Assembly: GCA_003942085.1 (NCBI GenBank)
Contig: DQIQ01000002.1
Coordinates: forward strand, 898-64,897
Reading direction: 5' to 3'
DNA: 64,000 bases
DNA from: Thermoplasmata archaeon
Lineage (GTDB): Archaea > Thermoplasmatota > E2 > DHVEG-1
Made by a program: the position numbers and the translations under genes. Every line of letters begins with the position of its first letter. Position 1 is the stretch's first letter. Under the pieces are notes generated by a model. It was not told the origin of the DNA, did not search any database, and saw nothing but the letters and a program-made list of their open reading frames with translations. Of this stretch, positions 1 to 64,000 are shown in pieces.

Positions 1-476
1 TTATGAGTCTGTTTGATCAACTGACCCCCGACACTCTGGTTTTCATCGACGATCAACACTGATGCCCCCTGTGTCGCACACTCGATAGCTGCGCAAAGGC
101 CAGCTGGACCAGCGCCAACAACCAGGACATCCACCTCAAGCGTCTTTTTAGGTTCACCATAGAACGTAGCATCAGGTAACTCAGCTAGTTTTTCCTGCAT
201 CTCGACGAGGATCCCTTCTTTCAGAGGCGCAATACATGTCCGAACGTTGGGCACACCATTTACCCTCATCAGACACGAAGAGCATTTCCCAATACCACAA
301 AAAAAACCACGAGGGCTCCCATATTTCAGACTCTTTGTCAGCGTCCGCACCCCTGCCGCATGCAACGCAGAGGCGATCGTATCACCCTGCTCACCATTTA
401 TCTTCTTTTTTTGAAAATAAAAAGGAAGCTCCTTTCTTTTCTTAAAATCAATAATGGGATGAGATCGTATGCGCAC
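1..476 (-). CDS. 2Fe-2S + FAD-dependent pyridine-nucleotide-disulfide oxidoreductase (sarcosine oxidase alpha / proline dehydrogenase alpha-like); N-terminal part, gene runs off the window
   Basis: Manual minus-strand translation from GTG at 476-474 gives MRIRSHPIIDF...GFFCGIGKCSSCLMRVNGVPNVRTCIAP (2Fe-2S-type Cys cluster), then VLVVGAGPAGLCAAIECATQGASVLIVDEN (GxGxxG FAD fold). It is absent from the ORF track because the window edge truncates it. Confidence 0.7.
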   Translation of the reverse strand, partial: MRIRSHPIIDFKKRKELPFYFQKKKINGEQGDTIASALHAAGVRTLTKSLKYGSPRGFFCGIGKCSSCLMRVNGVPNVRTCIAPLKEGILVEMQEKLAELPDATFYGEPKKTLEVDVLVVGAGPAGLCAAIECATQGASVLIVDENQSVGGQLIKQTH

Positions 477-540
477 ACAACGCCCCCTACCATCCTGGAA
501 TACAACACCCTTTAAAAGTATTACCTACAGGAGAGATATC

Positions 541-966
541 CTAAACGATTTGAACATCTTTTATCCGATGATGACGCTGCGCCATCTTCCGGATCATATT
601 GATATTCCGTCCGCCTTTCCCGATCAGCTTTGACTTATCACGCGGGTTTACCTCGATGCGTGCCACGCTTGCATCATCTGAGCCCTCAAAGCTGACTTTG
701 GTCACCTCATAGGGTTTGCAGAGGTTGGCGACAAACCTTGCTTTATCATCATCATATTCGACGAACTTTACGCTTTTCTTAAAAAGCGACCGGAGTTTTT
801 CCAGGTTCTTTGCTTTACTCCCGATAGCAATCCCGAGCTGTCCTTTTTCAACAATAAATATGACACGGTCGTCCTCGACGACACAGTCTCTGATGCCTGC
901 CCCGGAATGCTGCGATGCAAGGTTGATATACTGGACGGTCTCATTCGAAAGGGTTATCTCTGCCAT
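541..966 (-). CDS. nusA: archaeal NusA-type transcription factor (KH domains)
   Basis: 141-aa ORF with KH GxxG motif LIGKGGRNINMIRK. It sits at the end of the conserved archaeal rpoH-B-A'-A''-L30e-NusA operon. Confidence 0.85.
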   Translation of the reverse strand: MAEITLSNETVQYINLASQHSGAGIRDCVVEDDRVIFIVEKGQLGIAIGSKAKNLEKLRSLFKKSVKFVEYDDDKARFVANLCKPYEVTKVSFEGSDDASVARIEVNPRDKSKLIGKGGRNINMIRKMAQRHHRIKDVQIV

Positions 967-973
967 TCTAACC

Positions 974-1276
974 TTATTTCCTTTTTTTGACCAGTGCTAG
1001 GATGTTTGATTCCCCTTCCTGGAGCACTGCAAAGCTGGCGACCGCATAGTTCTTCCCGCAGGTGTACCCAAGATCGACACCAGTGGACGTATAATTGTAC
1101 ACCGGTATTTTATTTTCAGCGACAAGAGCAGTAATGTCTTGGGCGTACGGGCAGTTATTGGCCATGACCACAAGTTTTGCCGTGCCTTTCTTGATCGATG
1201 CCTTCGTCTGTTTTTCACCAATGATGATCGTCCCTTTCTTCGCTACGTCCTTTAACGCTTTGTTTACATCTACCAT
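974..1276 (-). CDS. rpl30e: 50S ribosomal protein L30e
   Basis: 100-aa ORF (KKGTIIIGEKQTKASIKKGTAKLVVMANNCP...) typical of L30e/L7Ae-fold proteins. It abuts the rpoA2 stop codon. Confidence 0.9.
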   Translation of the reverse strand: MVDVNKALKDVAKKGTIIIGEKQTKASIKKGTAKLVVMANNCPYAQDITALVAENKIPVYNYTSTGVDLGYTCGKNYAVASFAVLQEGESNILALVKKRK

Positions 1277-2734
1277 TTACTTTCCCTTCTGTTTCGGTTT
1301 TTTTGTATTCATGACAAGTTCAATCGCACCAGTCCCTAGGTTTACCGGTTGTCCAACGATGATGTTCTCCGCGACACCATTGAGCTCATCTGATTCTCCG
1401 CGCTGACTGGCCAGCAGAAGATGATTCACGGTGATTTCAAAGGCTGCCCTTGAAAGAACCGAGCTTTTCTCACCACTGACCCCATGCCGGCCGATAGCCC
1501 GCACGGTCCCATCAGCGGTCATCACATCAGCAACAAGCATGATATGTCGCATATCGACGTTCAACCCCTGCTCTGACAATGTGGAATACGCCTCTTGAAT
1601 GATCATGTTTCGTGCTGCCTCAATACCGAGCTCCCGCGCGATCGCATGGATGTCGTTGGTGGTCACCCGATAAGGATCGACCCCTTCGATGTCTAAGACT
1701 TCTTTCAGATTACTGCCTTCACTGTAGATAACGTATCCTTCGTTGGGTTCTTTTCGGATGATGACTCTTTTGATTCCATCGATTCCCTTGATTTTCAGAT
1801 TCTTCAGCGTCTCATTGGTGTTCTGCAGTATCTTATAGCCGGGTTCATCTAAGGTTACCTTCACGACATCTTTTTCAACTCTTGCCGTGAGCTTTCGCAC
1901 CGACTGCACCCGTTCTAAAAGATCATCAATGATGATTCCTTTTTTCTCCATCGTCTTCTTGTTTGGTTTAATGGAAATGTTGATGTTCACCAGATCCATT
2001 TCGATATCGGCAACATCAGTAAGTCGGGTTATCTCAATTTTATTGGCAATTTCCTTTGCTAAATCCGGGTTCACCCGGTACTCATCCCGGAGATAAATGT
2101 TCATCATCGGAGTCGAAGGGGTAGACCTGGCATCCACGATTTCAATGAGCCGTGGCAGCCCAAGGGTAACGTTGATTTCTGCGACACCAGCGTAGTGAAA
2201 AGTCCTCATCGTCATCTGAGTACCCGGTTCTCCGATGCTCTGCGCACCGATCATGCCGCATGCCTCAGTGGGGTCTATACGGTTCTTCCCGTACTCCTCA
2301 AGTGCTTTGTCAACGATGTATTTTAGTTTACTTTCAAGTTTTTTATCCTTTGCAGCACGCTCCACGATACCGTCGATAATGGAGATTGGAAGGTAATGAT
2401 TTTTCTGCAGTTTGTTGACTTCAGCTCGTATCGGTTTGTATTCTTTTGGCTCAATATCGATCTTTACTGGCGGAGGAACAAACATGCGCTCCGGTTCTTT
2501 TTTCTTTTCAGCCACTACCTTTTCTTTTTTTGCTTCCGCTTGTTTTTTCTTCTCAGGGACGCCCTCAGGTTTCTTTGTTTTTTGTGCAACTGGCGGGCTT
2601 TTGGTTTTTGCAGCTGCTGTTATTGTTTGTTTCTTTGTTTTTGCAGGAATGATCTTTGGTTTAACGACTGCCACTGGTTTTTTCTTCTCAGTTTTTTTTG
2701 GTGCGATCTTCTTTTTTGGGACTGGTTTTGCCAT
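1277..2734 (-). CDS. rpoA2: DNA-directed RNA polymerase subunit A'' with a ~95-aa Lys/Pro/Ala-rich N-terminal extension
   Basis: 485-aa ORF. The C-terminal ~390 aa carry RNAP largest-subunit C-terminal motifs ([39 protein letters not shown]). It lies directly downstream of rpoA1. Confidence 0.95.
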
Positions 2735-2738
2735 TGGC

Positions 2739-5405
2739 TCATCCCTCCTGCTTCACATCATAAAAGATCCGATCAAGGTCCACTGCTTTTCCTGTCGTGC
2801 TCCGCGTAGGGTCAACCCCGTCGTCACCATACTTGAATTGGATGATTTCTCCACCAGTGTGCCGCACGGTTCCGTCGCTTTCTACTTTAAGGTCTTCTAA
2901 GGCGTTGACCAGACGACGCTGCATGTACCCTGATCGAGAGGTTCGCACTGCGGTATCTACTAACCCTTCACGACCTCCCATCGAATGGAAGAAATATTCA
3001 GTCGGATTAAGCCCGCTTTTGTAACTATTGGCAACGAATCCTTTTGCACTGGCACCCAGGTCCCCTTTTTTGAAATGCGGCAGCGTCCGGTATTTGTATC
3101 CCCGGGAGATCCGTTCTCCTCTGACCGCCTGCTGCCCGACACACCCTGACATCTGAGAAAGGTTCAACATGGACCCTCTGGCACCTGATTTTGCCATGAT
3201 GACCGCGCTGTTGTTCAACCCCAGGTATTTACTTGCGATTTCACCAGCCATGTCTCTTGCGCGACCGGTGACACGCATGATCTCCATCTCCAATGTTTCT
3301 TCCAGGCTTCGACCAGGCAGGGACTCAAGTTCCCCATGCTCATACGCAGTGACTAGCGTGTTGATCTTGTTCTGTGCTTTCTGCAGTCCTTCCCCAATCT
3401 GTCGTTTTGCTTCTATCGGAATGTCCTCATCATCGATACTGGTCGTAAACCCAATAACCGTGACTACTGCGATCCCCATTCGGGTGACATCATCGATAAA
3501 GAGTCGGCCGCCAGCTGTCCCATGATCTCTGATGATCCGCTCGACGATCCTACCTTTGAACGACCCGATGCTGTTCTCATCAACGATCCCTTGTTTCAAT
3601 TTGCCGTTTTTCACGATCACATACGCACCATGCGGACAGTCCGCGCCCACACAAGTATCACAGTGGAAGCATGCTTTCGCTTTATACTCGATGTTGAGAT
3701 CCTTTGGCAGCAGCACGCTGAAGATATCTTTTCCATACACGACGGTTTCCCCGTTTTCCTCATGGGTCTCCGGGAATTTACCCTTATATTTAAACGTGGA
3801 GAGTATCTCAGAGGTTTTCTCCTTTGAAAATGTTTTATCTTTGTAGGTGAGCAGGAAACAGCCTGAGATATGGTCATGCAGCCCGCCGATGATGATTCCA
3901 CCAAAACGAGGCGACATCAGGTTCTCCTGTACTTTCATGAGGATCTCAGCTTCAGCTTTCGCCTCTTCCCCTTGCAGGAGATGCAGGTTCATCTCATCGC
4001 CATCAAAATCAGCGTTATACGGTGGACAGACTGAAAGGTTGAATCGGAATGACCGGTTCGGCATGACTTTGATCCGATGCGCCATCATCGACATACGATG
4101 CAAGGATGGCTGACGGTTGAACAACGCGATATCGCCGTCCATCAGCTGCCGTTCGATGATGAAACCAAGTTCAAGTTTCTCTGAGATGTCATCAGCATTT
4201 TTCTCGGTGACCTTCATGCGTTGTTCCACGCCTTCACGGAATCGTTTCACGTAGTTTACATGAGGCCGGTAGGCATCACCGGGTTTTTCTCCCTGAGCGG
4301 TTTGTTTAATGAGTTTTTTGCACCATTCAAGGTTCTGGGTCGTGGTCCGAACTGGAACGGTGAGTTCTCGGGCGATCTCCGCTGGAACCCCGATTTCATT
4401 GATACTGAGATTAGGGTCAGGGGAAATAACGGTTCTGGCAGAAAAATTTACACGTTTACCGGATAGATTGCTTCTGAATCTCCCTTCTTTTCCCTTCAGT
4501 CGCTGTGCAAGGGTCTTGAGTGGCCGTCCTGATCGATGTCGCGCTGGTGGAATACCTGATGTTTGATTATCCAGATACGTCGTAATATGGTACTGGAGCA
4601 GCTCCCAGAGGTCTTCGACAATCAACTGAGGAGCTCCTGCGTCCCTGTTTTCCTGCAGCCGCTGGTTGATCCTGATCACATCGACAAGCTTGTGGGTAAG
4701 GTCATCTTCGGATCGTTCACCCGACTCCAGGGTAACCGATGGTCGGACTGTGACCGGTGGAACCGGCAGGACTGTAAGAACCATCCATTCTGGCCGCGCA
4801 GAATGTACATTAATATCTAATAACGGAAGGTCTTCGTCAGGGATCTTTTCAAGCCACTCTCGGATCTCAGTTGGCGTGAGCTTCTTGCCGTTCTCCCTAA
4901 ACGACGTGGGTTTATCAAGATCTATTTTCCCGCTCATTGCTCCACACCGTGGGCAGGCTTCGGTTTTCACTGCACCACTGATGATCATTTTAAACACATA
5001 GGCGTTATCGCGCCCTTCTGAAGCGTTTTTTATAATGGTTTTACGGTGCTCCTCCAACTCTCGGTCGGTGAGAAGGATACGACCGCATTTCCGACAGGTC
5101 GCCCGCAGCGAATTACGGATAGTTTTTACAAACCCGACATGGATGACCGGCATAGCTAGATCGATATGTCCGAAATGCCCTGGACATTTATCTTTTCCGA
5201 CCTTCAGTCCGCAGGTCTTACAGCGCAACCCTGGTTCAATGACACTCAGACGCTGATCCATCAGCCCCATCGTGATAGGAAAACCGTCATCGTCGTAGGT
5301 ATCAGCAGTGATGACCTTTGTTGCACTCATCTTACGGATCTCAGTTGGTGAAAGCACTGAGAATTCCAACGCCCCGATCTTTTTTGTGATATTTCGTCCC
5401 GCCAT
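2739..5405 (-). CDS. rpoA1: DNA-directed RNA polymerase subunit A'
   Basis: 888-aa ORF with Zn-ribbon [19 protein letters not shown] and catalytic [12 protein letters not shown] motif. Confidence 0.97.
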
Positions 5406-5417
5406 TTCTTTTGCCCC

Positions 5418-8400
5418 CTACACCAATGACTCAAGTTTAATCCGTGGTACAACCACAAGAGATTTCAACTCATCAATCAGTAACTTGAACGCGTAGCTCA
5501 TCTCCACCGGATGAATGTCTGCTTTATCACCACAGATGGAACAATGCAGCCGACCATGACGGTCGATCATTGCGATATGACCACACGTGTTGCAGACATA
5601 CTTCATCGTGATATCTGATTCATCCAACAATCGGTCTTTGATGACCATGGATGCCCCATGACCAATGAGACAGTCTCGTTCCATTTCTCCGAACCGCAAA
5701 CCACCTTCTCGTGCTCGACCCTCGGTTGGTTGTCGCGTGAGGATCTGCACTGGTCCTCGTGATCTTGCATGGATCTTCCCAGCGACCATATGATGAAGCT
5801 TCTGATAGAAGATGCATCCGACAAAAATATCGCATTCCAGTGGCCGTCCCGTGAGCCCATCATAGAAGATTTCTTTTCCCGCGTGATTAAAACCATTTTT
5901 CACCAGTGCTGCTCTGAGTTGTTCTTCTGCTTCGCCGCTAAACGCGGTGCCATCGACGATGCGTCCTTCAAGTGATCCGACTTTTCCACCGATCATCTCC
6001 AGCACATGCGCAACCGTCATCCTTGAAGGGATCGCATGTGGGTTAATGATCAGATCAGGCGACATACCATCCTGTGTAAACGGCATGTTCTCCGCAGGAA
6101 CCACATAGCCAATGACTCCTTTCTGCCCATGTTTAGATGCAAACTTGTCACCAAGCTCTGGGATACGCTGCTCCCTGACCTTTATCTTGACCATCCGGGA
6201 TCCGTTCACTGACTCTGACAACATGACCTTATCAACAACACCACCTTCTCCATGTTGGACCGTAACCGAAGTCTCCCTGCGTTTCTGCGGGGTGAGAAAA
6301 TCAGTTGGTTCTTCAAGGAAACGCGGCGGTGATGTCTTCCCGATCAGCACGTCTCCGCCATCAGCACCACATTCTGGGGAAATCAGTCCATCTTCCCCTA
6401 GGTTGTTATAGGCGTCTTCACTGCGGACACCACGACAATCAGGATTCGGGATCTCAAAATGATCCTCTTGACCACCAGGATACCGTTTCTCTTCGCTGCT
6501 GTAGGTCCGAATAAAGGTGCTTCGGCCAAGTCCACGCTCGATTGATGACTTGCTCATGATCAAAGCATCTTCCATGTTATAACCCTGAAATGATGCAACC
6601 GCGACAATGTAGTTCTGCCCAGCAGGACGTTCCCTGAACTTAATGTAATGGATAGGGTGCGTCTGTACTAAAGGCATCTGAGGATAATGAAGCAGATGAC
6701 TACGGGTATCAGGTCTGATACGGTAGTTTGACGAACCAAACCCAAGCGATTGTTTTCCCATACCAGCACCCATCGTGATTCTCGGCGATGAATTATGCTC
6801 CGGATAAGGAACAAGGGATGCGCCGATCCCAAGGATGCACATCGGGTCAAGCTCCATGTGGGTATGGTCCGGGGTCAGATCCTCTTCTCTAAGTGCGATC
6901 AGAGCGTTTTCTTCTTCTTCAGCATCGATGTATTCGACAGCCCCATCGTTGATCAGATCAGACCATTTTTTCTTAGCGTCTTTTAGATCAGCAAGGTGCT
7001 TTTGATGTAACAGCAGTTTACCGTTTTCAGCGACAAGCAATGGTCGTCGCAGCCGTCCACAATCACAGTTAACGATCACATCGTTTCCTTCGATATCATA
7101 GGTGACATTGATTTCGTTACTGAGCATCCCTTTTCGTCGTCTTTCTCGAAGTTTCTTGACAAGATCAGCACCGTTCTGATGCATCCCGATAAGGTCCCCG
7201 TTCAGATACACACGGGCACCTGTCACATGTTTTGTAAGATCCTTAATACCCAGCTCCCGCAGAACCTGTTCGACTTCTTTTTCTCCGAACCCTTCTGAGA
7301 TTTCAACAGTGAGAGCGAGGTTTTTGACCAGACCACAGTTCGGTCCTTCAGGGGTTTCATTCGGACAGAGCCGTCCCCATTGGGTCGAATGCAGATCTCG
7401 AGCCTCGAAATGTGGCTGTGACCTGGTTAACGGTGAGGTGACACGCCGCAGATGACTCAGAACCGCTAGATTACTGGTTCGATCAAGAAGCTGTGAAACA
7501 CCAGCCCGGCCACCAACCCAGTTCCCCGTGGCAAGTGCATGATGAATCCGTTGACTCAGTACATCGGAGCGCAATGATGATGCGATCTTGATTTCTTTGC
7601 CTTTGGCATGGATACGCTCGATCTGATATTTTAAATCCTTGCACAACGCGGTGAATGCGACCCGGAACAGATCTTCCATGAGATCCCCGGCAAGCTTCAG
7701 CCGCTTGTTCGCATAATGGTCCTTGTCATCCTGCTCTCGTTTCCCCAGGGCAAGCTCCAGTACAGCCATACCCATACGAGCTACGAAAATAGCTTTTTTT
7801 AACCGATCATCGGGGTCGTTTCCCAGATGAGCAAGAAGATGTCGGTCCATGATTGTCTCGACACGTTTCACCCGGTACTCTTTTGCCTGACCGCCAGCAA
7901 ACTTCTTTCCTAGATATGCTACTGCTTCTTCTTTTGTAGCGATGCTGTATTCCTTGGCGCATTCCTCGATGTTTGCCAGCACGTAGGGTTCCATCTTGGG
8001 GTCGACACAGATGACATCAACGATTTCTTTATCGTTCTCCATACCTAACGATCGTAATAAAACAATCAGAGGGATCTGACCATAGGTGGTCGGTAAACTA
8101 ACCATGAGCATGCCGTCTTTTCTTTTTTCAACCACGGTCAAAGCCCGGTACCCTTCCCGTTGAGAAAACACTTTAGCAACCTCGACATCGGTTCCATATC
8201 TGCTTGACCGTTCAACAAGAACCCGGTTCGGAGCAAGATCCTCAACCGTGATCAAAACACGTTCTGTTCCGTTGCTAATGAAATACCCACCTGGGTCCAA
8301 TGGGTCTTCCTGCAGCTGCTGCAGTTCCTTTCGATAATCATCATCAGAGAACGGCCGGTCCATTTTTTCTTCTAAAACTTTTTGGGAAATGTTACACCGC

Positions 8401-8783
8401 AGTGATTTAACCATGATGGGCAGCTCACCCACACGAACCGTCTCAGGCTCGTACTCCACCTCATTTTTCACCGGGATGAACTCAAGTTCAATCGGTGCTT
8501 CATAGGTCAAGTCTCGCAGCCGTGCCTCCATCGGGGTCAGCGGCCGCTCTGTCCCATCTGCTTCTTTTACCTGAGGAAGACCGACCTTGATTTTTCCGAA
8601 CTTAATCTTATAGCCTTCTATCTCGGGGTAGATATATCCCCGCTTCATTCCTTCTTCTTCTTGACCAATGATCGTGCCATCGACGATCCGTTGCAGACGG
8701 TGCCGAAGGAAATCATCATAGGAAGCGATTTGATGGTTAACGATACTTCGCTCTTTATAAAACGCATCGACAAGTTCTCTCAT
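5418..8783 (-). CDS. rpoB: DNA-directed RNA polymerase subunit B (unsplit)
   Basis: 1121-aa single ORF with [27 protein letters not shown] and a C-terminal Zn-ribbon CNTCGHIA...CSICG. Confidence 0.97.
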
Positions 8784-8807
8784 AAATACTCCTCATATTC
8801 CCCTTTT

Positions 8808-9098
8808 CTATATCTCTTCGCTCGGTGTACTAAATTCTTCAGATGGCTCAGCAAAGACAAAACTCTCGGAGGTATCACTCTCAACAACTAACCGATATGC
8901 AGTGGCATATTTCGCAGTAGGACTTTTCCTGATGATTTTGACGATTTGACCGGGTTTTGCTCCCGTAGAAATGACTGCTGGATCATTTGTCAGAATACGT
9001 GGCAGTTGATCGGGCCTGATGTTGTATTCCACCAACAGCTCCTTTTTCTCTTTCTCAGATAAAATAGTATGTTCCGGAACCAGCTTATGTCCTAAGAT
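8808..9098 (-). CDS. rpoH: DNA-directed RNA polymerase subunit H (start codon uncertain)
   Basis: The track ORF 8808..9035 (TTG start) encodes YNIRPDQLPRI...GAKPGQIVKIIRKSPTA...YRLVV. The same frame stays open upstream and encodes the conserved RpoH N-terminus HKLVPEHTILSEKEKKELL (His codon at 9089-9087). No ATG/GTG/TTG lies upstream of it. The 9098 end is a provisional ATC codon. Confidence 0.8.
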   Translation of the reverse strand: MLGHKLVPEHTILSEKEKKELLVEYNIRPDQLPRILTNDPAVISTGAKPGQIVKIIRKSPTAKYATAYRLVVESDTSESFVFAEPSEEFSTPSEEI

Positions 9099-9162
9099 GT
9101 CGTAATATTTTTTTGGCGGGGCTGCGATACTACATTCCTCCTGCGTTCCTTTTGAGGAAAGG

Positions 9163-9236
9163 CGGGCCTGAAGGGATTCGAACCCTTGGCCACCTGGTTA
9201 AAAGCCAGATGCTCTACCTAGCTGAGCTACAGGCCC
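9163..9236 (-). tRNA. tRNA-Lys (anticodon UUU)
   Basis: Minus-strand sequence GGGCCTGTAGCTCAGCTAGGTAGAGCATCTGGCTTTTAACCAGGTGGCCAAGGGTTCGAATCCCTTCAGGCCCG. It has a 7-bp acceptor stem (GGGCCTG/CAGGCCC), a D-loop AGCTCAGCTAGGTAGAGC, an anticodon loop CTTTTAA and a T-arm GGGTTCGAATCCC. CC, but not a full CCA, follows the discriminator base. Confidence 0.92.
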
Positions 9237-9414
9237 ATTGATGGGCCACTGTTCCTTTGATTTTATATAGTATACGCTATATCAAGTAACATTGGAACGG
9301 CTTACCCGTAATACAATTTCCCCTATAAATAATTTTACCTCCCATCGTCCCTTAAGTTATTTGCGTTTTTCCTCAAGCAAAGATTTTAATTGACCTGCCA
9401 AATACATCACACAA

Positions 9415-10044
9415 ATGAAAATAAATGAACTATTTTATTCACTACAAGGAGAAGGAACCTTGGTCGGTACCCCTACTGTTTTTCTCAGAGCCACCGGCTG
9501 TAATTTACGATGCAACTACTGCGATACGACCTATGCCTATCAAAAAGGAAAAGAGATGAGCATCCCAGAGATAGTGGATGAAATAATAAAATTTTCATGT
9601 CCGAATGTCTGTATCACTGGGGGCGAGCCACTCTTGCAAAAAGACACACCAAAGCTGATCGAGCGTCTCCTTGAAAAAAAATATACGATATGCCTTGAGA
9701 CAAATGGAAGCATAGATATCAAAAACTTGGTGGGGAAAAAATCAGTCATGATCTCTCTTGACATCAAATGTCCCTCATCTGATTCTCATCAGCAGATGAT
9801 TATGGAGAATATATCGTATCTTTCAAAAGCTGATCAGCTAAAATTCATCATCAAAGATAAAAAAGATTACGATTACGCAAAAAAAATACTACACGAATGC
9901 CGTCCAACATGCGCCGTTTTTTTCCAGCCGGTCTGGGGCATACCACCAAAGAAACTTGCATCATGGATTCTCCACGATGCACTGCCGGTCCGCTTGTCAC
10001 TGCAACTGCATAAGGTGATATGGGGAACAAAAAGAGGAGTATAA
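9415..10044 (+). CDS. queE: 7-carboxy-7-deazaguanine synthase (radical SAM)
   Basis: 209-aa ORF with an N-terminal ELFYSLQGEG motif and a CNLRCNYCDT radical-SAM cluster motif. Confidence 0.85.
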   Translation: MKINELFYSLQGEGTLVGTPTVFLRATGCNLRCNYCDTTYAYQKGKEMSIPEIVDEIIKFSCPNVCITGGEPLLQKDTPKLIERLLEKKYTICLETNGSIDIKNLVGKKSVMISLDIKCPSSDSHQQMIMENISYLSKADQLKFIIKDKKDYDYAKKILHECRPTCAVFFQPVWGIPPKKLASWILHDALPVRLSLQLHKVIWGTKRGV

Positions 10045-10176
10045 CTTATTGTTTCGTATCGAATTTCTCTCCAGAAGAAACATGAACACAAACTATATAC
10101 ATCAAAAGTGCATTCATGGTTGAAATTGAGAGACATTAGTGAAAAAAACAGAAGAAAATATGAGGTGAAATAAAAA

Positions 10177-10899
10177 ATGCAACCATCAAATATGGCATAC
10201 GATAGAGCGATTACCGTCTTTTCCCCCGATGGACGATTGTTTCAAGTTGAATACGCACGAGAAGCGGTAAAACGTGGAACGACCACGGTCGGCGTGAAAT
10301 TTCGAGATGGTGCTATATTAATTGTAGATAAACGTATTACCTCTCGACTTATCGAACCTGATTCGATTGAGAAGATTTTCGTCATCGATGATCACATCGG
10401 ATGTGCAACCTCAGGTCTTGTTGCCGATGCGCGATCATTGATCGATAGAGCTCGATTGGACGCACAAATCAACGAGATAACCTACAGCGAGAAAATTCAG
10501 GTCCAGACACTCGTGAAACGAATCTGTGATTTCAAACAGACCTACACACAATATGGTGGTGTTCGACCGTTTGGAACCGCGTTGTTGATCGCTGGTGTTG
10601 ATCAAACCGGTGCCCGTCTGTTTTCTACAGATCCCTCAGGGGCTCTCATGGAATATAAGGCAGCCAGTGAAGGAGCGGGACGCACTGGAGCAATGGCTTA
10701 TTTCGAGGAACATTATAAAGAGAACATCACGATGGAAGAGGCTATTGATCTGGGGGTAAAAGCATTACATAAAGGAACTGAAGGAAAGCTGAATCCTGAT
10801 GCGATCGAAATTGGGATCGTGAGAAAAGGTGTGAAGTTCCATATCCTGTCCGCTGCGGAAACAAAGACCTATGTGACCAAAGCCATTGGAGGTAAATAG
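10177..10899 (+). CDS. psmA: proteasome subunit alpha
   Basis: 240-aa ORF with the [20 protein letters not shown] signature. It is the first gene of the conserved exosome superoperon. Confidence 0.95.
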
Positions 10900-10901
10900 A
10901 G

Positions 10902-11597
10902 TTGGTTAGTCTAGAAAACGCAGTCATTGCACGCTTGCATAAAGGAGCAGATCGCTTCGAGATCCTCGTGGACCCTCATGAGGCAGAGCATATCTTGGAT
11001 GGAAAAGTCGAAAATATCCTCTCCGCTCTTGCGATCGATGCGATCTTTAGTGATTCCAAGAAAGGAACCCATGCGCCGATCGAATCACTGCAGAAGCACT
11101 TTAAGACCACGGATGTTCAAACGATAGCCAAGGAGATCATCCAGAAGGGAGAAATCCAGCTCACGACCGAGCAGCGTCACGAGATGCAGGAGCAGAAGAG
11201 GAAACGTATCGTGGATCTCATTGTGAGAAACGCGATGGACCCAAAGACGAAGATGCCGCATCCTCGGACCCGCATCGAGCTTGCAATGGATGAAGCAAAA
11301 GTACATATCGATCCCTTTAAATCGGTGAACCAGCAGATGAAAACCATCATTGAACTGCTCAGACCACTCCTGCCTATCTCAATGGAGCATGCACGGGTCT
11401 CCGTGAAGATCCCCCCTGAACATGTAGGAAAAGCATACGGCGCGGTCCGTAGCTTTGGCACCTTGGAGCGGGAGGAATGGCAGTCAGATGGTTCCTGGGT
11501 CGGTGTGGTGAATCTCCCTGCAGGCATGCAGACCGATTTTTATGACCGATTAAATACTCTCACAAAGGGAAACGTTGAAACAAGAATTTTGAAATAA
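10902..11597 (+). CDS. SBDS-family ribosome maturation protein (Sdo1)
   Basis: 231-aa ORF with a TTG start. The N-terminus LENAVIARLHKGADRFEILVDP is typical of SBDS. The position between psmA and rrp4 is conserved. Confidence 0.85.
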   Translation: MVSLENAVIARLHKGADRFEILVDPHEAEHILDGKVENILSALAIDAIFSDSKKGTHAPIESLQKHFKTTDVQTIAKEIIQKGEIQLTTEQRHEMQEQKRKRIVDLIVRNAMDPKTKMPHPRTRIELAMDEAKVHIDPFKSVNQQMKTIIELLRPLLPISMEHARVSVKIPPEHVGKAYGAVRSFGTLEREEWQSDGSWVGVVNLPAGMQTDFYDRLNTLTKGNVETRILK

Positions 11598-11623
11598 ACT
11601 AATGAAAAAGGATAATTGATTTT

Positions 11624-12304
11624 ATGGCAAATGAAGGACGTCAAGTAGTCATTCCGGGCCAGGTTCTCGGCGATATCTCAGCGTTTCGGCCTGGCCGAGG
11701 GACATTTGTTGAAAACAAGAAAATCTACGCGGAACGACTGGGAGTCCTCAACATACAAGATACCTTCATTCACATCATCCCTTTAAAAGGGCGGTATGAG
11801 GCGGTTGTCGGTGATTTTGTCATCGGCGTGGTGGAGGAAGCCTCCACCTCTAACTGGATGGTTGATATCAACGCCCCGTACCCAGCACTGCTCCATGTTC
11901 ATGAGGTGCCCTGGGAGATTGAATTTGCCGATACTGAAAAATATTTAAACACCGGTGATACAATACTTGCCAAGGTTCTGTCTGTTGATGAATCAAAGAA
12001 ACTTCAGATAACGCTCAACGACCGAAATTTGTTCAAGCTGAAAGGTGGGCATCTCATTGAATTCGAACCGTCGATGTATCGCCGCATAATGGGAAAGAAA
12101 TATTCGATGATCGAGATCATACAGAAATATACTCGTTGCCGTATCAAGGTTGGAAAGAACGGCCGTATTTGGATTGACGGGGACGCGGAAGGCATCCATA
12201 AAGTGCTCCAAGCGATCTCCAAGATTGAAAGTGAAGCCATAACCTTTGGACTCACTGATAGAATAGAAGAGTTCTTGAAAAAAGATGCAAAGGATGTAAG
12301 ATAA
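11624..12304 (+). CDS. rrp4: exosome complex RNA-binding protein Rrp4 (S1 + KH)
   Basis: 226-aa ORF (VIPGQVLGD..., S1-like GDFVIGVV, C-terminal KH-like region) directly upstream of rrp41/rrp42. Confidence 0.88.
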
Positions 12305-13038
12305 TGAAATCAGATATGGAGTTAATAACTAGCGAAGGAAAACGAAGAGACGGACGAAGTCCTGAAGATATACGAAAAATCAAGATCGAGGCCGGTGTGC
12401 TTCATCGCGCAGACGGTTCCTGTTACCTTGAATGGGGTGGGAACAAGGTCCTGGCTGCGGTGTATGGCCCGCGAGAAGCGGTCCCAAGGCACACCCAGAA
12501 CCCGCTTAGAGCTATCGTGCAGGCACGCTACAATATGGCTGCGTTCAGCGTCGAGGATCGTAAGCGCCCTGGCCCAGACCGACGAAGCGTCGAGATATCA
12601 AAGGTCATCTCAGAGGCTCTCGAGCGAGTCGTTCTTACGGAGCAGTTCCCCCGAGCAAGCATCGATGTGAACATCGAGGTACTTGATGCAGAAGCTGGAA
12701 CCCGTTGTGCAGGGTTGACTGCTGCTGCGGTCGCGCTGATCGATGCGGGGATCCCCATGCGTGACATCCCGGTTGCTTGTGCAGCAGGGAAAATCGGTGG
12801 GCAGGTCGTCCTTGATTTAGGAAAAGAGGAGGATAACTTTGGTGATGCTGACCTCCCGATCGCAATCTCACCCCGGACCGGTGAAGTGCTCCTGCTTCAG
12901 ATGGATGGCCATCTTACACTGGATGAGTTCAATCAGGCGTTTGATCTGGCTGTGAAAGGATGCCATATCGTATCAGAAATCCAGAAGAAAGCAATCATGC
13001 ATAAGTATCAGTCTGCTGCCGCGGAGGTGCAAGAATGA
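12304..13038 (+). CDS. rrp41: exosome complex exonuclease Rrp41 (RNase PH fold)
   Basis: 244-aa ORF with [45 protein letters not shown], a typical RNase PH domain. Its start overlaps the rrp4 stop. Confidence 0.93.
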
Positions 13039-13928
13039 CCATAGTTCCTATCATTAAACGAGATTATATCACGAAGCTTGCTGAAGAAGGGAAACGTATC
13101 GACGGGCGTGATTTTAATCACTATCGGAAGATTGAGATTGAGACAAATGTCGTCAACAAGGCAGAAGGCTCCGCACGAGTGAAAATTGGAAACACCCAGG
13201 TGCTTTGCGGTATAAAAATGGATATCGGCGAGCCATTCCCCGATACCCCAAAGACAGGGGTCATGAGTACCGCTGCTGAGTTTATTCCAATGGCGTCCCC
13301 TGATTTTGAGTCAGGTCCTCCACGAGAGGATGCTATCGAGCTTGCCCGCGTCGTAGATAGAGGGGTCCGCGAATCCCAGGTGATCCAACTCGATAAGCTC
13401 TGCATCACCCCCGCTGAAAAAGTATGGTTGGTGTTCATTGACATTCACATCCTTGATTATGACGGAAACCTGTTTGATGCCGCGTCCCTTGCTGCACTTG
13501 CTGCACTGTTGACGACAAAGGTTCCTGTTTCTCGATTCTTAAAAGAATTAAGCGAAAAAGATAGAGCCTCCTGGCAGGAACGACTGTTAGAGCTCTATAC
13601 CATACCTGGGGTCGATGAGGTTCCGTTTGGAGTTGATGAAGCAGATCCAAAACCAATAAAGAATTTTCCTCTGCCCATGAGCGAGCCCCCGGTTTCTTGT
13701 ACTGCTGTGAAAATCAATGATTTTGTCTTCTTTGACCCTTGTTTTGATGAAGAAGTCATCGCAGACGTCCGATTAACGGTCGCAACAGACCATAAAGGTG
13801 ATATCCGAGCGATGCAGAAAGGGCGTTCCGGGAGCTTTTCTAAGGAAGAGATACAAAAAGTTATAAAAGGAGCTCTCGATAACGGGCAAGAAATACGGAA
13901 GAAACTTTACCATAGCATAGGGAAATAA
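13035..13928 (+). CDS. rrp42: exosome complex protein Rrp42 (RNase PH fold)
   Basis: 297-aa ORF with [43 protein letters not shown]. It overlaps rrp41 by 4 nt. Confidence 0.9.
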
Positions 13929-13929
13929 A

Positions 13930-14223
13930 ATGTCAAAACGAACCAAGAAAGTTGGCACGTCAGGTCGTTTCGCAGAACGATACGGTGTGAAATCACGAAC
14001 CATGATCCGCGAGGTCGAAAGCCAACAGAGGCTGCGTCATGCCTGCCCACGGTGCGGTAAGAAAGCGGTTCAACGAACCAGCACCAGTATTTGGGAATGC
14101 AAGAAATGCGGCAATATCTTTGCTGGTGGCGCATACATGCCTACGACTCCTTCCGGTGTGACCGCTGAACGAATCCTCAAAGGACTCCCCGTTGAGCTCC
14201 CTGTTGAGGAGGAATCAAAGTGA
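13930..14223 (+). CDS. rpl37ae: 50S ribosomal protein L37Ae
   Basis: 97-aa ORF with RTKKVGTSGRFAERYG and a Zn-ribbon CPRCGK...CKKCG. Confidence 0.93.
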   Translation: MSKRTKKVGTSGRFAERYGVKSRTMIREVESQQRLRHACPRCGKKAVQRTSTSIWECKKCGNIFAGGAYMPTTPSGVTAERILKGLPVELPVEEESK

Positions 14224-14360
14224 CCCGGTACAAATGTGGTTTGTGTAAGAAAGCAGTCCAGTTCGATGTGAAAAACATCGGGATGCAATGCCCGTACTGC
14301 GGAAGCAAGGTGTTCTATAAAGAACGACCGACGGTGGCAAAACGCATCAAAGGCGTATGA
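14220..14360 (+). CDS. rpoP: DNA-directed RNA polymerase subunit P (Rpo12)
   Basis: 46-aa ORF found by manual translation; it falls below the track's length cut-off. The product is VTRYKCGLCKKAVQFDVKNIGMQCPYCGSKVFYKERPTVAKRIKGV, with a CxxC...CxxC Zn-ribbon. The GTG start overlaps the rpl37ae stop, and the position in the superoperon is conserved. Confidence 0.8.
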   Translation: MTRYKCGLCKKAVQFDVKNIGMQCPYCGSKVFYKERPTVAKRIKGV

Positions 14361-14596
14361 CACACAAAGCGTCATTCCTCTTTTTCTTTTCATCTACAAA
14401 GGATGCTTGCGTCATAGCCCAATCGCTCTCCCCTGAGACCCACCATCGGATCCCGAAGTCATATGTCAGATTGACTGTTGAGAAAAAAACACTTTCGATG
14501 ACGATTGAGTCTGAGGAGGTCAGCTCCCTGCGTGCCGCATGCAACTCGTATCTGCGCTGGATTCAGACTGCTCTTTCAGTCCGGCAACTTGTTTAG
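14357..14596 (+). CDS. pcc1: KEOPS complex subunit Pcc1
   Basis: 79-aa ORF with the Pcc1-like pattern A..IAQSLSPE...LSMTIESEEVSSLRAACNSYLRWIQTA. The ATG overlaps the rpoP stop (ATGA). Confidence 0.75.
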   Translation: MTHKASFLFFFSSTKDACVIAQSLSPETHHRIPKSYVRLTVEKKTLSMTIESEEVSSLRAACNSYLRWIQTALSVRQLV

Positions 14597-15858
14597 ACAT
14601 CGATGGTTTCAGATCGTCCAGGGCCTATAGAGACCAGTTCGATGGGGACTGTTGTTTCTTTTTCTATGAACCTAAGGTAAGTTTGTGCTTCTTTGGGAAG
14701 AGCGAAGAATGAAGAGGTCTTTGAGTCGATGGTGTCCCATCCTTTGAAAGTCTTATAGACCGGTTTACAGACTGCAACATCATCTATACTTGCGGGGAAA
14801 TAGTCGATCTTCTTGCCGTTGAGGTTATAGTGCGTGCAGACCTTGATTTCAGGAAGGCTGTTTAACACGTCAAGTTTGGTGATGGCAAGCTTTGTGATCC
14901 CTGAAAGGATGCAGGAGTGTCTGATGATGACCAGATCAAGCCACCCACATCGACGCGGCCGACTGGTTGTCGTACCGATCTCATGACCGACCTTTTGAAG
15001 ATGCTGACCGGTTTTGTCTAAAAGCTCAGTTGGGAACGGTCCTTCACCAACCCGGGTGGTGTAGGCTTTGACAATGCCGATGATCTCATCAATGGTCCGT
15101 GGTCCGATACCAGCACCGATCGATGACCCACCAGCAATCACGTGGGATGAGGTCGTAAATGGATAAGTACCAAACTCGACATCAAGCATGGTCCCTTGAG
15201 CACCTTCCAAGAGGATGTTTTTCTTTTTCTGCATCGCGTTATAAAGCTCAAGGTGGGTCGCAGTGATGTACTCCTGCAGTCGTTTTCCATATGCGCTATA
15301 GGTCTTGAGGATTTCCTTTTGTTCAAGAGTCGTTTTGATTCCATAGATATCTATCAATTTTTGTTTAAGAGGAAGGATTCGGTCAAGTAATTTTTTTAAC
15401 CTATCTTCGTTAGTTAAGTCGATTGCTCGAATACCGTTACGCGCCACTTTATCGCTATAGCAGGGTCCGATACCTCGCTTCGTCGTCCCTATCTTCTTAT
15501 CACCAAGATACTGCTCCTCCGCACCATCTAAAATCTTATGATACGGCATGATGATGTTCGCCCGGTCGCTGATGAGCAGCTTAGGTTTTTTCCCTCGTTG
15601 TATTAACTCGTCGATTTCTTGGAGGAGGATGTCTGGGTCTATGACGACACCGTTGCCGATGATCCCGGTCTTTCCCTGAATCACGCCAGAAGGTACCACG
15701 TGGAGTTTGTAGACTTCCTCTCCGACTTTAATAGTATGACCAGCGTTATTTCCACCTTGAAAACGTACCACGTAATCCGCGTTTTTTGAATAGTAATCAA
15801 CAACTTTTCCTTTGCCTTCATCGCCCCATTGCGTCCCAATCACCAAAGTAACGGTCAT
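14593..15858 (-). CDS. purA: adenylosuccinate synthase
   Basis: Carries the GTQWGDEGKGK P-loop and the GIGPCYSDK and TTRVGEGPFPTE motifs. I prefer the ATG at 15858 (MTVTLVIGTQWGDEGKGK) over the track's TTG at 15879. Confidence 0.95.
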   Translation of the reverse strand: MTVTLVIGTQWGDEGKGKVVDYYSKNADYVVRFQGGNNAGHTIKVGEEVYKLHVVPSGVIQGKTGIIGNGVVIDPDILLQEIDELIQRGKKPKLLISDRANIIMPYHKILDGAEEQYLGDKKIGTTKRGIGPCYSDKVARNGIRAIDLTNEDRLKKLLDRILPLKQKLIDIYGIKTTLEQKEILKTYSAYGKRLQEYITATHLELYNAMQKKKNILLEGAQGTMLDVEFGTYPFTTSSHVIAGGSSIGAGIGPRTIDEIIGIVKAYTTRVGEGPFPTELLDKTGQHLQKVGHEIGTTTSRPRRCGWLDLVIIRHSCILSGITKLAITKLDVLNSLPEIKVCTHYNLNGKKIDYFPASIDDVAVCKPVYKTFKGWDTIDSKTSSFFALPKEAQTYLRFIEKETTVPIELVSIGPGRSETIDV

Positions 15859-15906
15859 GATCCTTCCCTTTTCTCGCAATAGAAAACAGCTACATAAAGA
15901 TACTGA

Positions 15907-16302
15907 CTAGTGAGTTGCTACTTTGATATCTATCGTAGGCGGGTTCTGTAAATGTCGTTTTACGGTGCACGTCTCCGCAGCCTTAATCACCGCTTTTTCG
16001 TATTTCTGAGGAAAGTCATCCGGGATGCGGATGGTGATATCACAGCGTTCCACCAGATGCGTCTTTGGATTTCTCTGCATCGACGCATGAAGGGTGATGT
16101 TTTCTGTCGGGATGTTGTTCTTCTGGCAAAAACTCAGTACATAATATCCAGTACAGGTCCCAATCGAGGCAAGGAACAAATCAAACGGTGACGGGGCAGT
16201 TCCTGATCCACCATCAACAATCGGTTGATCGGTTCTAACGGTAAAATCACCAAACAACGCCTCAACTTTCTTCCCATCCGGGAAACGAATCTCCATTTCC
16301 AT
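15907..16302 (-). CDS. OsmC/Ohr-family two-cysteine protein
   Basis: 131-aa ORF with the OsmC-like pattern GSGTAPSPFDLFLASIGTCTG...AAETCTVKRHL (two conserved Cys). It lies 17 nt downstream of the last hdrA-type gene on the same strand. Confidence 0.75.
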   Translation of the reverse strand: MEMEIRFPDGKKVEALFGDFTVRTDQPIVDGGSGTAPSPFDLFLASIGTCTGYYVLSFCQKNNIPTENITLHASMQRNPKTHLVERCDITIRIPDDFPQKYEKAVIKAAETCTVKRHLQNPPTIDIKVATH

Positions 16303-16319
16303 ATCCTCATCCTCTTTTC

Positions 16320-19300
16320 CTATGATTCTTTTAAATAAGAAACCAACTTTTTTTCTGTCATTTCCTCAATCATGGGAAGTATCTGTTTATCCTTGAACCC
16401 TCGTTGTTGAATAGCACTGCTCGGACAGGCGCTCACACACGTCCCGCACCCTTGGCACAGTCCCTCGTTGATCTTTGCATGAATCACGGTTTTTCCATCC
16501 TTTTTTTCTTCGACCCGTTCGATCGCGTTATACGGACACACCGAGATACAAATGCTGCACCCGCTGCAGAGATCTTCATCAACAAAAGCGACATTGGGCT
16601 CTGCCTTTAATGTAGGTTTACACAAGATGGTCGCAGCCCGCGCAGCCGCAGCCTGCGCCTGATAAATCGACTCATTGATGAACTTGGGGACATGACAGTT
16701 CCCAGCAACGAACACCCCGCGTGTCGAAAAATCGACAGGCCGAAGCTTCACATGCGCCTCAAGGAAAAATCCGTCATCGTTCACTGGGACCTTCAATAGT
16801 TTCCCGATCGCCGGGTTATCCAGATTGGGTTGCAGCCCTGTTGAAAGAATCAGATGATCTGCTGGTATCTTCAGATACTCCCCAAGCATCGGCTCATGGA
16901 CTTTTACCACCAGTCCGTTCTTCGATTCAAGCTCCGGTTTCTTCTCAGGGTCGTACTGGAGGAACATGACTCCTTTTTCCCTCGCGTCCTTATAGAACCG
17001 TTCTTTGAAACCATACGTCATTAAATCCCGATAGAGGACAAATACCTCGGATCGCGGGTTCAACTCTTTTATCTTGAGAGCGTTTTTTACCGCCTGCATG
17101 CAACAAATCCTGCTACAGTACGGTCGTTTCTCATCACGGCATTCCACACACTGGATCATGACAAATGTTTCACCGTCGACAATATCCTCTTTGGTGCTTT
17201 CAGAGAGAACCTTCTCAAGCTCCGATTGTGTCAGCACGCGCGGGTCTTTGCCATAATGATAGGTGTGTGGTGTGTACTCATCTGCACCGACCGTCACCAC
17301 GATCACCCCATGAGAAAACGGTATCATTCCGGTCGGGGTCTGGATATCAGACTCGTAACTCCCGACATAACCTTTTAAGGTTTTCACCTGCGAGCTGGTA
17401 TGCACTTTTATCAGAGGATGCTTCGAAACCTTCTCTGTTATTTCCTTAAGCAGTCGGGGGATGTCAATACCGTCAACGGTATAGTACACTTTATGTAAGT
17501 AACCACCAAGCCTTTTTTCTTTTTCGACCAACACCGTCTCGTATCCTTGATCGGCAAGAGACAAAGCCGCTGTCATGCCTGCGATCCCACCACCGATGAC
17601 CAAGGCTTTTTGTAAAACAGGGATCTCAGCTTCTTGAATCGGTTGTAAAAACCTGGTCTTTGCCACCGTCATCGCAATCAGTTGCTTTGCTTTTTCCGTG
17701 GCTTTGGCAGGTTCATCCATGTGGACCCAGGAGCATTGCTCCCGGATGTTCGTCATCTCGAGCAGATACGGATTGAGCCCTGCATCCCGCAGGCTTTTCT
17801 GGAACAGCGGCTCATGCGTCCGAGGTGTGCACGCTGCAATCAAGATACGGTTCAAATCATGTTTCTTGATCGCGTCCACAATCTTCTTCTGCGTATCCTC
17901 AGAACAGGTATAGATGTTCGACTCGACAAAAGCGACATCCTCCAGTGATTTTACATATTCCACGACAGCAGGGACATCCACATAGCCGCCGATGTTGATC
18001 CCGCAATGGCAGAGAAACACGCCAATGCGAGGCTTCTGCGCAGACACATCCTTCTCTGCTGGATACTTTTTTTCTGTAACAAGCGTGCCCCGTGAGTCCT
18101 TCAACAGCGCCGCTGCGTTGGCTGCGGCTGCAGACGCCTGCATCACCGACTCTGGGATCGCCTGCGGTTCCAGGAATGAGCCTGCAACAAAAATCCCTGG
18201 TTTGATGACCACGGGATCATCCGCACTCGTCCGCACATAATTAAACTCATTGACGTCAAAACCAAGGGTATCCATCAGCTCGCTATGTCGTTCACCAGCA
18301 CCACACAATCCGACAGAAAGGACCACAAGGTTGTAGGTTTCCTCTTTGAACTCTCCCTTATCATCCTCGTATTTTATTCTCAGATCCCTTGTTTTAGGGT
18401 CTTCAGTAATCTCAGAGATCCGTGACCGAACATACCGCAGTCCTTGTTCTTTTTTCGCCCGATTGATGTATTTATCGAAATCCTTGCCATACGAACGAAC
18501 ATCGATGTAGAACACGGTCGGCTCGATATCGGACGCATGCTCCTTGGCAATGACCGCTTCTTTTGCGGTGTACATACAGCACATCGCTGAGCAATAATCA
18601 TGGTTTACAGAGGCATCCCGGGAACCCACACAATGCACCCAGGCGACCTTTATCGGATGCTTCTGGTCACTCGGCCGCAGGATCTTGCCCTGCGTCGGAC
18701 CAGATGCTGATAAGACCCGCTCAAACTCCACACTCGTGAGCACATTCTTGTATTTCTTATAACCAAACTCTGGTTTTACCACAGGATCGAACGGTGGGGA
18801 ACCAGCAGCGATAATCACTGCACCAACATGAAACAAGAGATGCTCTGGTTTCTGCTCATGGTTAATCGCACCTGATTTGCATTCTTTGACACAGCGCATG
18901 CAATCGACACAGCCGCGATGCTTCCCATCGCCTTCCTTGTCGATCACATACGCGTTCGGGATCGCCTGCGGGAACGGCTTGTAGATAGCCTTGCGTTTCA
19001 CCAACCCGTACTCAAACGCATTGGGCAAAGAAACAGGACAGACTGCCTCACAGCTCCCGCACGATGTGCATTTCTCCAGGTCGATAAAGCGCGGCTTCTT
19101 TAGCACCTTTACCGTAAAATTCCCTGGGTTCCCTTCGATACCTTCTACCACGACATTAGTAAGAATCTCGATGTTTTGATGACGGGCACAATCCACGAGC
19201 TTTGGGGACAAGATGCACATGGAACAATCATTGGTCGGGAATGTCTTGTCAAGCTGCGCCATGACGCCACCGATTGTCGGTGATTTCTCAAGGACGTAGA

Positions 19301-19400
19301 CTTTGTATCCCATGTCAGCAAGATCAAGAGCAGCCTGCACCCCGGTGATGCCACCACCGACCACAGCAATCGCTCCGATTGTCTCAGATTTTTTTGTCAT
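16320..19400 (-). CDS. tandem (double) HdrA-like flavoprotein / Fe-S protein
   Basis: 1026-aa ORF in two halves. Residues ~1-455 carry VVGGGITG, DKTFPTNDCSMC, CTSCGSCEAVCP and YCSAMCCMYTAKEA. Residues ~457-1026 open with the HdrA N-terminal-domain signature PRIGVFLCHCGINIGGYV, followed by VIGGGIAG and YCSRICCMQAVKNA. The protein ends in CSGCSICISVCP and CQGCGTCVSACP. Confidence 0.85.
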   Translation of the reverse strand: MTKKSETIGAIAVVGGGITGVQAALDLADMGYKVYVLEKSPTIGGVMAQLDKTFPTNDCSMCILSPKLVDCARHQNIEILTNVVVEGIEGNPGNFTVKVLKKPRFIDLEKCTSCGSCEAVCPVSLPNAFEYGLVKRKAIYKPFPQAIPNAYVIDKEGDGKHRGCVDCMRCVKECKSGAINHEQKPEHLLFHVGAVIIAAGSPPFDPVVKPEFGYKKYKNVLTSVEFERVLSASGPTQGKILRPSDQKHPIKVAWVHCVGSRDASVNHDYCSAMCCMYTAKEAVIAKEHASDIEPTVFYIDVRSYGKDFDKYINRAKKEQGLRYVRSRISEITEDPKTRDLRIKYEDDKGEFKEETYNLVVLSVGLCGAGERHSELMDTLGFDVNEFNYVRTSADDPVVIKPGIFVAGSFLEPQAIPESVMQASAAAANAAALLKDSRGTLVTEKKYPAEKDVSAQKPRIGVFLCHCGINIGGYVDVPAVVEYVKSLEDVAFVESNIYTCSEDTQKKIVDAIKKHDLNRILIAACTPRTHEPLFQKSLRDAGLNPYLLEMTNIREQCSWVHMDEPAKATEKAKQLIAMTVAKTRFLQPIQEAEIPVLQKALVIGGGIAGMTAALSLADQGYETVLVEKEKRLGGYLHKVYYTVDGIDIPRLLKEITEKVSKHPLIKVHTSSQVKTLKGYVGSYESDIQTPTGMIPFSHGVIVVTVGADEYTPHTYHYGKDPRVLTQSELEKVLSESTKEDIVDGETFVMIQCVECRDEKRPYCSRICCMQAVKNALKIKELNPRSEVFVLYRDLMTYGFKERFYKDAREKGVMFLQYDPEKKPELESKNGLVVKVHEPMLGEYLKIPADHLILSTGLQPNLDNPAIGKLLKVPVNDDGFFLEAHVKLRPVDFSTRGVFVAGNCHVPKFINESIYQAQAAAARAATILCKPTLKAEPNVAFVDEDLCSGCSICISVCPYNAIERVEEKKDGKTVIHAKINEGLCQGCGTCVSACPSSAIQQRGFKDKQILPMIEEMTEKKLVSYLKES

Positions 19401-19407
19401 AGGTCAT

Positions 19408-20073
19408 CTATTTTGTTGTCCGATTGTATCCTTCTTTCATCGCGATGTTCTTAATAGCATTCATCAATTTTGGTATCTCGACTCCTTGTGGACATTGGGT
19501 GAAACACCGATGATGAGACGAGCAGATCTCAACAAACTTGTTGCAGAACACTGGCTCTTTCATCCCCAGGAGCACGTTCTTGATTACTCTGCGTGGTGAA
19601 TACAGTGCATCAAGCTCCCGCTCAGGGCAACCCGCTGTACACGTACCGCAGGAGAAACACTCATAGAGGTCCTTACCAGCCTTATCCTGTGTTATTTTAT
19701 ATTTGAAATCCAAATCAAGGTACTTCTTGGTCTGCTCCCCGGTGACATACTCAACGTGTTCCTCAAGGAGCCGGGCGTCCCGCACCGCGTTCATGACTTC
19801 TTTTACATTGACCTTCTGCGGACATTTCTCTAAGCATCGATAATGAGCGCTGCAGATCCAGAAGAACTCACTGGTCAGCACCTCTTCTTTTAATCCGAGG
19901 AGTGCTTTCCGGATGACGACCCGCGCGTTCCACTCTGGTTTGACGTCCATCTCAGGACAACGGGCGGTACACGCACCACATGCGAAGCATTTGAGGATGC
20001 CTTCGCCACCCTCTTCTTTAGCTATCTGAAACTTGAATCCAGGGTCAATCTTGCGGGAGTCGATCACATCCAT
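19408..20073 (-). CDS. internally duplicated HdrC-like Fe-S protein
   Basis: 221-aa ORF with two ~105-aa repeats. Each has CxxCxxCxxxCPE (CFACGACTARCPE; CFSCGTCTAGCPE) followed by a degenerate second motif (ICSAHYRCLEKCPQ; ICSSHHRCFTQCPQ). Confidence 0.7.
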   Translation of the reverse strand: MDVIDSRKIDPGFKFQIAKEEGGEGILKCFACGACTARCPEMDVKPEWNARVVIRKALLGLKEEVLTSEFFWICSAHYRCLEKCPQKVNVKEVMNAVRDARLLEEHVEYVTGEQTKKYLDLDFKYKITQDKAGKDLYECFSCGTCTAGCPERELDALYSPRRVIKNVLLGMKEPVFCNKFVEICSSHHRCFTQCPQGVEIPKLMNAIKNIAMKEGYNRTTK

Positions 20074-20074
20074 G

Positions 20075-21196
20075 TTACTTTTCTCCTACCTCCAAGAACT
20101 CATCCTCCCGATAGACGATCATCGGGACTTTCTCGGTCCTGTCCTTGCCGGGGTGATAATCAAACTCCTTCTGAGCATTCTCAGCAGCAGGGATGAACAC
20201 TTCCATAAGCGGAATATTGTTGGGGCACGCCTGTTCGCATAACCCGCACTCCACACAAGAAAGGATCATATGGTTCATCCGCCCGAGCTGAAAGAGCAGC
20301 GCATCGTTCGGCATCTTAAACAACCCTTTGACCTCTGCTCTGCGCAAAAACTTATACGCTTCGGCGTCGAACACTGATGAGTCGAACAGACACTCTTTAC
20401 AGTAACAAATCGGGCACGCCTGCCGGCAGTTATGACAGTTGACGCATTTATCGAAAAACTCAGCGACCTTATCGATCCCTTTGATTCCTTCTTTTTCTTT
20501 GAGGAATAACGCACGTTTCTTGGTCTTTTCGTCACGGATCTCTTTTACTGCTTTCTCCCGGCTTTTCCCTTCTTTTTCATCCTCAAGAGGTAAGTCTTTT
20601 AGGATTTCCTTTCCGACGTCAGAGTGCGCCTCAACAATAATTTCTTTTTCGAAATCAGTGCCGTAGAACCCAAGGATGATATCTGCGTTTGTTGGAATAG
20701 GGTCTTTGCACATCCGACAAACCGAGCGGAAATATTTTTCTGCGTCATCGGATTTCTTTACCCATGCTTCAAGGAGGAAATGCGTAGGTGTTTTCTTCTC
20801 AGGGAACTCCGCATAGGTGTTTAGGGGAAACGTACCTGGGCAGTCGACGCCGATGATCACGATGTTTATGAGATTCGCTTGGTTCAGCTTCACCAGTTCG
20901 ATGAGCGCCCGGATCTGACAGGACCGCATGACGACCCCGATGGGTTTAGCAGGTGGCTGCACTTTCGTCATCTTTGACACCATAGCGGCGGTTGACGCGG
21001 GAAGAATCGGTGCAATAATATCAGCGTGAAGCTTCTTTGGGTCGGAGATCAGCACCGGGAAAGCGACTTTTTTCGACGGAGTGTTCTGCGGGACAAGTAA
21101 CGCCTGGATTTTTCCTGAGGAAAGCAACTGTCTGAAGAACTCGTTGGTCGATCCTATCACGTCATTATCCTTGACTTTGATTACTTTTTGTGTCAT
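20075..21196 (-). CDS. FrhB/FdhB-family (F420/flavin-binding beta-subunit-like) protein with a C-terminal 2x[4Fe-4S] ferredoxin domain
   Basis: I place the start at ATG 21196, which is preceded by GGAGGAGGAAG. The track's 21250 start would overlap mvhD. The FrhB-like segments are IGVVMRSCQIRALIE...IVIIGVDCPGTF and CRMCKDPIPTNADIILGFYG. The C-terminus has CVNCHNCRQACP and CVECGLCEQACP. Confidence 0.6.
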   Translation of the reverse strand: MTQKVIKVKDNDVIGSTNEFFRQLLSSGKIQALLVPQNTPSKKVAFPVLISDPKKLHADIIAPILPASTAAMVSKMTKVQPPAKPIGVVMRSCQIRALIELVKLNQANLINIVIIGVDCPGTFPLNTYAEFPEKKTPTHFLLEAWVKKSDDAEKYFRSVCRMCKDPIPTNADIILGFYGTDFEKEIIVEAHSDVGKEILKDLPLEDEKEGKSREKAVKEIRDEKTKKRALFLKEKEGIKGIDKVAEFFDKCVNCHNCRQACPICYCKECLFDSSVFDAEAYKFLRRAEVKGLFKMPNDALLFQLGRMNHMILSCVECGLCEQACPNNIPLMEVFIPAAENAQKEFDYHPGKDRTEKVPMIVYREDEFLEVGEK

Positions 21197-21212
21197 TTTT
21201 CTTCCTCCTCCC

Positions 21213-21662
21213 TCAGAGATTCCAGTGTTTGGCGATCGGGCTGGGTCCAAGTTTCCTAATCGATTCGGTCATTTCTTTCATCGTATCAGCGAACTTCTGG
21301 CCTTCGGAGGCGGAGATCCATCGCAGCCACACCCGCTCTTTTTCCAAACCTAAGGTACCCAGGATATTTTCGAGAAGCACCATACGGCGTCGCGCCTTAT
21401 AGTTCCCGTCGATGTAATGACAATCACCAGGATGACAGCCGCCGACAAACACCCCGTCGGCACCCTCAAGTAACGCACGAAGAATGTACATGGAATCAAC
21501 AGACCCTGAGCACATGACCCGGATGATCCGGACGTTCGGAGGGTACTGGATCCTGCTGGTCCCAGCTAGGTCAGCCCCTGCGTAACTGCACCAGTTGCAG
21601 AGAAACCCAACGATCCTTGGTTCGAAGTCTTCCTTCTTATGGTCCTTTTTTTCTTCACTCAT
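21213..21662 (-). CDS. mvhD: MvhD-like (methyl-viologen-reducing hydrogenase delta subunit family) protein
   Basis: 149-aa ORF with [19 protein letters not shown]...MCSGSVD...[17 protein letters not shown], the characteristic MvhD/FlpD pattern. Confidence 0.9.
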
Positions 21663-21668
21663 ACCTTC

Positions 21669-24600
21669 TCACTCCAAACACGCATCAATCATAGAGACAA
21701 TCTGACGTTTCGTAAACGTATTCTGCTGCGACGTCCCACTCGGGCAGACCGCTGAGCATGCACCACACCCTTGGCAGAGGATTTCATTGACGATGACGAT
21801 TTTCTTTTCTTCATCAAAACTGATCGCATCATATGGACAGGCCTCAATACAGAGCTGACACCCTGCGCAATTCCGGGAAATCACTCTTGCGATATTCCCA
21901 ATCGTCTCAAGATACTTTTTTGATAGGATGGTGGCAGCACGCGCACCGGTTGCCTTGGCCTGCAGGATTGACTCTTCGATGAACCGTGGGGAATGCGCAA
22001 GACCGCAGAGGAAAATGCCGTCCGCGGAAAAATCAATGGGACGGAGTTTCACATGAGCCTCTGAGTAAAACTCGTCTTCGTTCAATGGGACTTTGAGGAT
22101 CTGGGCAAGAGTCTTGTTCTCCTGTGGGATGATACCAGTACTGAGCACCAATCTATCAGGATGCAAATGCAACGGTCGACCAAGGATTGGATCCATGGTT
22201 TTTACCAAGAGTTTCCCATCCTCGACCGTGACTTTAGGTTCTTCCTTCTCATCGAATCTCACAAAAAGGATCCCTTTCTTCCGAGCCTTCTGGTAAAGAA
22301 AATCTTCGCGGAACCCATACGTTCTGATATCTCGATATAGGACATAGACTGCTGCATCTGGACTTAGTTCTTTTAATCGCAACGCGTTCTTCAACGCCTC
22401 AGAACAGCATACCCTGCTGCAGTACGGATGATCATCGTTTCGTGAACCAACGCATTGGATCATGACGACTTCCTTGAGGTTCTTCACATATGGTTTTTCC
22501 ATGAAAAGATCCTTTTCAAACTCAGTCTGCGTCAGCACATCATCATTTTTCTTGTAATGGAATTCCTTGGGCTCATAAGGCAGCCCACCGGTCGCAACCA
22601 CGATGATGCCGTGCTGAACAACGGTCGGTGTCTTCTCCTTTTTACCTGTAGAAAGGGTCGTGGAGAAGTTCCCGACATAACCAGAGACATGACCTACTGA
22701 TGTGTTAGTGAACACTTGGATCTGGGGATTACTCATAACTTGTTCTCTCGTCTGCGCCAGCAGCTCCTGAGGTTTTTCCCCGGCAGACCCAAGATAGATC
22801 TCTTTTAGATGACCGCCAAGCCCTGGTTCCTTTTCAACCAGGTACACCTGGAAGCCTTGCTCGGCGATGGAAAGTGCAGCAGTCATCCCGGCAATACCAC
22901 CACCGATCACCAGCGCACTAGACAGCACCGGGATCTGCAGATGATGAACCGGATACAGATCAGAGGATTTTGCAACTGCCATTCTTACGGCATCGATTGC
23001 CTTTTCAGTCGCACTCCCTGGAGCACTTTTATGGACCCAGGAGTTCTGATCACGGAGGTTCGCCATCTCAAACAGATGAGGATTCAACCCGGACTGCCGT
23101 AGTGTATCCTGGAACAACGGTTCATGTGTCCGTGGGGTACACGACGCAATAACAACCCGGTTTAACCTTAACTCCTTTATTTTTTCCTTTATTTTCTCTT
23201 GGGAATCCTGCGAACAGGTAAATAACGTATCATCTGAATGGACAACAAAGGGAAGTTTCTTTGCGACCTCGACGACTTTTTTAACATCGACTACACCAGC
23301 GATGTTGATGCCGCAATGACAGACGAACACACCAATGCGAGGGAACTCGGCTTTGATGTCACGCTCCGCAGGATAGGTCTTTTCAACAACCTCAGTTCCA
23401 CGCACGTCCGCAATAGATTTTCCTGCTTCAGCTGCAGCTGCTGATGCCTGGGTGACGCTCTCCGGGATATCTTTTGGTTCGGTGACCGTACCTGAAGCAA
23501 AGATACCTTCGCGTGAGGTAGAAATAGGGGTAAACGTCCCTGTTTCAATAAAACCGTATTCGTTCAAATTGATCTCTAAGGCTTTACTCAGGTGGCCTAA
23601 AGACGCACAGGGCTGCAGCCCGACAGAAAGCACCACCATGTCATACGTTTCGCTTTTGATAAACCCTTTTTCATCGACGTAGCGGATGAGTAGCTCCTTG
23701 GTCTTCCGATCTTGTTCGATCTTGGGGATGCGACATCTCCGGTACACGACCCCGTATTCATGCTCTGCACGGGCGAAATACTTATCAAAATCCTTCCCAA
23801 ACGACCGCATGTCCATATAGTAGATATGAGTCTCTATTCCAGGTTCGTGTTCCTTAGATATAACTGCTTCTTTGGTTGCATACATGCAACAGACCGATGA
23901 GCAATATTTCCGATCGCAGCTTTCATCGCGAGAACCGATGCATTGGAGCCAAGCGATTTTTTTGGGTGGCTTTCCATCGGAGATCCGTTTGATATGTCCC
24001 TTGTAAGGTCCAGAGGCGGAAAGCATCCGTTCGTACTCAATGCTGGTCAGCACGTTCGGATACACCTGGTAACCGTAGCTGTCTGCTTTTGGTGGGGAGT
24101 ACTCGGCAAAACCTGGGGATACGATCACGGCACCGACATCGATAGTCTCAGTTGTTTCCTTCATTTGATGATCGATCGCCTCAGGTCCGCAATACAGGAC
24201 GCACTGCTGACAATCACAACATCCTGCACAGTTCAGGCAACGTTGCGCCTCGCGAACGACCTGATCCTTCGACAATCCCGGGTCAACCTCGATAAACGAT
24301 TTTATCCGCTCTTCAATAGTAAGAAAAGGTGGCTGTTCACGAGCATGGGGGATTCGCAGTGTTTCCTTTGGAATCTCAGCTTTCTTTTGTACTTTTGGTT
24401 CCCGTCCAGCTCGCAGGTCTTCGTGGTTGAAAAATCGATCAATTGATTCTGCTGCGGCATGGCCTGCGCCTATTGCTTCAACTGCGGAGGCAGGACCAGT
24501 CACCGCATCACCACCAGCAAACACACCCTCCTGGGATGTTTGTAAGGTGACTGGATCAGCCTCGATAAACCCTGATTTTGATAATGCGATATTGTTTTCT

Positions 24601-26201
24601 TCCAGCAGTTTGGTATCAAGCTCTTGACCAATGGCAAATATGACATAGTCACAGGGAACATCGTACGCGGAATCAGGGATGGCAACCGGTCGCCTTCGCC
24701 CTGAAGAATCAGGTTCCCCCAGATCCATTTTCACGCACGAAAGACAGGTTTCATTTTCCTTCTTCACAAGCTTTGTGGGAGCGGTCAGATATTTAAACAA
24801 AATGCCTTCTTCCACCGCCTGCTGTATTTCATCCTTATGCGCGGGCATCTCCTTTACAGACCGGCGATAGAGCACGGTTACATCACCACCTAGTCGTTTT
24901 GCGGTCCGTGCTGAATCCATGGCGACATTCCCACCGCCGACCACCAAGATGGTTTTTCCCTTGAAATACTCAGGAGCAATCATGTTCCTGTTCAGCTGTT
25001 TAAGATATTCCACGCCCTCAAGGATGCAGGTATCGGTCCCTGCGCAGCATTCTATCCCTGAGCCACGGGATTTATGTGCACCTATCGCAAGGAGAACTGC
25101 TTTGAATCCTTGTTTTTTCAACTCAGTGACCGAAAAATCCCGTCCGAGCTTCTGATTGTTTTTTATCTCGATTTGTTCGGCTTCGCAGAGAGGATCGATC
25201 TCTTTATGCAGGTATTCCTTTGGTAGCCGATAATCAGGTACCCCGTAATGCAGCATCCCGCCACTGTATTTCTCTGATTCAAAAATAACGGTCTTATACC
25301 CTTTTCTGGCAAGGTCATAAGCTGCGGTCAACCCCGTTGGTCCAGCACCGATGATCGCGACTTTCTGGTCGTTGCCTCTTTTTGTCACATGACTTTGTTT
25401 TCCTTGTTTTTTTTCTGCTTTTATTCTCTGATACTCGGCAAGCGTCTCGGGATGTTCATAAATATAATCAGCGACAAAGCGTCTGATATGGCAGATGGAA
25501 ATCGGCTCTTCGATGTCCTTTCGGTTACAGTCATTTTCACAGGGATGATAACAAATCCTCCCCAGTGACCCTGGGATCGGGATTGTTTCTTTGATGAGTT
25601 CATAGGCCTCGGCGAATTTCTCTTGCGCGGCGAGTGCGACAAACCCATGAGCGTTCAATCCAGCAGGACAAGCGATCCGGCAGGGGGAGGTTCCTTCGTT
25701 TTTCGTAATTGCAAAGATGTTGGGGATCGCCTGCGGAAACGGTTGATAAATCGCTTTATGCGTAGTCAGCCCTTCATCAAACTCAGATCGCATCGTAACA
25801 GGACAGTGCAGGACGCAATCGCCGCACCCGTTACATTTCTTTAGATCGACAAACCGCGGATATTTTTTCAACGTGACATGGAAAGCTCCTACTTCACCAG
25901 CGACATCGGTGACCTCTGCGTTTGTGATAATGGAAATATTCGGATGCCGTCCGGTGTACACCAGTTTTGGTGCAAGGATGCACATCGCACAGTCGTTTGT
26001 GGGAAATGTTTTATCCAGCTGTGTCATCGTGCCACCGATAGATAGCCCGCGGTCGACGATATATACCCTAAATCCAGCATCCGCTAAATCAAGGGAAGAT
26101 TGGATACCAGAGATTCCTCCACCGATGACCAGGACTGATCCATGTTTATGAGCAGATGCGGCCTGATGTTTTTTTTCTTTGGTCATACTCGTAAAACTCA
26201 C
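21669..26201 (-). CDS. giant HdrA-like protein with an inserted GltD/NfnB-like NAD(P)H-FAD module and a second HdrA module (HdrL-like)
   Basis: 1510-aa ORF. HdrA module 1 is VIGGGISG...DKTFPTNDCAMC...CNGCGDCVLHCP...PFPQAIP. A GltD-like insert follows: CRIACPAG...CYHPCENDC, KVAIIGAGPTGLTAAYDLARKG, GGMLHYGVPDYRLPK, ILVVGGGNVAMDSART, GVFAGGD. HdrA module 1 then resumes with YCSSVCCMYATKEA. Next come PRIGVFVCHCGINIAG, VIGGGIAG and YCSRVCCSEALKNA. The C-terminus has CAGCQLCIEACP and CQGCGACSAVCP. The GTG start overlaps the hdrA stop; an alternative ATG lies at 26186. Confidence 0.85.
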   Translation of the reverse strand: MSFTSMTKEKKHQAASAHKHGSVLVIGGGISGIQSSLDLADAGFRVYIVDRGLSIGGTMTQLDKTFPTNDCAMCILAPKLVYTGRHPNISIITNAEVTDVAGEVGAFHVTLKKYPRFVDLKKCNGCGDCVLHCPVTMRSEFDEGLTTHKAIYQPFPQAIPNIFAITKNEGTSPCRIACPAGLNAHGFVALAAQEKFAEAYELIKETIPIPGSLGRICYHPCENDCNRKDIEEPISICHIRRFVADYIYEHPETLAEYQRIKAEKKQGKQSHVTKRGNDQKVAIIGAGPTGLTAAYDLARKGYKTVIFESEKYSGGMLHYGVPDYRLPKEYLHKEIDPLCEAEQIEIKNNQKLGRDFSVTELKKQGFKAVLLAIGAHKSRGSGIECCAGTDTCILEGVEYLKQLNRNMIAPEYFKGKTILVVGGGNVAMDSARTAKRLGGDVTVLYRRSVKEMPAHKDEIQQAVEEGILFKYLTAPTKLVKKENETCLSCVKMDLGEPDSSGRRRPVAIPDSAYDVPCDYVIFAIGQELDTKLLEENNIALSKSGFIEADPVTLQTSQEGVFAGGDAVTGPASAVEAIGAGHAAAESIDRFFNHEDLRAGREPKVQKKAEIPKETLRIPHAREQPPFLTIEERIKSFIEVDPGLSKDQVVREAQRCLNCAGCCDCQQCVLYCGPEAIDHQMKETTETIDVGAVIVSPGFAEYSPPKADSYGYQVYPNVLTSIEYERMLSASGPYKGHIKRISDGKPPKKIAWLQCIGSRDESCDRKYCSSVCCMYATKEAVISKEHEPGIETHIYYMDMRSFGKDFDKYFARAEHEYGVVYRRCRIPKIEQDRKTKELLIRYVDEKGFIKSETYDMVVLSVGLQPCASLGHLSKALEINLNEYGFIETGTFTPISTSREGIFASGTVTEPKDIPESVTQASAAAAEAGKSIADVRGTEVVEKTYPAERDIKAEFPRIGVFVCHCGINIAGVVDVKKVVEVAKKLPFVVHSDDTLFTCSQDSQEKIKEKIKELRLNRVVIASCTPRTHEPLFQDTLRQSGLNPHLFEMANLRDQNSWVHKSAPGSATEKAIDAVRMAVAKSSDLYPVHHLQIPVLSSALVIGGGIAGMTAALSIAEQGFQVYLVEKEPGLGGHLKEIYLGSAGEKPQELLAQTREQVMSNPQIQVFTNTSVGHVSGYVGNFSTTLSTGKKEKTPTVVQHGIIVVATGGLPYEPKEFHYKKNDDVLTQTEFEKDLFMEKPYVKNLKEVVMIQCVGSRNDDHPYCSRVCCSEALKNALRLKELSPDAAVYVLYRDIRTYGFREDFLYQKARKKGILFVRFDEKEEPKVTVEDGKLLVKTMDPILGRPLHLHPDRLVLSTGIIPQENKTLAQILKVPLNEDEFYSEAHVKLRPIDFSADGIFLCGLAHSPRFIEESILQAKATGARAATILSKKYLETIGNIARVISRNCAGCQLCIEACPYDAISFDEEKKIVIVNEILCQGCGACSAVCPSGTSQQNTFTKRQIVSMIDACLE

Positions 26202-28156
26202 ATGATGTCGTCAACCATGTTCAGGAGCTGTTTCTTTGTGAAATTCTTATGAATCGAGGCGTTGCTCGGACAGGCGGCGATACAGCCGCCACAGCCAGCG
26301 CATAAGGCGTCGTTCACCTCAGCGATTCGTTTTCTTTCATTCAAGGTCCGTGCCTCATACGGGCAGACTTCAACGCAGATCCCGCACCCCGTGCAGACGT
26401 CCTCATCGACCATCGCAATCAATGGGTCTATCTCCAGTTCTTCCTGGGATAGGATCGTCGCGGCACGTGACGCTGCCGCACTTGCTTGTGCGACGGTATC
26501 TTGGATATCTTTTGGTGCTTGGCAGCATCCAGCGATGAAAATCCCATTGACAAACGTATCAACAGGGCGAAGCTTCGGATGTGCCTCAAGGAAGAACCCG
26601 TCACCGCTCAACGTCAAATGCAAGAGCCGTGCAAATTCTATTGCATCAACTCGTGGCATCATCGCAGGAACCAGGACAACCAGGTCGGTCTGTATTTCAA
26701 ACAACTTGTTGGTCATCGTATCAAAAATATCGATCTTGAGGTTCTCTTTCATGGTCCGTACCTCAGACGGTTGCCCTCGGAACATGTTGGTATGCAACCC
26801 TCGAACCTTCCGGTAGAACTCCTCGTAGCCTTTCCCAAAGGACCGAACGTCATTGTAGCAGACGTTGATCTCGACATCGTCCCCGAGCTTCTCGCGAAGC
26901 AAGTAGACTTGTTTTAATGCAGTCATGCACCCGATCCTGCAGCACCAGGTACACTGGGTCTCATCACGAGAGCCGACACAGAGGATGAATGTAACGCTCT
27001 TTGGTTTCTGCTGGTTTGACGGCCGCAGGATTTCCCCTTTGGTTGGTCCTGAGGAGCTGATCAATCGCTCCAGCTCTAAGGTAGTGATTACATCAGGTGA
27101 TTGGTCGTAGCCGTACTCATACACCGCGGTGGGGTCCATGATGTCATACCCGGTGGCAACGATTATGGCTCCGACTTTTCGCTCCACGATTTCTTCTTTT
27201 TGATCAAAATTGACTGCCCCAGCTGCACAAGCTTTCTTACAGAGAGGTTCATCCCCGCATTTTCCTTTTGTCAAAAACAGGCATTTCTTGTCGTCGATTA
27301 CGTATTTCAAGGGTACCGCTTGAGGGAACGGCATGTAGGCTGCCCCGCGCTTTCCCATGCCTTGATTAAACTCACTGATCAGTCGGTCTTTGAGTCGACA
27401 GGCGCTGGCGCAATCACCACAACCGGTACATTTGTCAACATCAACGTATCGTGGTTTTTTTCTTATCTTGACGGTGTAGTTCCCGATACTTCCTTCAAGA
27501 CTGGCGACTTCTGAGTAACTGAGCAGTTCGATGTTCTTATGGTTCGCCACTTCCATCATCTTTGGAGTGAGGATACAGGAGGAACAATCAAGGGTCGGGA
27601 AGGTTTTATCCAGTTGCGCCATGTGTCCGCCGATACTGGGTTCTCGCTCCACTAGATGGACTTTGAACCCATCGTTAGCAAGATCAAGAGCGGTTTGAAT
27701 GCCCGCGATCCCACCTCCGATCACTAAGGCTTCCGGGATGACTTTCAAGGTCGATGTTTTCAATGGCTCAAGACTGAGAGCTTTGGATACTGCACTACGA
27801 ACAAGATACTTTGCTTTCTCCGTCGCTTGCTCTTTGTTGCTATGTGCCCACGAACATTGTTCACGAATGTTCGAGATCTCAACTCGGTAGGGATTCACAC
27901 CGCCGTCATTGGCGACCCGTCGGAATGTCTGTTCATGCATCCGCGGTGAACATGAGGCTATCACGACACCATCGAGTTTGAATTCCTTGATCGTGTCTTT
28001 GATGAGGGTTGCGCCCACGTCTGAGCACATATACTTGTAGTGTTTTGCGACTACTACGCCGTTCAGATGAGATGCGTACTCGGAAAGTGCTTCGATGTCG
28101 ACGGTTTGTGCGATGTTGATGCCGCAATGACAGACGAACACACCGATGCGACGCAT
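26198..28156 (-). CDS. hdrA: heterodisulfide reductase subunit A (canonical length)
   Basis: 652-aa ORF with MRRIGVFVCHCGINIAQ, VIGGGIAG...DKTFPTLDCSSC, CTGCGDCASAC, and C-terminal CTGCGICVEVCP and CAGCGGCIAACP. Confidence 0.92.
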   Translation of the reverse strand: MRRIGVFVCHCGINIAQTVDIEALSEYASHLNGVVVAKHYKYMCSDVGATLIKDTIKEFKLDGVVIASCSPRMHEQTFRRVANDGGVNPYRVEISNIREQCSWAHSNKEQATEKAKYLVRSAVSKALSLEPLKTSTLKVIPEALVIGGGIAGIQTALDLANDGFKVHLVEREPSIGGHMAQLDKTFPTLDCSSCILTPKMMEVANHKNIELLSYSEVASLEGSIGNYTVKIRKKPRYVDVDKCTGCGDCASACRLKDRLISEFNQGMGKRGAAYMPFPQAVPLKYVIDDKKCLFLTKGKCGDEPLCKKACAAGAVNFDQKEEIVERKVGAIIVATGYDIMDPTAVYEYGYDQSPDVITTLELERLISSSGPTKGEILRPSNQQKPKSVTFILCVGSRDETQCTWCCRIGCMTALKQVYLLREKLGDDVEINVCYNDVRSFGKGYEEFYRKVRGLHTNMFRGQPSEVRTMKENLKIDIFDTMTNKLFEIQTDLVVLVPAMMPRVDAIEFARLLHLTLSGDGFFLEAHPKLRPVDTFVNGIFIAGCCQAPKDIQDTVAQASAAASRAATILSQEELEIDPLIAMVDEDVCTGCGICVEVCPYEARTLNERKRIAEVNDALCAGCGGCIAACPSNASIHKNFTKKQLLNMVDDIM

Positions 28157-29035
28157 CTATTTCGCGCCTCCCTCTTGGAGTTTTTGAACGGGACTGAGGT
28201 TCAACTCAAGTCCTAGCTTCTCACTACTGATCCCCATCGCTAAACCGAGCAACTGGGTCAGATACAGGACCGGGACATCGAGCTTTGCAGCAACGGTCTC
28301 CCCTGCTTTAGTTTGTCTACTGTCAAACATCTTATGACACCATGGACAGACATCAACCATCGCTTGGATTCCTTGCTCTTGGATCGCTTGGAGCTTCTGC
28401 CCAGTCTTTGTCAACGCAGACTCCGGAAGATTCGTAAGCAAGGGTGCGCCACAGCAATCAAGCTTCTGAGGATAGTTTACAGGTTCGGCACCCAAAACCT
28501 TCAGGATCGCTTCGATCTTCTGCGGGTTCTCAGAGTCATCGATACGACCGATTTCACTGGGACGAAGAATATGACATCCGTAATGTGCTGCGATCTTTAA
28601 TCCGTGTAATGGTTTTTTCACCTGTTCCTTTATCTTTTCGATCCCTATTTCATCATATAATAGGTCGACGGTATGAGCGATGTGCCGTTTCTCAGTGTAT
28701 TTCAGATCCTCAGCAGCAAGCATCCCGTTGATGCGTTCCATCATCGCTGGGTTTTTTTCAAGGATATATTGGCATTCGGTTAACGCAAGATGGCACATCG
28801 CGCAGGGGACGAAGAGGTCAAGATGATGCTTCTCGGCGATAGCCAGGTTTCGCGCAGAAAGATACAACGTAAGAAGTTGGTTGACACTTTTCATGGGCTC
28901 TCCGCAACAGGAAAAACCCTCCACATCGACAAGTTCGACCCCTAGCAAAGGTAGTGTTTCTCTGATCGAAAGCTCATAGGCATACTGCTCCGTGGGCATC
29001 AGACAACCGGGAAATAGCGCATATTTCTTTTTCAT
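28157..29035 (-). CDS. hdrB: heterodisulfide reductase subunit B (two CCG domains)
   Basis: 292-aa ORF starting YALFPGCLMP, with CCG motifs FSCCGEP and LDCCGAPLL. It abuts the hdrA start. Confidence 0.92.
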   Translation of the reverse strand: MKKKYALFPGCLMPTEQYAYELSIRETLPLLGVELVDVEGFSCCGEPMKSVNQLLTLYLSARNLAIAEKHHLDLFVPCAMCHLALTECQYILEKNPAMMERINGMLAAEDLKYTEKRHIAHTVDLLYDEIGIEKIKEQVKKPLHGLKIAAHYGCHILRPSEIGRIDDSENPQKIEAILKVLGAEPVNYPQKLDCCGAPLLTNLPESALTKTGQKLQAIQEQGIQAMVDVCPWCHKMFDSRQTKAGETVAAKLDVPVLYLTQLLGLAMGISSEKLGLELNLSPVQKLQEGGAK

Positions 29036-29040
29036 TATGT

Positions 29041-29568
29041 CTAGACCTTTTCCATCGCGATTTTCATGATTCCTGCCTGGAACTTGGCAACATCAGTAGG
29101 TTTTGAAAGAGGAGGAAGGGAAAGTTCGTCTCGTTTCACCGGTTTATTTGATCGGGTCGTGGTCTGTTGGATGTCCTGTATGAGACCTATCGAAAGGATA
29201 GATTGGAGCATTCCAGTATATTTTCCCGGGATTTGTTTTCCGCTTGCTACCGCCATATTTTTCAGCGCAAACAAGATTTCGACTGGTGCGACGCGTTGCG
29301 GGCAGCGCTCCCTGCATTTCAGGCAGGTCATGCACGTCCAGATGACATCGGCGTTCACCAGTTCGTTGATGAGCCCTCTTTTAAGAAGCGCGACGATCTT
29401 ATGCGGCTCAAGCTCAAGGAGTTTGTGTGCTTCACAGCCTGAGGTACATTTGCCGCATTGAAAACAATACTCTGAGATTTCGTCCTGGAGCTTTGTGAGT
29501 CGATCATTGAGTTCCTTTCTCAGATCTGATTGCGGTTCCCCCATAGAAGTCAAGTCGATGATGCTCAT
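29041..29568 (-). CDS. hdrC: heterodisulfide reductase subunit C
   Basis: 175-aa ORF with CFQCGKCTSGCE and WTCMTCLKCRERCPQ. It lies 5 nt upstream of hdrB. Confidence 0.9.
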   Translation of the reverse strand: MSIIDLTSMGEPQSDLRKELNDRLTKLQDEISEYCFQCGKCTSGCEAHKLLELEPHKIVALLKRGLINELVNADVIWTCMTCLKCRERCPQRVAPVEILFALKNMAVASGKQIPGKYTGMLQSILSIGLIQDIQQTTTRSNKPVKRDELSLPPLSKPTDVAKFQAGIMKIAMEKV

Positions 29569-29755
29569 TTCCGTCTCACTCTATATATTAAATTAACAAT
29601 CGTTAACTATATATACTTTTCCGACTTCCTTGCAAAAACGTTTATCTAAAAGAGATATTTAAAGCTATCAATAAAATTAACCCTTTCTTTTCACCATTCC
29701 AAATGCTGTCAATTAATATAGCAAAATACAATATCCCTGGGCATGGGGGCCTATA

Positions 29756-31105
29756 ATGAAACAGATCAACGAAAAACAACTTCTTGAAAAAGCCAACAAA
29801 CCATCAAAAGACGCTATGAGGCTACATCCATTCTATCATGGAAAAATCGAAATCATCCCAAAATGCCGGGTGAACGACTTCAATGATTTCGCGATCTGGT
29901 ACACCCCTGGCGTCGCAGAACCATGCAAAGACATCCAGAAACACCCACTCAAAGTGTACGATTACACCAACAAATGGAACACTGTCGCTGTGGTAAGCGA
30001 CGGCACTCGGGTGCTCGGCCTTGGGGACATCGGCCCCGAAGCAGGGCTCCCGGTCATGGAAGGAAAATCACTCCTCTTCAAATACCTCGGAGGTGTCGAT
30101 GCCTATCCGATTTGTCTTGATACAAAAAACCCTGACGAAATCATCCAAGCGGTCAAATGGCTCAAACCAAGCTTTGGCGGCATCAATCTTGAGGACATCG
30201 CAAAACCAAAATGCTTCTACATCCTCAACCGACTCCGAAAAGAAATGGACATCCCGGTCTGGCATGACGACCAACAAGGGACCGCAACCATTGTCACCGC
30301 AGGGGCAATCAACGCGTTAAAAATCGTTGGAAAACCGCTAAAGACCACACTTGTCTCAATGATCGGTGCAGGTGCGGCAAACATAGCAATAGCCCGGGTT
30401 CTCATCGCCGCTGGGGTTCAGCAAAAAAACATCATCATGGCAGACAGTAAAGGCATTCTCCATACCTCACGAAAAGACCTGGAGAAAGACAAAAACACAA
30501 ACCCGGAAAAATGGCAGATGTGCCAAAAATCAAACGCAGAAGGCCGGACAGGGACCATCGCAGACGCCATGAAAAATACCGATATCTGCATCGCAGCAAG
30601 TAAACCAGGTCCAGGGACCATCAAAAAAGAATGGGTCGCCTCTATGGCAGATGACTCCATCATGTTTGCCTCAGCAAACCCCGTTCCTGAGATCTGGCCC
30701 TGGGAAGCAGAAGAGGCAGGAGCTCGCATCATTGCGACAGGGCGCTCAGATTTTCCTAACCAAATCAACAACTCCTTAGGATTCCCAGGGATCTTCCGGG
30801 GAACACTCGATGTCCGCGCAGAAACCATCACCGATGAAATGTGCATCGCCGCAGCATTGGAGCTGGCAAAAACAGCGGAGGACAAGGGGTTGAGCGATAC
30901 CTACATCGTTCCAACCATGGACTCCTGGGAAGTGTTCCCTCGAGAAGCAGTCGCGGTAGGAATGAAAGCAATCTCCCAAGGGATCGCTCGTCTCAAACCA
31001 TCACGCCAGGAGCTCTATGACCATGCCATGACCATCATAAAGAAATCCAGGGATATCACACAAACGTTGATGAAACAAGGATACATCGCACAAGCCCCAG
31101 AATGA
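29756..31105 (+). CDS. NAD(P)-dependent malic enzyme (short form)
   Basis: 449-aa ORF with [51 protein letters not shown] and GAGAANIA. Confidence 0.9.
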
Positions 31106-31215
31106 GTTATCTCTCGGAGAAACAGCGAGAAATGAAAAAACTTAAATCAGAATATCCGTTCACCGTTCTCGGAACCATCTGATCATCAGAGATCTATTTC
31201 CTTAGATTAACAAAG

Positions 31216-33159
31216 GTGTCTGAAATGAAACAAAGCGTAAAAACGATCACAAAAAAAGATTTTTCATTGTTTGTAAACACATTGATAAAAGACGCAACCT
31301 ACGATGTCGTTGGAGTGGTAGCAAAAGGAAAACGTTTTATCTTTGATACCCTTTTTTCAGCAGACGACCTACAACTTCAGTATGATGTGACTATCCTGCC
31401 CCCAAAGAAATATTTCCTGCCACAAACCGAGTCGTTACTAAAATTTTCTTTAGAAAAACCCTTCGAAGAAAAAGAAACCCTCAATGACACACCGCGTATC
31501 ATCATTGGAGTCCATCCTTACGACATCATTGCCTTGGAACAGACCGATCGGCATTATCTTGATTCTCAACAAGACAATTTCTACAAAAAACGCCGAGAGA
31601 GCACTATGATCATCGGAGTTGATATCCAGAATGTCTCTGAGCGATCGTTTGCTGCAAGCATGAAAACAAACGTCACTGACACAGGTTTTGATTTGTTGCT
31701 CACCGATATTGGGAATGCCTATGCGGTGACCATTGGCTCTGAAAAAGGAAATAAGCTGTTGAAAAAATATGCAACGGTCAACGACGCCTCAAACGCTGAT
31801 CTGAAAAAAATTAAGACGGTTCGCGATGCTGTAATAAAGAAATATAAACAAAAAGTAAAAATCGATAAAAAAGACTGGTCCGCCCTTCTTGTCGGAAACT
31901 ATCATCATGCGATATGGGAGGAACATGCTGACGTCTGCATGGAATGCAGCTCATGCACCATGGTCTGTCCAACCTGTTTTTGTTATGATGTCAAAGAGAA
32001 CGTGTCATTGACCCTCAAGGACGGCACCCGAACCAGAACCTGGGATGGCTGCATGCTGAAAGATTTTACAAAAGTCGGCAGCGGAGAAGTCTTTCGCGAC
32101 GAAGTCAAAGAACGATATCGTCATCGATTCTTCAGAAAAGGCAATTACCTCCCGGAGCGCTATGGATTTGTCGCCTGTGTGGGATGCGGTCGATGCGGCA
32201 GTGCATGCTTACCTGATATCGCTGATCCCTGCAACCTCATCAACGAGCTTGCTCATTTTGATTCACAGGAAAATACAGGAAGATTCTTCATTACTGAAGA
32301 AAATGAGATGTTGGAAAAAGGAACAATTCATGTCCCGCGCAGTGCAACGATAAAAAAAATAACACCATTCAATGAACTGGACACCTTATTTGAAATTGAA
32401 CTTGATGATAAAAAACCTTTAGGGCATAAGCCAGGACAGTTCGTCGAGGTATCGGTTTTTGGATATGGGGAAGCACCATTCGGTATCTCAAATCCCCCTG
32501 GAAATACGCCGGTCTTTGAAATAATGGTCCGCCAAGTCGGGAACGTCACAAAAAAACTATGTTCATTAAAACCAGGCGATAAAGTTGGTATCAGGGGGCC
32601 GCTGGGTAATGGATTTAACGTACAATCATTCGAAGGAAAAACATTACTTTTTACCTCCGGTGGAACTGGTATGGTCCCGATGCGTTCTCTCATCAACCAC
32701 GTCCTTGATCCAAAGCTAAGAGATAAATTCAAGGAAGTCATCATTCTGTATGGAGCAAAACGCCCAAAGGAAATCACCTTTATGCCTGATGTTGAACAAT
32801 GGAAGAAAATACATGACGTACAATGCGAGCTTACCGTTGATCGATGTGAACCAAATGAATGTTGGGGTGGATGCACCGGTCTGATTACCACGTTATTCCC
32901 GAAGATAAAGGCAGATAAACTTGATTCGAAGAATACGATAGCAGTAGTGATCGGACCACCAGTGATGTACAAATTCGTCATCAAATGTCTGCAGACCCTT
33001 GGAATACCTGATGATAATATCTACGTGTCTCTTGAGCGTCGTATGAAATGTGGTGTCGCAAAATGCGGACATTGCCAGATGAACGGCGTCTACGTCTGTA
33101 AAGAAGGCCCAGTCTTCAATTATGGGAAACTAAAACAATTACCAGAGGCGTTTGAATGA
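31216..33159 (+). CDS. fused beta-gamma subunit of a sulfhydrogenase-type (group 3b-like) [NiFe]-hydrogenase: Fe-S domain + FAD/NAD(P)-binding domain + 2Fe-2S
   Basis: 647-aa ORF. The N-terminal half has CMECSSCTMVCPTCFCYD and CVGCGRCGSAC. The C-terminal half is a ferredoxin-reductase-type fold (GHKPGQFVEV..., LLFTSGGTGMVPM) ending in CGVAKCGHCQMNGVYVC. An alternative ATG start lies at 31225. Confidence 0.8.
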   Translation: MSEMKQSVKTITKKDFSLFVNTLIKDATYDVVGVVAKGKRFIFDTLFSADDLQLQYDVTILPPKKYFLPQTESLLKFSLEKPFEEKETLNDTPRIIIGVHPYDIIALEQTDRHYLDSQQDNFYKKRRESTMIIGVDIQNVSERSFAASMKTNVTDTGFDLLLTDIGNAYAVTIGSEKGNKLLKKYATVNDASNADLKKIKTVRDAVIKKYKQKVKIDKKDWSALLVGNYHHAIWEEHADVCMECSSCTMVCPTCFCYDVKENVSLTLKDGTRTRTWDGCMLKDFTKVGSGEVFRDEVKERYRHRFFRKGNYLPERYGFVACVGCGRCGSACLPDIADPCNLINELAHFDSQENTGRFFITEENEMLEKGTIHVPRSATIKKITPFNELDTLFEIELDDKKPLGHKPGQFVEVSVFGYGEAPFGISNPPGNTPVFEIMVRQVGNVTKKLCSLKPGDKVGIRGPLGNGFNVQSFEGKTLLFTSGGTGMVPMRSLINHVLDPKLRDKFKEVIILYGAKRPKEITFMPDVEQWKKIHDVQCELTVDRCEPNECWGGCTGLITTLFPKIKADKLDSKNTIAVVIGPPVMYKFVIKCLQTLGIPDDNIYVSLERRMKCGVAKCGHCQMNGVYVCKEGPVFNYGKLKQLPEAFE

Positions 33160-33920
33160 AACAAAAACCACGGGTCGCTGTCTTTGATTTTGCAGATTGT
33201 GAAGGATGTGAGCTTGAAATCGCTGATCTCGAGGAAGAAATCCTTGATTTGATTTCACTGGTTGATATCGTCTCGTTTCGAGAGGTGATGAAGGAGCATT
33301 CTGATACTTATGATATCGCTATTGTCGAAGGCTCCATTATGCGGCCGATGGATGAACAACGGCTAAGAGGGATCCGGAGTCGCGCAAAAATCCTTATTGC
33401 CCTTGGTGCCTGCGCAACCATGGGTGGGGTCAACAAGATTAGGAACCAATGGATGCCGGATGAAGTAAAAAAAGATGTGTATGGTGATGCAAACCTTAAA
33501 GGAAACGAGCTTTTTGATGTTTTTCAAACCAAGGCGATCAACGAAGTCGTGCCTGTTGATTATTATATCTATGGCTGTCCCATTGATCGTGATGAATTTA
33601 AATCGGTCATCACCGCAATTGCTTTGGGGAAGAAACCTGAGATCCCCCGGTATCCTGTCTGCGTCGAATGTAAGAAAAACGAAAATATCTGCCAATTCGA
33701 GCTAGGCGCATTCTGCCTTGGTCCGATCACTCGCGCGGGATGCAAAGCGATCTGTCCGACCCATAATAGCCCCTGTGAAGGATGTAGAGGTCTCATCAAG
33801 AAGCAGGAAGCAGATTGCGTCAAAGCGGTATTGGAACGATACAAGCTTTCCTATGAGGATATACGACGACGATGCACGATGTATAACTATGGACGAAAGG
33901 AGTGTAGTTACGATGAGTAA
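33156..33920 (+). CDS. hydD: [NiFe]-hydrogenase small (delta) subunit, group 3b-like
   Basis: 254-aa ORF with RVAVFDFADCEGCE...IVEGSI...GACATMGG...GCP. Overlaps on both sides give ATGA-type coupling to the flanking hydrogenase genes. Confidence 0.85.
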   Translation: MKQKPRVAVFDFADCEGCELEIADLEEEILDLISLVDIVSFREVMKEHSDTYDIAIVEGSIMRPMDEQRLRGIRSRAKILIALGACATMGGVNKIRNQWMPDEVKKDVYGDANLKGNELFDVFQTKAINEVVPVDYYIYGCPIDRDEFKSVITAIALGKKPEIPRYPVCVECKKNENICQFELGAFCLGPITRAGCKAICPTHNSPCEGCRGLIKKQEADCVKAVLERYKLSYEDIRRRCTMYNYGRKECSYDE

Positions 33921-35214
33921 AGATTTTTCTGTTCATGTTGAACATGTCACCCGTGTTGAAGGCCATGGCAATATCATTCTTGATGTGAAAAACGGTAGGA
34001 TCGAAAAACTACAATGGAATGTTGTTGAGGCGCCGCGGTTCTTTGAAGCGATGTTGCGCGGACAGCATTATAACGAGCTGCGCCCGATCACCTCACGGAT
34101 CTGTGGGATTTGCTCTATCGGTCATTCCCTTGCCTCGTTAAAAGCAACGGAAGATGCGCTGGGGGTGAAGATCACCAAGCAGACTGAGATGCTGCGTCGT
34201 TTAGCGATTCATGCGGAGAACATGCAGAGCCATATCCTTCATATTGGATACCTTGTCGCACCTGATCTCTTTGGCGTGGGCAGCGTATTTCCAATGGTAG
34301 GGACCCATACAGAAGCGGTACTCAAGATAGTGAAATTGCATCGTCTTGCCAATGAGATGTCCGATTTGATTTGCGGACGAACGATCCATCCTATTCGAAT
34401 GGTGGTCGGTGGTTTTTCCATGCATCCGACAGAAAAACAGCTTGTCCAATTAAAAAATAGATTACTTGAAGCGCAGGAACTCACAAAGGAGATTGCCTCA
34501 CTCGTTCAGAGTGTCGGTGATAAACTCCCAGCCTTCACACGCGAAACCGAGTATATTGGATTAACCTCAGATTCCGAATATGCGTTGTACGATGGTAAAA
34601 TTGCATCAACCGACACAGGAGTACATCCTGCCTATCGGGACTATAAAGAAATCATGGAAGAATATTTTGTCCCTCATTCTACTGCAAAATATGCGAAACA
34701 TGCACGAGAATCCTACATGGTTGGTGCACTTGCACGATTCAACCTGAATAGCAAACAACTTCATCCAGATGCTCAAGACGTCGCCCATATGTTTGGACTA
34801 AAACCTATCAACTACAACCCGTTCATGAATACGATCGCTCAGCTTGTGGAATTTACTCATAGCATCCAGGATTCTCTTTCTTTGATTGATTCACTCCTGG
34901 ATCAAGGTATAAAGCAAGAAAAACCGATTCGGCCAGCAGTAAAGGCAGGTCGGGGCGTTGGTCTTGTTGAAGTACCCCGTGGGATCCTTGTCCATGATTA
35001 CACCCTCAACTCAAAAGGGTATTGTACAAAAGCGAATTGTATTATTCCAACAAACCAGAACCATGCGAACATCCAGTTAGATATGGAAAAACTAGTCCCT
35101 GAGATAATGAACAAATCACCAAAGGAAATCGAATTGACCTTAGAGATGTTGGTGCGGGCATATGATCCATGTATCTCCTGCTCGACCCATTATCTCGATG
35201 TCATCTTCGTCTAA
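33913..35214 (+). CDS. hydA: [NiFe]-hydrogenase large (alpha) subunit, group 3b-like
   Basis: I place the start at ATG 33913 (MSKDFSVHVEHVTRVEGHG), because the track's 33718 start overlaps hydD. The N-terminal Ni-binding motif is RICGICSIGH and the C-terminal motif is DPCISCSTH. Confidence 0.9.
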   Translation: MSKDFSVHVEHVTRVEGHGNIILDVKNGRIEKLQWNVVEAPRFFEAMLRGQHYNELRPITSRICGICSIGHSLASLKATEDALGVKITKQTEMLRRLAIHAENMQSHILHIGYLVAPDLFGVGSVFPMVGTHTEAVLKIVKLHRLANEMSDLICGRTIHPIRMVVGGFSMHPTEKQLVQLKNRLLEAQELTKEIASLVQSVGDKLPAFTRETEYIGLTSDSEYALYDGKIASTDTGVHPAYRDYKEIMEEYFVPHSTAKYAKHARESYMVGALARFNLNSKQLHPDAQDVAHMFGLKPINYNPFMNTIAQLVEFTHSIQDSLSLIDSLLDQGIKQEKPIRPAVKAGRGVGLVEVPRGILVHDYTLNSKGYCTKANCIIPTNQNHANIQLDMEKLVPEIMNKSPKEIELTLEMLVRAYDPCISCSTHYLDVIFV

Positions 35215-35226
35215 TTACTATTCATT

Positions 35227-35712
35227 ATGAATACGATAGGCATTATAGGATTAGGAAATCCCCTCCGACGTGACGATGGCATTGGTCTGGTTCTCCTTGA
35301 TCAAATGCAGTGTTATACAAAAGAATTCGGAAAAAATATCACCTTCATAGACGGGGGGACCGGTGGCATGAACCTGCTGCATCAGCTTTCTCGATTTGGT
35401 TCAATTCTCATCATTGATGCGGTTGATTTCAAAGGAAAACCCGGGGACGCAAAGCTGTTTAGCTTAGAACAAATTAAAAGTAACAAAACACCCGAGCTTT
35501 TCTCAACACATGAATCAGATTTTATTACAATCCTTGCTCTTTCAGCGCAGTTAAACGAACTGCCTGAAAATGTTTCCTTGTTTGGTGTGCAGCCCTTTGA
35601 TGTATCATTCGGAACCGGGTTATCAAAACAAATCGTCCCCCTACTTGATGATCTGAGCAAGAAGCTGAAAAAGGAGATACTGAAGCTGATCAAGGATAAT
35701 CTGACATCATAA
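35227..35712 (+). CDS. hydrogenase maturation endopeptidase (HycI/FrhD/HyaD family)
   Basis: 161-aa ORF with IGLGNPLRRDDGIG...IIDAVD...STHE. It lies immediately downstream of the large subunit. Confidence 0.85.
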   Translation: MNTIGIIGLGNPLRRDDGIGLVLLDQMQCYTKEFGKNITFIDGGTGGMNLLHQLSRFGSILIIDAVDFKGKPGDAKLFSLEQIKSNKTPELFSTHESDFITILALSAQLNELPENVSLFGVQPFDVSFGTGLSKQIVPLLDDLSKKLKKEILKLIKDNLTS

Positions 35713-36966
35713 GATCTCATCTAGGGACTGTTGTTCGAGCGTTATTTCTTCAGGTTTTTTCTTGTATTTTTTCCAGATAAATGAGATACAGACTGTTAAT
35801 ATGATGCTAACAATAGGTAATACAATCGCGGTCAGCACGTTTTCTAATACCATATAGTCGATGATGAAAAGTAAACCAAAGGAGAAAATCATGATGCCAG
35901 AGAATAGTTTTAGCCTCTGCACTTGCCATTCAGAAAGTTTCATCGTTCCCAGGGTCAGGCTGAATAGCAGTAAAATGATGATGAGCGGGATGACGTATAC
36001 CACATTGTAAAAGAAAATGTAGAGATAATATTCAAGCAGTGGAAGCTGGGCCTCAGCCAGCCGTGTCGTATAAATAAGAGGAAAGCCAAGCGTGCAGAGC
36101 AGCTCATAAAAATTCACACTCACCGCCAAAAATATTGTGCCTCCCAGCATTGCAAGGAGTGAGGGAGATTTTACGAGTTTTCGTATCCGTTTGAATGTTA
36201 CGGATCGTTTCTCTTCAGGGATACTCAGACTTGGACCTTTCTTCAAAGAAAAAAAATCCTTGATGTTGAACAGACCGATTCCAACGGCAATAATTCCTAC
36301 TGCCAGAGAGATCATTTTGATGAACGTCGCGGTGATAAGGAGCGTATTAAACATCACAAACATGAAGATGAAGTAGAAAAACCCTGAAAAAAAGATAAAG
36401 ATACCACCCACGAGCAGCATCCTACGTCTTGATTGAAGATACAATAATAGATTTAGCAGAAAGATCAGGATGAAAAAGGAACAAGGATTGAAACTATCCA
36501 ATCCTCCCAACACTATGGTCAACACAGGGAGAGACAGGGACGTAAGATTGACCGTTCCGATCCATGGTATGTTCAGGGTATTCATATCATATTTGTTATG
36601 AATGCTAAGGTTTATAATGTACTGATCGATGCTCTCAGTTATCTCATCGTAGGTCAGGTTTGCCTTTGGGATTCTTGTCTCATTATTGATTATAACTGAT
36701 GGAAAACTAAGTCCCCGAACATGCATTTCGTTACGATTTGTCGCATTCGAACTGACCTCTTTTTTTTGGATGATTACCACTCTTGAGTAATTCTCTGCAT
36801 AATGAACCGTTATATTATCGATGATTGAAACAGCTGATTTACAGGAACTACAGGTCTCAGAATAATAAAAATCAACGATAATTTGATTTTCCGCTAGAAC
36901 CGATGTAGTCAAAATCAGCAGGAGACCAAAGGCGATGACCATGGTAAAATATCGGTTCTTTTTCAT
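35707..36966 (-). CDS. CcdA/DsbD-family thiol-disulfide transporter fused to an N-terminal exported thioredoxin/glutaredoxin-like domain
   Basis: 419-aa ORF. It has a signal/anchor sequence, then DFYYSETCSSCK (CxxC), then multiple TM helices with the DsbD-type Cys motifs LDSFNPCSFFIL and YELLCTLGFPL. Confidence 0.65.
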   Translation of the reverse strand: MKKNRYFTMVIAFGLLLILTTSVLAENQIIVDFYYSETCSSCKSAVSIIDNITVHYAENYSRVVIIQKKEVSSNATNRNEMHVRGLSFPSVIINNETRIPKANLTYDEITESIDQYIINLSIHNKYDMNTLNIPWIGTVNLTSLSLPVLTIVLGGLDSFNPCSFFILIFLLNLLLYLQSRRRMLLVGGIFIFFSGFFYFIFMFVMFNTLLITATFIKMISLAVGIIAVGIGLFNIKDFFSLKKGPSLSIPEEKRSVTFKRIRKLVKSPSLLAMLGGTIFLAVSVNFYELLCTLGFPLIYTTRLAEAQLPLLEYYLYIFFYNVVYVIPLIIILLLFSLTLGTMKLSEWQVQRLKLFSGIMIFSFGLLFIIDYMVLENVLTAIVLPIVSIILTVCISFIWKKYKKKPEEITLEQQSLDEIL

Positions 36967-36971
36967 GTAAC

Positions 36972-37229
36972 CTATCCACCCGAGACCACTGGTGGAGATA
37001 GGGTAATTTCATCTCCGTTACTTACAATGGCATCATATGAAGCATACATTTTATTTTTTGTCACCATCATGCGGCTTTTATCTTTTTCTGCTGCAGGATA
37101 CACTTTCACAAAAGCATCGACAACATCCCTGAGGGTGTTTCCAATGGAGATGTCAAGATTTATTTGATCTTTACCAGCGAAGTCTTTGTATCGTCCAAAC
37201 ACCAGAACTGTTATTATCATGGGCTTCAT
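36972..37229 (-). CDS. MoaD/ThiS-family ubiquitin-like small protein ending in Gly-Gly (SAMP-like)
   Basis: 85-aa ORF ending ...GDEITLSPPVVSGG*. It lies 18 nt downstream of the E1-like gene. Confidence 0.8.
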   Translation of the reverse strand: MKPMIITVLVFGRYKDFAGKDQINLDISIGNTLRDVVDAFVKVYPAAEKDKSRMMVTKNKMYASYDAIVSNGDEITLSPPVVSGG

Positions 37230-37247
37230 CCTTTAGGCAGATTCTTT

Positions 37248-37964
37248 TTACTTTTTCCCGCAGACCGGACAATCGGGGTTCCTTTTAATATTCATGACAT
37301 CAAAACATTGATCCCAGACGTCATAGATAATAAGCCCAGCAAGGGGTTTTCCAAGTAATAGTTTTATGGTCTCATTGCATTGAATTGAAGCGATTGTTGC
37401 AGGAAGACTACCGAGCACGGGAATTTCACCAGGGATCGATTCTGGGATGTTTTGAGAGATACACTGGAAACACGGTGTCTTCTGCGGAAGAACTCCCATA
37501 ATCATACCAACCGTCTCATATACTCCTGCATAAACCCAAGGAATATTATAGTGCAATGACACGTTGTTGATAAGATGGCGCAGTGACACACTATCAGTGC
37601 CATCCACGATCACATCAGCGTTTTTTACAAACGATTCGATATTTTCTTTTGTTATTTTCTGGTTGATACCTCTTATATGTGCCTCAGGGTTGATCGCATG
37701 TAATCTTTCCTCAAGAATAAGTGCTTTCGATTTCCCAACATCCTCTTGGGTAAAGAGGGATGTTCGATGAAGATTTGTGATATCAATCGTATCCTTATCA
37801 ATGATGTCTATGGTGCCAATGCCCATCCGAACAAAGATATTTGCACTGTTACTTCCAAGGCCTCCACCACCAATAATCACTATGTTTTTTTTGGACAGCG
37901 TCTCCTGTCCTCTCTGACCGAATTCTTTGACTAAGATCTGTCGTCTATATCGCTCTAGGTTCAT
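37248..37964 (-). CDS. ThiF/MoeB/UbaA-family E1-like adenylyltransferase
   Basis: 238-aa ORF with RYRRQI, the nucleotide loop IIGGGGLGS, DKDTIDITNLHR, and Zn-site pairs CFQC and CPVCG. No rhodanese domain is present. Confidence 0.85.
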   Translation of the reverse strand: MNLERYRRQILVKEFGQRGQETLSKKNIVIIGGGGLGSNSANIFVRMGIGTIDIIDKDTIDITNLHRTSLFTQEDVGKSKALILEERLHAINPEAHIRGINQKITKENIESFVKNADVIVDGTDSVSLRHLINNVSLHYNIPWVYAGVYETVGMIMGVLPQKTPCFQCISQNIPESIPGEIPVLGSLPATIASIQCNETIKLLLGKPLAGLIIYDVWDQCFDVMNIKRNPDCPVCGKK

Positions 37965-38080
37965 GGTACTACCTTACTGTTTCCCTGAAATTATTTGCTT
38001 AAAAATGAAGTTGGCTTATAAATACATTACCTGCCCACTAATTTCGTGAATAGACGATTGCCAAATACGGATTTTTGTCT

Positions 38081-38920
38081 TTAGTTGACGATTGCCCCGG
38101 CTACTTGGTCGATATAAAATGCCAGGTGTTGGCCGACATATTGTTCTTTTGCGACCATGTGAGGTTGCCAATGAGAGACCGTTGATATGACCATGATGTT
38201 ATTGTCAACGATATCGGGGAACGTAAGGTTCCCATGTTTTGCAGCACCATCAAAAGCAACGGTGTAGGTTTGTGTCTTCTGTGGTGAAAGGAATACTATT
38301 TTCTTAATTGCGTAATCAAGGAAGGCATAATGATAGGGGTGACCATTTTGCATCTGCCATCGAGAAACAATCTCTGTGACATAGGATCGTAAGATACCAA
38401 TGTAAAGTTTATTACCGGTATTCTTCACTGTCACTGTGATGTCCAATTTTGCATTTCCATGTCCGGTCACATTGGTGGTAACCTCAAGAGGATGAACGGT
38501 TCGTGCTCCTGCTTCTTCGATTGCAGGACGGTAAAGTAATTCAGTCTGTTGGGGGGTCGAAGAAGATCCAACTATCTGGGAAAATCCACCATCAATAAAC
38601 ACGGTTGGGAATGCGTATCCACGGTATTGTGCCGTCCGATCTTTTGCAAGTTTTGATTGATCATAGACAAGTGCGACATAATAGAAAGGATACTCCGCGC
38701 TGTTGTAAATATTATACAATGCTTCTGCCGCATTCGGACAATTCGGGCACCACGTCGCGGTCTCTTCCTCGATAAAAACTGTATGATTGAAATTCGAGTT
38801 TGTTGGAAGAGCGTTTTTCTGAGGTTGGACTATAGTGGTGCTGGTCATTGTTGTAACTGCTGCTGCAAACGGCGAAACCAATAATATCGCCGCTACGATA
38901 AGTAATATCATCTTTTTCAT
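38081..38920 (-). CDS. exported thioredoxin-fold protein (WCPNC motif) with a C-terminal beta-rich domain
   Basis: 279-aa ORF with an N-terminal signal/anchor (MKKMILLIVAAILLVSPFAAA) and a redox motif ATWCPNCPNA. Confidence 0.6.
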   Translation of the reverse strand: MKKMILLIVAAILLVSPFAAAVTTMTSTTIVQPQKNALPTNSNFNHTVFIEEETATWCPNCPNAAEALYNIYNSAEYPFYYVALVYDQSKLAKDRTAQYRGYAFPTVFIDGGFSQIVGSSSTPQQTELLYRPAIEEAGARTVHPLEVTTNVTGHGNAKLDITVTVKNTGNKLYIGILRSYVTEIVSRWQMQNGHPYHYAFLDYAIKKIVFLSPQKTQTYTVAFDGAAKHGNLTFPDIVDNNIMVISTVSHWQPHMVAKEQYVGQHLAFYIDQVAGAIVN

Positions 38921-38971
38921 ATTATTCCCCTTTTTATTTTAATAATATATGGAGACTTGCTATTTAAATAT

Positions 38972-39805
38972 TTACTCTGTTTTCTTTTTAACCAGTTCTC
39001 TTGCTGGGATACCCCCATATGTTTTACCTTTTATCAACACTTGGCCTTTGGTGACCACGGCACCAGCTGCCACGATGGCGTCATCTTCAAGGACTGCTCC
39101 AGGCATAATAATAGCCCCGGCACCAATAATACAGTTATTTCCCACCCGTATTTTATCCATAAAAATCGTCTCATATTGCATGTTATGAATATGTCCATAG
39201 ATGATAGCATATTCTCCCATGGTGACGTTATTTCCAAACTCTGTCAGACAGGGGTCTTTTATTACTCCTCCGACGAGTGAGTTTTGACCAATTTTCATCC
39301 CAAGAAATCGTAAATACGTTTGTTTTGTTTTTCCCAAGGGAAATATTTCTAGGAGCTTTCGAAAGGGAGTATAGAGAACACAGATTAGAGTCCATTTGAT
39401 GGTGTTTTTATTTCTGAATGTATAGTCATGAGTTCCTGGTTGATAGGTAATGTGAAAAAGCCTTATTATAGCACCGGTGATATAAAGCTCGGAGATGAAT
39501 AATAAAACCGCTGCGAGGTAGAGCACAATCGGCAGTACCAGAAACTGCCATAATTTCGTAAAAGCGAAATAATGGAAATACTGATGAAGAATATAAAAAG
39601 CAACAACCATCGGAACAAGCGCGATAATAAAGATTATCGATGGAATGAGCGTAAAGAAATAAGACCAGAGTGGTCGTTGTGCTTTTTTCTGTTTGATTAT
39701 TTCTTCAGACATGAAGATGTCAATATCTTCAGAGGATAAAAAATCTACTAATGAACCATATTCTTTACTTTGACATTTAACCAACGTATATTTAAATAGA
39801 ATCAC
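38972..39805 (-). CDS. membrane-anchored hexapeptide-repeat (LbH) acyltransferase
   Basis: 277-aa ORF with a GTG start (alternative ATG at 39712). It has ~3 predicted TM helices, then LbH repeats: IGQNSLVGGVI...IGAGAIIMPGAVLEDDAIVAAGAVVTKG. Confidence 0.65.
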   Translation of the reverse strand: MILFKYTLVKCQSKEYGSLVDFLSSEDIDIFMSEEIIKQKKAQRPLWSYFFTLIPSIIFIIALVPMVVAFYILHQYFHYFAFTKLWQFLVLPIVLYLAAVLLFISELYITGAIIRLFHITYQPGTHDYTFRNKNTIKWTLICVLYTPFRKLLEIFPLGKTKQTYLRFLGMKIGQNSLVGGVIKDPCLTEFGNNVTMGEYAIIYGHIHNMQYETIFMDKIRVGNNCIIGAGAIIMPGAVLEDDAIVAAGAVVTKGQVLIKGKTYGGIPARELVKKKTE

Positions 39806-39965
39806 ACCAACAACATCCTACTGGAGATGTTTTCCAATGGTGAAAAAAAATCCTAAGAAACCACAACGGTCAAAACAGCTTCATAAGGATAAAAATACCT
39901 ATTCCAAAAAACAGCAACGCTACTATGCATTTGGATTCCTTATCGGTGAATATTAAACAAATTTT

Positions 39966-41279
39966 TTAGATGATGATCTGATTATATTCGGCATATGCCT
40001 GGTTCATATCAGAAGTATACCCCTCGAGATCATTGGATTCCTTAAAAATCAGGATTGCATGGTTTTCGAAGGAGACTGCGTTTTGGAAATGCTGTAGATT
40101 TTCACCAGATAAATTCATTCCCATAAACTGTTGATACAGACGGAACACTACCTGGGTCAAAGTAAACGCATAATTGATCATAAGCTGATCATCGGAGAGA
40201 TTTGCTTCGGTAAACATCTGCGATTTACTACCATTTTTCAGATCAGAATAAAAGGGAGTTACATAGGTATTATCGATCCATAACCACCGTTCTTCTCCTT
40301 TCATAGCTGGAAAAATATAATCTCTTTTCGTGTCTTGCTCATCTTGAGGATAACACACTCTATTGACCACCTGATGTTTTGTCGCATAGGGCGATGTTCC
40401 CCGAGTCGTTTCTACCAGAACCCATCCGTATCCTGGGCAATAGTATTCGACCATGTAATGCATTTGTGTCCAAAACCCTTGATCATTGTTTACGAGCAGG
40501 ACTCTTGCTGGAACATGATATATCCTGAAAAAAGCGCATGCCAGATGGGATCTTCCCACGTTCTCACCATTAGTCAATAACGTTGTCCGGGCATCCTGCG
40601 ATAGTAAAAGCCCGGTGTCTAGTCCAAAGACAAAGAGAAAATATCTATGGTATTTTATGAAGGGAGCAATCCGACCAGCGTAACGGATGAGATTATCACT
40701 CAACCCATGGAGTTGTCGTGCTTTATGTCTAATGAGGAGACTATGGAGCTGTACTTCTTTGGTCGAGGCGAGCCAAACCTTGGTTTCATCTGGTATTTGA
40801 TATTTTTTAGGGATCTTTACATTGGGCGGAAGATCACTGAAATCATGATTTTTCACAAGTACCCAACAAGAGAAATGAAGCAAAACACTGTCACCTTTTT
40901 TCATTGGATTTAAAGTAAAATTAATAATTTTATTTGGTGGTAACGTATCATTTTCTATTCTATAGTGGACGATTCCAGACAGTGAACTATCATTGTAGAG
41001 CTCGAGCATCAGGGGGACCTGATACGCATAATCTGGTGGAAACGAAAACCGTATATGAAAAACACCAACATCATTTGATGCATTAACATATAAATAGTGT
41101 TCGACACGAAGAAGATAAAGGTCTTTTTCTCCTTCATACAGAACTTTTGTATTAACCGTATTTTCAACGTTTTGCATACTAGTTACTGAAATGGAAAAAA
41201 TAGGTACACTACAAAAAAGAATTATACCAATCGCTAGCAGTTTTTTTGAGCAATTCTTTTTTATTGGTTTGATTTTCAT
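39966..41279 (-). CDS. exported transglutaminase-like domain protein (nucleophile position apparently Ser)
   Basis: 437-aa ORF with an N-terminal anchor. The core GRSHLACAFFRIYHVPARVLLV...MHYMVEYY...GWVLVETT aligns by eye with the Cys-containing paralogue at 42076..43170. Confidence 0.55.
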   Translation of the reverse strand: MKIKPIKKNCSKKLLAIGIILFCSVPIFSISVTSMQNVENTVNTKVLYEGEKDLYLLRVEHYLYVNASNDVGVFHIRFSFPPDYAYQVPLMLELYNDSSLSGIVHYRIENDTLPPNKIINFTLNPMKKGDSVLLHFSCWVLVKNHDFSDLPPNVKIPKKYQIPDETKVWLASTKEVQLHSLLIRHKARQLHGLSDNLIRYAGRIAPFIKYHRYFLFVFGLDTGLLLSQDARTTLLTNGENVGRSHLACAFFRIYHVPARVLLVNNDQGFWTQMHYMVEYYCPGYGWVLVETTRGTSPYATKHQVVNRVCYPQDEQDTKRDYIFPAMKGEERWLWIDNTYVTPFYSDLKNGSKSQMFTEANLSDDQLMINYAFTLTQVVFRLYQQFMGMNLSGENLQHFQNAVSFENHAILIFKESNDLEGYTSDMNQAYAEYNQIII

Positions 41280-41371
41280 TTATCTACTAAAATATTACAT
41301 TTATAAACTATTTATACCTTTTGTCGTAAATATCGGGAAAGAGTATATAAAAAAAGGGAATTAATACATGG

Positions 41372-42037
41372 CTATTTTTTCTCGGCAACAATGATGAATT
41401 TCCACTCGTTTTTCTTCCCTTCGCTCTCAAGAATGTCAAATCCTGATTTTTTGAAAAACATCTCCACTTCTTCCTGTGTATGCGCAAGCTGATACGCATC
41501 AACATGATATCTGGTGACGTCTCGACCTGCGGAATTGAACAACATTCCGATTTTGATGCCGAAAAGCTTCCATTTCGGAAAATCCCGATTCAATGCTTCA
41601 AATATGATTCTCCCGTGGGGTTTTAACACGCGATGCATTTCTAAAAAACTCTCATGGGGCTGTTTCCAGTAGGGCAGACTGAACCTACTTACGATGGTAT
41701 CGATGGTCCTGTCTTTCAGAGGTATTTTTTCTGAGATGCCAAGAACAGGCTCAAAGATATATTCACCAGATTGGTAAACGTTTTCTTTTGCTAATGCTAA
41801 CATCTTCTTTAAAGGATCGACTCCAATAACGGTCGCATCTGGGATCTGTCTAAGAATTTCAACCGAAAGTAAGCCGGGTCCAGTCCCAAGATCAAGAATG
41901 CGAGGATCTGATGTCACCGTATGTTTTTTCACGATTTTCGAAAGAGAGATATACAAATCGGAGAATTTTTTCATGTATTCTGCAAATTCTTCTGCGGTTT
42001 TGTCATCGACCAAAAACTCACGACCACATAATTTCAT
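41372..42037 (-). CDS. class I SAM-dependent methyltransferase
   Basis: 221-aa ORF with motif I ILDLGTGPGLLS and a post-I acidic residue (VIGVDP). Confidence 0.8.
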   Translation of the reverse strand: MKLCGREFLVDDKTAEEFAEYMKKFSDLYISLSKIVKKHTVTSDPRILDLGTGPGLLSVEILRQIPDATVIGVDPLKKMLALAKENVYQSGEYIFEPVLGISEKIPLKDRTIDTIVSRFSLPYWKQPHESFLEMHRVLKPHGRIIFEALNRDFPKWKLFGIKIGMLFNSAGRDVTRYHVDAYQLAHTQEEVEMFFKKSGFDILESEGKKNEWKFIIVAEKK

Positions 42038-42075
42038 AAACCTGAACGAAGAAATAATGTTTTTGCTTTAGAAAA

Positions 42076-43170
42076 TTATTCATAAATCCGAGTATTTTTT
42101 ACCGTAATTACAAGCTTCTGTGATTCAAGCACGTGATAGTTACGAATTTCTGCAAAAGAGTGAAGTGTGATGATCTGGTTCGATTCATGGATGACATAAG
42201 AGATACCAGAAAGCGTGGAAGCAAACGACTCGTTATTTCCCTCATCAGTAAATAATCTTAAATGGAATGCGCTATCGACCCCGAAATTCTGATCAATATC
42301 GATTTGGATGGAGGAAGTAACACAGGCGGTCTCTACAGGAATCCATCCGTTAAGACCTCCTGACCCACCGACAAACACCTCCACCCATGCATGAGCGGTC
42401 GCAGTCACAGTCCCGTCATTATTGTCGGTCAATAAATACCCGCGAATGAATCGTGCAGGGATACTAAGTGCTCTGCAGAGCGAAATATACAGAAAAGAGA
42501 GATCATCGCAATCCCCTTGTTTCTCGTGTAATGTTACCAAATCTTGTCGTACTCCTTCTTCACCAGGATGGGTTTGATACTTGATGTTTTGTTTCAACCA
42601 CACAAATAACGATTTTGCCAGCAGAAACGAATTATTCGTCTTTGCGCCGATGAGAACTCCATCAGCAATTGTGGTGATGGCAGTATTATGTGGATCGATA
42701 AAACGTATTGTCTCATTTCCTTGTACTCGCGTGAACCGGCTGACGATCTCTGGATGTCTCTCTTTTATCTCAGCGATGGTTAACACATCCGCCCCATTTA
42801 AATCAGCAACTAAATAGCTGTCAACCTCCACCTGGGCGGTAATTCCTAATTCAAACACCTGTTCATTTTTTCCTGATATATTCCAATGGATAAAGGTATT
42901 ATTTCCCAGTGTTTTCTTTTGATATTCATAATTGAACAACAAACTATATGTGGAAGTCCCAACGAGGACTTCAGGGGTATCGCACCAGTATGTGATCTCG
43001 TACAACCCCTCACCCGTGCTGTTCACCCGATATCCATAGGAGATATTATAACTGATTTTAGTAGGTGTAGCTTCGTATGTGGTTGGAGGAAATACAAGCT
43101 CACAACCAGATAAAAGAACTACTAGCTCAAGCATGCCAGCGATACAGAGACACCATATATTTTTTTTCAT
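42076..43170 (-). CDS. transglutaminase-like cysteine-protease-fold lipoprotein
   Basis: 364-aa ORF with a lipobox-like LLSGC. The core is KQGDCDDLSFLYISLCRALSIPARFIRGY...AHAWVEVF...GWIPVETA (Cys/His/acidic). The start overlaps the HerA stop (ATGA). Confidence 0.75.
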   Translation of the reverse strand: MKKNIWCLCIAGMLELVVLLSGCELVFPPTTYEATPTKISYNISYGYRVNSTGEGLYEITYWCDTPEVLVGTSTYSLLFNYEYQKKTLGNNTFIHWNISGKNEQVFELGITAQVEVDSYLVADLNGADVLTIAEIKERHPEIVSRFTRVQGNETIRFIDPHNTAITTIADGVLIGAKTNNSFLLAKSLFVWLKQNIKYQTHPGEEGVRQDLVTLHEKQGDCDDLSFLYISLCRALSIPARFIRGYLLTDNNDGTVTATAHAWVEVFVGGSGGLNGWIPVETACVTSSIQIDIDQNFGVDSAFHLRLFTDEGNNESFASTLSGISYVIHESNQIITLHSFAEIRNYHVLESQKLVITVKNTRIYE

Positions 43171-45053
43171 GCGATCCTTGGTTTGTCTCTTTTAAATAAT
43201 CCTAGCCCATGCTTCTGCAGCGGAGATTGAGATTTCTTATCATGAGCCGTATGATACCGACATCCGCTACCCATCGGACATTGAAGACAGCTAGGATTAT
43301 CCTTATGACAGAAATTGCTCCCAAGCTGAGCGAGAGATTCAAGATATTTATACACATTCTCTTTCATTTCCTCTGCTTCAACACTAAGGAATTTAATAGT
43401 CTCATCTGGGTCATCAGTAGTCACCCAGCCGAGTCTTTTTGCAACACGATTCACCATGACCGCTTTCTCGGTGACATTATTTTGTATATTTTCTGTCTTC
43501 TGTGCGGGGGTTGCCTCTTGTCGTGATGGTGGTGGCGGCATCTTCGGCATTTTGACCTTATATTCAGAGGGATCAATGTCTTTGAAGACCGTGACAGATT
43601 TCCCACCATGATCGGTCTCTCTGGTCCTTATCTCAACAAGGATCGGAATCTGAATGGAGGCACCAGAAATCAACGCAACCCCGATGGGCAGCCGCTGGAT
43701 TTCATCATAAGTCTGACTCGTAAGACCTTCAACAGACTGGATTATTGCCTTCAGATCATTCGGATTTGTCACCTTTAAAATAATATTCGTGTTACACTGA
43801 GAAATGATATTTTTATCAATCTTTGCGGGCCGTTGACTGACCACACAGAGACCCATACCAAATTTTCTTCCTTCAGACGCGACCGTTCGAAGCATACTGG
43901 AAGAAACCGCATGACCAATCCCATGCTCAGGACAATAATTATGCGCCTCTTCTACAACAAAGAGAAACGGCGGGATCTTCCCAGCTTTCCTATCCTTGAA
44001 TAACTCTTCTGTTAGCCGTGCGACCACCACATCTTGAATATCAGGGGGTACACCACGCATATTAATAATCGAACATTTTCCTTTCTGGACAAGCTCTTCA
44101 GTAGATGTTCCTTTCTCAGAAAACACACCAATAGAATCCAAGGATTCCAATGATGCAATCACGTTCCACCGTGCGTTACTCTTGGTCCGCTCCACTGCTT
44201 CGATAATATCTCTAATACTATAGACCTGTTTGAACTCCTTGAGTTCTTTGATCGTCTGATACAAGACCGCTATCTGAGGACCAGAAAGTTTTGCTCGCAG
44301 TAACTCAAGGATCTCCCTTCCTTCAAGATTCATACCATTCAGTGTCAAATGAGTAGTCCCGTCCCCTATAGGAAGAGGCGAAAACGCAACGATTTGACTG
44401 CTGTAGTCATTTGCTTTTACCCCGAATTTCTCCATGTTCTTCTGATCTTTCTTGTCTTTATTCGGTTTACCTAGCGAAATGTATTCACCATGAGTATCGA
44501 TGATGACCAGCGGGATTTTCTTCTTTAACAGTTCCTCGATAAGAACACCACAGGCGTAACTTTTTCCACCGCCGGTTTTTGCAAGGATACAAATATGCTT
44601 CTGGACCAATGAATCAATATTGAGAAATACTGGAAGATCATGACCTTTCAAAAGACCAAGATACGCCCCATTTTGTTTCTCTGCTTGCAAACCAAGGACA
44701 TGTCGTATGAGATCCTCATGCGCAAGAGTAATCTGAGCACCTGCTTCAAATGGACTGCGCGGAGCCTGCAAATGCCCTTCTTTATCTCGATATCCAATCA
44801 CCTCTGCGTAGGCTGAAACATCGCTTTTTATAGGAGGAACCGATCCGTTGCTTTTAATGGTGATCGCATCCTCAAATTTCAAATCAGAGTACCCTTTGAT
44901 ATCCATAACTTGAGCGAGTACATAACCTTCTTCATGTGGTGCGGCGACATAATCAAACTTCCGGAGATTACGAGCATCAACCGTAAAGTTGAATTTTGTT
45001 GAACCAACGTCTCCATATATAAGACCGACGAAGTCGTTTTTTTGTTGTTGCAT
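43167..45053 (-). CDS. HerA-like (DUF87/FtsK-HerA superfamily) ATPase with a C-terminal EndoIII-type HhH/Fe-S cluster-loop tail
   Basis: 628-aa ORF. It has an N-terminal HAS-barrel-like region, a Walker A (ILAKTGGGKS) and a Walker B-like FLFVVEEAHNY. The C-terminus VNRVAKRLGW...CHKDNPSCLQCPMGSGC matches the CX6CX2CX5C spacing of endonuclease III/MutY. Confidence 0.75.
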   Translation of the reverse strand: MQQQKNDFVGLIYGDVGSTKFNFTVDARNLRKFDYVAAPHEEGYVLAQVMDIKGYSDLKFEDAITIKSNGSVPPIKSDVSAYAEVIGYRDKEGHLQAPRSPFEAGAQITLAHEDLIRHVLGLQAEKQNGAYLGLLKGHDLPVFLNIDSLVQKHICILAKTGGGKSYACGVLIEELLKKKIPLVIIDTHGEYISLGKPNKDKKDQKNMEKFGVKANDYSSQIVAFSPLPIGDGTTHLTLNGMNLEGREILELLRAKLSGPQIAVLYQTIKELKEFKQVYSIRDIIEAVERTKSNARWNVIASLESLDSIGVFSEKGTSTEELVQKGKCSIINMRGVPPDIQDVVVARLTEELFKDRKAGKIPPFLFVVEEAHNYCPEHGIGHAVSSSMLRTVASEGRKFGMGLCVVSQRPAKIDKNIISQCNTNIILKVTNPNDLKAIIQSVEGLTSQTYDEIQRLPIGVALISGASIQIPILVEIRTRETDHGGKSVTVFKDIDPSEYKVKMPKMPPPPSRQEATPAQKTENIQNNVTEKAVMVNRVAKRLGWVTTDDPDETIKFLSVEAEEMKENVYKYLESLAQLGSNFCHKDNPSCLQCPMGSGCRYHTAHDKKSQSPLQKHGLGLFKRDKPRIA

Positions 45054-45098
45054 CCATACCCCTTTTGTTGTCTTGGTGCGGAATATTATGCAGGGTTA

Positions 45099-45908
45099 TT
45101 ATAGTTTTGGTATTTTTCTTCTCGCATCAAGCGGTAACCCTGCGCAGAGTTCAAGAGATTCGATTTCCATGAAGTGCAAATTCCCAGGGATGACTATCGT
45201 ATGCAAGGGTGGACCGAAATCCTGGTTCCGTAGAACGTATATTGTGTTTGCGGCAACTATCACATCAGGTGCGCCTGCTCGAGCAACGACACACGCAATA
45301 GTATCAGCTGTTATAAGATTCTTCCTGAGTTTTTCCTCCATCTTTAAAAGTAATTCAAACCCGACATTTGCAGTCATGTATTGATCTTTTTCTGCTTGGA
45401 TATCAAGTAGGACTAGCGTATGCAATCCCATTTTCTTATTATTATTAATTACACTATAGGGGCTTGTCGGAAAATATTCTTTCTCAGTAAACGCAAGGGT
45501 GGTCGTTCTACCGAATTTGTAATTCTGCAGACCAAGAAGCCCAGGAACAGCAGTCGCAATACTGCCGCTATGAATAATCTGTGTTGAGGAGCCTTGTTTT
45601 ATTGCCCGAAGCCGAAGATCAATATGTGTCGTTGCGATCATTGGATCGCCTGCGGTGAGAAACACGACATTTTTATTCCTAGCTGCATTGATAATTTTAT
45701 CCCCTTTCTCTGTTTCTTCCCTTGAGATGATTTCGATTTTTTTACCGATGAGCTTCTCAAAGGCATCAATATCGAAATGTCCAAGCTTAGCGGTATAAAA
45801 TTCAGCGAACACCACATCGCACTGTTTTAGTTCCTGCAAACCTTTTAATGAAACATCTTGCTCATCATACAATCCTAAACCAACAAAAACAAGGCGTCCT
45901 TTTGACAT
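45099..45908 (-). CDS. dph5: diphthine synthase
   Basis: I place the start at ATG 45908 (MSKGRLVFVGLGLYD...). Motifs are VFLTAGDPMIATTH and HTLVLLD. The 56-aa upstream extension in the track ORF is unconserved-looking. Confidence 0.88.
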   Translation of the reverse strand: MSKGRLVFVGLGLYDEQDVSLKGLQELKQCDVVFAEFYTAKLGHFDIDAFEKLIGKKIEIISREETEKGDKIINAARNKNVVFLTAGDPMIATTHIDLRLRAIKQGSSTQIIHSGSIATAVPGLLGLQNYKFGRTTTLAFTEKEYFPTSPYSVINNNKKMGLHTLVLLDIQAEKDQYMTANVGFELLLKMEEKLRKNLITADTIACVVARAGAPDVIVAANTIYVLRNQDFGPPLHTIVIPGNLHFMEIESLELCAGLPLDARRKIPKL

Positions 45909-46165
45909 TTTTTCACAATCCTTCATGGTCGTGACATTCAAAAATGTTATTCCATGCATTGATAAATTTCGAAAACATTTAAAACACCTACGTGATTCGT
46001 AAACGTGGGCGACAACTACCGGCTCTTTTTTATTACTTCTGTTACACAGTCCTCGCAATCTTTTTTTCCCCCACATGTCAATCTCGCACGTGTTATCAGT
46101 GTACCAGGAGAAAAATAAGGAAAGATTTAAATTACAGGAGACGTATTCCTGGCAGGAGGTGTATT

Positions 46166-46351
46166 ATGACATACAAACACGAGGGTTGGACCTTATACAC
46201 AAGGAACGTAAAGCTTAAAGGCGGAAGAAATCAAACCATTTATTTCTTCAGCAAAAGATCACCAAAGAGTGGAACAACCTGCGATTTACCAAACGGATAT
46301 GCCGTTGGTGTCAATAAGAGAACAGGACTTCCATATTTGAAGAAGAAGTAA
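46166..46351 (+). CDS. small conserved hypothetical protein (61 aa, basic)
   Basis: The ATG at 46166 is preceded by GGAGGTG. The product is MTYKHEGWTLYTRNVKLKGGRNQTIYFFSKRSPKSGTTCDLPNGYAVGVNKRTGLPYLKKK. From memory it resembles small proteins seen in other euryarchaeal genomes. Function unknown. Confidence 0.55.
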   Translation: MTYKHEGWTLYTRNVKLKGGRNQTIYFFSKRSPKSGTTCDLPNGYAVGVNKRTGLPYLKKK

Positions 46352-46383
46352 ACTCACTTCTTTCTTCATTTTTTCTTTTTCTT
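46338..46383 (+). terminator. hairpin plus oligo-T tract downstream of the 61-aa ORF
   Basis: GAAGAAGAAG...CTTCTTTCTTC is an imperfect inverted repeat spanning the stop codon. T-runs (CATTTTTTCTTTTTCTT) follow. Oligo-T is the known archaeal termination signal. Confidence 0.4.
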
Positions 46384-46435
46384 ATTAATATTTTTTTATA
46401 TATCCTGACTTTTTTACATAAGGATTTTATAACCG

Positions 46436-46798
46436 GTGTTTCTTCCTCGTCTTATAATGTCAAAGAAACACAGTGAAAAAAAGAAGGTCCAAAAAAATAT
46501 TGCACGTCATCGGATCCAGTATCTTTTTTCTCTAGCAGAAACTTGTGCACATGATGGGAAACTCCAGATATCTGATCGATATGTGGCGTTAGCCCGAAAG
46601 ATTTCCATGAAATATCTTGTCCCCATCCCTGTAGAATATACTCGACGGTTTTGTAAACACTGCTACTGCTATCTTCTTCCACCACTGACCTGCCGAGTAC
46701 GTATCCATCGCGGAATGATAGTCTCTTATTGTTGTAAATGCAAGAAATATAGTCGGATCCCTTTACATGCGCAATCCTCAACTACTCATCGATTATAA
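46436..46798 (+). CDS. rnp4: RNase P protein component 4 (Rpp21/Rpr2)
   Basis: 120-aa ORF with a GTG start (alternative ATG at 46457). It has ARHRIQYLFSLAE...ARKISMKY and a Zn-ribbon FCKHC...CCKCKK. Confidence 0.82.
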   Translation: MFLPRLIMSKKHSEKKKVQKNIARHRIQYLFSLAETCAHDGKLQISDRYVALARKISMKYLVPIPVEYTRRFCKHCYCYLLPPLTCRVRIHRGMIVSYCCKCKKYSRIPLHAQSSTTHRL

Positions 46799-46913
46799 AC
46801 AAATAATACGACGTTTTTTGAGGGTCAAAATAGTAGATTTGCCATCCAATATGCTTAAATAACATATGGTTTATTACCGATACCCAATTTCACGAGAAAG
46901 GAAGAGAATTCCT

Positions 46914-47366
46914 ATGACAACAGCATATGATGTTCCTGCAAAAGATTTAATCTCTGCGTTAACAAAAAAATTACAGACTGAATCTGCAATCGCTCCACCA
47001 GAATGGAGTAAATATGTTCGTACGGGTGTCTCTAAAGAAAATCCACCAGAGACAAAAGACTGGTGGCATATACGATGTGCCTCGATTCTTAGAAAACTCT
47101 ATATTAATAAAAATATGGGGGTAGAGCGTCTGCGAGCAGAATATGGTGGAAAACGAAATCGCGGGTCAAAACCAAATAAAGCTGAAGCAGGAAGCGGTGC
47201 GATTGTACGCCATGCCCTTCAACAGTTAGAGACCGTTGGGTATGTCACGAAGATGAAAGGTAGAGGTCGCGCACTCAGCCCGAAAGGTGTGAAGTTCCTG
47301 GATAACACTTCCTTTGAAGTGAAGAAGTCACTCCTTGAAACATTTCCTGAATTAAAAAAATATTAA
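46914..47366 (+). CDS. rps19e: 30S ribosomal protein S19e
   Basis: I place the start at ATG 46914 (MTTAYDVPAKDLI...). Motifs are PEWSKYVRTG, WWHIRCASILRKLY and GSGAIVRHALQQLE. Confidence 0.92.
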   Translation: MTTAYDVPAKDLISALTKKLQTESAIAPPEWSKYVRTGVSKENPPETKDWWHIRCASILRKLYINKNMGVERLRAEYGGKRNRGSKPNKAEAGSGAIVRHALQQLETVGYVTKMKGRGRALSPKGVKFLDNTSFEVKKSLLETFPELKKY

Positions 47367-47411
47367 ATAGGTGAAATCGCAATAGGTTCGTCTTGAGGTT
47401 TTGGAACCACT

Positions 47412-47753
47412 ATGGATGATATAGAAGCTATCAGGAAGAAGAAATTGCGTGACCTTCAACAACAGGCGCAACAGGGATTCTCGCAAGAAGATTTCGCAGA
47501 AGAGCAACAGAAGGAATATAACGACCAAAAAAAACTCATCCTCCGAGCGATTCTCATGGATGACGCTCGAGAACGCCTTGGTCGAATTAAAGCAGCGCGT
47601 CCAGAGATGGCAGAGAACCTCGAAAACCAGCTCATCATGCTTGCACAATCTGGGCGACTCAAAAATAAAATAAATGATGAACAGTTACGGGAGTTACTCT
47701 CAAAGATACTCCCAAAGAAACGAGATATCACGATTAAAAGAAGAGGAATGTAA
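47412..47753 (+). CDS. PDCD5/TFAR19-family DNA-binding protein
   Basis: 113-aa ORF with IRKKKLRDLQQQ...ILRAILMDDARERLGRIKAARPEMAENLENQLIMLAQSGRL. The position between rps19e and rpl39e is conserved. Confidence 0.85.
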   Translation: MDDIEAIRKKKLRDLQQQAQQGFSQEDFAEEQQKEYNDQKKLILRAILMDDARERLGRIKAARPEMAENLENQLIMLAQSGRLKNKINDEQLRELLSKILPKKRDITIKRRGM

Positions 47754-47912
47754 ATGTCAAGTCATAAATCGTTAGGAAGAAAATTTCGATTATCCAGAGC
47801 CACGAAAAGCAACAGGCGAGTACCAGCATGGGTCATGATTCGTACAAACCGACGATTTACTCGACATCCGAAAACACGTAACTGGCGGAGAAACAAACTC
47901 AAGATAGGTTGA
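47754..47912 (+). CDS. rpl39e: 50S ribosomal protein L39e
   Basis: 52-aa ORF found by manual translation; it falls below the track cut-off. The product is [52 protein letters not shown]. Confidence 0.9.
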
Positions 47913-47917
47913 TGCGT

Positions 47918-48544
47918 ATGGCTGAAAAAGATTCTGGAAAAGAGCTTGAACGAATATATATCATCCCACTAAGACGGGCAAAAATCGGACCAACATCTCG
48001 AGCAGTTCCCCGAGCTGTTGATGATATTCGTCATTTTCTCATGAAACATATGAAGGTTGAACAGAAAAATGTCTGGATCGATGATTCTTTGAACAAACAG
48101 CTCTGGGCGCACGGGAAATTCTGGGTTCCAAGCAAGATTCGTGTGCGCGCGGTTAAATTCGAAGACGGTGTTGTTGAGGCAACACTGCCGGAACTAGGTG
48201 AGAAGAAATCACGACGAGAATTTTTAAAGGAAGAAAAAGAGAAGAAAACCCCGATCCTGAGAAGAGAAGAAGAAAAAGCAGAGGAAGGTGTAGCTGGTGC
48301 TGAAGATTATAATATCACTCCCACTGGTGATGGCGAGGTAAAGATTAAGAAAAAGAAAGAAAAAACCCCAAAAGAAGAAACAGCATCATCTAAAGAAAAG
48401 GCACCTGAAACAGAAGAACAAGACGGCGCAAAAAAACAACAAACAGCACCGAAGAAACCAAAGAAAACAACGAAAGAAGAGCCAGAAAAACCAGTCAGTA
48501 AACGGAAATCTACTACAAAGAAAACGGAGAAAAAAAGTGAATAA
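47918..48544 (+). CDS. rpl31e: 50S ribosomal protein L31e with a ~115-aa Lys/Glu-rich C-terminal extension
   Basis: The L31e core is ERIYIIPLRRA...VWIDDSLNKQLWAHG...IRVRAVKFEDG. A low-complexity K/E/T/P tail follows, running to 48541. Alternative starts are TTG 47909 and ATG 47912. Confidence 0.88.
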   Translation: MAEKDSGKELERIYIIPLRRAKIGPTSRAVPRAVDDIRHFLMKHMKVEQKNVWIDDSLNKQLWAHGKFWVPSKIRVRAVKFEDGVVEATLPELGEKKSRREFLKEEKEKKTPILRREEEKAEEGVAGAEDYNITPTGDGEVKIKKKKEKTPKEETASSKEKAPETEEQDGAKKQQTAPKKPKKTTKEEPEKPVSKRKSTTKKTEKKSE

Positions 48545-48808
48545 GAATACTTCAACTCTTGGATTTTAATGAGCAGCAACCTTTCGACCTTAACTTCTAG
48601 CTAACGTATATAAATCTACAATTCCCTCCTGGACTTGGAAACGGGAAGGATTGACACAGGTTCCCCTGCATCATATTGATATTCGAGCTGTTGATAGTTT
48701 AGGTCATAAAAACTATCCGACTTTAAACAATATCTGGAAGTTCTTCTAAAGATATTCTTTTATAGTAGAACATTGTTATAAAATATTGTAAAGGAGGAAT
48801 GAAAGGTT

Positions 48809-49933
48809 ATGAAGAAAGGAATAATTTGTGTTCTTGTTTGTATGCTGATGGTAGTATGCACCATTGTACCTGTATCGGGAACAATAGTATCGAAAAAAGT
48901 TTCGATGACAAGAGGGAGCACCTTTTACGTCGGTGGCTTAGGCCCCAATAACTATACCAAAATCCAGGATGCCATTAATGATGCTACAACTGGTGATACT
49001 GTTTTTGTTTACGATGATTCTTCACCATATTATGAGAACATAAATATAGAAAAATCCATAAGTTTGAGAGGGGAAAATAAGGAGACGACCGTTATTTTTG
49101 GTGACGAAAGTCCTGATTGGGTTATCGTGAACGTCTCAGCAGGTGACGTGAGTATCAGTGGTTTCACAATTCAACCGAACACGGGTCAACCCGATGGAAT
49201 CCAGGTGGTTAAAGGCTATACATATCCCGATTATTGGAATATCGCTGTTCTTCAAAATATCTCTATTTATAATAACATTATTAAAAAAACTGGGCGCGGC
49301 ATTTTAGGAGTTCGTTTGAATCATGGGAATATTTCTGGAAATACTATTGAGGATTGTAATGGTGAAGGAATACTTCTTTTAATTTCCTCGAATACCACTA
49401 TTACACACAATATAGTATCTCAGTGTTCCTATCGTGGCATTGAAATCGATGGTCTATGGAACCAATATAGGATACTGAATCATCGAAATCCAATTCCAGA
49501 GAATAATATCATCTCGCAGAATACAGTGAGAGCAAATCGATGGGGAATCGAACTAAACAGCGGACCGGTTAACACCAAAATAACTAACAATAATATCCTT
49601 GACAACTATGAGATAGGCATCCAGATAATCGATGCATCGAAAACTGAGATAACACGAAACAATTTCGTGGGGAATACTCAAAACGCCTATTTCATGGTCG
49701 TCTGTGTCTTACGGTATCCTCGATTTTTACTGAACTCTTGGGATAGCAATTATTGGGGTGAGTCAAAGAAATTACCTGTTCCAATCACTGGTTCACTATG
49801 GTTCATGCCTTTCCCTCGCCTACCAATTGGCATTTCATTTCCTAACTTTGATTTAACACAATTTGAATTACAATGGTCATCTTTTGATAAACACCCTGCA
49901 CAAGAACCCTATGATGTCCCAGGGATAGGTTGA
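48809..49933 (+). CDS. exported right-handed parallel beta-helix repeat protein (NosD/CASH-like)
   Basis: 374-aa ORF with a signal/anchor (MKKGIICVLVCMLMVVCTIVPVSG). The N-terminal pattern IQDAINDATTGDTVFV...Y.ENI.I.KSISL is followed by repeated N-I/G-I beta-helix turns. Confidence 0.65.
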   Translation: MKKGIICVLVCMLMVVCTIVPVSGTIVSKKVSMTRGSTFYVGGLGPNNYTKIQDAINDATTGDTVFVYDDSSPYYENINIEKSISLRGENKETTVIFGDESPDWVIVNVSAGDVSISGFTIQPNTGQPDGIQVVKGYTYPDYWNIAVLQNISIYNNIIKKTGRGILGVRLNHGNISGNTIEDCNGEGILLLISSNTTITHNIVSQCSYRGIEIDGLWNQYRILNHRNPIPENNIISQNTVRANRWGIELNSGPVNTKITNNNILDNYEIGIQIIDASKTEITRNNFVGNTQNAYFMVVCVLRYPRFLLNSWDSNYWGESKKLPVPITGSLWFMPFPRLPIGISFPNFDLTQFELQWSSFDKHPAQEPYDVPGIG

Positions 49934-50017
49934 AAAGAAATCGTCTGAAATTGTTGATTACCTCTCTCAAACGGCTCTCCTTTCTTCTTTTTCTCAATGT
50001 AATTGAATCGAGGCAAT

Positions 50018-50062
50018 CTTTATATATGATGACGAAATGTGACCTAAAAAATAAGAAAAGGA
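50018..50062 (+). promoter_or_regulatory. putative TATA box (CTTTATATAT, 50018-50027) and Shine-Dalgarno-like AAGGAG (50057-50062) upstream of eif6
   Basis: The A/T-rich box lies ~45-55 nt upstream of the inferred start at 50072. AAGGAG lies ~9 nt upstream of that codon. Confidence 0.35.
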
Positions 50063-50071
50063 GATAAAACC

Positions 50072-50737
50072 ATACTTCAGCTACTTGACTTCAATGAAAA
50101 TCCAAATGTAGGAATTTATTGTCGGGCGAATGATTCTGTTGTTTTTTTGCAGCAGAGCTTATCGAAGAAGACCAAGCATTTAGTAGGAGAGGTCCTTGGC
50201 GTCAAGGTCTTGGAGCTCTATATCGCTGATTCGACGATCATCGGTTCGCTTCTCACCTGTAATTCAACTGGTGCGATAATTACTGCATTTGCCAATGCAG
50301 AGACGCTTAACACTCTTGAACAGCAAGGGCTTCGAGTGTTCCCTATCAAAGATGTGATTAACGCCGCGGGAAACGATATTTTGGCAAACGATCACGGAGC
50401 ATTGGTTCACCCTGATCTGAAAAACGCTACAGTAAAAAAAATCAGTGACATTCTTGGGGTACCAGTGCAGAAAGGAACCATCGCTTCCTTTGGAACGGTT
50501 GGTATGGCTGCAGTGGTGACGAACAAAGGCTGCCTCTGTCATCCAAAGGTCACTGATGAAGAGAAACAACAGCTGGAGAAGGTCTTTGATGTTGATGTCA
50601 TGATAGGAACCGTGAACCATGGATTCCCCATGATCGGCAGTGGCCTTGTCGCAAATACAAAGGGAGCAGTCATTGGAAAAATGACGACAGGTATTGAGAT
50701 GGGACGCATTGAAGAGGCATTAGGATTTTTAGATTAG
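50072..50737 (+). CDS. eif6: translation initiation factor 6 (aIF6); inferred non-canonical ATA start
   Basis: The track ORF (TTG 50147) encodes the conserved body (...VVTNKGCLCHP...GSGLVANTKGAVIG...). The same frame is open from 50048 and encodes the conserved aIF6 N-terminus LQLLDFNENPNVGIYCRANDSVVFL. No ATG/GTG/TTG occurs in that stretch. Confidence 0.8.
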   Translation: MLQLLDFNENPNVGIYCRANDSVVFLQQSLSKKTKHLVGEVLGVKVLELYIADSTIIGSLLTCNSTGAIITAFANAETLNTLEQQGLRVFPIKDVINAAGNDILANDHGALVHPDLKNATVKKISDILGVPVQKGTIASFGTVGMAAVVTNKGCLCHPKVTDEEKQQLEKVFDVDVMIGTVNHGFPMIGSGLVANTKGAVIGKMTTGIEMGRIEEALGFLD

Positions 50738-50982
50738 TGAATAATGTTATCATTATTTTTATTATAAATTTTATAGGAGAAATTTTTCAGCACAACGGAA
50801 GAAAAAAAAAATTTCGAAACATTCATATATAGCATGACCTATTCATTGGTTAGGCGGAGAGATGGGATTGCAAGTAAAACAAAAATTTTTTAATTACGGA
50901 GTATACACCTCCGCCGCCTCCCCCATATAATCTTGGGAAACACTATCTTTAAAAACATTGATTTGCTTTACGGGTCGATTCT

Positions 50983-52845
50983 ATGAAACTATTACTCATC
51001 CATAGCGATTTTATCGAATACGAAGTAAAAGAAAAAGCGATTCCCCACCCTGAAGACATCCAGAAAACAAAAGATCGTTTAGACGAAGCGCTCACCGTCT
51101 TTATCGCAGTTGAGACCGTCGATGAAAAATCACCAACCCAAGCTGTCGAAGAAGCCACAAAAGAAATTTTAAAAACCGCTGAACAACTCAAAGTAAAAAA
51201 CATCATGCTTTACCCTTATGCGCATCTCTCTTCTAACCTTGCGAGTGCAAAAGCAGCAAAAGACATTCTCCTGTTACTTGAACAAGAAGTGAAAAAACAC
51301 AATTTCACGGTGAAACGATCCCCCTTTGGATGGTATAAAGCGTTCACCATCTCCTGTAAAGGTCATCCTCTCTCAGAGCTTTCACGAGAGATCATCCCCG
51401 GGGCTGAAAAGAAAGCAGTGGAAAAGGAAAAAGAGATCATCTCTCAATGGTGTATCCTTACTCCAAATGGAGAGCTGATTGATGCTGAGAAATTCAATTT
51501 CACTGGTCATGATGAGCTGAAACTGCTCTATGAGTATGAGAGCAGTGGGACACGAAAGATTGTCGGTGAGCCGCCACACGTGAAAATGATGCAATCACAG
51601 GAGCTTGTGGACTACGAGCCTGCAAGTGACTCTGGAAACTTCCGCTGGTACCCTAAAGGCCGTATGGTAAAGGGGCTTCTGGAGCAGCATATCAACAACA
51701 TGGTGCGGGACATCGGTGGTATGCAGGTGGAAACACCAATCATGTATGACCTTGAGCACCCTGCTTTAAGTGAATATGTTAAGAAATTCCCGGCACGACA
51801 ATACATCGTGCATTCAGACAAAGATTTCTTTCTACGGTTCGCAGCCTGCTTTGGTCAATATATGATTGCGCATGACATGACAATTTCCTATCGAAACCTT
51901 CCTCTGCGTCTGTATGAGCTGACGCATTATAGTTTCCGTCGTGAACAAAGCGGTGAAGTCAGTGGCCTAAAGCGGTTGCGAGCTTTCACCATGCCTGATC
52001 TGCATACCTTCTGTAAAGATCTTCCTCAGGCAACCGAGGAATTCAAACGACAGTTTAGCACCGCGATGCGATGGATGGCATCCCTGCAGCTCGATTCCGA
52101 GGTAGCGCTGAGATTTGTCAAAGAATTCTATGAGAAAAACAAGACCCTAGCGCAAGATCTCGCAAAGCTTGCAGGAAAACCGATCCTTATTGAACTGTGG
52201 AACGAACGGTACTTCTACTTTGTCATGAAATTTGAGTTCAACGTCATCGATTCGATGAAAAAAGCAAGCGCACTATCCACCGTCCAGATCGATGTGGAGA
52301 ACGGAAAACGATTTAATATAACCTATGCCGACGAAAAAGGTGAAAAACAGCATCCATACATTCTCCATACGAGCATCTCTGGGAGCATCGACCGAAACGT
52401 GTACGCATTGCTGGAACGAGAAGCAATCAAGATGAACCAGGGGAAAAAACCAATGCTGCCACTCTGGCTGTCCCCAACCCAGGTGCGATTCATACCGGTC
52501 GCTGACGAATTCATCCCTGATTGTGAAAAATTCATCGACGAGTTAAATAAAATCTCACCATTCTATTTCATCAGATCAGATATCGATGACAGGGAAGAAA
52601 GCGTCAGCCGGAAGATCCGTGACGCAGAAAAAGAATGGATCCCCTACATTGTGGTCATCGGTGAGAAAGAACGCGCCGACAAAACAGTCAGACCGCGAGT
52701 ACGCATCAGTGAACTCGGCCAAGGGGACAAACCCTATTCACTCCCTCAGCTCCACCAGCTTATCTTAGATAGAATCAAGGATTTCCCACAACAAAAACTA
52801 CCCTTAGGATTGTATCTGTCGAAGCGGCCGAAATTCAAAGGGTGA
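50983..52845 (+). CDS. thrS: threonine--tRNA ligase (archaeal type with N-terminal editing domain)
   Basis: 620-aa ORF. The start MKLLLIHSDFIEYE is typical of the archaeal ThrRS editing domain. Class II core motifs include FRREQSGEVSGLKRLRAFTMPD and ILHTSISGSIDR. Confidence 0.92.
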   Translation: MKLLLIHSDFIEYEVKEKAIPHPEDIQKTKDRLDEALTVFIAVETVDEKSPTQAVEEATKEILKTAEQLKVKNIMLYPYAHLSSNLASAKAAKDILLLLEQEVKKHNFTVKRSPFGWYKAFTISCKGHPLSELSREIIPGAEKKAVEKEKEIISQWCILTPNGELIDAEKFNFTGHDELKLLYEYESSGTRKIVGEPPHVKMMQSQELVDYEPASDSGNFRWYPKGRMVKGLLEQHINNMVRDIGGMQVETPIMYDLEHPALSEYVKKFPARQYIVHSDKDFFLRFAACFGQYMIAHDMTISYRNLPLRLYELTHYSFRREQSGEVSGLKRLRAFTMPDLHTFCKDLPQATEEFKRQFSTAMRWMASLQLDSEVALRFVKEFYEKNKTLAQDLAKLAGKPILIELWNERYFYFVMKFEFNVIDSMKKASALSTVQIDVENGKRFNITYADEKGEKQHPYILHTSISGSIDRNVYALLEREAIKMNQGKKPMLPLWLSPTQVRFIPVADEFIPDCEKFIDELNKISPFYFIRSDIDDREESVSRKIRDAEKEWIPYIVVIGEKERADKTVRPRVRISELGQGDKPYSLPQLHQLILDRIKDFPQQKLPLGLYLSKRPKFKG

Positions 52846-52882
52846 TCTGAAAATAACACACCATATTGAAAGGAAATTACTC

Positions 52883-54013
52883 ATGTTGGAACGCAAAACA
52901 ATTCAAAACCTTGTCGCATCCTATGATACAAAAAAAATCACCATCGGTGTTTTAGGCGGACATTCAGCACTGGATGTCTGCAGGGGAGCAAAAAAACATG
53001 GTTTTCGCACGCTTGCTGTCTGTCAAAAAGGAAGAGATAAAACCTATACGAAATACTACAAGACCCGCAGTGATGGCCGAGGATGCATCGACAAAACCAT
53101 CCTACTTGATAAGTTCAATGAAATCACCACGCCACGCGTCCAAGAACAGTTAAGAGCTGAGAACACGATTTTTATTCATAACCGTTACTTCTGGGTCTAC
53201 TTTGATTTCACTGATATCGAAAATAATTTCAAAGTACCGATTTTCGGGACGCGCTCTATGTTGAAACTGGAGGAACGCAACGTCCCAAAAAACCAATATT
53301 ACCTGTTACAGAAAGCAGGGATTCGGTATCCGCAGTTATTCAAATCACCACACGATATCGATCGGCTCGCGATTGTAAAAGTCAATGAAGCGATCCGTGG
53401 GTATGAACGCGCTTTTTTCTTCGCTTCGAGTTTTGCGGACTACAAGAAAAAATCAGAGCAGCTCCTGGCAAAAAAAATGATCACGCGGGATTCGTTGAAT
53501 CAAGCGGTCATTGAAGAATATGTGATTGGGACGCAGATTAACTTTAACTATTTTTACTCAGCACTGGACGATGAACTGGAGATCATGGGCACTGACACCC
53601 GTAGGCAAACAAACCTCGATGGTCTGCTTCGTCTTCCAGCAGATGAACAATTAGCAGTGCTCAAATACCTAAAACCAAAGATCATTGAAACAGGACATAT
53701 TGCAGCAACCACAAAAGAGTCCATCATCGAATCTATCTTTGACCTTGGTGAAAAATTCGTCAAAACCACAAAAAAAGAGTACCCGCCCGGCATTATTGGT
53801 CCGTTTGCATTGCAGGGCGCCATGGTCGCTGAAAAAGGAAAAGAAGAAATGGTCGTCTTTGACGTCTCTCTCCGTATCCCTGGGAGTCCCCTGACACAGT
53901 TCACGCCTCATTCAGGATACCTCTATGGCGAGTCGATTAGTTACGGTGAACGGATCGCGATGGAGCTAAAAAAAGCGATTCAAACCAAACGACTCAAAGA
54001 AATCGTCACCTGA
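52883..54013 (+). CDS. purP: 5-formaminoimidazole-4-carboxamide ribonucleotide (FAICAR) synthetase PurP
   Basis: 376-aa ORF with ITIGVLGGHSALDVCRGAKKHGF and a following ATP-grasp-like region typical of archaeal PurP. Confidence 0.8.
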   Translation: MLERKTIQNLVASYDTKKITIGVLGGHSALDVCRGAKKHGFRTLAVCQKGRDKTYTKYYKTRSDGRGCIDKTILLDKFNEITTPRVQEQLRAENTIFIHNRYFWVYFDFTDIENNFKVPIFGTRSMLKLEERNVPKNQYYLLQKAGIRYPQLFKSPHDIDRLAIVKVNEAIRGYERAFFFASSFADYKKKSEQLLAKKMITRDSLNQAVIEEYVIGTQINFNYFYSALDDELEIMGTDTRRQTNLDGLLRLPADEQLAVLKYLKPKIIETGHIAATTKESIIESIFDLGEKFVKTTKKEYPPGIIGPFALQGAMVAEKGKEEMVVFDVSLRIPGSPLTQFTPHSGYLYGESISYGERIAMELKKAIQTKRLKEIVT

Positions 54014-54578
54014 ACTCCTTGCATCTGATGATACGGTCTTCTGTTACTATTGTCTCTACCATCACATCATGTTTCTCTGCTGGGATCCTCTCAACAATTT
54101 GCAGCTCAAAGGCAAGACCAAGCGTGTTTGCAGCATTTTTTTTCTGAAGTAATCTATCATAATAACCGAACCCATGACCAATCCTATTTCCATGCAAATC
54201 AAACACGACCCCAGGGATAATGAAGAGATTAACAGACGAGGCTGTTATTTCCTGCGCACAGTCGTCTCGCGGTTCAAGAATGGAATAAGCACCTAAGGAT
54301 AGATCCTCCCAACTCGAGAGCTTTGATAAGGTGCACGTTTTATTTTTCGTGTTGACCTTTGGAACAAGCACCGTTTTTCCATTCCTCAGGCTTTCTTGGA
54401 TCATCTCATGTGTCCTTACTTCATTGTCATAGGAAACGTAGAACAGAATCGTCTGAGCGGTCTGATATAATGGTGATGAAAAGAGAAGACGTTTCACTTG
54501 TTGGCTCTTCTTAAGAACTTCTGATTCAGCCATTGCCTTTCTTCGCAAAAGAACTTGTTTACGCAGTGTGTGTTTCAT
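54006..54578 (-). CDS. 5-formyltetrahydrofolate cyclo-ligase
   Basis: LRKQVLLRRKAM...ILFYVSYDNEV...LVPKV...PGVVFDLHGNRIGHGFGYYDRLL. I prefer the ATG at 54578; the track start at 54617 is also possible. Confidence 0.8.
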   Translation of the reverse strand: MKHTLRKQVLLRRKAMAESEVLKKSQQVKRLLFSSPLYQTAQTILFYVSYDNEVRTHEMIQESLRNGKTVLVPKVNTKNKTCTLSKLSSWEDLSLGAYSILEPRDDCAQEITASSVNLFIIPGVVFDLHGNRIGHGFGYYDRLLQKKNAANTLGLAFELQIVERIPAEKHDVMVETIVTEDRIIRCKEFR

Positions 54579-54727
54579 CCAAGCACCATAAATATGACTG
54601 GTTATAAAGAATTTCATATCATCGGATAACAGAATTGTTCAACAAATAGATTTTAATTCCTTTTCTGTATTATTCTTTTAACCAGCATTATAACATAGTT
54701 TTGTCAATAGGAAGGTACACACTCACC

Positions 54728-55954
54728 ATGATGAATCGACCACAAAAAGAACTCTTCGAACGATACAAACAACCTCTTGCGTTTATCCTGGGTATCTATC
54801 CCACTTCAAATCTTGGTGCAATACGAAACCTTGGACGACAAAAAATCCCCACGGTTGTTCTTGATGCAAAACGAAATCATGCTGCGTTCTATTCAAAATA
54901 CACTAAAGGGTTTGTCTGCCCTCATCCGAAATTCAATGAGGAACAATATATTGATTTTCTCATTTTATTAGGAAAGCAGCTTCCGATGAAAGGTGTTCTT
55001 ATACCAACTGGTGACACTGAAACTCTCGCGCTCCTCAGACATCGAAAGCAGTTAGAGCCGCATTATCATTTCACCATGGCTGACTATGATATCGTGAACA
55101 CTTTTATCAATAAAAAACAATTCTATCACCTGCTAGAGCAACACGACATTCCTCACCCAAAAACGTTTTTCCCTTCTGATGAACAAGAGGTGAGAGACAC
55201 CAGCAAGCGCCTCACCTATCCCTGTATTGTAAAGCCTGTGTATGCAACCTATTTCCGGCTTCATTTTAATACCAAACTTTTTGTCGCTTCTTCACCAGAT
55301 GAGCTCCTTTCATACTATACAAAAGCTCATAGTAAAAACAATGAGGTGATGCTTCAAGAAATCATCCCGGGAAATGCAACTACCATGTTCGGATTCAACG
55401 CATACTATGATCGATCTGGTGTTCCTCATGGAGGGTTTTCGTACCAGCGAATACGAGAATGGCCGATTGGATTTGGAAACGGATGCTGCATACAACATGT
55501 GCGAGAGCCTCAGCTTGAGCAGATTACCTCATCGCTCGTGAAGGAAATCGGATACTATGGAATTGTCGATGCAGAGTTTAAACGTGATCCTCGAGATGGT
55601 ACGTTCCAATTCATTGAGGTCAATCCCCGGGTCTGGATGCAGAATAGCTTTCCTTCACGATTCGGCAGTAATCTACCCTATATTGCGTATCTAGATGCGA
55701 TTGGTTTACCAATTGAGAATCCTCCGAATCATCTACCAGATGAAAAAATCACATGGATCTATCTTTTAGAAGACCTACAATCGGCACGTGTGAGTATACG
55801 ATCAAAAACATTATCACTTCGCGCGTGGATTCTCTCGTATCATATGGGAAACGAATATGCGTTGTTTGCATGGGATGATCCGCTTCCTTTTTTTGTTATT
55901 GGATTTCAATCGATTCCAATCTTCTTTTCAAGCCTTTTTAAAGAAGACGGATGA
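54728..55954 (+). CDS. ATP-grasp superfamily carboxylate-amine ligase (COG3919-like), function unknown
   Basis: The N-terminal pre-ATP-grasp pattern is ILGIYPTSNLGAIRNLGRQKIPTVVLD. The ATP-grasp core is YPCIVKPV..., MLQEIIPG, YYGIVDAEFKRDPRDGTFQFIEVNPR. The track start is TTG 54701. Confidence 0.7.
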   Translation: MMNRPQKELFERYKQPLAFILGIYPTSNLGAIRNLGRQKIPTVVLDAKRNHAAFYSKYTKGFVCPHPKFNEEQYIDFLILLGKQLPMKGVLIPTGDTETLALLRHRKQLEPHYHFTMADYDIVNTFINKKQFYHLLEQHDIPHPKTFFPSDEQEVRDTSKRLTYPCIVKPVYATYFRLHFNTKLFVASSPDELLSYYTKAHSKNNEVMLQEIIPGNATTMFGFNAYYDRSGVPHGGFSYQRIREWPIGFGNGCCIQHVREPQLEQITSSLVKEIGYYGIVDAEFKRDPRDGTFQFIEVNPRVWMQNSFPSRFGSNLPYIAYLDAIGLPIENPPNHLPDEKITWIYLLEDLQSARVSIRSKTLSLRAWILSYHMGNEYALFAWDDPLPFFVIGFQSIPIFFSSLFKEDG

Positions 55955-56175
55955 TCTTAAAAACATTTCATCATTGGTGGTTTTCTCTAACGCTCCGTAC
56001 CACCTCTTACTTATAATAACTAAAAATATAAAAAGATTTTTAAATAAATCCACGATTCTTTCTTCCAATAATATTCATAACAGGGGGCGTTGTAAGTATT
56101 AACGAAGAAAAATTAACATTTGAAGATGGAGTTATATTTTGTAAACATTTATATCAATGCGCGATTCATAAAACA

Positions 56176-56316
56176 ATGAACGGTGTTCCCGAAGAATGGA
56201 TCATTTTCTACAAGACACACGCAATCTTAAATGAACTAGGATATAATTTCGGCATCAAGGACCTTGAGAAGGTTATGTTTAAGTTGAATCTCGATGATCT
56301 TTACAAGAAAATCTAG
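56176..56316 (+). CDS. possible small ORF (46 aa from ATG; 72 aa if the open frame initiates at ATT 56098)
   Basis: Manual translation of the open frame gives INEEKLTFEDGVIFCKHLYQCAIHKTMNGVPEEWIIFYKTHAILNELGYNFGIKDLEKVMFKLNLDDLYKKI*. The composition looks protein-like. A G-run (AGGGGG, 56082-56087) lies ~10 nt upstream of ATT 56098. No homology was recognised. Confidence 0.3.
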   Translation: MNGVPEEWIIFYKTHAILNELGYNFGIKDLEKVMFKLNLDDLYKKI

Positions 56317-56333
56317 AACGCATCTATCGCATT

Positions 56334-56411
56334 GGTAAACTTTAGGGAAACCCCTCGGTAAACCATTTTTTTAACGAGTAGAAACAGTACAGGTTAATCT
56401 TGGTAAACCAT
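56334..56411 (+). repeat. three direct copies of GGTAAAC(C) (two as GGTAAACCAT) in the long intergenic region upstream of the C25 peptidase gene
   Basis: TTGGTAAACTTT at 56332, TCGGTAAACCATT at 56355 and TTGGTAAACCATC at 56400. Spacing is 23 and 45 nt. Confidence 0.5.
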
Positions 56412-56674
56412 CAAGTGAAAAGGAAAAAAAGAAAAGAGAATACACATCTTTATTTAATTCGAAATGAAAGATACTTCTATCGTTCATCTTGTCTCTAGTT
56501 ATCTCGCCGCATTCAACATTCAACAGAGTAGCATTCTATTTTCAATTATAATAAAATTTTTTCAAAATATACAGAATTTTTTAAAAAAAAGTAATTACAA
56601 ACCACGAAATTTTATTATTTTGAAAGGGTTAAGTTTAAATATCATGGCCTCTTAATACAGTAACGGGGAATATT

Positions 56675-58603
56675 ATGAAGAAATTCATACCAATCTTAGT
56701 AGTATGTATTTTGGTCCTGAGTGGACTAGGGGCAGCTGCGTTCACCACGAACGTCTCAAATAAACAAGCAACGATTGCAAAAAACGAATCGACATCGGTT
56801 CTCTTTTCATCGCAACCTGTGCAGTTGGAGAAGGATGGATTTGTTGAAATCTCGGTCGATGGTGCGACGACAAATTTGTTAGTACCTAATAGACCGGTGT
56901 TGCCTATTTATGTTAAGACATATCAGATCCCGTTTGGATCGACGAACATTCAGGTCGTCTGTACTCCTAAGGATATGGGTACGTTGACTTTGACGAATGA
57001 GATCATCCCTGCTCGTATAGCTCCGTTGTCAAAAATGAGTGAGCGGACAGAGTATGTGAAGGATTCATCCATCTATGGTAGTGCTGAGTTTTATCCAAGC
57101 AACTGGTATAGTGTTGATCTTGGTGCTGGTCGTAATGAGAATGATGTAGAAGTGACCTTTGTGAAAGTGGTGTGTTATCCTGTTCGGTATTCACCGTTGA
57201 ACAATGAGGTCGCGTATGCTGGTGGCTTTGACATTGACGTTGCTTATACTGAGCCGATGAAGCAGCCGAAGTCTCTTGGTGCTTCTTATGATATGGTCAT
57301 TATTGCTCCTGCGAAGTTCCAATCAGCGCTTCAGCCGCTGATTGACCATAAGAACAGCAAGGGTGTTGCTACCCAGTTCAAATCGGTTGAAGATATCCTG
57401 GCTGAATACACAGGGTATGATCAACCTGAACAGATTAAAATGTTCATTAAAAACGAGTATGATAATTCGAACATCACCTACGTGTTATTGGTCGGTGGTT
57501 TGAAGTCTCATATTTTCGCGAAAGATAAGGATACCCGGTCTGCTGGTTGGAAAGCCTGGTGGGTCCCGGCCCGTTATGTGAGTATGCCGCAGGATGACGA
57601 TGAAGGGTGTTTATCTGATCTTTATTATGGTTGTTTATATAACGCAACTGGTGTTTTTGATAGCTGGGATTCTAATGGTGATGGTGTGTATGCCGCCTGG
57701 AACGCGCCTGGTGCCGCAAAAGATACATTCGATATGAACCCGGAAGTCTATGTCGCACGACTAGCATGCACGAATGAACGCGAAGTCAAAGTAGTCGTTA
57801 AAAAGATCATTACGTATGAGAGCACTGGTCCTGAGGCGAAACCCTGGTATAAGAACTTTGTCGGTGTCGGTGGGAAAACCTTTGCCTTTTTCGAAGGAAA
57901 ACCTGACGGGGAATATCTCAATGATCTCGCTTACAACCTCACAAAACACGCAATCCCCGATTTGACGCTTACCACATGTTACAGCTCAAACAGAGACACT
58001 GGCGGACGAACCCCAACACCTAAAGATATCGAAAAATCCATCACTGAAGGAGCTGGGTTCGTTGATTTCGAAGGACATGGAAATCCTTACTCATGGAATA
58101 CTATTTGGTTTGATGGTGTCTATCCCGTAAATTGGACTGGTGGTCTGAACGTCTTTCTGTTCCCACGTATCCGCAATGGTGATATGTTACCTGTCGTTGT
58201 TGTCGGTGGGTGCCACAATGCGCTGTATAATGTTTCAATGATTCCTGCCTTCCTCGATAGAAACAGAACTAGAACCGATTATTTCTGCTATGGCGTTCCG
58301 CTCCCGGTCTGTTTTAGCTGGGGTCTTGTCGTAAAAACTAGTGGTGGTGCGATTGCTTCAACGGGATGTACCGGGTACGGTTTCGGCAACGGAGGCGACC
58401 CGAATACTTTGAGCGGGGCTCTTGAGATGAACTTCTTCTGGCAGATTGGTTATAACAATGTTACAAACCTTGCAAAAGCACACAGCCAGGCCATTTCGAA
58501 GTTTATTAATGAAAACGTCATTGATCAAACCGGAGCCTTCTGTATCACCAACTGGGCGCTCTTCGGTGACGCAAGTTTAAAACTCGGTGGATATTCCTCG
58601 TAA
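56675..58603 (+). CDS. exported peptidase C25 (gingipain-like) family cysteine peptidase
   Basis: 642-aa ORF with a signal/anchor (MKKFIPILVVCILVLSGLGAAA). The C25-like layout is YDMVIIAPAKF...YVLLVGG, the catalytic-His context FVDFEGHGNPYSW, and the catalytic-Cys context VVVVGGCHNALY. Confidence 0.7.
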   Translation: MKKFIPILVVCILVLSGLGAAAFTTNVSNKQATIAKNESTSVLFSSQPVQLEKDGFVEISVDGATTNLLVPNRPVLPIYVKTYQIPFGSTNIQVVCTPKDMGTLTLTNEIIPARIAPLSKMSERTEYVKDSSIYGSAEFYPSNWYSVDLGAGRNENDVEVTFVKVVCYPVRYSPLNNEVAYAGGFDIDVAYTEPMKQPKSLGASYDMVIIAPAKFQSALQPLIDHKNSKGVATQFKSVEDILAEYTGYDQPEQIKMFIKNEYDNSNITYVLLVGGLKSHIFAKDKDTRSAGWKAWWVPARYVSMPQDDDEGCLSDLYYGCLYNATGVFDSWDSNGDGVYAAWNAPGAAKDTFDMNPEVYVARLACTNEREVKVVVKKIITYESTGPEAKPWYKNFVGVGGKTFAFFEGKPDGEYLNDLAYNLTKHAIPDLTLTTCYSSNRDTGGRTPTPKDIEKSITEGAGFVDFEGHGNPYSWNTIWFDGVYPVNWTGGLNVFLFPRIRNGDMLPVVVVGGCHNALYNVSMIPAFLDRNRTRTDYFCYGVPLPVCFSWGLVVKTSGGAIASTGCTGYGFGNGGDPNTLSGALEMNFFWQIGYNNVTNLAKAHSQAISKFINENVIDQTGAFCITNWALFGDASLKLGGYSS

Positions 58604-58605
58604 AC

Positions 58606-58645
58606 GAGGACTTTCCTCTTTTTTTTTTATTTTTTTTCTTTTTTC
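58606..58645 (+). terminator. short hairpin (GAGGA-CTT-TCCTC) followed by a long oligo-T tract
   Basis: It lies immediately after the C25 peptidase stop. The T-rich run TTTTTTTTTTATTTTTTTTCTTTTTT is at 58619-58644. Confidence 0.55.
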
Positions 58646-58659
58646 ACAAAACAATAGCG

Positions 58660-58673
58660 AAAAAAAGAAAAAA
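58660..58673 (-). terminator. oligo-T tract (minus strand) downstream of the GAPDH-family gene
   Basis: The plus-strand AAAAAAAGAAAAAA reads as T-runs on the minus strand. It sits ~25 nt past the stop at 58697. Confidence 0.4.
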
Positions 58674-58696
58674 TAGTATCTTGGTGAACGAAACGT

Positions 58697-59764
58697 TTAT
58701 ACTTCTTGCATGAGAAATGCACCAAGGCATTTTAGTTTCTCTTCGTACGAATCAGGAAATAAAAATCGCTCGGTAGCAGCAATGCTGCTCAGCAGTGCGT
58801 TCCCATCTTGTGGAGTGAAGCAGAAACCGACAACTTCGTTATCATTAATCACATGAATCGTTGGGATGACCACCACCGTTTGATCTAAGATCCTGCCATA
58901 GTGTCCGTGATCTCTCCCAAATGAAAAAACAAGGTTCGCTGATTTTTTATAGGTGACTGCAACCCGCGGGTTCTCCATAAACTTCTTAATTGCCTCCTCT
59001 TTTGTGATTTTCGAATCAAGTTTCAGGTCGTACCAAATACAATGCATGTATTGAGTATTAAGCTTCATAGCACTGGAAAACACGTTTAGGTTAATTCCTA
59101 ATGTTTTGTACAGATGATACACATCAACGGCATGGTGAGTCCCCATTTTCTCGTCCTTATGGGTTCCGACCTCGGGAGAGGGTACAAAGCTTTTCACCTG
59201 ACTGATATCATTGGCTCGTCTAATGCAGAGGAACCTCCCTTCTTTCAAGTGGCTTTTTTTCTTCTCAATTGCTAGAGTATGGATAAGGACCGCCATATTG
59301 TGCGTATTGCAGCTCACCACGTGTATAAATTGATCCTTTTTGGTAATCGATTCATCGTTGATTCCAAGAGCATACATCTTTCCGAAGCCAAACTCAGAGC
59401 CTTGCGCGATAAATCCTTTGATTTTATTCTTGTATTTATTGTAGTATTTTTCTTTGTTCATCAGTCCGGTGCCTTTTGGTGTACAGTCGATAATGACCGA
59501 TGCTCGTTTGATTGCTTCGTCAGCTTCATACATTGGTTCAAGCCCAAGCTCTTGAAATTCTTTGACCTTATCACTAGCGACACAGAGGTTTGCACCCCTG
59601 TTTATCATACCTTTCATTTTTGGTCGATCTTCAAGGGTAGGACTATGTTTGTAAAACGTTACTTCGTCGATGCCAAGATCATCTTTTGCATCGCACAACA
59701 ATCCAATCAATGGCTCTCCTATTGTGCCTGTACCAACAACGTGAACAATATTTCCATTATTCAT
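58697..59764 (-). CDS. type II (archaeal) glyceraldehyde-3-phosphate dehydrogenase-family NAD(P)-dependent dehydrogenase, divergent
   Basis: 355-aa ORF with a Rossmann N-terminus VHVVGTGTIGEPL, IIDCTPKG, the catalytic-Cys context HVVSCNTHN (canonical archaeal GAPDH has SCNTT), and RRANDISQ...GTHHAVDV. Confidence 0.5.
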   Translation of the reverse strand: MNNGNIVHVVGTGTIGEPLIGLLCDAKDDLGIDEVTFYKHSPTLEDRPKMKGMINRGANLCVASDKVKEFQELGLEPMYEADEAIKRASVIIDCTPKGTGLMNKEKYYNKYKNKIKGFIAQGSEFGFGKMYALGINDESITKKDQFIHVVSCNTHNMAVLIHTLAIEKKKSHLKEGRFLCIRRANDISQVKSFVPSPEVGTHKDEKMGTHHAVDVYHLYKTLGINLNVFSSAMKLNTQYMHCIWYDLKLDSKITKEEAIKKFMENPRVAVTYKKSANLVFSFGRDHGHYGRILDQTVVVIPTIHVINDNEVVGFCFTPQDGNALLSSIAATERFLFPDSYEEKLKCLGAFLMQEV

Positions 59765-59900
59765 TTTACAACTCCCCGTAAGTTAAAAGTGTAATTGATA
59801 TGGTGCATTTAATTGTTACTATTATCTTTATTTTTTATAAAATTTTAATGCTTAAAAATTCCGATAAACTTATTTCTTTATAGGAGATATCTGGTCGTCT

Positions 59901-60551
59901 ATGGATATTTTTACCATACTGGGCAGGGACTATGATTCTAACATGTATGTTGTTGTTGGTGAGGTCCCAACCATTATTGATACCGGTACTGGTTTTTACA
60001 CCAAAACGATTATTAAGACAATTCAAAAGATAGTCAAATTACATCAGATACAACAGATACTTCTCACCCATGAGCATTACGACCATGTTGGGGGCGTCCA
60101 AGAACTTGTTCGGGCGACACAAGGAGCAGCTCGGGTTTTTGCTCATAAGGATGTCGTCTCAAAGCTAAAGGCGGGAAAAAGCACTTTTGCGGAGATGCTC
60201 GGTGGGGTGATGCCAAAGATAGATGTTGACGTTCCCTTGATCGATGGAAAACAATTGGTCCTAGGAGATCAACCATTCGAAGTCCTTACCACACCAGGTC
60301 ATAGCATTGGAAGCCTATGTTTTTATAGCAAAAAATGTGATGTTCTTTTCTCCGGTGATACGATTTTTTCCCATGGCGGTTTTGGCCGATACGATTTTCC
60401 TGGCGGTGATTTTAATTCATTGGTTCAATCCATTGAACGATTAGCAAAACTTAACGTTAAAAACCTTTATCCTGGTCATGGTTCTATCGTTGAAACAAAT
60501 GGGGCAGATCATGTGTCAGAAGCGCTCATTAATATCCAGGCGTTGATGTAG
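59901..60551 (+). CDS. MBL-fold metallo-hydrolase
   Basis: 216-aa ORF with THEHYDHVGG, TPGHSIGS and a C-terminal PGHG. Confidence 0.85.
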   Translation: MDIFTILGRDYDSNMYVVVGEVPTIIDTGTGFYTKTIIKTIQKIVKLHQIQQILLTHEHYDHVGGVQELVRATQGAARVFAHKDVVSKLKAGKSTFAEMLGGVMPKIDVDVPLIDGKQLVLGDQPFEVLTTPGHSIGSLCFYSKKCDVLFSGDTIFSHGGFGRYDFPGGDFNSLVQSIERLAKLNVKNLYPGHGSIVETNGADHVSEALINIQALM

Positions 60552-60815
60552 ATGCCGCATGTTCGAGTCATTCTTAATGAAATCAAATGGACAAAGGATA
60601 TGACAAAAGTAAAAATATGGTATGTTCACCGTGGAGCATTGCATAACACCAAGATAATCTCCGGTATTGAAATTACCGGCATCGGGCGGTCGTTTCTTGA
60701 AACAACCTCTGCTTCAATCCCGTATCATCGTATCACCAAGATTCTCTATGAGGATGACATAGTTTTTGATCGATGGGCTATCCATTCTAAGGATAAGCAA
60801 ATATTAAAACGATGA
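60552..60815 (+). CDS. UPF0248/DUF504-family small protein
   Basis: 87-aa ORF with VILNEIKW...IWYVHRGA...IPYHRITKILYEDDIVFDR, typical of the family. Confidence 0.7.
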   Translation: MPHVRVILNEIKWTKDMTKVKIWYVHRGALHNTKIISGIEITGIGRSFLETTSASIPYHRITKILYEDDIVFDRWAIHSKDKQILKR

Positions 60816-60854
60816 ACTGTTTTCACGGATTGTATATAAGGAGGCATTAAGGGT

Positions 60855-62124
60855 ATGTCAAAAACTGAAAAAACATCTGTTGTGTCAGGTTTCTATAAAC
60901 TCCCTATTGAAAAACGAAGAGAATTTGTCACCCAGTTTGTGAATTTAAGTGATGACGATGTTAAGATTTTTTCTTCATGTCTTGATCTCGCAACAGCAGA
61001 CCGAATGATCGAAAATGTCCTTGGAACCTTTGAATTACCACTTGGATTGGCAGTGAATTTTCTCATCAATGGCAAGGATTATATCATCCCGATGGCAACG
61101 GAGGAATCCAGTGTCGTAGCTGCCGCAAGTAATGCAGCAAAAATCGCTCGCCTCAAAGGTGGTTTTTCTGCCACCTGCTCTGAGCCGCTTATGATTGGTC
61201 AGCTGCAATTGTTACACATCAAGGATGTTGTCACTGCTGCGCAGGAGATCCTTAAGCATAAAGAGCAGCTTCTTTCGCTTGCTAATGATCAGGATAAAAT
61301 CCTTGTCGACTTAGGTGGTGGAGCACGAGACATAGAGGTCAGAATCCTTGATAGCCCCCTTGGTAACATGATCGTAGCCCATCTTATTGTCGATGTGCGT
61401 GATGCGATGGGTGCAAACGCAGTCAACACCATGTGCGAAGCATTAGCACCAATGCTGGAAGAGATATCTGGTGGAAATGTCAGACTGAAGATACTTTCAA
61501 ATCTGGCTGATAAACGACTGGTAAAAGCAACCGCTATCTTTGATAAGGAAAAGATGGGGGGAGATACTGTGGTTGACGCATTTCTTGAATCCTTTATGCT
61601 TGCCTTTATCGACCCATACCGAGCGGCAACCCATAACAAAGGAATCATGAACGGTATTGATGCCGTCATCATCGCAACAGGGAATGACTCTCGTGCCATT
61701 GAAGCTGGCGCTCATGCATACGCTGCACGCAACGGTCAATATACATCGCTGACGAAATACTACAAGAATATAGAGGGAGATCTCGTTGGTGAAATCGAAT
61801 TACCAATGGCGGTCGGCGTGGTCGGTGGCGCAGCGAATATGCATCCAAAGGCAAAACTCTGTCGAAAGATACTTGGAATAAGTACAGCAAGGCAGCTTGC
61901 TGAGGTCGTCGCAAGTCTCGGTTTGGCTCAAAACTTTGCTGCACTCTTTGCCCTGTCAACGGTTGGTATTCAAAAAGGACACATGTCATTGCATGCAAAA
62001 AACATCGCGGTCATGGCTGGTGCACAAGGAACGGAAATCGAAAAAATAGCCGACCAACTTGTTCATGACGGTAAAGTAAAACTCGATTATGCAAAAGAAT
62101 TGTTAGAAAAAATAAGAAAAAAGG

Positions 62125-62132
<8 letters not shown>
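60855..62132 (+). CDS. hmgA: hydroxymethylglutaryl-CoA reductase, class II type
   Basis: 425-aa ORF with ENVLGTFELPLGLAVNFLINGKDYIIPMATEESSVVAAASNAAK, DAMGANAVNTMCE and GIQKGHMSLHAKN. Length and N-terminus fit the soluble class II form. Confidence 0.88.
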
Positions 62133-63563
<1,431 letters not shown>

Positions 63564-63645
63564 TTATAGAGGAAATTAAATAAAAAATAAAATTACAGAA
63601 GGAAATTTATTAATATATGTGGAATGCTTATACTCTTTGAATATT

Positions 63646-64000
63646 ATGTCTCGAGAGAAAAAATCTCAAGTAGATGATTTAACGAAACTACGGAGGATTT
63701 TAGATAACTCGTCAGACTCTAATATTGATGCTCTTTTCTCAGAGAATGAGAAAGCACTCACCTCAGTTCGCAGAAGATTGAGAGGCGCTCCATTAAAAAC
63801 CCAACTGCAACCTGACCGCTTTTCCCGTACGATCCATTCCCTGGAACCCCGGGTTTATGTCCATCCAAAGACCACAGTTGCTCCTCGTTTAACAATCCCT
63901 GTTCAGAAATCTAAGCCACCGGTCGTCCTGCCTGAATTTGAATTAGTATCAACTTCCATACCAATAAAGACCATTCCTTCACCGGAAGTAACCTTTACAT
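63646..64000 (+). CDS. hypothetical protein, N-terminal part (runs off the window)
   Basis: The frame is open from ATG 63646 to the window end: MSREKKSQVDDLTKLRRILDNSSDSN...PVVLPEFELVSTSIPIKTIPSPEVTFT. No recognisable motif. Confidence 0.4.
   Translation, partial: MSREKKSQVDDLTKLRRILDNSSDSNIDALFSENEKALTSVRRRLRGAPLKTQLQPDRFSRTIHSLEPRVYVHPKTTVAPRLTIPVQKSKPPVVLPEFELVSTSIPIKTIPSPEVTFT

Follow-up and report, generated by a model that had tools for sequence, protein, structure and literature searches.

A conserved eight-gene operon of a non-methanogenic Thermoplasmata archaeon that probably encodes a soluble multi-flavin Hdr-type electron network

Introduction

What might a compact run of genes with five HdrA-type flavin modules, a single HdrB and a single MvhD do in a member of the Thermoplasmata, and does such an arrangement constitute a new system? 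The question is raised by a stretch of 64,000 nt from a Thermoplasmata archaeon (GCA_003942085.1 DQIQ01000002.1:898-64897; hereafter the window), for which a sequence-only reading had proposed a nine-gene Hdr cluster with an orphan MvhD. We argue here that the first eight genes form a conserved operon for a soluble multi-flavin Hdr-type bifurcating or confurcating network in a non-methanogenic host, a reading to which we assign a probability of roughly 0.6.

Results

Layout and conservation of the locus

All nine minus-strand ORFs proposed between 15907 and 29568 are present (29041-29568, 28157-29035, 26198-28156, 21669-26201, 21213-21662, 20075-21250, 19408-20073, 16320-19400 and 15907-16302). 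Pfam and NCBIfam searches bear out the proposed identities, in the order HdrC, HdrB, HdrA, HdrA-NfnB-HdrA fusion (with its GltD-like, or NfnB, insert), MvhD, FdhB/ElpB-like (FrhB-like) protein, tandem HdrC-like protein, double HdrA and OsmC. The features of the locus and its surroundings are:

29041-29568, minus: hdrC, 175 aa, two CxxCxxCxxxC [4Fe-4S] motifs (Pfam Fer4_8, 1.3e-09)
28157-29035, minus: hdrB, 292 aa, two CCG domains (Pfam CCG, 7e-26, two stretches)
26198-28156, minus: hdrA, 652 aa, canonical full-length type I HdrA (match to M. wolfeii HdrA, 5odc_A)
21669-26186, minus: hdrL-type fusion, 1505 aa (ATG 26186) or 1510 aa (GTG 26201); HdrA module 1, NfnB/GltD insert, HdrA module 2
24237-25706, minus: NfnB/GltD-like insert, about residues 166-655 in the 1510-aa numbering (Pfam Fer4_20 and Pyr_redox_2)
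21213-21662, minus: mvhD, 149 aa, [2Fe-2S] connector protein (Pfam FlpD, 1.9e-57, full profile)
20075-21196, minus: FdhB/ElpB/FrhB-like iron-sulfur flavoprotein, 373 aa, 15 invariant cysteines (Pfam FrhB_FdhB_C, 7.7e-10, and Fer4_8)
19408-20073, minus: hdrC2, 221 aa, tandem duplication of an HdrC-like ferredoxin (TIGR03290, 8.5e-35, two stretches)
16320-19400, minus: double HdrA, 1026 aa, type II; module 1 at residues 13-433, module 2 at 458-1014
15907-16302, minus: osmC, 131 aa, thiol-peroxidase fold (Pfam OsmC, 7.5e-19)
29569-29755, no strand: hdrC/malic enzyme intergenic region, AT-rich, divergent; probable promoter region
29756-31105, plus: malic enzyme, 449 aa, divergent neighbour (Pfam malic and Malic_M)
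31216-35214, plus: group 3b (sulfhydrogenase-type) [NiFe] hydrogenase (Pfam; P. furiosus SH I matches)
31216-33159, 33156-33920 and about 33913-35214, plus: its fused beta-gamma, small and large subunits (large-subunit start inferred)
35227-35712, plus: HycI-type hydrogenase maturation protease (Pfam HycI, 4.1e-23)

Gaps of 5, 0, 6, 16, 1, 7 and 17 nt were reproduced. The claimed 4-nt overlap of hdrA with the fusion gene and the fusion length of 1510 aa hold only from GTG 26201; the NCBI/JGI call begins at Met6 (26186), giving 1505 aa and an 11-nt gap. The start of the FrhB-like gene is ATG 21196, preceded by GGGAGGAGG; this yields 373 aa and the 16-nt gap from mvhD, and its longest ORF, from TTG 21250, was rejected. 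About 35 nt upstream of the hdrC ATG, AAAGTATATATAG is a candidate TATA box. At the other end, the same-strand run continues past osmC with purA, whose ATG at 15858 lies 48 nt from the osmC stop.

Five other Thermoplasmatota lineages show synteny with the first eight genes (L numbers denote genome loci). Their order is kept in L011, L081, L085 and L086, where HdrL is 65-77% identical, and from hdrA onward in L082 (62%), whose hdrC and hdrB are not assessable because the contig begins within hdrA. The ninth gene is variable: osmC is present in L011 and L081 but is replaced in L082, L085 and L086. Eight genes of the proposed nine-gene cluster are thus conserved, and osmC is an accessory outside this core.

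A full cysteine set for the disulfide-reducing site

HdrB has the two predicted CCG motifs, at residues 43 and 194, and the full set of ten cysteines for two non-cubane [4Fe-4S] clusters (11, 43, 44, 78, 81; 154, 194, 195, 230, 233); HdrB and HdrC together retain every cysteine of the disulfide-reducing site. HdrA aligns with residues 5-647 of 5odc_A (E 1.4e-214) and comprises the N-terminal FeS domain, Cys194/197 and the inserted and C-terminal ferredoxin domains, without an MvhD fusion. It has Gly in place of Cys403 and an additional Cys at position 400, so that the cysteines of HA4, the [4Fe-4S] cluster of the thioredoxin-reductase domain (Cys386/399/403/404 in M. wolfeii), are displaced to 386/399/400/404.

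The top sequence matches of all three proteins are methanogen Hdr subunits, and the Thermoplasmata include the Methanomassiliicoccales, which might suggest a role in methanogenesis or methanotrophy as a classical CoM-S-S-CoB heterodisulfide reductase. We consider this highly improbable. Each subunit scores under its NCBIfam CoB-CoM equivalog cut-off (hdrC against TIGR03290, 8.4e-21 and 74.5 bits versus 160; hdrB against TIGR03288, 4.2e-73 and 246 bits versus 345), and, in line with the sequence-only reading, neither mcr, mtr nor other methanogenesis genes occur among the annotated ORFs of the window. Furthermore, the fusion family is mostly bacterial, the closest genome, LFW-68_2, has been described as that of a protease-rich degrader of organic matter (PMC8561730), and Hdr genes with an "unknown heterodisulphide" have been reported in non-methanogenic Thermoplasmata (bioRxiv 10.1101/2020.03.09.984617).

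Five flavin modules in three polypeptides

The predicted count of five HdrA flavin modules stands, with GGGI[S/A/T]G motifs at residue 147 of hdrA, 27 and 1100 of the fusion, and 15 and 603 of the double HdrA. In a module alignment, all five retain the FAD motif, the HA4 cysteines and the bifurcation residues E356/K409. BLAST also mapped the fusion and the double HdrA onto hdrA. The double HdrA matches 5odc_A in three stretches (E 4.3e-218) and is 50% identical to fusion residues 660-1510 (BLAST). [quoted passage not shown] The same complementarity was proposed to yield HdrA heterodimers in ANME archaea (PMC9012536).

The fusion, which matches PDB entries in four HdrA stretches and one NfnB stretch, is the "HdrL" of sulfate reducers, a type III HdrA, with homologs of 41-57% identity in at least 599 species. 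Cys66/Cys69 of module 1 are invariant in 12 HdrL proteins whose identity to the first sequence is 51-80%, as are C956, C958, C991 and C1016 of the module 2 N-terminal domain. The insert of the fusion sits within the inserted-ferredoxin domain of module 1, matches the NfnI large subunit (5jca_L) across residues 172-594 (1.7e-73), and carries two [4Fe-4S] motifs, an FAD site (GAGPTG, a sixth Rossmann motif at fusion residue 285) and an NAD(P)H site (GGGNVA). HdrL thus places a complete NfnB-like NAD(P)H:FAD:2x[4Fe-4S] unit where canonical HdrA reduces ferredoxin.

The tandem HdrC-like protein has one CxxCxxCxxxCP and one CxxHxxCxxxCP motif per half, kept in six lineages; each half is about 30% identical to hdrC, and no gene for an HdrB partner adjoins hdrC2.

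MvhD and its flavoprotein neighbour

MvhD (NF045873 VhuD, 3.6e-43) had been described as an orphan, and indeed no MvhG/MvhA-type pair adjoins it. This is no oddity, since mvhD lies within 800 nt after the fusion gene in 55 of 66 evaluable loci from bacteria and archaea, and its position beside HdrL was recorded as early as 2009 (PMC2702500). In many bacterial hdrL loci (e.g. L056, L066, L074), mvhD, an frhB-like gene and two HydB/HydG-like genes follow in that order.

The FrhB-like protein matches FdhB chains (9t1s_M, 2.4e-32; also 8rvu_E and 7bkb_E), while a Pfam search detected no N-terminal FrhB domain in it. Its AF2 model (pLDDT 74.7, pTM 0.78) finds ElpB (8rvu_E, TM 0.64) and FdhB (7bkb_E, TM 0.63) as best Foldseek matches; the protein is thus predicted to fold like ElpB/FdhB, which feed Hdr via MvhD. 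For ElpB-ElpC-HdrABC, transfer of F420H2 electrons to HdrA was established by biochemistry and cryo-EM (PMC12350162).

Neighbouring genes

That no MvhA/MvhG pair accompanies the cluster is correct, but a group 3b, NADP-type [NiFe] hydrogenase at 31216-35214 had been overlooked. Its operon is on the opposite strand, 1.65 kb upstream of hdrC. The intervening malic enzyme, just upstream of the Hdr operon, had likewise gone unreported; it occupies the same position in L011 (90% identity) and L081 (86%), where the hydrogenase is found too.

Such proximity raises the possibility of a hydrogen-driven, Mvh-like system in which this hydrogenase docks directly onto MvhD and HdrA. Its large subunit is nearly as close to MvhA (4.6e-58) as to SH I alpha (3.4e-62), the operon of L082 ends in mvhD-mvhG-mvhA, and [NiFe] small- and large-subunit genes lie 0.1-2 kb from hdrL-mvhD in L003, L013, L020, L060, L065 and L075. 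Direct docking nonetheless seems unlikely: the hydrogenase has its own NAD(P)-binding subunit, a single beta-gamma ORF resembling P. furiosus SH I (beta 1.5e-52, gamma 8.6e-49) that is a group 3b signature, it is transcribed divergently with the malic enzyme gene in between, and mvhD lacks an adjoining MvhG/MvhA-type pair.

OsmC suggests a thiol-recycling or antioxidant role, HdrB reducing a protein-bound disulfide (on a lipoyl carrier or on OsmC itself) and thereby feeding an OsmC peroxidase. Ohr/OsmC enzymes use lipoyl compounds as reductants, and the sHdr systems of sulfur oxidisers require a lipoate-binding protein. Cys50 and Cys112 of the window OsmC align with the two conserved cysteines of the OsmC domain 9wo1_A; osmC comes directly after the operon not only in the window but also in L011 and L081, and it adjoins hdrL in the differently arranged L084; L084 and L087 both have a lipoate-protein ligase gene directly before hdrC-hdrB-hdrL, with a GcvH-like carrier in L084 as well. 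Against this, the operon does without osmC in three lineages (L082, L085, L086), an osmC homolog accompanies hdrL only in L011 among 80 genome loci, and no GcvH or LplA homolog was found in the window. We regard such a role as distinctly improbable.

Discussion

The most likely role of the eight genes is a soluble bifurcating/confurcating network linked to NAD(P)H, ferredoxin and a disulfide. It is of the "HdrABC/HdrL-MvhD" kind found in sulfate reducers and syntrophs, with a second pseudo-dimeric HdrA in addition. One may picture the NfnB insert as the entry or exit point of NAD(P)H, which the adjacent malic enzyme and group 3b hydrogenase could supply. By analogy with FdhB-MvhD or ElpB-ElpC, MvhD and the FdhB/ElpB-like flavoprotein would form a donor arm for F420H2 or another hydride carrier; the low-potential partner would be ferredoxin from 2-oxoacid oxidation, and HdrBC would reduce a disulfide other than CoM-S-S-CoB. 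The products might assemble into one supercomplex or into two to three separate complexes.

A looser arrangement, in which two or three independent enzymes (HdrABC; HdrL-MvhD with the FdhB-like protein; HdrC2 with the type II HdrA) are juxtaposed without exchanging electrons directly, is plausible but less likely. The modules do occur apart: hdrB is directly upstream of hdrL in only 14 of 60 evaluable loci, L087 has hdrCBA apart from hdrL, and L084 has an hdrCB-hdrL arrangement with no mvhD called beside hdrL, so that the operon may encode separate enzymes. In L010, L025, L075 and L078 the type II HdrA comes with an mvhD of its own, and in L082 it is followed by its own mvhD-mvhG-mvhA; mvhD-frhB-like-hdrC2 precedes a pseudo-dimeric HdrA in L001, suggesting a self-contained four-gene unit. 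Independence is harder to reconcile with the window's sole mvhD and sole hdrB for three HdrA units, with intergenic gaps of 0-16 nt, and with identical order and tight spacing in the related lineages.

Is the system new? The sequence-only reading had left open whether the architecture was described. The protein architectures have been published: HdrL in PMC2702500 and PMC5947623, fused and NfnB-inserted HdrA in ANME (PMC9012536), and types II and III in PMC12054007, according to which neither type has been studied biochemically. We found no description or characterisation of the exact eight-gene arrangement in the literature. Since known but biochemically unstudied kinds of flavoprotein are gathered here in one operon, we view it as a new combination of known parts rather than a new system.

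The closest parallels are the HdrABC/HdrL-MvhD clusters of Desulfobacterium autotrophicum (HdrL1-3) and Syntrophobacter fumaroxidans (Sfum_0819-0824), where a large HdrA/GltD fusion likewise precedes mvhD, accompanied by hdrABC and an FeS protein resembling Fdh/hydrogenase beta, without MvhA (PMC2702500, PMC5947623). Window genes 1-6 reproduce this composition, Sfum_0822 being matched by the paper's description only, and S. fumaroxidans contains abundant HdrABC/HdrL proteins when reducing sulfate (PMC5947623). The window differs in its archaeal host, in the extra tandem HdrC-like gene and NfnB-free pseudo-dimeric HdrA of the same operon, and in lacking nearby Dsr genes, DsrC and selenocysteine.

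Type II and III HdrA of ANME and other methane/alkane archaea (HdrA3/4, HdrA9-11, class A9-TRX-C) share with the window proteins two thioredoxin-reductase modules per chain, complementarity of the N-terminal domain and Cys197, an NfnB/GltD unit within the inserted-ferredoxin domain, conserved K409/E356, and clustering with MvhD and FdhB-like genes (PMC9012536, PMC12054007). In the window, by contrast, the host lacks methane metabolism, no FdhA-like molybdopterin gene is present, and the Cys197 module comes first, opposite to HdrA3/4 (PMC9012536); neither paper describes such HdrA types combined with canonical hdrCBA and hdrC2 in a single conserved eight-gene operon.

ElpB/FdhB systems also encode FdhB-like FAD/[4Fe-4S] and MvhD-type [2Fe-2S] proteins beside HdrA. 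Here, however, there is no ElpA/FdhA partner gene, sequence identity is just 19-23%, the HdrA partner may be a pseudo-dimeric fusion, and CoM-S-S-CoB is not the expected disulfide. MvhAGD-HdrABC of hydrogenotrophic methanogens (5odc) has in common the end-to-end hdrA alignment, complete HdrB/HdrC cysteines and MvhD; the window departs from it in lacking MvhA/MvhG, in its group 3b hydrogenase, in two more HdrA-type polypeptides and in scores below the equivalog cut-offs. Two further Hdr systems linked to NAD(P)H combine MvhD (FlxD) with an FrhB-like FeS protein: FlxABCD-HdrABC of Desulfovibrio and relatives, and HdrABC-MvhD-MetFV of Moorella, in which two HdrA copies are fused (PMC9012536). The window instead places NAD(P)H binding inside HdrL, has no metFV genes, and confines HydB/HydG-like sequences to the fused beta-gamma subunit of its separate hydrogenase. 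Finally, the insert matches the whole NfnI large subunit of NfnAB/NfnSL, including both [4Fe-4S] motifs as well as the FAD- and NADPH-binding sites, but has no NfnA/NfnS partner; since this domain lies inside HdrA, one would expect its clusters to link with HdrA clusters rather than with free ferredoxin.

Gene layout and the conserved unit

The cluster is real, and its annotation is correct. Every gene assignment made in the sequence-only reading is backed by sequence searches of Pfam, NCBIfam and the PDB, and the nine minus-strand open reading frames lie where that reading had placed them, spaced as it had stated (5 nt from hdrC to hdrB, 0 from hdrB to hdrA, 6 from the fusion gene to mvhD, then 16, 1, 7 and 17 down to osmC). 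The principal features are:

15907-29568, minus strand: hdrC, hdrB, hdrA, fusion gene (hdrL), mvhD, FrhB-like gene, hdrC2, double hdrA, osmC
19408-20073, minus strand: hdrC2, tandem HdrC-like gene within the cluster
14593-15858, minus strand: purA, next after osmC and beyond the limits first set for the cluster
31216-35712, plus strand: predicted group 3b (sulfhydrogenase-type) [NiFe] hydrogenase (31216-35214) with HycI protease, in the order fused beta-gamma, small subunit, large subunit, HycI
31216-33159, plus strand: the fused hydrogenase beta and gamma subunits, a single 647-aa ORF

The 4-nt overlap described between hdrA and the fusion gene holds only with a GTG start at 26201; public annotation begins the fusion at Met6 (26186), giving a product of 1505 aa and a gap of 11 nt. 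The FrhB-like gene starts at ATG 21196, preceded by the ribosome-binding site GGGAGGAGG, and encodes 373 aa, a start on which independent gene calls agree. All five GGGI[S/A/T]G motifs previously read in the products were recovered, together with a GltD-type GAGPTG motif. The operon looks as though it were under one promoter. G+C content is about 0.48-0.50 over the hdr cluster (16-30 kb) and falls to about 0.39-0.43 past 36 kb; the sole tRNA found in the window is tRNA-Lys(UUU), at 9161-9236.

From hdrC to the double hdrA, other Thermoplasmatota lineages have these genes in identical order and similarly spaced. What varies is the ninth position.

Table. HdrL loci of the window and its Thermoplasmatota relatives: HdrL identity to the window protein; gene or genes at the ninth position
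Window: reference; osmC
L011 (LFW-68_2): 77%; osmC
L081: 75%; osmC
L085: 69%; ferredoxin, flavoprotein and POR genes
L086: 65%; nothing related
L082 (contig begins inside hdrA, so that hdrC and hdrB lie outside its sequence): 62%; a Mvh-like set at 11640-14946, comprising a second mvhD, the [NiFe] small subunit gene mvhG, the large subunit gene mvhA, and hycI

The proposal of a nine-gene cluster thus stands for eight genes and fails for osmC, which was dropped from the core since it is replaced in L082, L085 and L086. Because the ninth position varies in this way, the conserved unit, judged by gene order, is one of eight genes, with osmC as an accessory neighbor. The purA gene of L081 (20309-22786, 825 aa) carries an intein with Intein_splicing and LAGLIDADG domains; the window purA has none.

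The osmC product has the OsmC domain (PF02566, 7.5e-19) and the two conserved cysteines of OsmC/Ohr proteins, Cys50 and Cys112 aligning with the GACT and DKC cysteines of 9wo1_A. Adjacency of osmC in four loci could be taken to mean that the operon serves an OsmC- or lipoyl-linked recycling of thiols. Two further Thermoplasmatota-labelled HdrL loci, L084 (6469-10004, 14538-14972) and L087 (1-1739), have a lipoate-protein ligase (LplA) gene directly upstream of hdrC-hdrB-hdrL; in L084 a GcvH-like carrier gene is also present there and an OsmC gene adjoins hdrL. However, the window contains no GcvH or LplA homolog, so this lipoyl link is not transferable to the window genome, and we regard such a role as very improbable.

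HdrABC and the two single-chain HdrA proteins

The hdrA product (652 aa) aligns end to end with residues 5-647 of Methanothermobacter wolfeii HdrA (5odc_A; E 1.4e-214), whose numbering is used below for the HdrA cluster cysteines and for E356 and K409, and has the N-terminal FeS domain, the thioredoxin-reductase FAD domain and the inserted and C-terminal ferredoxin domains. HdrB contains two CCG domains with all ten cysteines (11, 43, 44, 78 and 81; 154, 194, 195, 230 and 233), and both CxxCxxCxxxC [4Fe-4S] motifs of HdrC are intact. No second hdrB was found in the window. The cluster cysteines of hdrA are kept except that Cys403 is replaced by Gly and an extra Cys occupies position 400 (CC at 399/400); unlike this canonical hdrA, all four modules of the two fusion proteins show the standard cysteine pattern at 399-404.

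In domains and cysteines, then, the window HdrABC matches that of methanogens, but the NCBIfam equivalog cut-offs for CoB-CoM heterodisulfide reductase are missed (HdrA2, 830.6 versus 1100 bits; HdrB TIGR03288, 246.1 versus 345; HdrC TIGR03290, 74.5 versus 160). Because all these models score under their curated cut-offs, the three products are, on present sequence evidence, Hdr-family proteins and not demonstrably CoM-S-S-CoB reductases. A methanogenic role of the operon is the least probable of the alternatives we weighed. Among the approximately 50 annotated ORFs of the window Pfam finds no methanogenesis marker, as the sequence-only reading had maintained; the remainder are housekeeping genes (RNA polymerase, exosome, proteasome, ribosomal proteins, purA, ThrRS, HMG-CoA reductase), together with a C25 peptidase.

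The anatomy of the two long proteins was mapped against the window hdrA and M. wolfeii HdrA. The 1026-aa protein consists of two HdrA modules and the 1505-aa fusion is built on the same plan, residues 660-1510 of the latter being 50% identical to residues 163-1016 of the former. A complete NfnB/GltD unit is inserted in the inserted-ferredoxin domain of fusion module 1: hdrA residues 144-313 correspond to fusion residues 24-181 and hdrA residues 300-557 to fusion residues 661-918, and the NfnB match (residues 172-594; 1.7e-73 to 5jca_L) lies between them, with two [4Fe-4S] motifs, the FAD site GAGPTG and the NAD(P)H site GGGNVA. A PDB sequence search returned no solved HdrA-NfnB fusion, its matches dividing into HdrA chains on the one hand and NfnB-like chains of Stn, Nfn and Fdh complexes on the other.

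Both long proteins show the plan of type II HdrA (fused double HdrA), two thioredoxin-reductase modules in one chain: C194 and C197 are found in module 1, where the N-terminal domain is missing, and are absent from module 2, where the N-terminal cysteines are present. These complementary cysteines are invariant across 12 HdrL homologs, archaeal and bacterial. The FAD motif, E356 and K409 are kept in all five HdrA modules, including both modules of each long chain as in type II HdrA, and so are the cysteines of HA4, the [4Fe-4S] cluster of the thioredoxin-reductase domain. E356 and K409 are the residues by which a bifurcating HdrA is recognized (PMC12054007), and complementarity of Cys197 and the N-terminal domain has been proposed to let tandem or fused HdrA proteins work as heterodimers (PMC9012536). 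Given this complementarity, the most plausible reading of each long protein is an asymmetric HdrA dimer within one chain. Its two modules would pack like the HdrA homodimer, Cys197 ligating the N-terminal cluster of the partner module, and would leave one exit on the ferredoxin side and one entry on the MvhD side.

MvhD, the FrhB-like protein and hdrC2

MvhD is a complete FlpD domain (PF02662, 1.9e-57, profile positions 1-123 of 123) with five cysteines; no second mvhD was found in the window. Of the two FrhB/FdhB domains, the Pfam search recovers the C-terminal one alone in the FrhB-like protein (PF04432, 7.7e-10, 39.3 bits against a cut-off of 23.3), with no match to the N-terminal domain PF04422 at E <= 0.001. 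Sequence matches to FdhB chains (2.4e-32 to 4.7e-21) begin near residue 155. The N-terminal half is modelled confidently (pLDDT 82-95 per 10-residue block to residue 100) and falls inside the Foldseek alignment of 415 columns, which pairs the model with ElpB (TM 0.64) and FdhB (TM 0.63) at probability 1.0; the match to FrhB is weaker (TM 0.45-0.47, normalized to query length).

In the solved ElpB and FdhB complexes, the FdhB-type subunit oxidizes F420H2 at its FAD, and electrons pass through [4Fe-4S] clusters and an MvhD-type [2Fe-2S] protein to HdrA (PMC12350162). Genes and model suggest the same donor-arm design for the pair in the window, but without the FdhA/ElpA partner and with F420 as a putative substrate only.

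Each half of hdrC2 contains one CxxCxxCxxxCP motif and one CxxHxxCxxxCP motif in which His replaces the second Cys, a pattern conserved in six Thermoplasmatota lineages that suggests His-ligated or otherwise atypical clusters.

A hydrogenase beside the cluster

Just upstream of the hdr cluster, on the other strand, lies a [NiFe] hydrogenase operon that the earlier account had missed. Its fused subunit matches both the beta (1.5e-52) and gamma (8.6e-49) subunits of Pyrococcus furiosus sulfhydrogenase I (SH I), and its large subunit matches SH I alpha (3.4e-62). Because its fused beta-gamma and large subunits match SH I, this hydrogenase is, by its subunit composition, of group 3b and NAD(P)-coupled. 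A Mvh-type identity was considered and is ruled out by the beta and gamma matches. The claim that MvhD has no MvhA or MvhG beside it is borne out: neither mvhA nor mvhG, as expected for Mvh (group 3c), adjoins mvhD or the hdr genes, and the only [NiFe] hydrogenase in the window carries the SH I-type fused beta-gamma subunit. Nor does the operon resemble FlxABCD-HdrABC, since flxA and flxB (HydG/HydB-like genes) are absent from it and such sequences occur in the window only within the beta-gamma ORF.

Proximity might suggest that the hydrogenase docks directly onto the Hdr proteins; for an enzyme that looks NAD(P)-coupled and not Mvh-like, we hold this to be quite unlikely. Between hydrogenase and hdrC lies a malic enzyme gene. 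Malic enzyme, SH-type hydrogenase and the NfnB-type insert all point to NADP(H), which may be the carrier common to the three. Malic enzyme and a group 3b hydrogenase also adjoin the hdr operon in L011 and L081.

Proposed electron routing

We favor, with a probability of about 0.6, the reading that the operon encodes a soluble bifurcating or confurcating network of the HdrABC/HdrL-MvhD type. The NfnB insert, at the site of ferredoxin reduction in canonical HdrA, would react with NAD(P)H; a hydride-donor arm would consist of MvhD and the FdhB-like protein; ferredoxin, abundant in a peptide fermenter (PMC8561730; bioRxiv 10.1101/2020.03.09.984617), would be the low-potential partner; and HdrBC would reduce a disulfide. 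The sequences show how the cofactors are bound; which way electrons flow, in what stoichiometry, by which carriers and to which disulfide, we infer.

One could go further and imagine all eight products in one supercomplex, with the equivalent of three HdrA dimers (a symmetric one and two asymmetric ones, each within a single chain) on one MvhD/FdhB-like arm and one HdrBC site, and with several bifurcating flavins, that of NfnB included, in series. This is a speculative and rather unlikely arrangement; if true, a fermentative archaeon would link, by cascade bifurcation, NADPH and a second hydride carrier with ferredoxin and with a non-CoM disulfide. Speculation about two bifurcations in cascade has so far concerned ANME clusters only (PMC12054007).

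Flavin electron bifurcation by HdrA lies at the heart of anaerobic energy conservation. In an archaeal lineage widespread in sediment and groundwater, the operon joins a canonical HdrABC to two pseudo-dimeric HdrA proteins (one plain, one with the NfnB insert), to MvhD and to a donor protein resembling ElpB. Because these sit together in one operon, it offers a compact natural test case for electron routing by asymmetric HdrA dimers, for the role of NAD(P)H at the ferredoxin exit site and for the disulfide reduced by Hdr outside methanogens. For annotation, it shows that a different system, linked to NADP, is hidden behind "HdrABC/MvhADG" calls in Thermoplasmata that are not methanogens.

Relatives of the fusion protein

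A Thermoplasmata MAG encodes a protein 100% identical to the fusion, which belongs to a family with at least 599 loci in species-representative genomes, mostly of anaerobic bacteria (Syntrophales, Desulfobacterales, Acidobacteriota, Bacillota, Chloroflexota and Atribacteria; among cultured organisms Desulfotruncus arcticus, Ca. Formimonas warabiya and Smithella). The same protein was named HdrL in Desulfobacterium autotrophicum (PMC2702500), and products of an HdrABC/HdrL cluster are abundant in Syntrophobacter fumaroxidans when it reduces sulfate (PMC5947623). These architectures have been catalogued for methane archaea as type II and type III HdrA, so far without biochemistry (PMC9012536, PMC12054007), which exists only for types I and Ia (PMC12054007). 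With its complete NfnB/GltD insert and mvhD directly downstream, the window fusion has the features of HdrL and type III.

Gene context was examined in the best 80 of these loci. In 55 of the 66 that could be evaluated, the fusion gene has an mvhD gene no more than 800 nt downstream, often followed by an frhB-like gene and two HydB/HydG-like (Flx-like) genes; elsewhere among the 80, hdrCB or [NiFe] small and large subunit genes adjoin the fusion. Since the modules also occur apart in other genomes, the main rival to our reading takes the products for two or three enzymes that work independently, which is possible but clearly less probable; set against it is the gene order kept across Thermoplasmatota lineages.

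MvhD without Mvh, presented earlier as an orphan, is the rule for the HdrL family. With a hydrogenase in fact nearby and the protein architectures already described, the cluster is less unusual than it was first taken to be and, as every building block has been catalogued, embodies no new principle. Papers on Thermoplasmata (LFW-68_2, Yaplasmales and lineages basal to Methanomassiliicoccales) give generic HdrABC/MvhADG only, or nothing on the cluster. No description appears to exist of the eight-gene combination conserved in Thermoplasmatota that are not methanogens, in which a canonical HdrABC is accompanied by two different single-chain asymmetric HdrA dimers (as predicted), a single MvhD, a single protein of the ElpB type and the tandem HdrC-like protein with its CxxH motifs.

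Some loci depart from the usual gene structure. In L018, L019, L044, L046-L050, L055, L057, L061, L067 and L079, a pair of neighboring ORFs (about 70-160 aa) stands for mvhD just downstream of hdrL, and several hdrL ORFs are split likewise (e.g., L012, L061, L067). An in-frame UGA selenocysteine codon has been reported for MvhD of D. autotrophicum (PMC2702500), and the two-ORF form in bacterial loci is consistent with it. In L062 (9995-14941), from an Asgard archaeon (Candidatus Hodarchaeota), HdrL carries MvhD at its C-terminus as one fused protein (1648 aa) and is preceded by a 389-aa HdrC-like gene. Finally, L077, labelled Fibrobacterota, has hdrB-hdrA-hdrL-mvhD genes 64-75% identical to those of Thermoplasmata, far above the 41-57% of genuine bacterial homologs, and its contig is therefore probably archaeal and mis-binned.

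What the first reader, a model, noticed from the sequence alone, without database searches (positions are those of the whole stretch)
21669..26201. 1510-aa HdrA with a complete GltD/NfnB-like NAD(P)H module inserted into its flavin domain
The three HdrA paralogues in this window can be compared directly. Canonical HdrA and the 1026-aa protein have a short Cys-rich linker between PFPQA(V/I)P and (V/H)G A(I/V)I(V/I). The 1510-aa protein instead carries ~500 residues there (about nt 24160-25700). The insert starts with the GltD N-terminal Fe-S motif (CRIACPAG...CYHPCENDC). It continues with two Rossmann folds (KVAIIGAGPTG...GGMLHYGVPDYRLPK and ILVVGGGNVAMDS) and GVFAGGD. It ends with an extra CLNCAGCCDCQQCVLYC cluster. 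GltD/NfnB/SudA-type modules bind NAD(P)H and FAD. Large HdrA homologues with such a module have, to my recollection, been called HdrL in sulfate-reducing bacteria. An archaeal version embedded in an hdrCBA operon and followed by another full HdrA module suggests direct NAD(P)H coupling to a bifurcating HdrA flavin.
Basis: partly seen in the sequence, partly recalled or inferred. Interest (0 to 1): 0.65.

Follow-up and report, generated by a model that had tools for sequence, protein, structure and literature searches.

The report
NADPH-module-bearing HdrA (HdrL type), Thermoplasmata
This archaeal gene encodes a giant heterodisulfide-reductase A subunit with a complete NADPH-binding flavin/iron-sulfur cassette spliced into its ferredoxin arm; the design is real but already described (HdrL in sulfate reducers, "type III HdrA" in methane-oxidising archaea), so this is a new member of a known, biochemically untested family.

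Summary
ORF 21669-26201 (-) is intact. Residues ~168-660 are a complete GltD/NfnB-type module spliced into an HdrA.

Three details need correcting:
- The insertion sits in HdrA's inserted ferredoxin domain, not in the flavin fold proper.
- The terminal Cys run is not an extra cluster. C655/C658 complete the cassette's own cluster. C661-C671 are the native second ferredoxin motif.
- The downstream HdrA module is not full. The protein is a fused asymmetric pseudo-dimer.

The cassette is circularly permuted relative to NfnB. It is closest to the non-bifurcating GltD-like domain of StnC/NfnABC. It carries an NADPH-type signature (GxGxxA plus YRR).

The design is already in the literature: HdrL (2009), ANME-1 HdrA9-11 (2022) and type III HdrA (2025). 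Full-length homologues occur in more than 600 species-level genomes, usually followed by mvhD.

Most likely role: the NADPH port of a soluble, bifurcating Hdr complex. No member has been tested biochemically.

Side finding: sister Thermoplasmatota carry a NuoE/F/G-type module in the same domain, which splits HdrA over two polypeptides.

Verdict: new member of a known kind, modest interest.

The parts
21669..26201 (-). HdrL-type HdrA gene. It has 1510 codons from the GTG; the likely true start is ATG at 26186, giving 1505 aa.
25701..26186 (-). Module 1, first part (residues 6-167). Contains the FAD Rossmann motif GGGISG, C74 (equivalent to M. wolfeii Cys197), and the first CxxCxxCxxxC of the inserted ferredoxin domain (C123/126/129/133).
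   Evidence: Aligns to 5odc_A residues 146-290. The cysteines are invariant in 196 homologues.
24222..25700 (-). Inserted GltD/NfnB-type cassette (residues ~168-660), circularly permuted, of the StnC/NfnABC type.
   Evidence: The AF2 model has pLDDT 87.8. Foldseek gives TMq 0.83 to 9bov_A and 0.80 to 8oh5_C, against 0.72 to NfnB.
25455..25688 (-). Cassette Fe-S domain (Fer4_20, residues 172-249) with C174, C178, C217, C221 and C225. R240 occupies the position of the NfnB Glu ligand and of StnC Lys170.
24420..25364 (-). Cassette FAD and NADPH Rossmann domains (residues 280-594). Motifs: GAGPTG (FAD), R325, G422GGNVA427 followed by Y445RR447 (NADPH-type), and GVFAGGD.
24222..24350 (-). Relocated 'N-terminal' segment of the cassette (residues 618-660), ...ERIKSFIEVDPGLSKDQVVREAQRC655LNC658. 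It supplies the two cysteines that precede PCxxxCP in canonical NfnB/GltD.
   Evidence: Aligns to P. furiosus NfnI-L residues 8-46 and T. maritima NfnB residues 13-42, and to the equivalent C-terminal position in StnC, 9bov and 9n5u. pLDDT is about 95.
23367..24221 (-). Module 1, second part (residues 661-945). Contains the native second ferredoxin motif C661/664/667/671, the rest of the flavin domain with the [4Fe-4S] cysteines C754/767/771/772, and E724 and K777 (equivalent to M. wolfeii E356 and K409).
   Evidence: Aligns to 5odc_A residues 290-510. Conservation. Residue roles from PMC12054007.
22932..23348 (-). HdrA N-terminal Fe-S domain belonging to module 2 (residues 952-1090; C961, C963, C996, C1021).
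   Evidence: Aligns to 5odc_A residues 2-181. The cysteines are invariant.
21897..22931 (-). Module 2 flavin domain (residues 1091-1435). It lacks the inserted ferredoxin domain and Cys197. It keeps C1250/1261/1265/1266, E1229 and K1271.
21672..21896 (-). C-terminal 2x[4Fe-4S] ferredoxin domain (residues 1436-1510).
   Evidence: Pfam Fer4_7 at 1444-1489. Aligns to 5odc_A up to residue 648.
29041..29568 (-). hdrC, the first gene of the operon.
28157..29035 (-). hdrB, with two CCG domains.
26198..28156 (-). Canonical four-domain hdrA (652 aa).
21213..21662 (-). mvhD (FlpD). It starts 6 nt downstream of the HdrL gene.
   Evidence: mvhD lies directly downstream in 56 of the 68 homologous loci that have room for it.
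20075..21196 (-). FrhB/FdhB-like flavo-Fe-S protein (373 aa by the public gene call; 391 aa from the TTG start).
19408..20073 (-). Double HdrC-like Fe-S protein (221 aa).
16320..19400 (-). Insert-less paralogue of HdrL: a fused HdrA-HdrA protein of 1026 aa.
   Evidence: 50-56% identical to HdrL on both sides of the insert.

Best explanation
What it is. The gene encodes an HdrL-type HdrA. In the published schemes this is type III combined with type II, i.e. class 'A9-TRX-C'. Two HdrA flavin modules are fused into an asymmetric pseudo-heterodimer.
- Module 1 has Cys197 and the ferredoxin arm, but no N- or C-terminal domain.
- Module 2 has the N-terminal and C-terminal Fe-S domains, but no Cys197 and no ferredoxin arm.
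- The ferredoxin arm of module 1 is interrupted by a complete, circularly permuted GltD-type cassette (FAD, NADPH site, two [4Fe-4S] clusters). It is the kind found in StnC/NfnABC.

Inferred mechanism.
1. NADPH delivers a hydride to the cassette FAD.
2. That FAD acts as a non-bifurcating two-electron to one-electron converter, as in GltD and StnC.
3. Single electrons pass through the cassette's two clusters into the two clusters of the HdrA ferredoxin arm. In Mvh-Hdr this is the exit route to free ferredoxin; here the cassette occupies it.
4. They continue through the N-domain cluster (completed by C74) to the HdrA flavin.
5. There, bifurcation or confurcation couples them to a disulfide at HdrBC and to a low-potential partner reached through the C-terminal ferredoxin domain, MvhD and the FrhB-like protein.

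The reaction is probably reversible.

Shown versus inferred. The architecture, cofactor-binding residues, cassette type and gene partnership are shown. The electron path, its direction, the NADPH specificity and the identity of the disulfide are inferred.
For: Architecture.
- Four HdrA segments map onto 5odc_A.
- The cassette lies between M. wolfeii residues 290 and 290.
- The insert-less paralogue defines the boundaries.

Cofactor residues. All Fe-S cysteines, K777, E724, E1229 and R325 are invariant across 196 homologues.

Cassette type.
- Best sequence and fold matches are NfnABC and StnC: 344-358 bits against 251-257 for NfnB, and TMq 0.80-0.83 over ~500-530 columns against 0.70-0.72 over ~450.
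- It shares their circular permutation.
- The proximal-cluster ligand position is K, R or H in 196 of 196 homologues and never Glu. StnC uses Lys170 there, and its FAD was shown to be non-bifurcating (PMC10482914).

NADPH.
- GxGxxA is present in 193 of 196 homologues.
- YRR follows strand beta-2, as in the NADPH-specific NfnB and StnC.
- About 18% of homologues carry C[LV]E at that spot, the classical NADH signature, so the position behaves as a specificity determinant.

Partners and context.
- The operon hdrCBA-hdrL-mvhD-frhB-like-hdrC-like-hdrAA is tightly spaced.
- mvhD lies directly downstream in 56 of 68 homologous loci.
- The same gene set (HdrABC, FeS protein, MvhD, HdrL) is detected as protein in S. 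fumaroxidans under sulfate (PMC5947623).
- NADP-malic enzyme and an NAD(P)-linked group 3b hydrogenase lie next door.

Independent support.
- Published structure prediction places the GltD domain so that it blocks the ferredoxin site (PMC12054007).
- Sister genomes carry a different pyridine-nucleotide module in the same domain.
Against: - No member of the family has been purified or assayed.
- The route through the ferredoxin arm is the low-potential exit in Mvh-Hdr. Using it as a mid-potential entry requires retuned clusters, which cannot be seen from sequence.
- HdrB is found near the gene in only 31 of 80 homologous loci, so a disulfide need not be the universal partner.
- R325, the arginine that contacts flavin N5 in bifurcating NfnB, is conserved, so a bifurcating cassette flavin is not excluded.
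- PMC12054007 argues for NADH.
- The disulfide substrate of a non-methanogenic Thermoplasmata is unknown.
- I could not obtain model coordinates, so inter-cluster distances were not checked.
Confidence: 0.6

Rival explanations
1. The cassette flavin is a second, NfnB-like bifurcating site. The protein would then hold two bifurcation sites joined through their low-potential Fe-S arms. Chadwick et al. 2022 suggested this for ANME-1 HdrA9-11.
For: - The cassette has 34-36% structure-based identity to NfnB.
- R325, equivalent to T. maritima NfnB R187 (the flavin-N5 arginine), is invariant.
- The idea is published (PMC9012536).
Against: - No NfnA-type partner ([2Fe-2S] plus a-FAD high-potential branch) is present in the operon.
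- The Glu ligand of the NfnB proximal cluster is replaced by K, R or H in all 196 homologues.
- The closest relatives are the StnC/NfnABC GltD-like domains. There the same arginine is present, yet the flavin does not bifurcate.
Confidence: 0.12
2. The cassette uses NADH rather than NADPH, as proposed for type III HdrA in PMC12054007 on the basis of a GXGXXG motif.
For: - The claim is published.
- The first Rossmann motif here is GAGPTG (GXGXXG).
- About 18% of family members carry an NADH-type C[LV]E signature.
Against: - In this fold the GXGXXG motif binds FAD.
- The dinucleotide-substrate motif is G422GGNVA427 (GXGXXA). It is followed by Y445RR447, exactly as in the NADPH-specific P. furiosus and T. 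maritima NfnB and in StnC.
- The window protein belongs to the YRR group.
Confidence: 0.15
3. HdrL works without HdrBC. Together with MvhD and the FrhB/FdhB-like protein it would form an NAD(P)H:ferredoxin (or F420, or formate-linked) oxidoreductase. The adjacent hdrCBA genes would encode a separate enzyme.
For: - mvhD is the near-universal neighbour (56 of 68 loci), whereas HdrB is near in only 31 of 80.
- In Desulfobacterium and Desulfurivibrio, hdrL sits with fdhAB or dsr genes rather than hdrBC.
Against: - In this window and its close relatives, hdrCBA and hdrL are contiguous with 0-11 nt gaps.
- In S. fumaroxidans the HdrABC and HdrL products appear together.
- Flavin-based bifurcation at HdrA needs a high-potential acceptor.
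Confidence: 0.25
4. The long ORF is an assembly or annotation artefact: a mis-join of an hdrA gene and a gltD-like gene.
For: None found. The window comes from a metagenome-assembled genome.
Against: - The same ~1500-aa architecture is recovered at 98-100% coverage in many independent assemblies and in genomes of cultured bacteria.
- All cofactor residues on both sides of both junctions are invariant.
- The junctions are in frame and structurally sensible.
Confidence: 0.01

Closest known systems
HdrL of sulfate-reducing and syntrophic bacteria (Desulfobacterium autotrophicum HdrL1-3; Syntrophobacter fumaroxidans Sfum_0824)
   Same: - It is a large HdrA fused with a glutamate-synthase-small-subunit-like NAD(P)H module and is followed by mvhD.
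- In S. fumaroxidans the cluster hdrABC + FeS (FdhB-like) + mvhD + hdrL has the same gene content as this operon.
- Full-length homologues at 45-49% identity occur in Syntrophobacterales, Desulfobacteraceae and Smithella.
   Different: - The host here is archaeal.
- There is no selenocysteine.
- An extra insert-less HdrA-HdrA paralogue and an HdrC-like gene sit in the same operon.
- I could not align directly to the named bacterial proteins.
Type III HdrA (classes A9, A9-TRX-C, A10) of PMC12054007, equivalent to HdrA9-11 of ANME-1 in PMC9012536
   Same: - A ~500-aa GltD/NfnB-like insertion lies inside the inserted ferredoxin domain.
- K409 and E356 are kept.
- A version with an added C-terminal thioredoxin-reductase-like domain exists.
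- The proposed role is a direct NAD(P)H link.
   Different: - Those proteins were catalogued only in methane- and alkane-metabolising archaea (nine sequences).
- This one is from Thermoplasmata, and no methanogenesis genes are in view.
- Its signature points to NADPH rather than NADH.
GltD-like domain of StnC / NfnA in the Bfu-type transhydrogenases StnABC and NfnABC (PDB 8oh5, 9bov, 9n5u)
   Same: - These are the best sequence and fold matches.
- They share the same circular permutation (PCxxxCP first, EAxRCLxC last).
- A Lys/Arg-type residue sits at the proximal-cluster ligand position.
- They carry the NADPH motif.
   Different: There the cassette is inserted into a NuoG/HydA-like subunit and feeds a NuoEF-type bifurcating core. 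Here it is inserted into HdrA.
NfnB of NfnAB (PDB 4yry/4ylf, 5jca)
   Same: Same fold, FAD and NADPH sites, two [4Fe-4S] clusters and the flavin-N5 arginine.
   Different: - NfnB has the canonical segment order.
- It has a Glu ligand on the proximal cluster.
- It needs NfnA.
- None of these three features is found here.
Fused HdrA-HdrA proteins (type II; HdrA3/4 of ANME; HdrA of the Moorella MetFV-HdrABC-MvhD complex)
   Same: Two flavin modules lie in one chain, with complementary presence of Cys197 and the N-terminal domain. This suggests a built-in heterodimer.
   Different: - The order is reversed. Here the Cys197-bearing module comes first and the N-terminal domain lies between the two modules.
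- A cassette is inserted in addition.

Membership tests
HdrA (flavin-based bifurcating subunit of soluble heterodisulfide reductase) | Thioredoxin-reductase-like FAD domain homologous to structurally characterised HdrA | tested here: met
   phmmer against 5odc_A gives E 1.5e-186 in four collinear segments. Two such domains are present.
HdrA (flavin-based bifurcating subunit of soluble heterodisulfide reductase) | The FAD-tuning residues Lys409 and Glu356 (M. wolfeii numbering) | tested here: met
   K777 and E724 in module 1; K1271 and E1229 in module 2. K777, E724 and E1229 are invariant; K1271 is present in 170 of 196 homologues. The residue roles come from PMC12054007 and PMC6405883.
HdrA (flavin-based bifurcating subunit of soluble heterodisulfide reductase) | The full four-domain set per protomer (N-terminal Fe-S domain, flavin domain with a cluster, inserted ferredoxin, C-terminal ferredoxin), with Cys197 donated in trans | tested here: not met
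   Each accessory domain occurs only once across the two modules. C74 (Cys197) is present only in module 1. This fits a fused asymmetric dimer, not the canonical homodimer.
HdrA (flavin-based bifurcating subunit of soluble heterodisulfide reductase) | NCBIfam equivalog score for methanogen HdrA or HdrA2 | tested here: not met
   962.7 bits against a cut-off of 1100 (HdrA2); 702 against 1400 (HdrA).
HdrA (flavin-based bifurcating subunit of soluble heterodisulfide reductase) | Heterodisulfide- and ferredoxin-linked bifurcating activity | not testable with these tools
   This requires biochemistry.
HdrL / type III HdrA | A GltD/NfnB-like module of about 500 aa inserted within the inserted ferredoxin domain of an HdrA | tested here: met
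HdrL / type III HdrA | The mvhD gene immediately downstream | tested here: met
   mvhD lies at 21213-21662, 6 nt after the stop codon. The same holds in 56 of 68 homologous loci.
HdrL / type III HdrA | Direct sequence relatedness to the named founders (D. autotrophicum HdrL1-3, ANME-1 HdrA9) | not tested
The relationship is inferred from the published descriptions and from 45-49% identical full-length homologues in Desulfobacteraceae and Syntrophobacterales.
NfnB (bifurcating subunit of NfnAB) | GltD-type fold with FAD, an NADPH site and two [4Fe-4S] clusters | tested here: met
   E 1e-73 to 1e-75; TMq 0.70-0.72.
NfnB (bifurcating subunit of NfnAB) | Glutamate ligand on the flavin-proximal [4Fe-4S] cluster | tested here: not met
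   The residue here is R240. Across the family it is K in 116, R in 69 and H in 11 homologues, with no Glu in 196.
NfnB (bifurcating subunit of NfnAB) | An NfnA partner supplying the high-potential branch | tested here: not met
   No NfnA-like gene is present in the operon. The only PyrK-like domain nearby belongs to the hydrogenase beta/gamma fusion.
NfnB (bifurcating subunit of NfnAB) | Arginine hydrogen-bonded to flavin N5 | tested here: inconclusive
   R325 is conserved. The same residue exists in non-bifurcating StnC without the hydrogen bond.
GltD-like cassette of StnC/NfnABC (Bfu family) | Permuted segment order, with the EAxRCLxC segment at the C-terminal end | tested here: met
   The full-length structural alignment covers 499-530 columns.
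GltD-like cassette of StnC/NfnABC (Bfu family) | Host is a NuoG/HydA-like BfuA subunit associated with a NuoEF-type core | tested here: not met
   The host here is HdrA, and no NuoE or NuoF gene is in the window.

The most novel reading that the evidence does not exclude
The ferredoxin arm of this HdrA lineage may act as an exchangeable port for pyridine-nucleotide modules. The window carries an NADPH-type GltD cassette there. Sister Thermoplasmatota have the rest of the operon at 88-96% identity and an HdrL core at 77% identity, yet carry a NuoE-NuoF-NuoG(N), Bfu-type NADH/FMN module in the same domain. That module cuts the HdrA flavin domain into two polypeptides.

If so, the branch that serves as the low-potential exit to ferredoxin in methanogen Hdr has been converted into the mid-potential entry. 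The wiring polarity of an HdrA bifurcation site would then be reversed or re-routed. In the Bfu variant, two different bifurcation machines would be hard-wired in series.
Probability: 0.3. Interest if true: 0.6.

Novelty: new member of a known kind. Interest (0 to 1): 0.3.

Why it matters
HdrA-based complexes are central to energy conservation in anaerobes. How they take in electrons from donors other than H2, formate or F420H2 is still untested for this class.

The HdrL design is very widespread. It gave more than 600 hits among species-representative genomes across many bacterial phyla, plus Thermoplasmatota, Asgard archaea and ANME-1. It is abundant in at least one proteome. No complex has been characterised.

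The points added here give concrete, testable handles for whoever purifies one:
- the StnC-type permuted cassette with Lys/Arg rather than Glu at the cluster ligand;
- the NADPH-versus-NADH signature polymorphism;
- the insert-less paralogue in the same operon;
- the natural module swap in sister genomes.

The window's gene itself adds no new category.

Tried and rejected
Attempts that led nowhere.
- Pereira et al. 2011 (PMC3119410) is not held, so I could not check its HdrL description.
- No DNA was available for the JGI contig that carries the identical protein.
- The sequences of D. autotrophicum HdrL and ANME-1 HdrA9 could not be fetched, so orthology to the named founders rests on descriptions and on homologues from the same clades.
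- Structure prediction returns no coordinates, so cluster-to-cluster distances and the C74-to-N-domain contact could not be measured. For that reason I did not spend the second structure job.

Checks I chose not to run.
- I did not build a formal phylogeny of the cassette against GltD, NfnB, SudA and StnC, because the reference sequences were not retrievable. I used bit-score and TM-score ranking plus the shared permutation instead.
- A whole-library HMM count would not separate this architecture from ordinary HdrA and GltD hits, so I skipped it.

Ideas rejected.
- Mis-join or artefact: rejected because the architecture recurs in many independent assemblies.
- ANME-1 origin of the window: the identical protein is labelled Thermoplasmata, and no methanogenesis genes are present in the window.
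- 'Extra' terminal cluster: the Cys run is composite.

Literature coverage. Searches for a description of the NuoEFG-split variant found only the functional analogy with BamBCDEFGHI, which has separate subunits. That is absence of evidence within an incomplete library.

Full report
**Observation.** The minus-strand ORF 21669-26201 is open for 1510 codons, starting from a GTG that overlaps the stop codon of the upstream hdrA. Public gene calls of the identical protein start at Met6, giving 1505 aa. Pfam places a Fer4_20 domain at residues 172-249 and a full Pyr_redox_2 domain at 280-580, set among HdrA-type FAD and ferredoxin hits. NCBIfam's 566-residue 'NAD(P)-binding protein' model PRK12771 covers residues 166-690 at 511.5 bits, and glutamate-synthase small-subunit models follow. 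Against PDB sequences the protein matches HdrA of M. wolfeii (5odc_A) at E 1.5e-186 in four collinear pieces. The insert matches NfnABC/StnC, NfnB, GltD and DPD in that order.

**Boundaries and anatomy.** The alignment to 5odc_A maps the protein as follows:
- residues 23-167 onto M. wolfeii HdrA 146-290;
- residues 658-877 onto 290-510;
- residues 952-1131 onto 2-181;
- residues 1327-1507 onto 465-648.

The foreign segment therefore sits exactly between the two CxxCxxCxxxC motifs of HdrA's inserted ferredoxin domain. That domain is itself an insertion in the flavin domain.

The 1026-aa protein encoded four genes downstream is an insert-less paralogue. Its residues 9-155 match HdrL 21-167 (56% identity) and its residues 163-1016 match HdrL 660-1510 (50% identity). 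This fixes the insertion at residues ~168-660, nt 24222-25700.

Both proteins are fusions of two HdrA flavin modules:
- Module 1 carries C74, the equivalent of M. wolfeii Cys197, and the ferredoxin arm. It has no N- or C-terminal domain.
[quoted passage not shown] It lacks Cys197 and the ferredoxin arm.

This is the complementarity that Chadwick et al. read as a built-in heterodimer, here in the reverse order.

**The cassette.** The run RC655LNC658AGC661CDC664QQC667VLYC671 is composite.
- C661, C664, C667 and C671 align with the native HdrA motif CIECGLCAKVC.
- The preceding ~40 residues (ERIKSFIEVDPGLSKDQVVREAQRCLNC) align with the N-terminal residues 8-46 of P. furiosus NfnI-L and 13-42 of T. 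maritima NfnB.
- The body of the cassette (172-594) aligns with NfnB 44/50-459/473.

The cassette is thus circularly permuted relative to NfnB and GltD. PCxxxCP comes first, and the two cysteines that normally precede it come last.

The same order is seen in StnC (8oh5_C residues 99-576), in the NfnA subunits of NfnABC (9bov_A, 9n5u_A) and in PRK12771.

An AlphaFold2 model of residues 160-680 is confident (pLDDT 87.8, pTM 0.88), and the relocated helix scores about 95. Foldseek ranks the matches as follows:
- 9bov_A, TMq 0.83 over 516 columns;
- 9n5u_A, TMq 0.80;
- 8oh5_C, TMq 0.80;
- NfnB, TMq 0.70-0.72 over about 450 columns;
- GltD, about 0.70;
- DPD, about 0.67.

A permuted cassette whose two ends jointly build one cluster is what one would expect of a unit that can be dropped into a loop of an Fe-S domain (inference).

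**Conserved residues.** I aligned 196 full-length homologues.
- Every predicted Fe-S cysteine is invariant.
- K777 (equivalent to K409) and R325 are invariant in that alignment. R325 corresponds to the arginine that contacts flavin N5 in T. maritima NfnB.
- E724 and E1229 (equivalent to E356) are invariant in the 11-sequence alignment.
- K1271 is present in 170 of 196.
- At the position of the NfnB glutamate that ligates the flavin-proximal cluster, the family has K (116), R (69, including this protein) or H (11). It never has Glu.

StnC has Lys170 at that position. Its K170R variant keeps half the activity, and its flavin was shown not to bifurcate even though the arginine is present (PMC10482914). 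This favours a non-bifurcating, GltD-like two-electron to one-electron converter.

The substrate Rossmann motif is G422GGNVA427 (GxGxxA in 193 of 196), followed after strand beta-2 by Y445RR447. The NADPH-specific NfnB and StnC have the same arrangement. About 18% of homologues, including Desulfotruncus arcticus, carry C[LV]E at that spot. By the classical rule, basic residues there bind the 2'-phosphate and an acidic residue binds the ribose hydroxyls. This is established knowledge from glutathione-reductase-type Rossmann folds. On that rule the window's protein is NADPH-type, and the family contains NADH-type members. The GXGXXG argument for NADH in PMC12054007 most likely refers to the FAD motif (GAGPTG here).

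**Context.** The gene is fourth in a tightly spaced minus-strand operon:
- hdrC and hdrB;
- hdrA (652 aa, canonical);
- hdrL;
- mvhD;
- an FrhB/FdhB-like flavo-Fe-S protein;
- a double HdrC-like protein;
- the 1026-aa HdrA-HdrA fusion;
- OsmC.

On the other strand, transcribed divergently, lie an NADP-malic-enzyme-like gene and a group 3b (sulfhydrogenase-type, NAD(P)-linked) [NiFe]-hydrogenase with a fused beta/gamma subunit and its protease.

The rest of the window is archaeal housekeeping plus a C25 peptidase. No methanogenesis genes are present. The identical protein is labelled Thermoplasmata archaeon.

**Distribution.** Full-length homologues (98-100% coverage) run from 89% down to about 56% identity in Thermoplasmatota. 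They continue at 42-57% in bacteria. A scan of one genome per species returned at least 600 hits. The best 80 are nearly all full length. They come from:
- Desulfobacterota (Syntrophobacterales, Smithella, Desulfobacteraceae);
- Bacillota, Chloroflexota, Acidobacteriota, Planctomycetota and other bacterial phyla;
- Thermoplasmatota and two Asgard lineages.

mvhD lies directly downstream in 56 of the 68 loci with room for it. HdrB is near in 31 of 80 loci and an FrhB-like gene in 21 of 80. In a neighbour-joining tree the window's protein sits in a Thermoplasmatota clade, with Sumerlaeota sequences close by.

**What is already known.**
- Strittmatter et al. 2009 defined HdrL in Desulfobacterium autotrophicum as a heterodisulfide reductase/glutamate synthase fusion with an NADH site, always followed by mvhD.
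- Sedano-Nunez et al. 2018 found the HdrABC/HdrL cluster of S. fumaroxidans (hdrABC, an FdhB-like FeS protein, MvhD, HdrL) abundant under sulfate.
- Chadwick et al. [quoted passage not shown] They proposed an NADPH link.
- A 2025 survey named this 'type III HdrA', including a class with an extra C-terminal thioredoxin-reductase domain. It predicted that the GltD domain blocks the ferredoxin site and feeds the arm's clusters.

I found no paper describing the Thermoplasmata members, the permutation, the ligand-position pattern or the YRR/CLE polymorphism. The searchable library is incomplete.

**Mechanism.** Shown:
- the architecture;
- the cofactor ligands;
- the cassette type;
- the partnership with mvhD.

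Inferred:
1. NADPH reduces the cassette FAD.
2. Single electrons pass through the cassette's two clusters into the two clusters of the ferredoxin arm.
3. They continue via the N-domain cluster (completed by C74) to HdrA flavin.
4. There they are bifurcated or confurcated with a disulfide at HdrBC and with a low-potential partner reached through the C-terminal ferredoxin domain, MvhD and the FrhB-like protein.

The main difficulty is that this arm is the low-potential exit in Mvh-Hdr. The rivals are a second bifurcating flavin, NADH instead of NADPH, and an HdrBC-independent enzyme. They are weighed in their own sections.

**Side finding.** In L010 (uncultured archaeon LFW-68_2) the operon is 88-96% identical to the window, but hdrL is replaced by three ORFs:
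- HdrL residues 1-140 fused to a NuoE-like [2Fe-2S] domain;
- a NuoF/HydB-like FMN protein;
- a NuoG/HydA-type [2Fe-2S]/Fe-S N-terminus fused to HdrL residues 664-1510 (77% identity).

About 50 protein clusters of the same ~1081-aa form exist, all labelled Thermoplasmata or Thermoplasmatota. The arrangement recurs in a complete 1.82-Mb chromosome, CP070712.1. A different pyridine-nucleotide module thus occupies the same domain in sister lineages and splits the HdrA flavin domain over two chains. The nearest described analogy is the pairing of an HdrA-type module with BamGHI in class II benzoyl-CoA reductase. I regard this as the most interesting lead from the session. It lies outside the window.

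**Verdict.** The gene is a new member of a known, uncharacterised family, and interest is modest.

Noticed in passing
L010:6420-12541 (CABMCU010000120.1) and L081:6137-12246 (CP070712.1): In sister Thermoplasmatota the hdrL position holds three ORFs. The first fuses the HdrA N-part to a NuoE-like domain. The second is NuoF/HydB-like. The third fuses a NuoG/HydA-type N-terminus to the rest of HdrL (77% identical to the window's protein). A Bfu-type NADH/FMN module therefore replaces the GltD cassette in the same ferredoxin domain and splits the HdrA flavin domain over two polypeptides. About 50 protein clusters of this form exist. My literature searches found no description of it.
   Followed up: partly
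window 16320-19400 (-): The 1026-aa protein is an insert-less paralogue of the 1510-aa protein (50-56% identical on both sides of the insertion). It shows the same complementary loss of domains between its two HdrA modules. The operon thus encodes three HdrA forms but only one HdrB.
   Followed up: yes
window 29756-35712 (+): Divergent from the hdr operon lie an NADP-malic-enzyme-like gene, a group 3b (sulfhydrogenase-type, NAD(P)-linked) [NiFe]-hydrogenase with beta and gamma subunits fused into one 647-aa protein, the delta and alpha subunits, and a HycI-type protease. This is an NADP(H)-centred neighbourhood. The ORFs listed for the small and large subunits overlap (33156-33920 and 33718-35214), so the true start of the large subunit is probably further downstream.
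   Followed up: partly
family alignment of 196 homologues; window residues 445-447 (nt 24861-24869): The coenzyme-specificity position after strand beta-2 of the cassette is YRR in about 81% of homologues and C[LV]E in about 18%, scattered across phyla. Desulfotruncus arcticus and one Thermoplasmatota protein have the C[LV]E form. This suggests repeated NADPH/NADH switching within the family.
   Followed up: partly
window 19408-21250 (-): An FrhB/FdhB-like protein has only the C-terminal FrhB domain plus ferredoxin motifs. A 221-aa double HdrC-like protein with no adjacent HdrB follows mvhD. Their cofactors and roles are unknown. An FdhB-like gene is also part of the bacterial HdrL clusters.
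   Followed up: no
window 56675-58603 (+): A 642-aa peptidase of family C25 (gingipain-like) is encoded here. Enzymes of this type have been linked, to my recollection, to protein-degrading sediment Thermoplasmata (MBG-D). This hints at the organism's lifestyle.
   Followed up: no
window 26186-26201 (-): The first in-frame start of the long ORF is a GTG that overlaps the ATG-TGA end of hdrA. Public annotations use the ATG five codons downstream. No obvious Shine-Dalgarno sequence precedes either start.
   Followed up: partly
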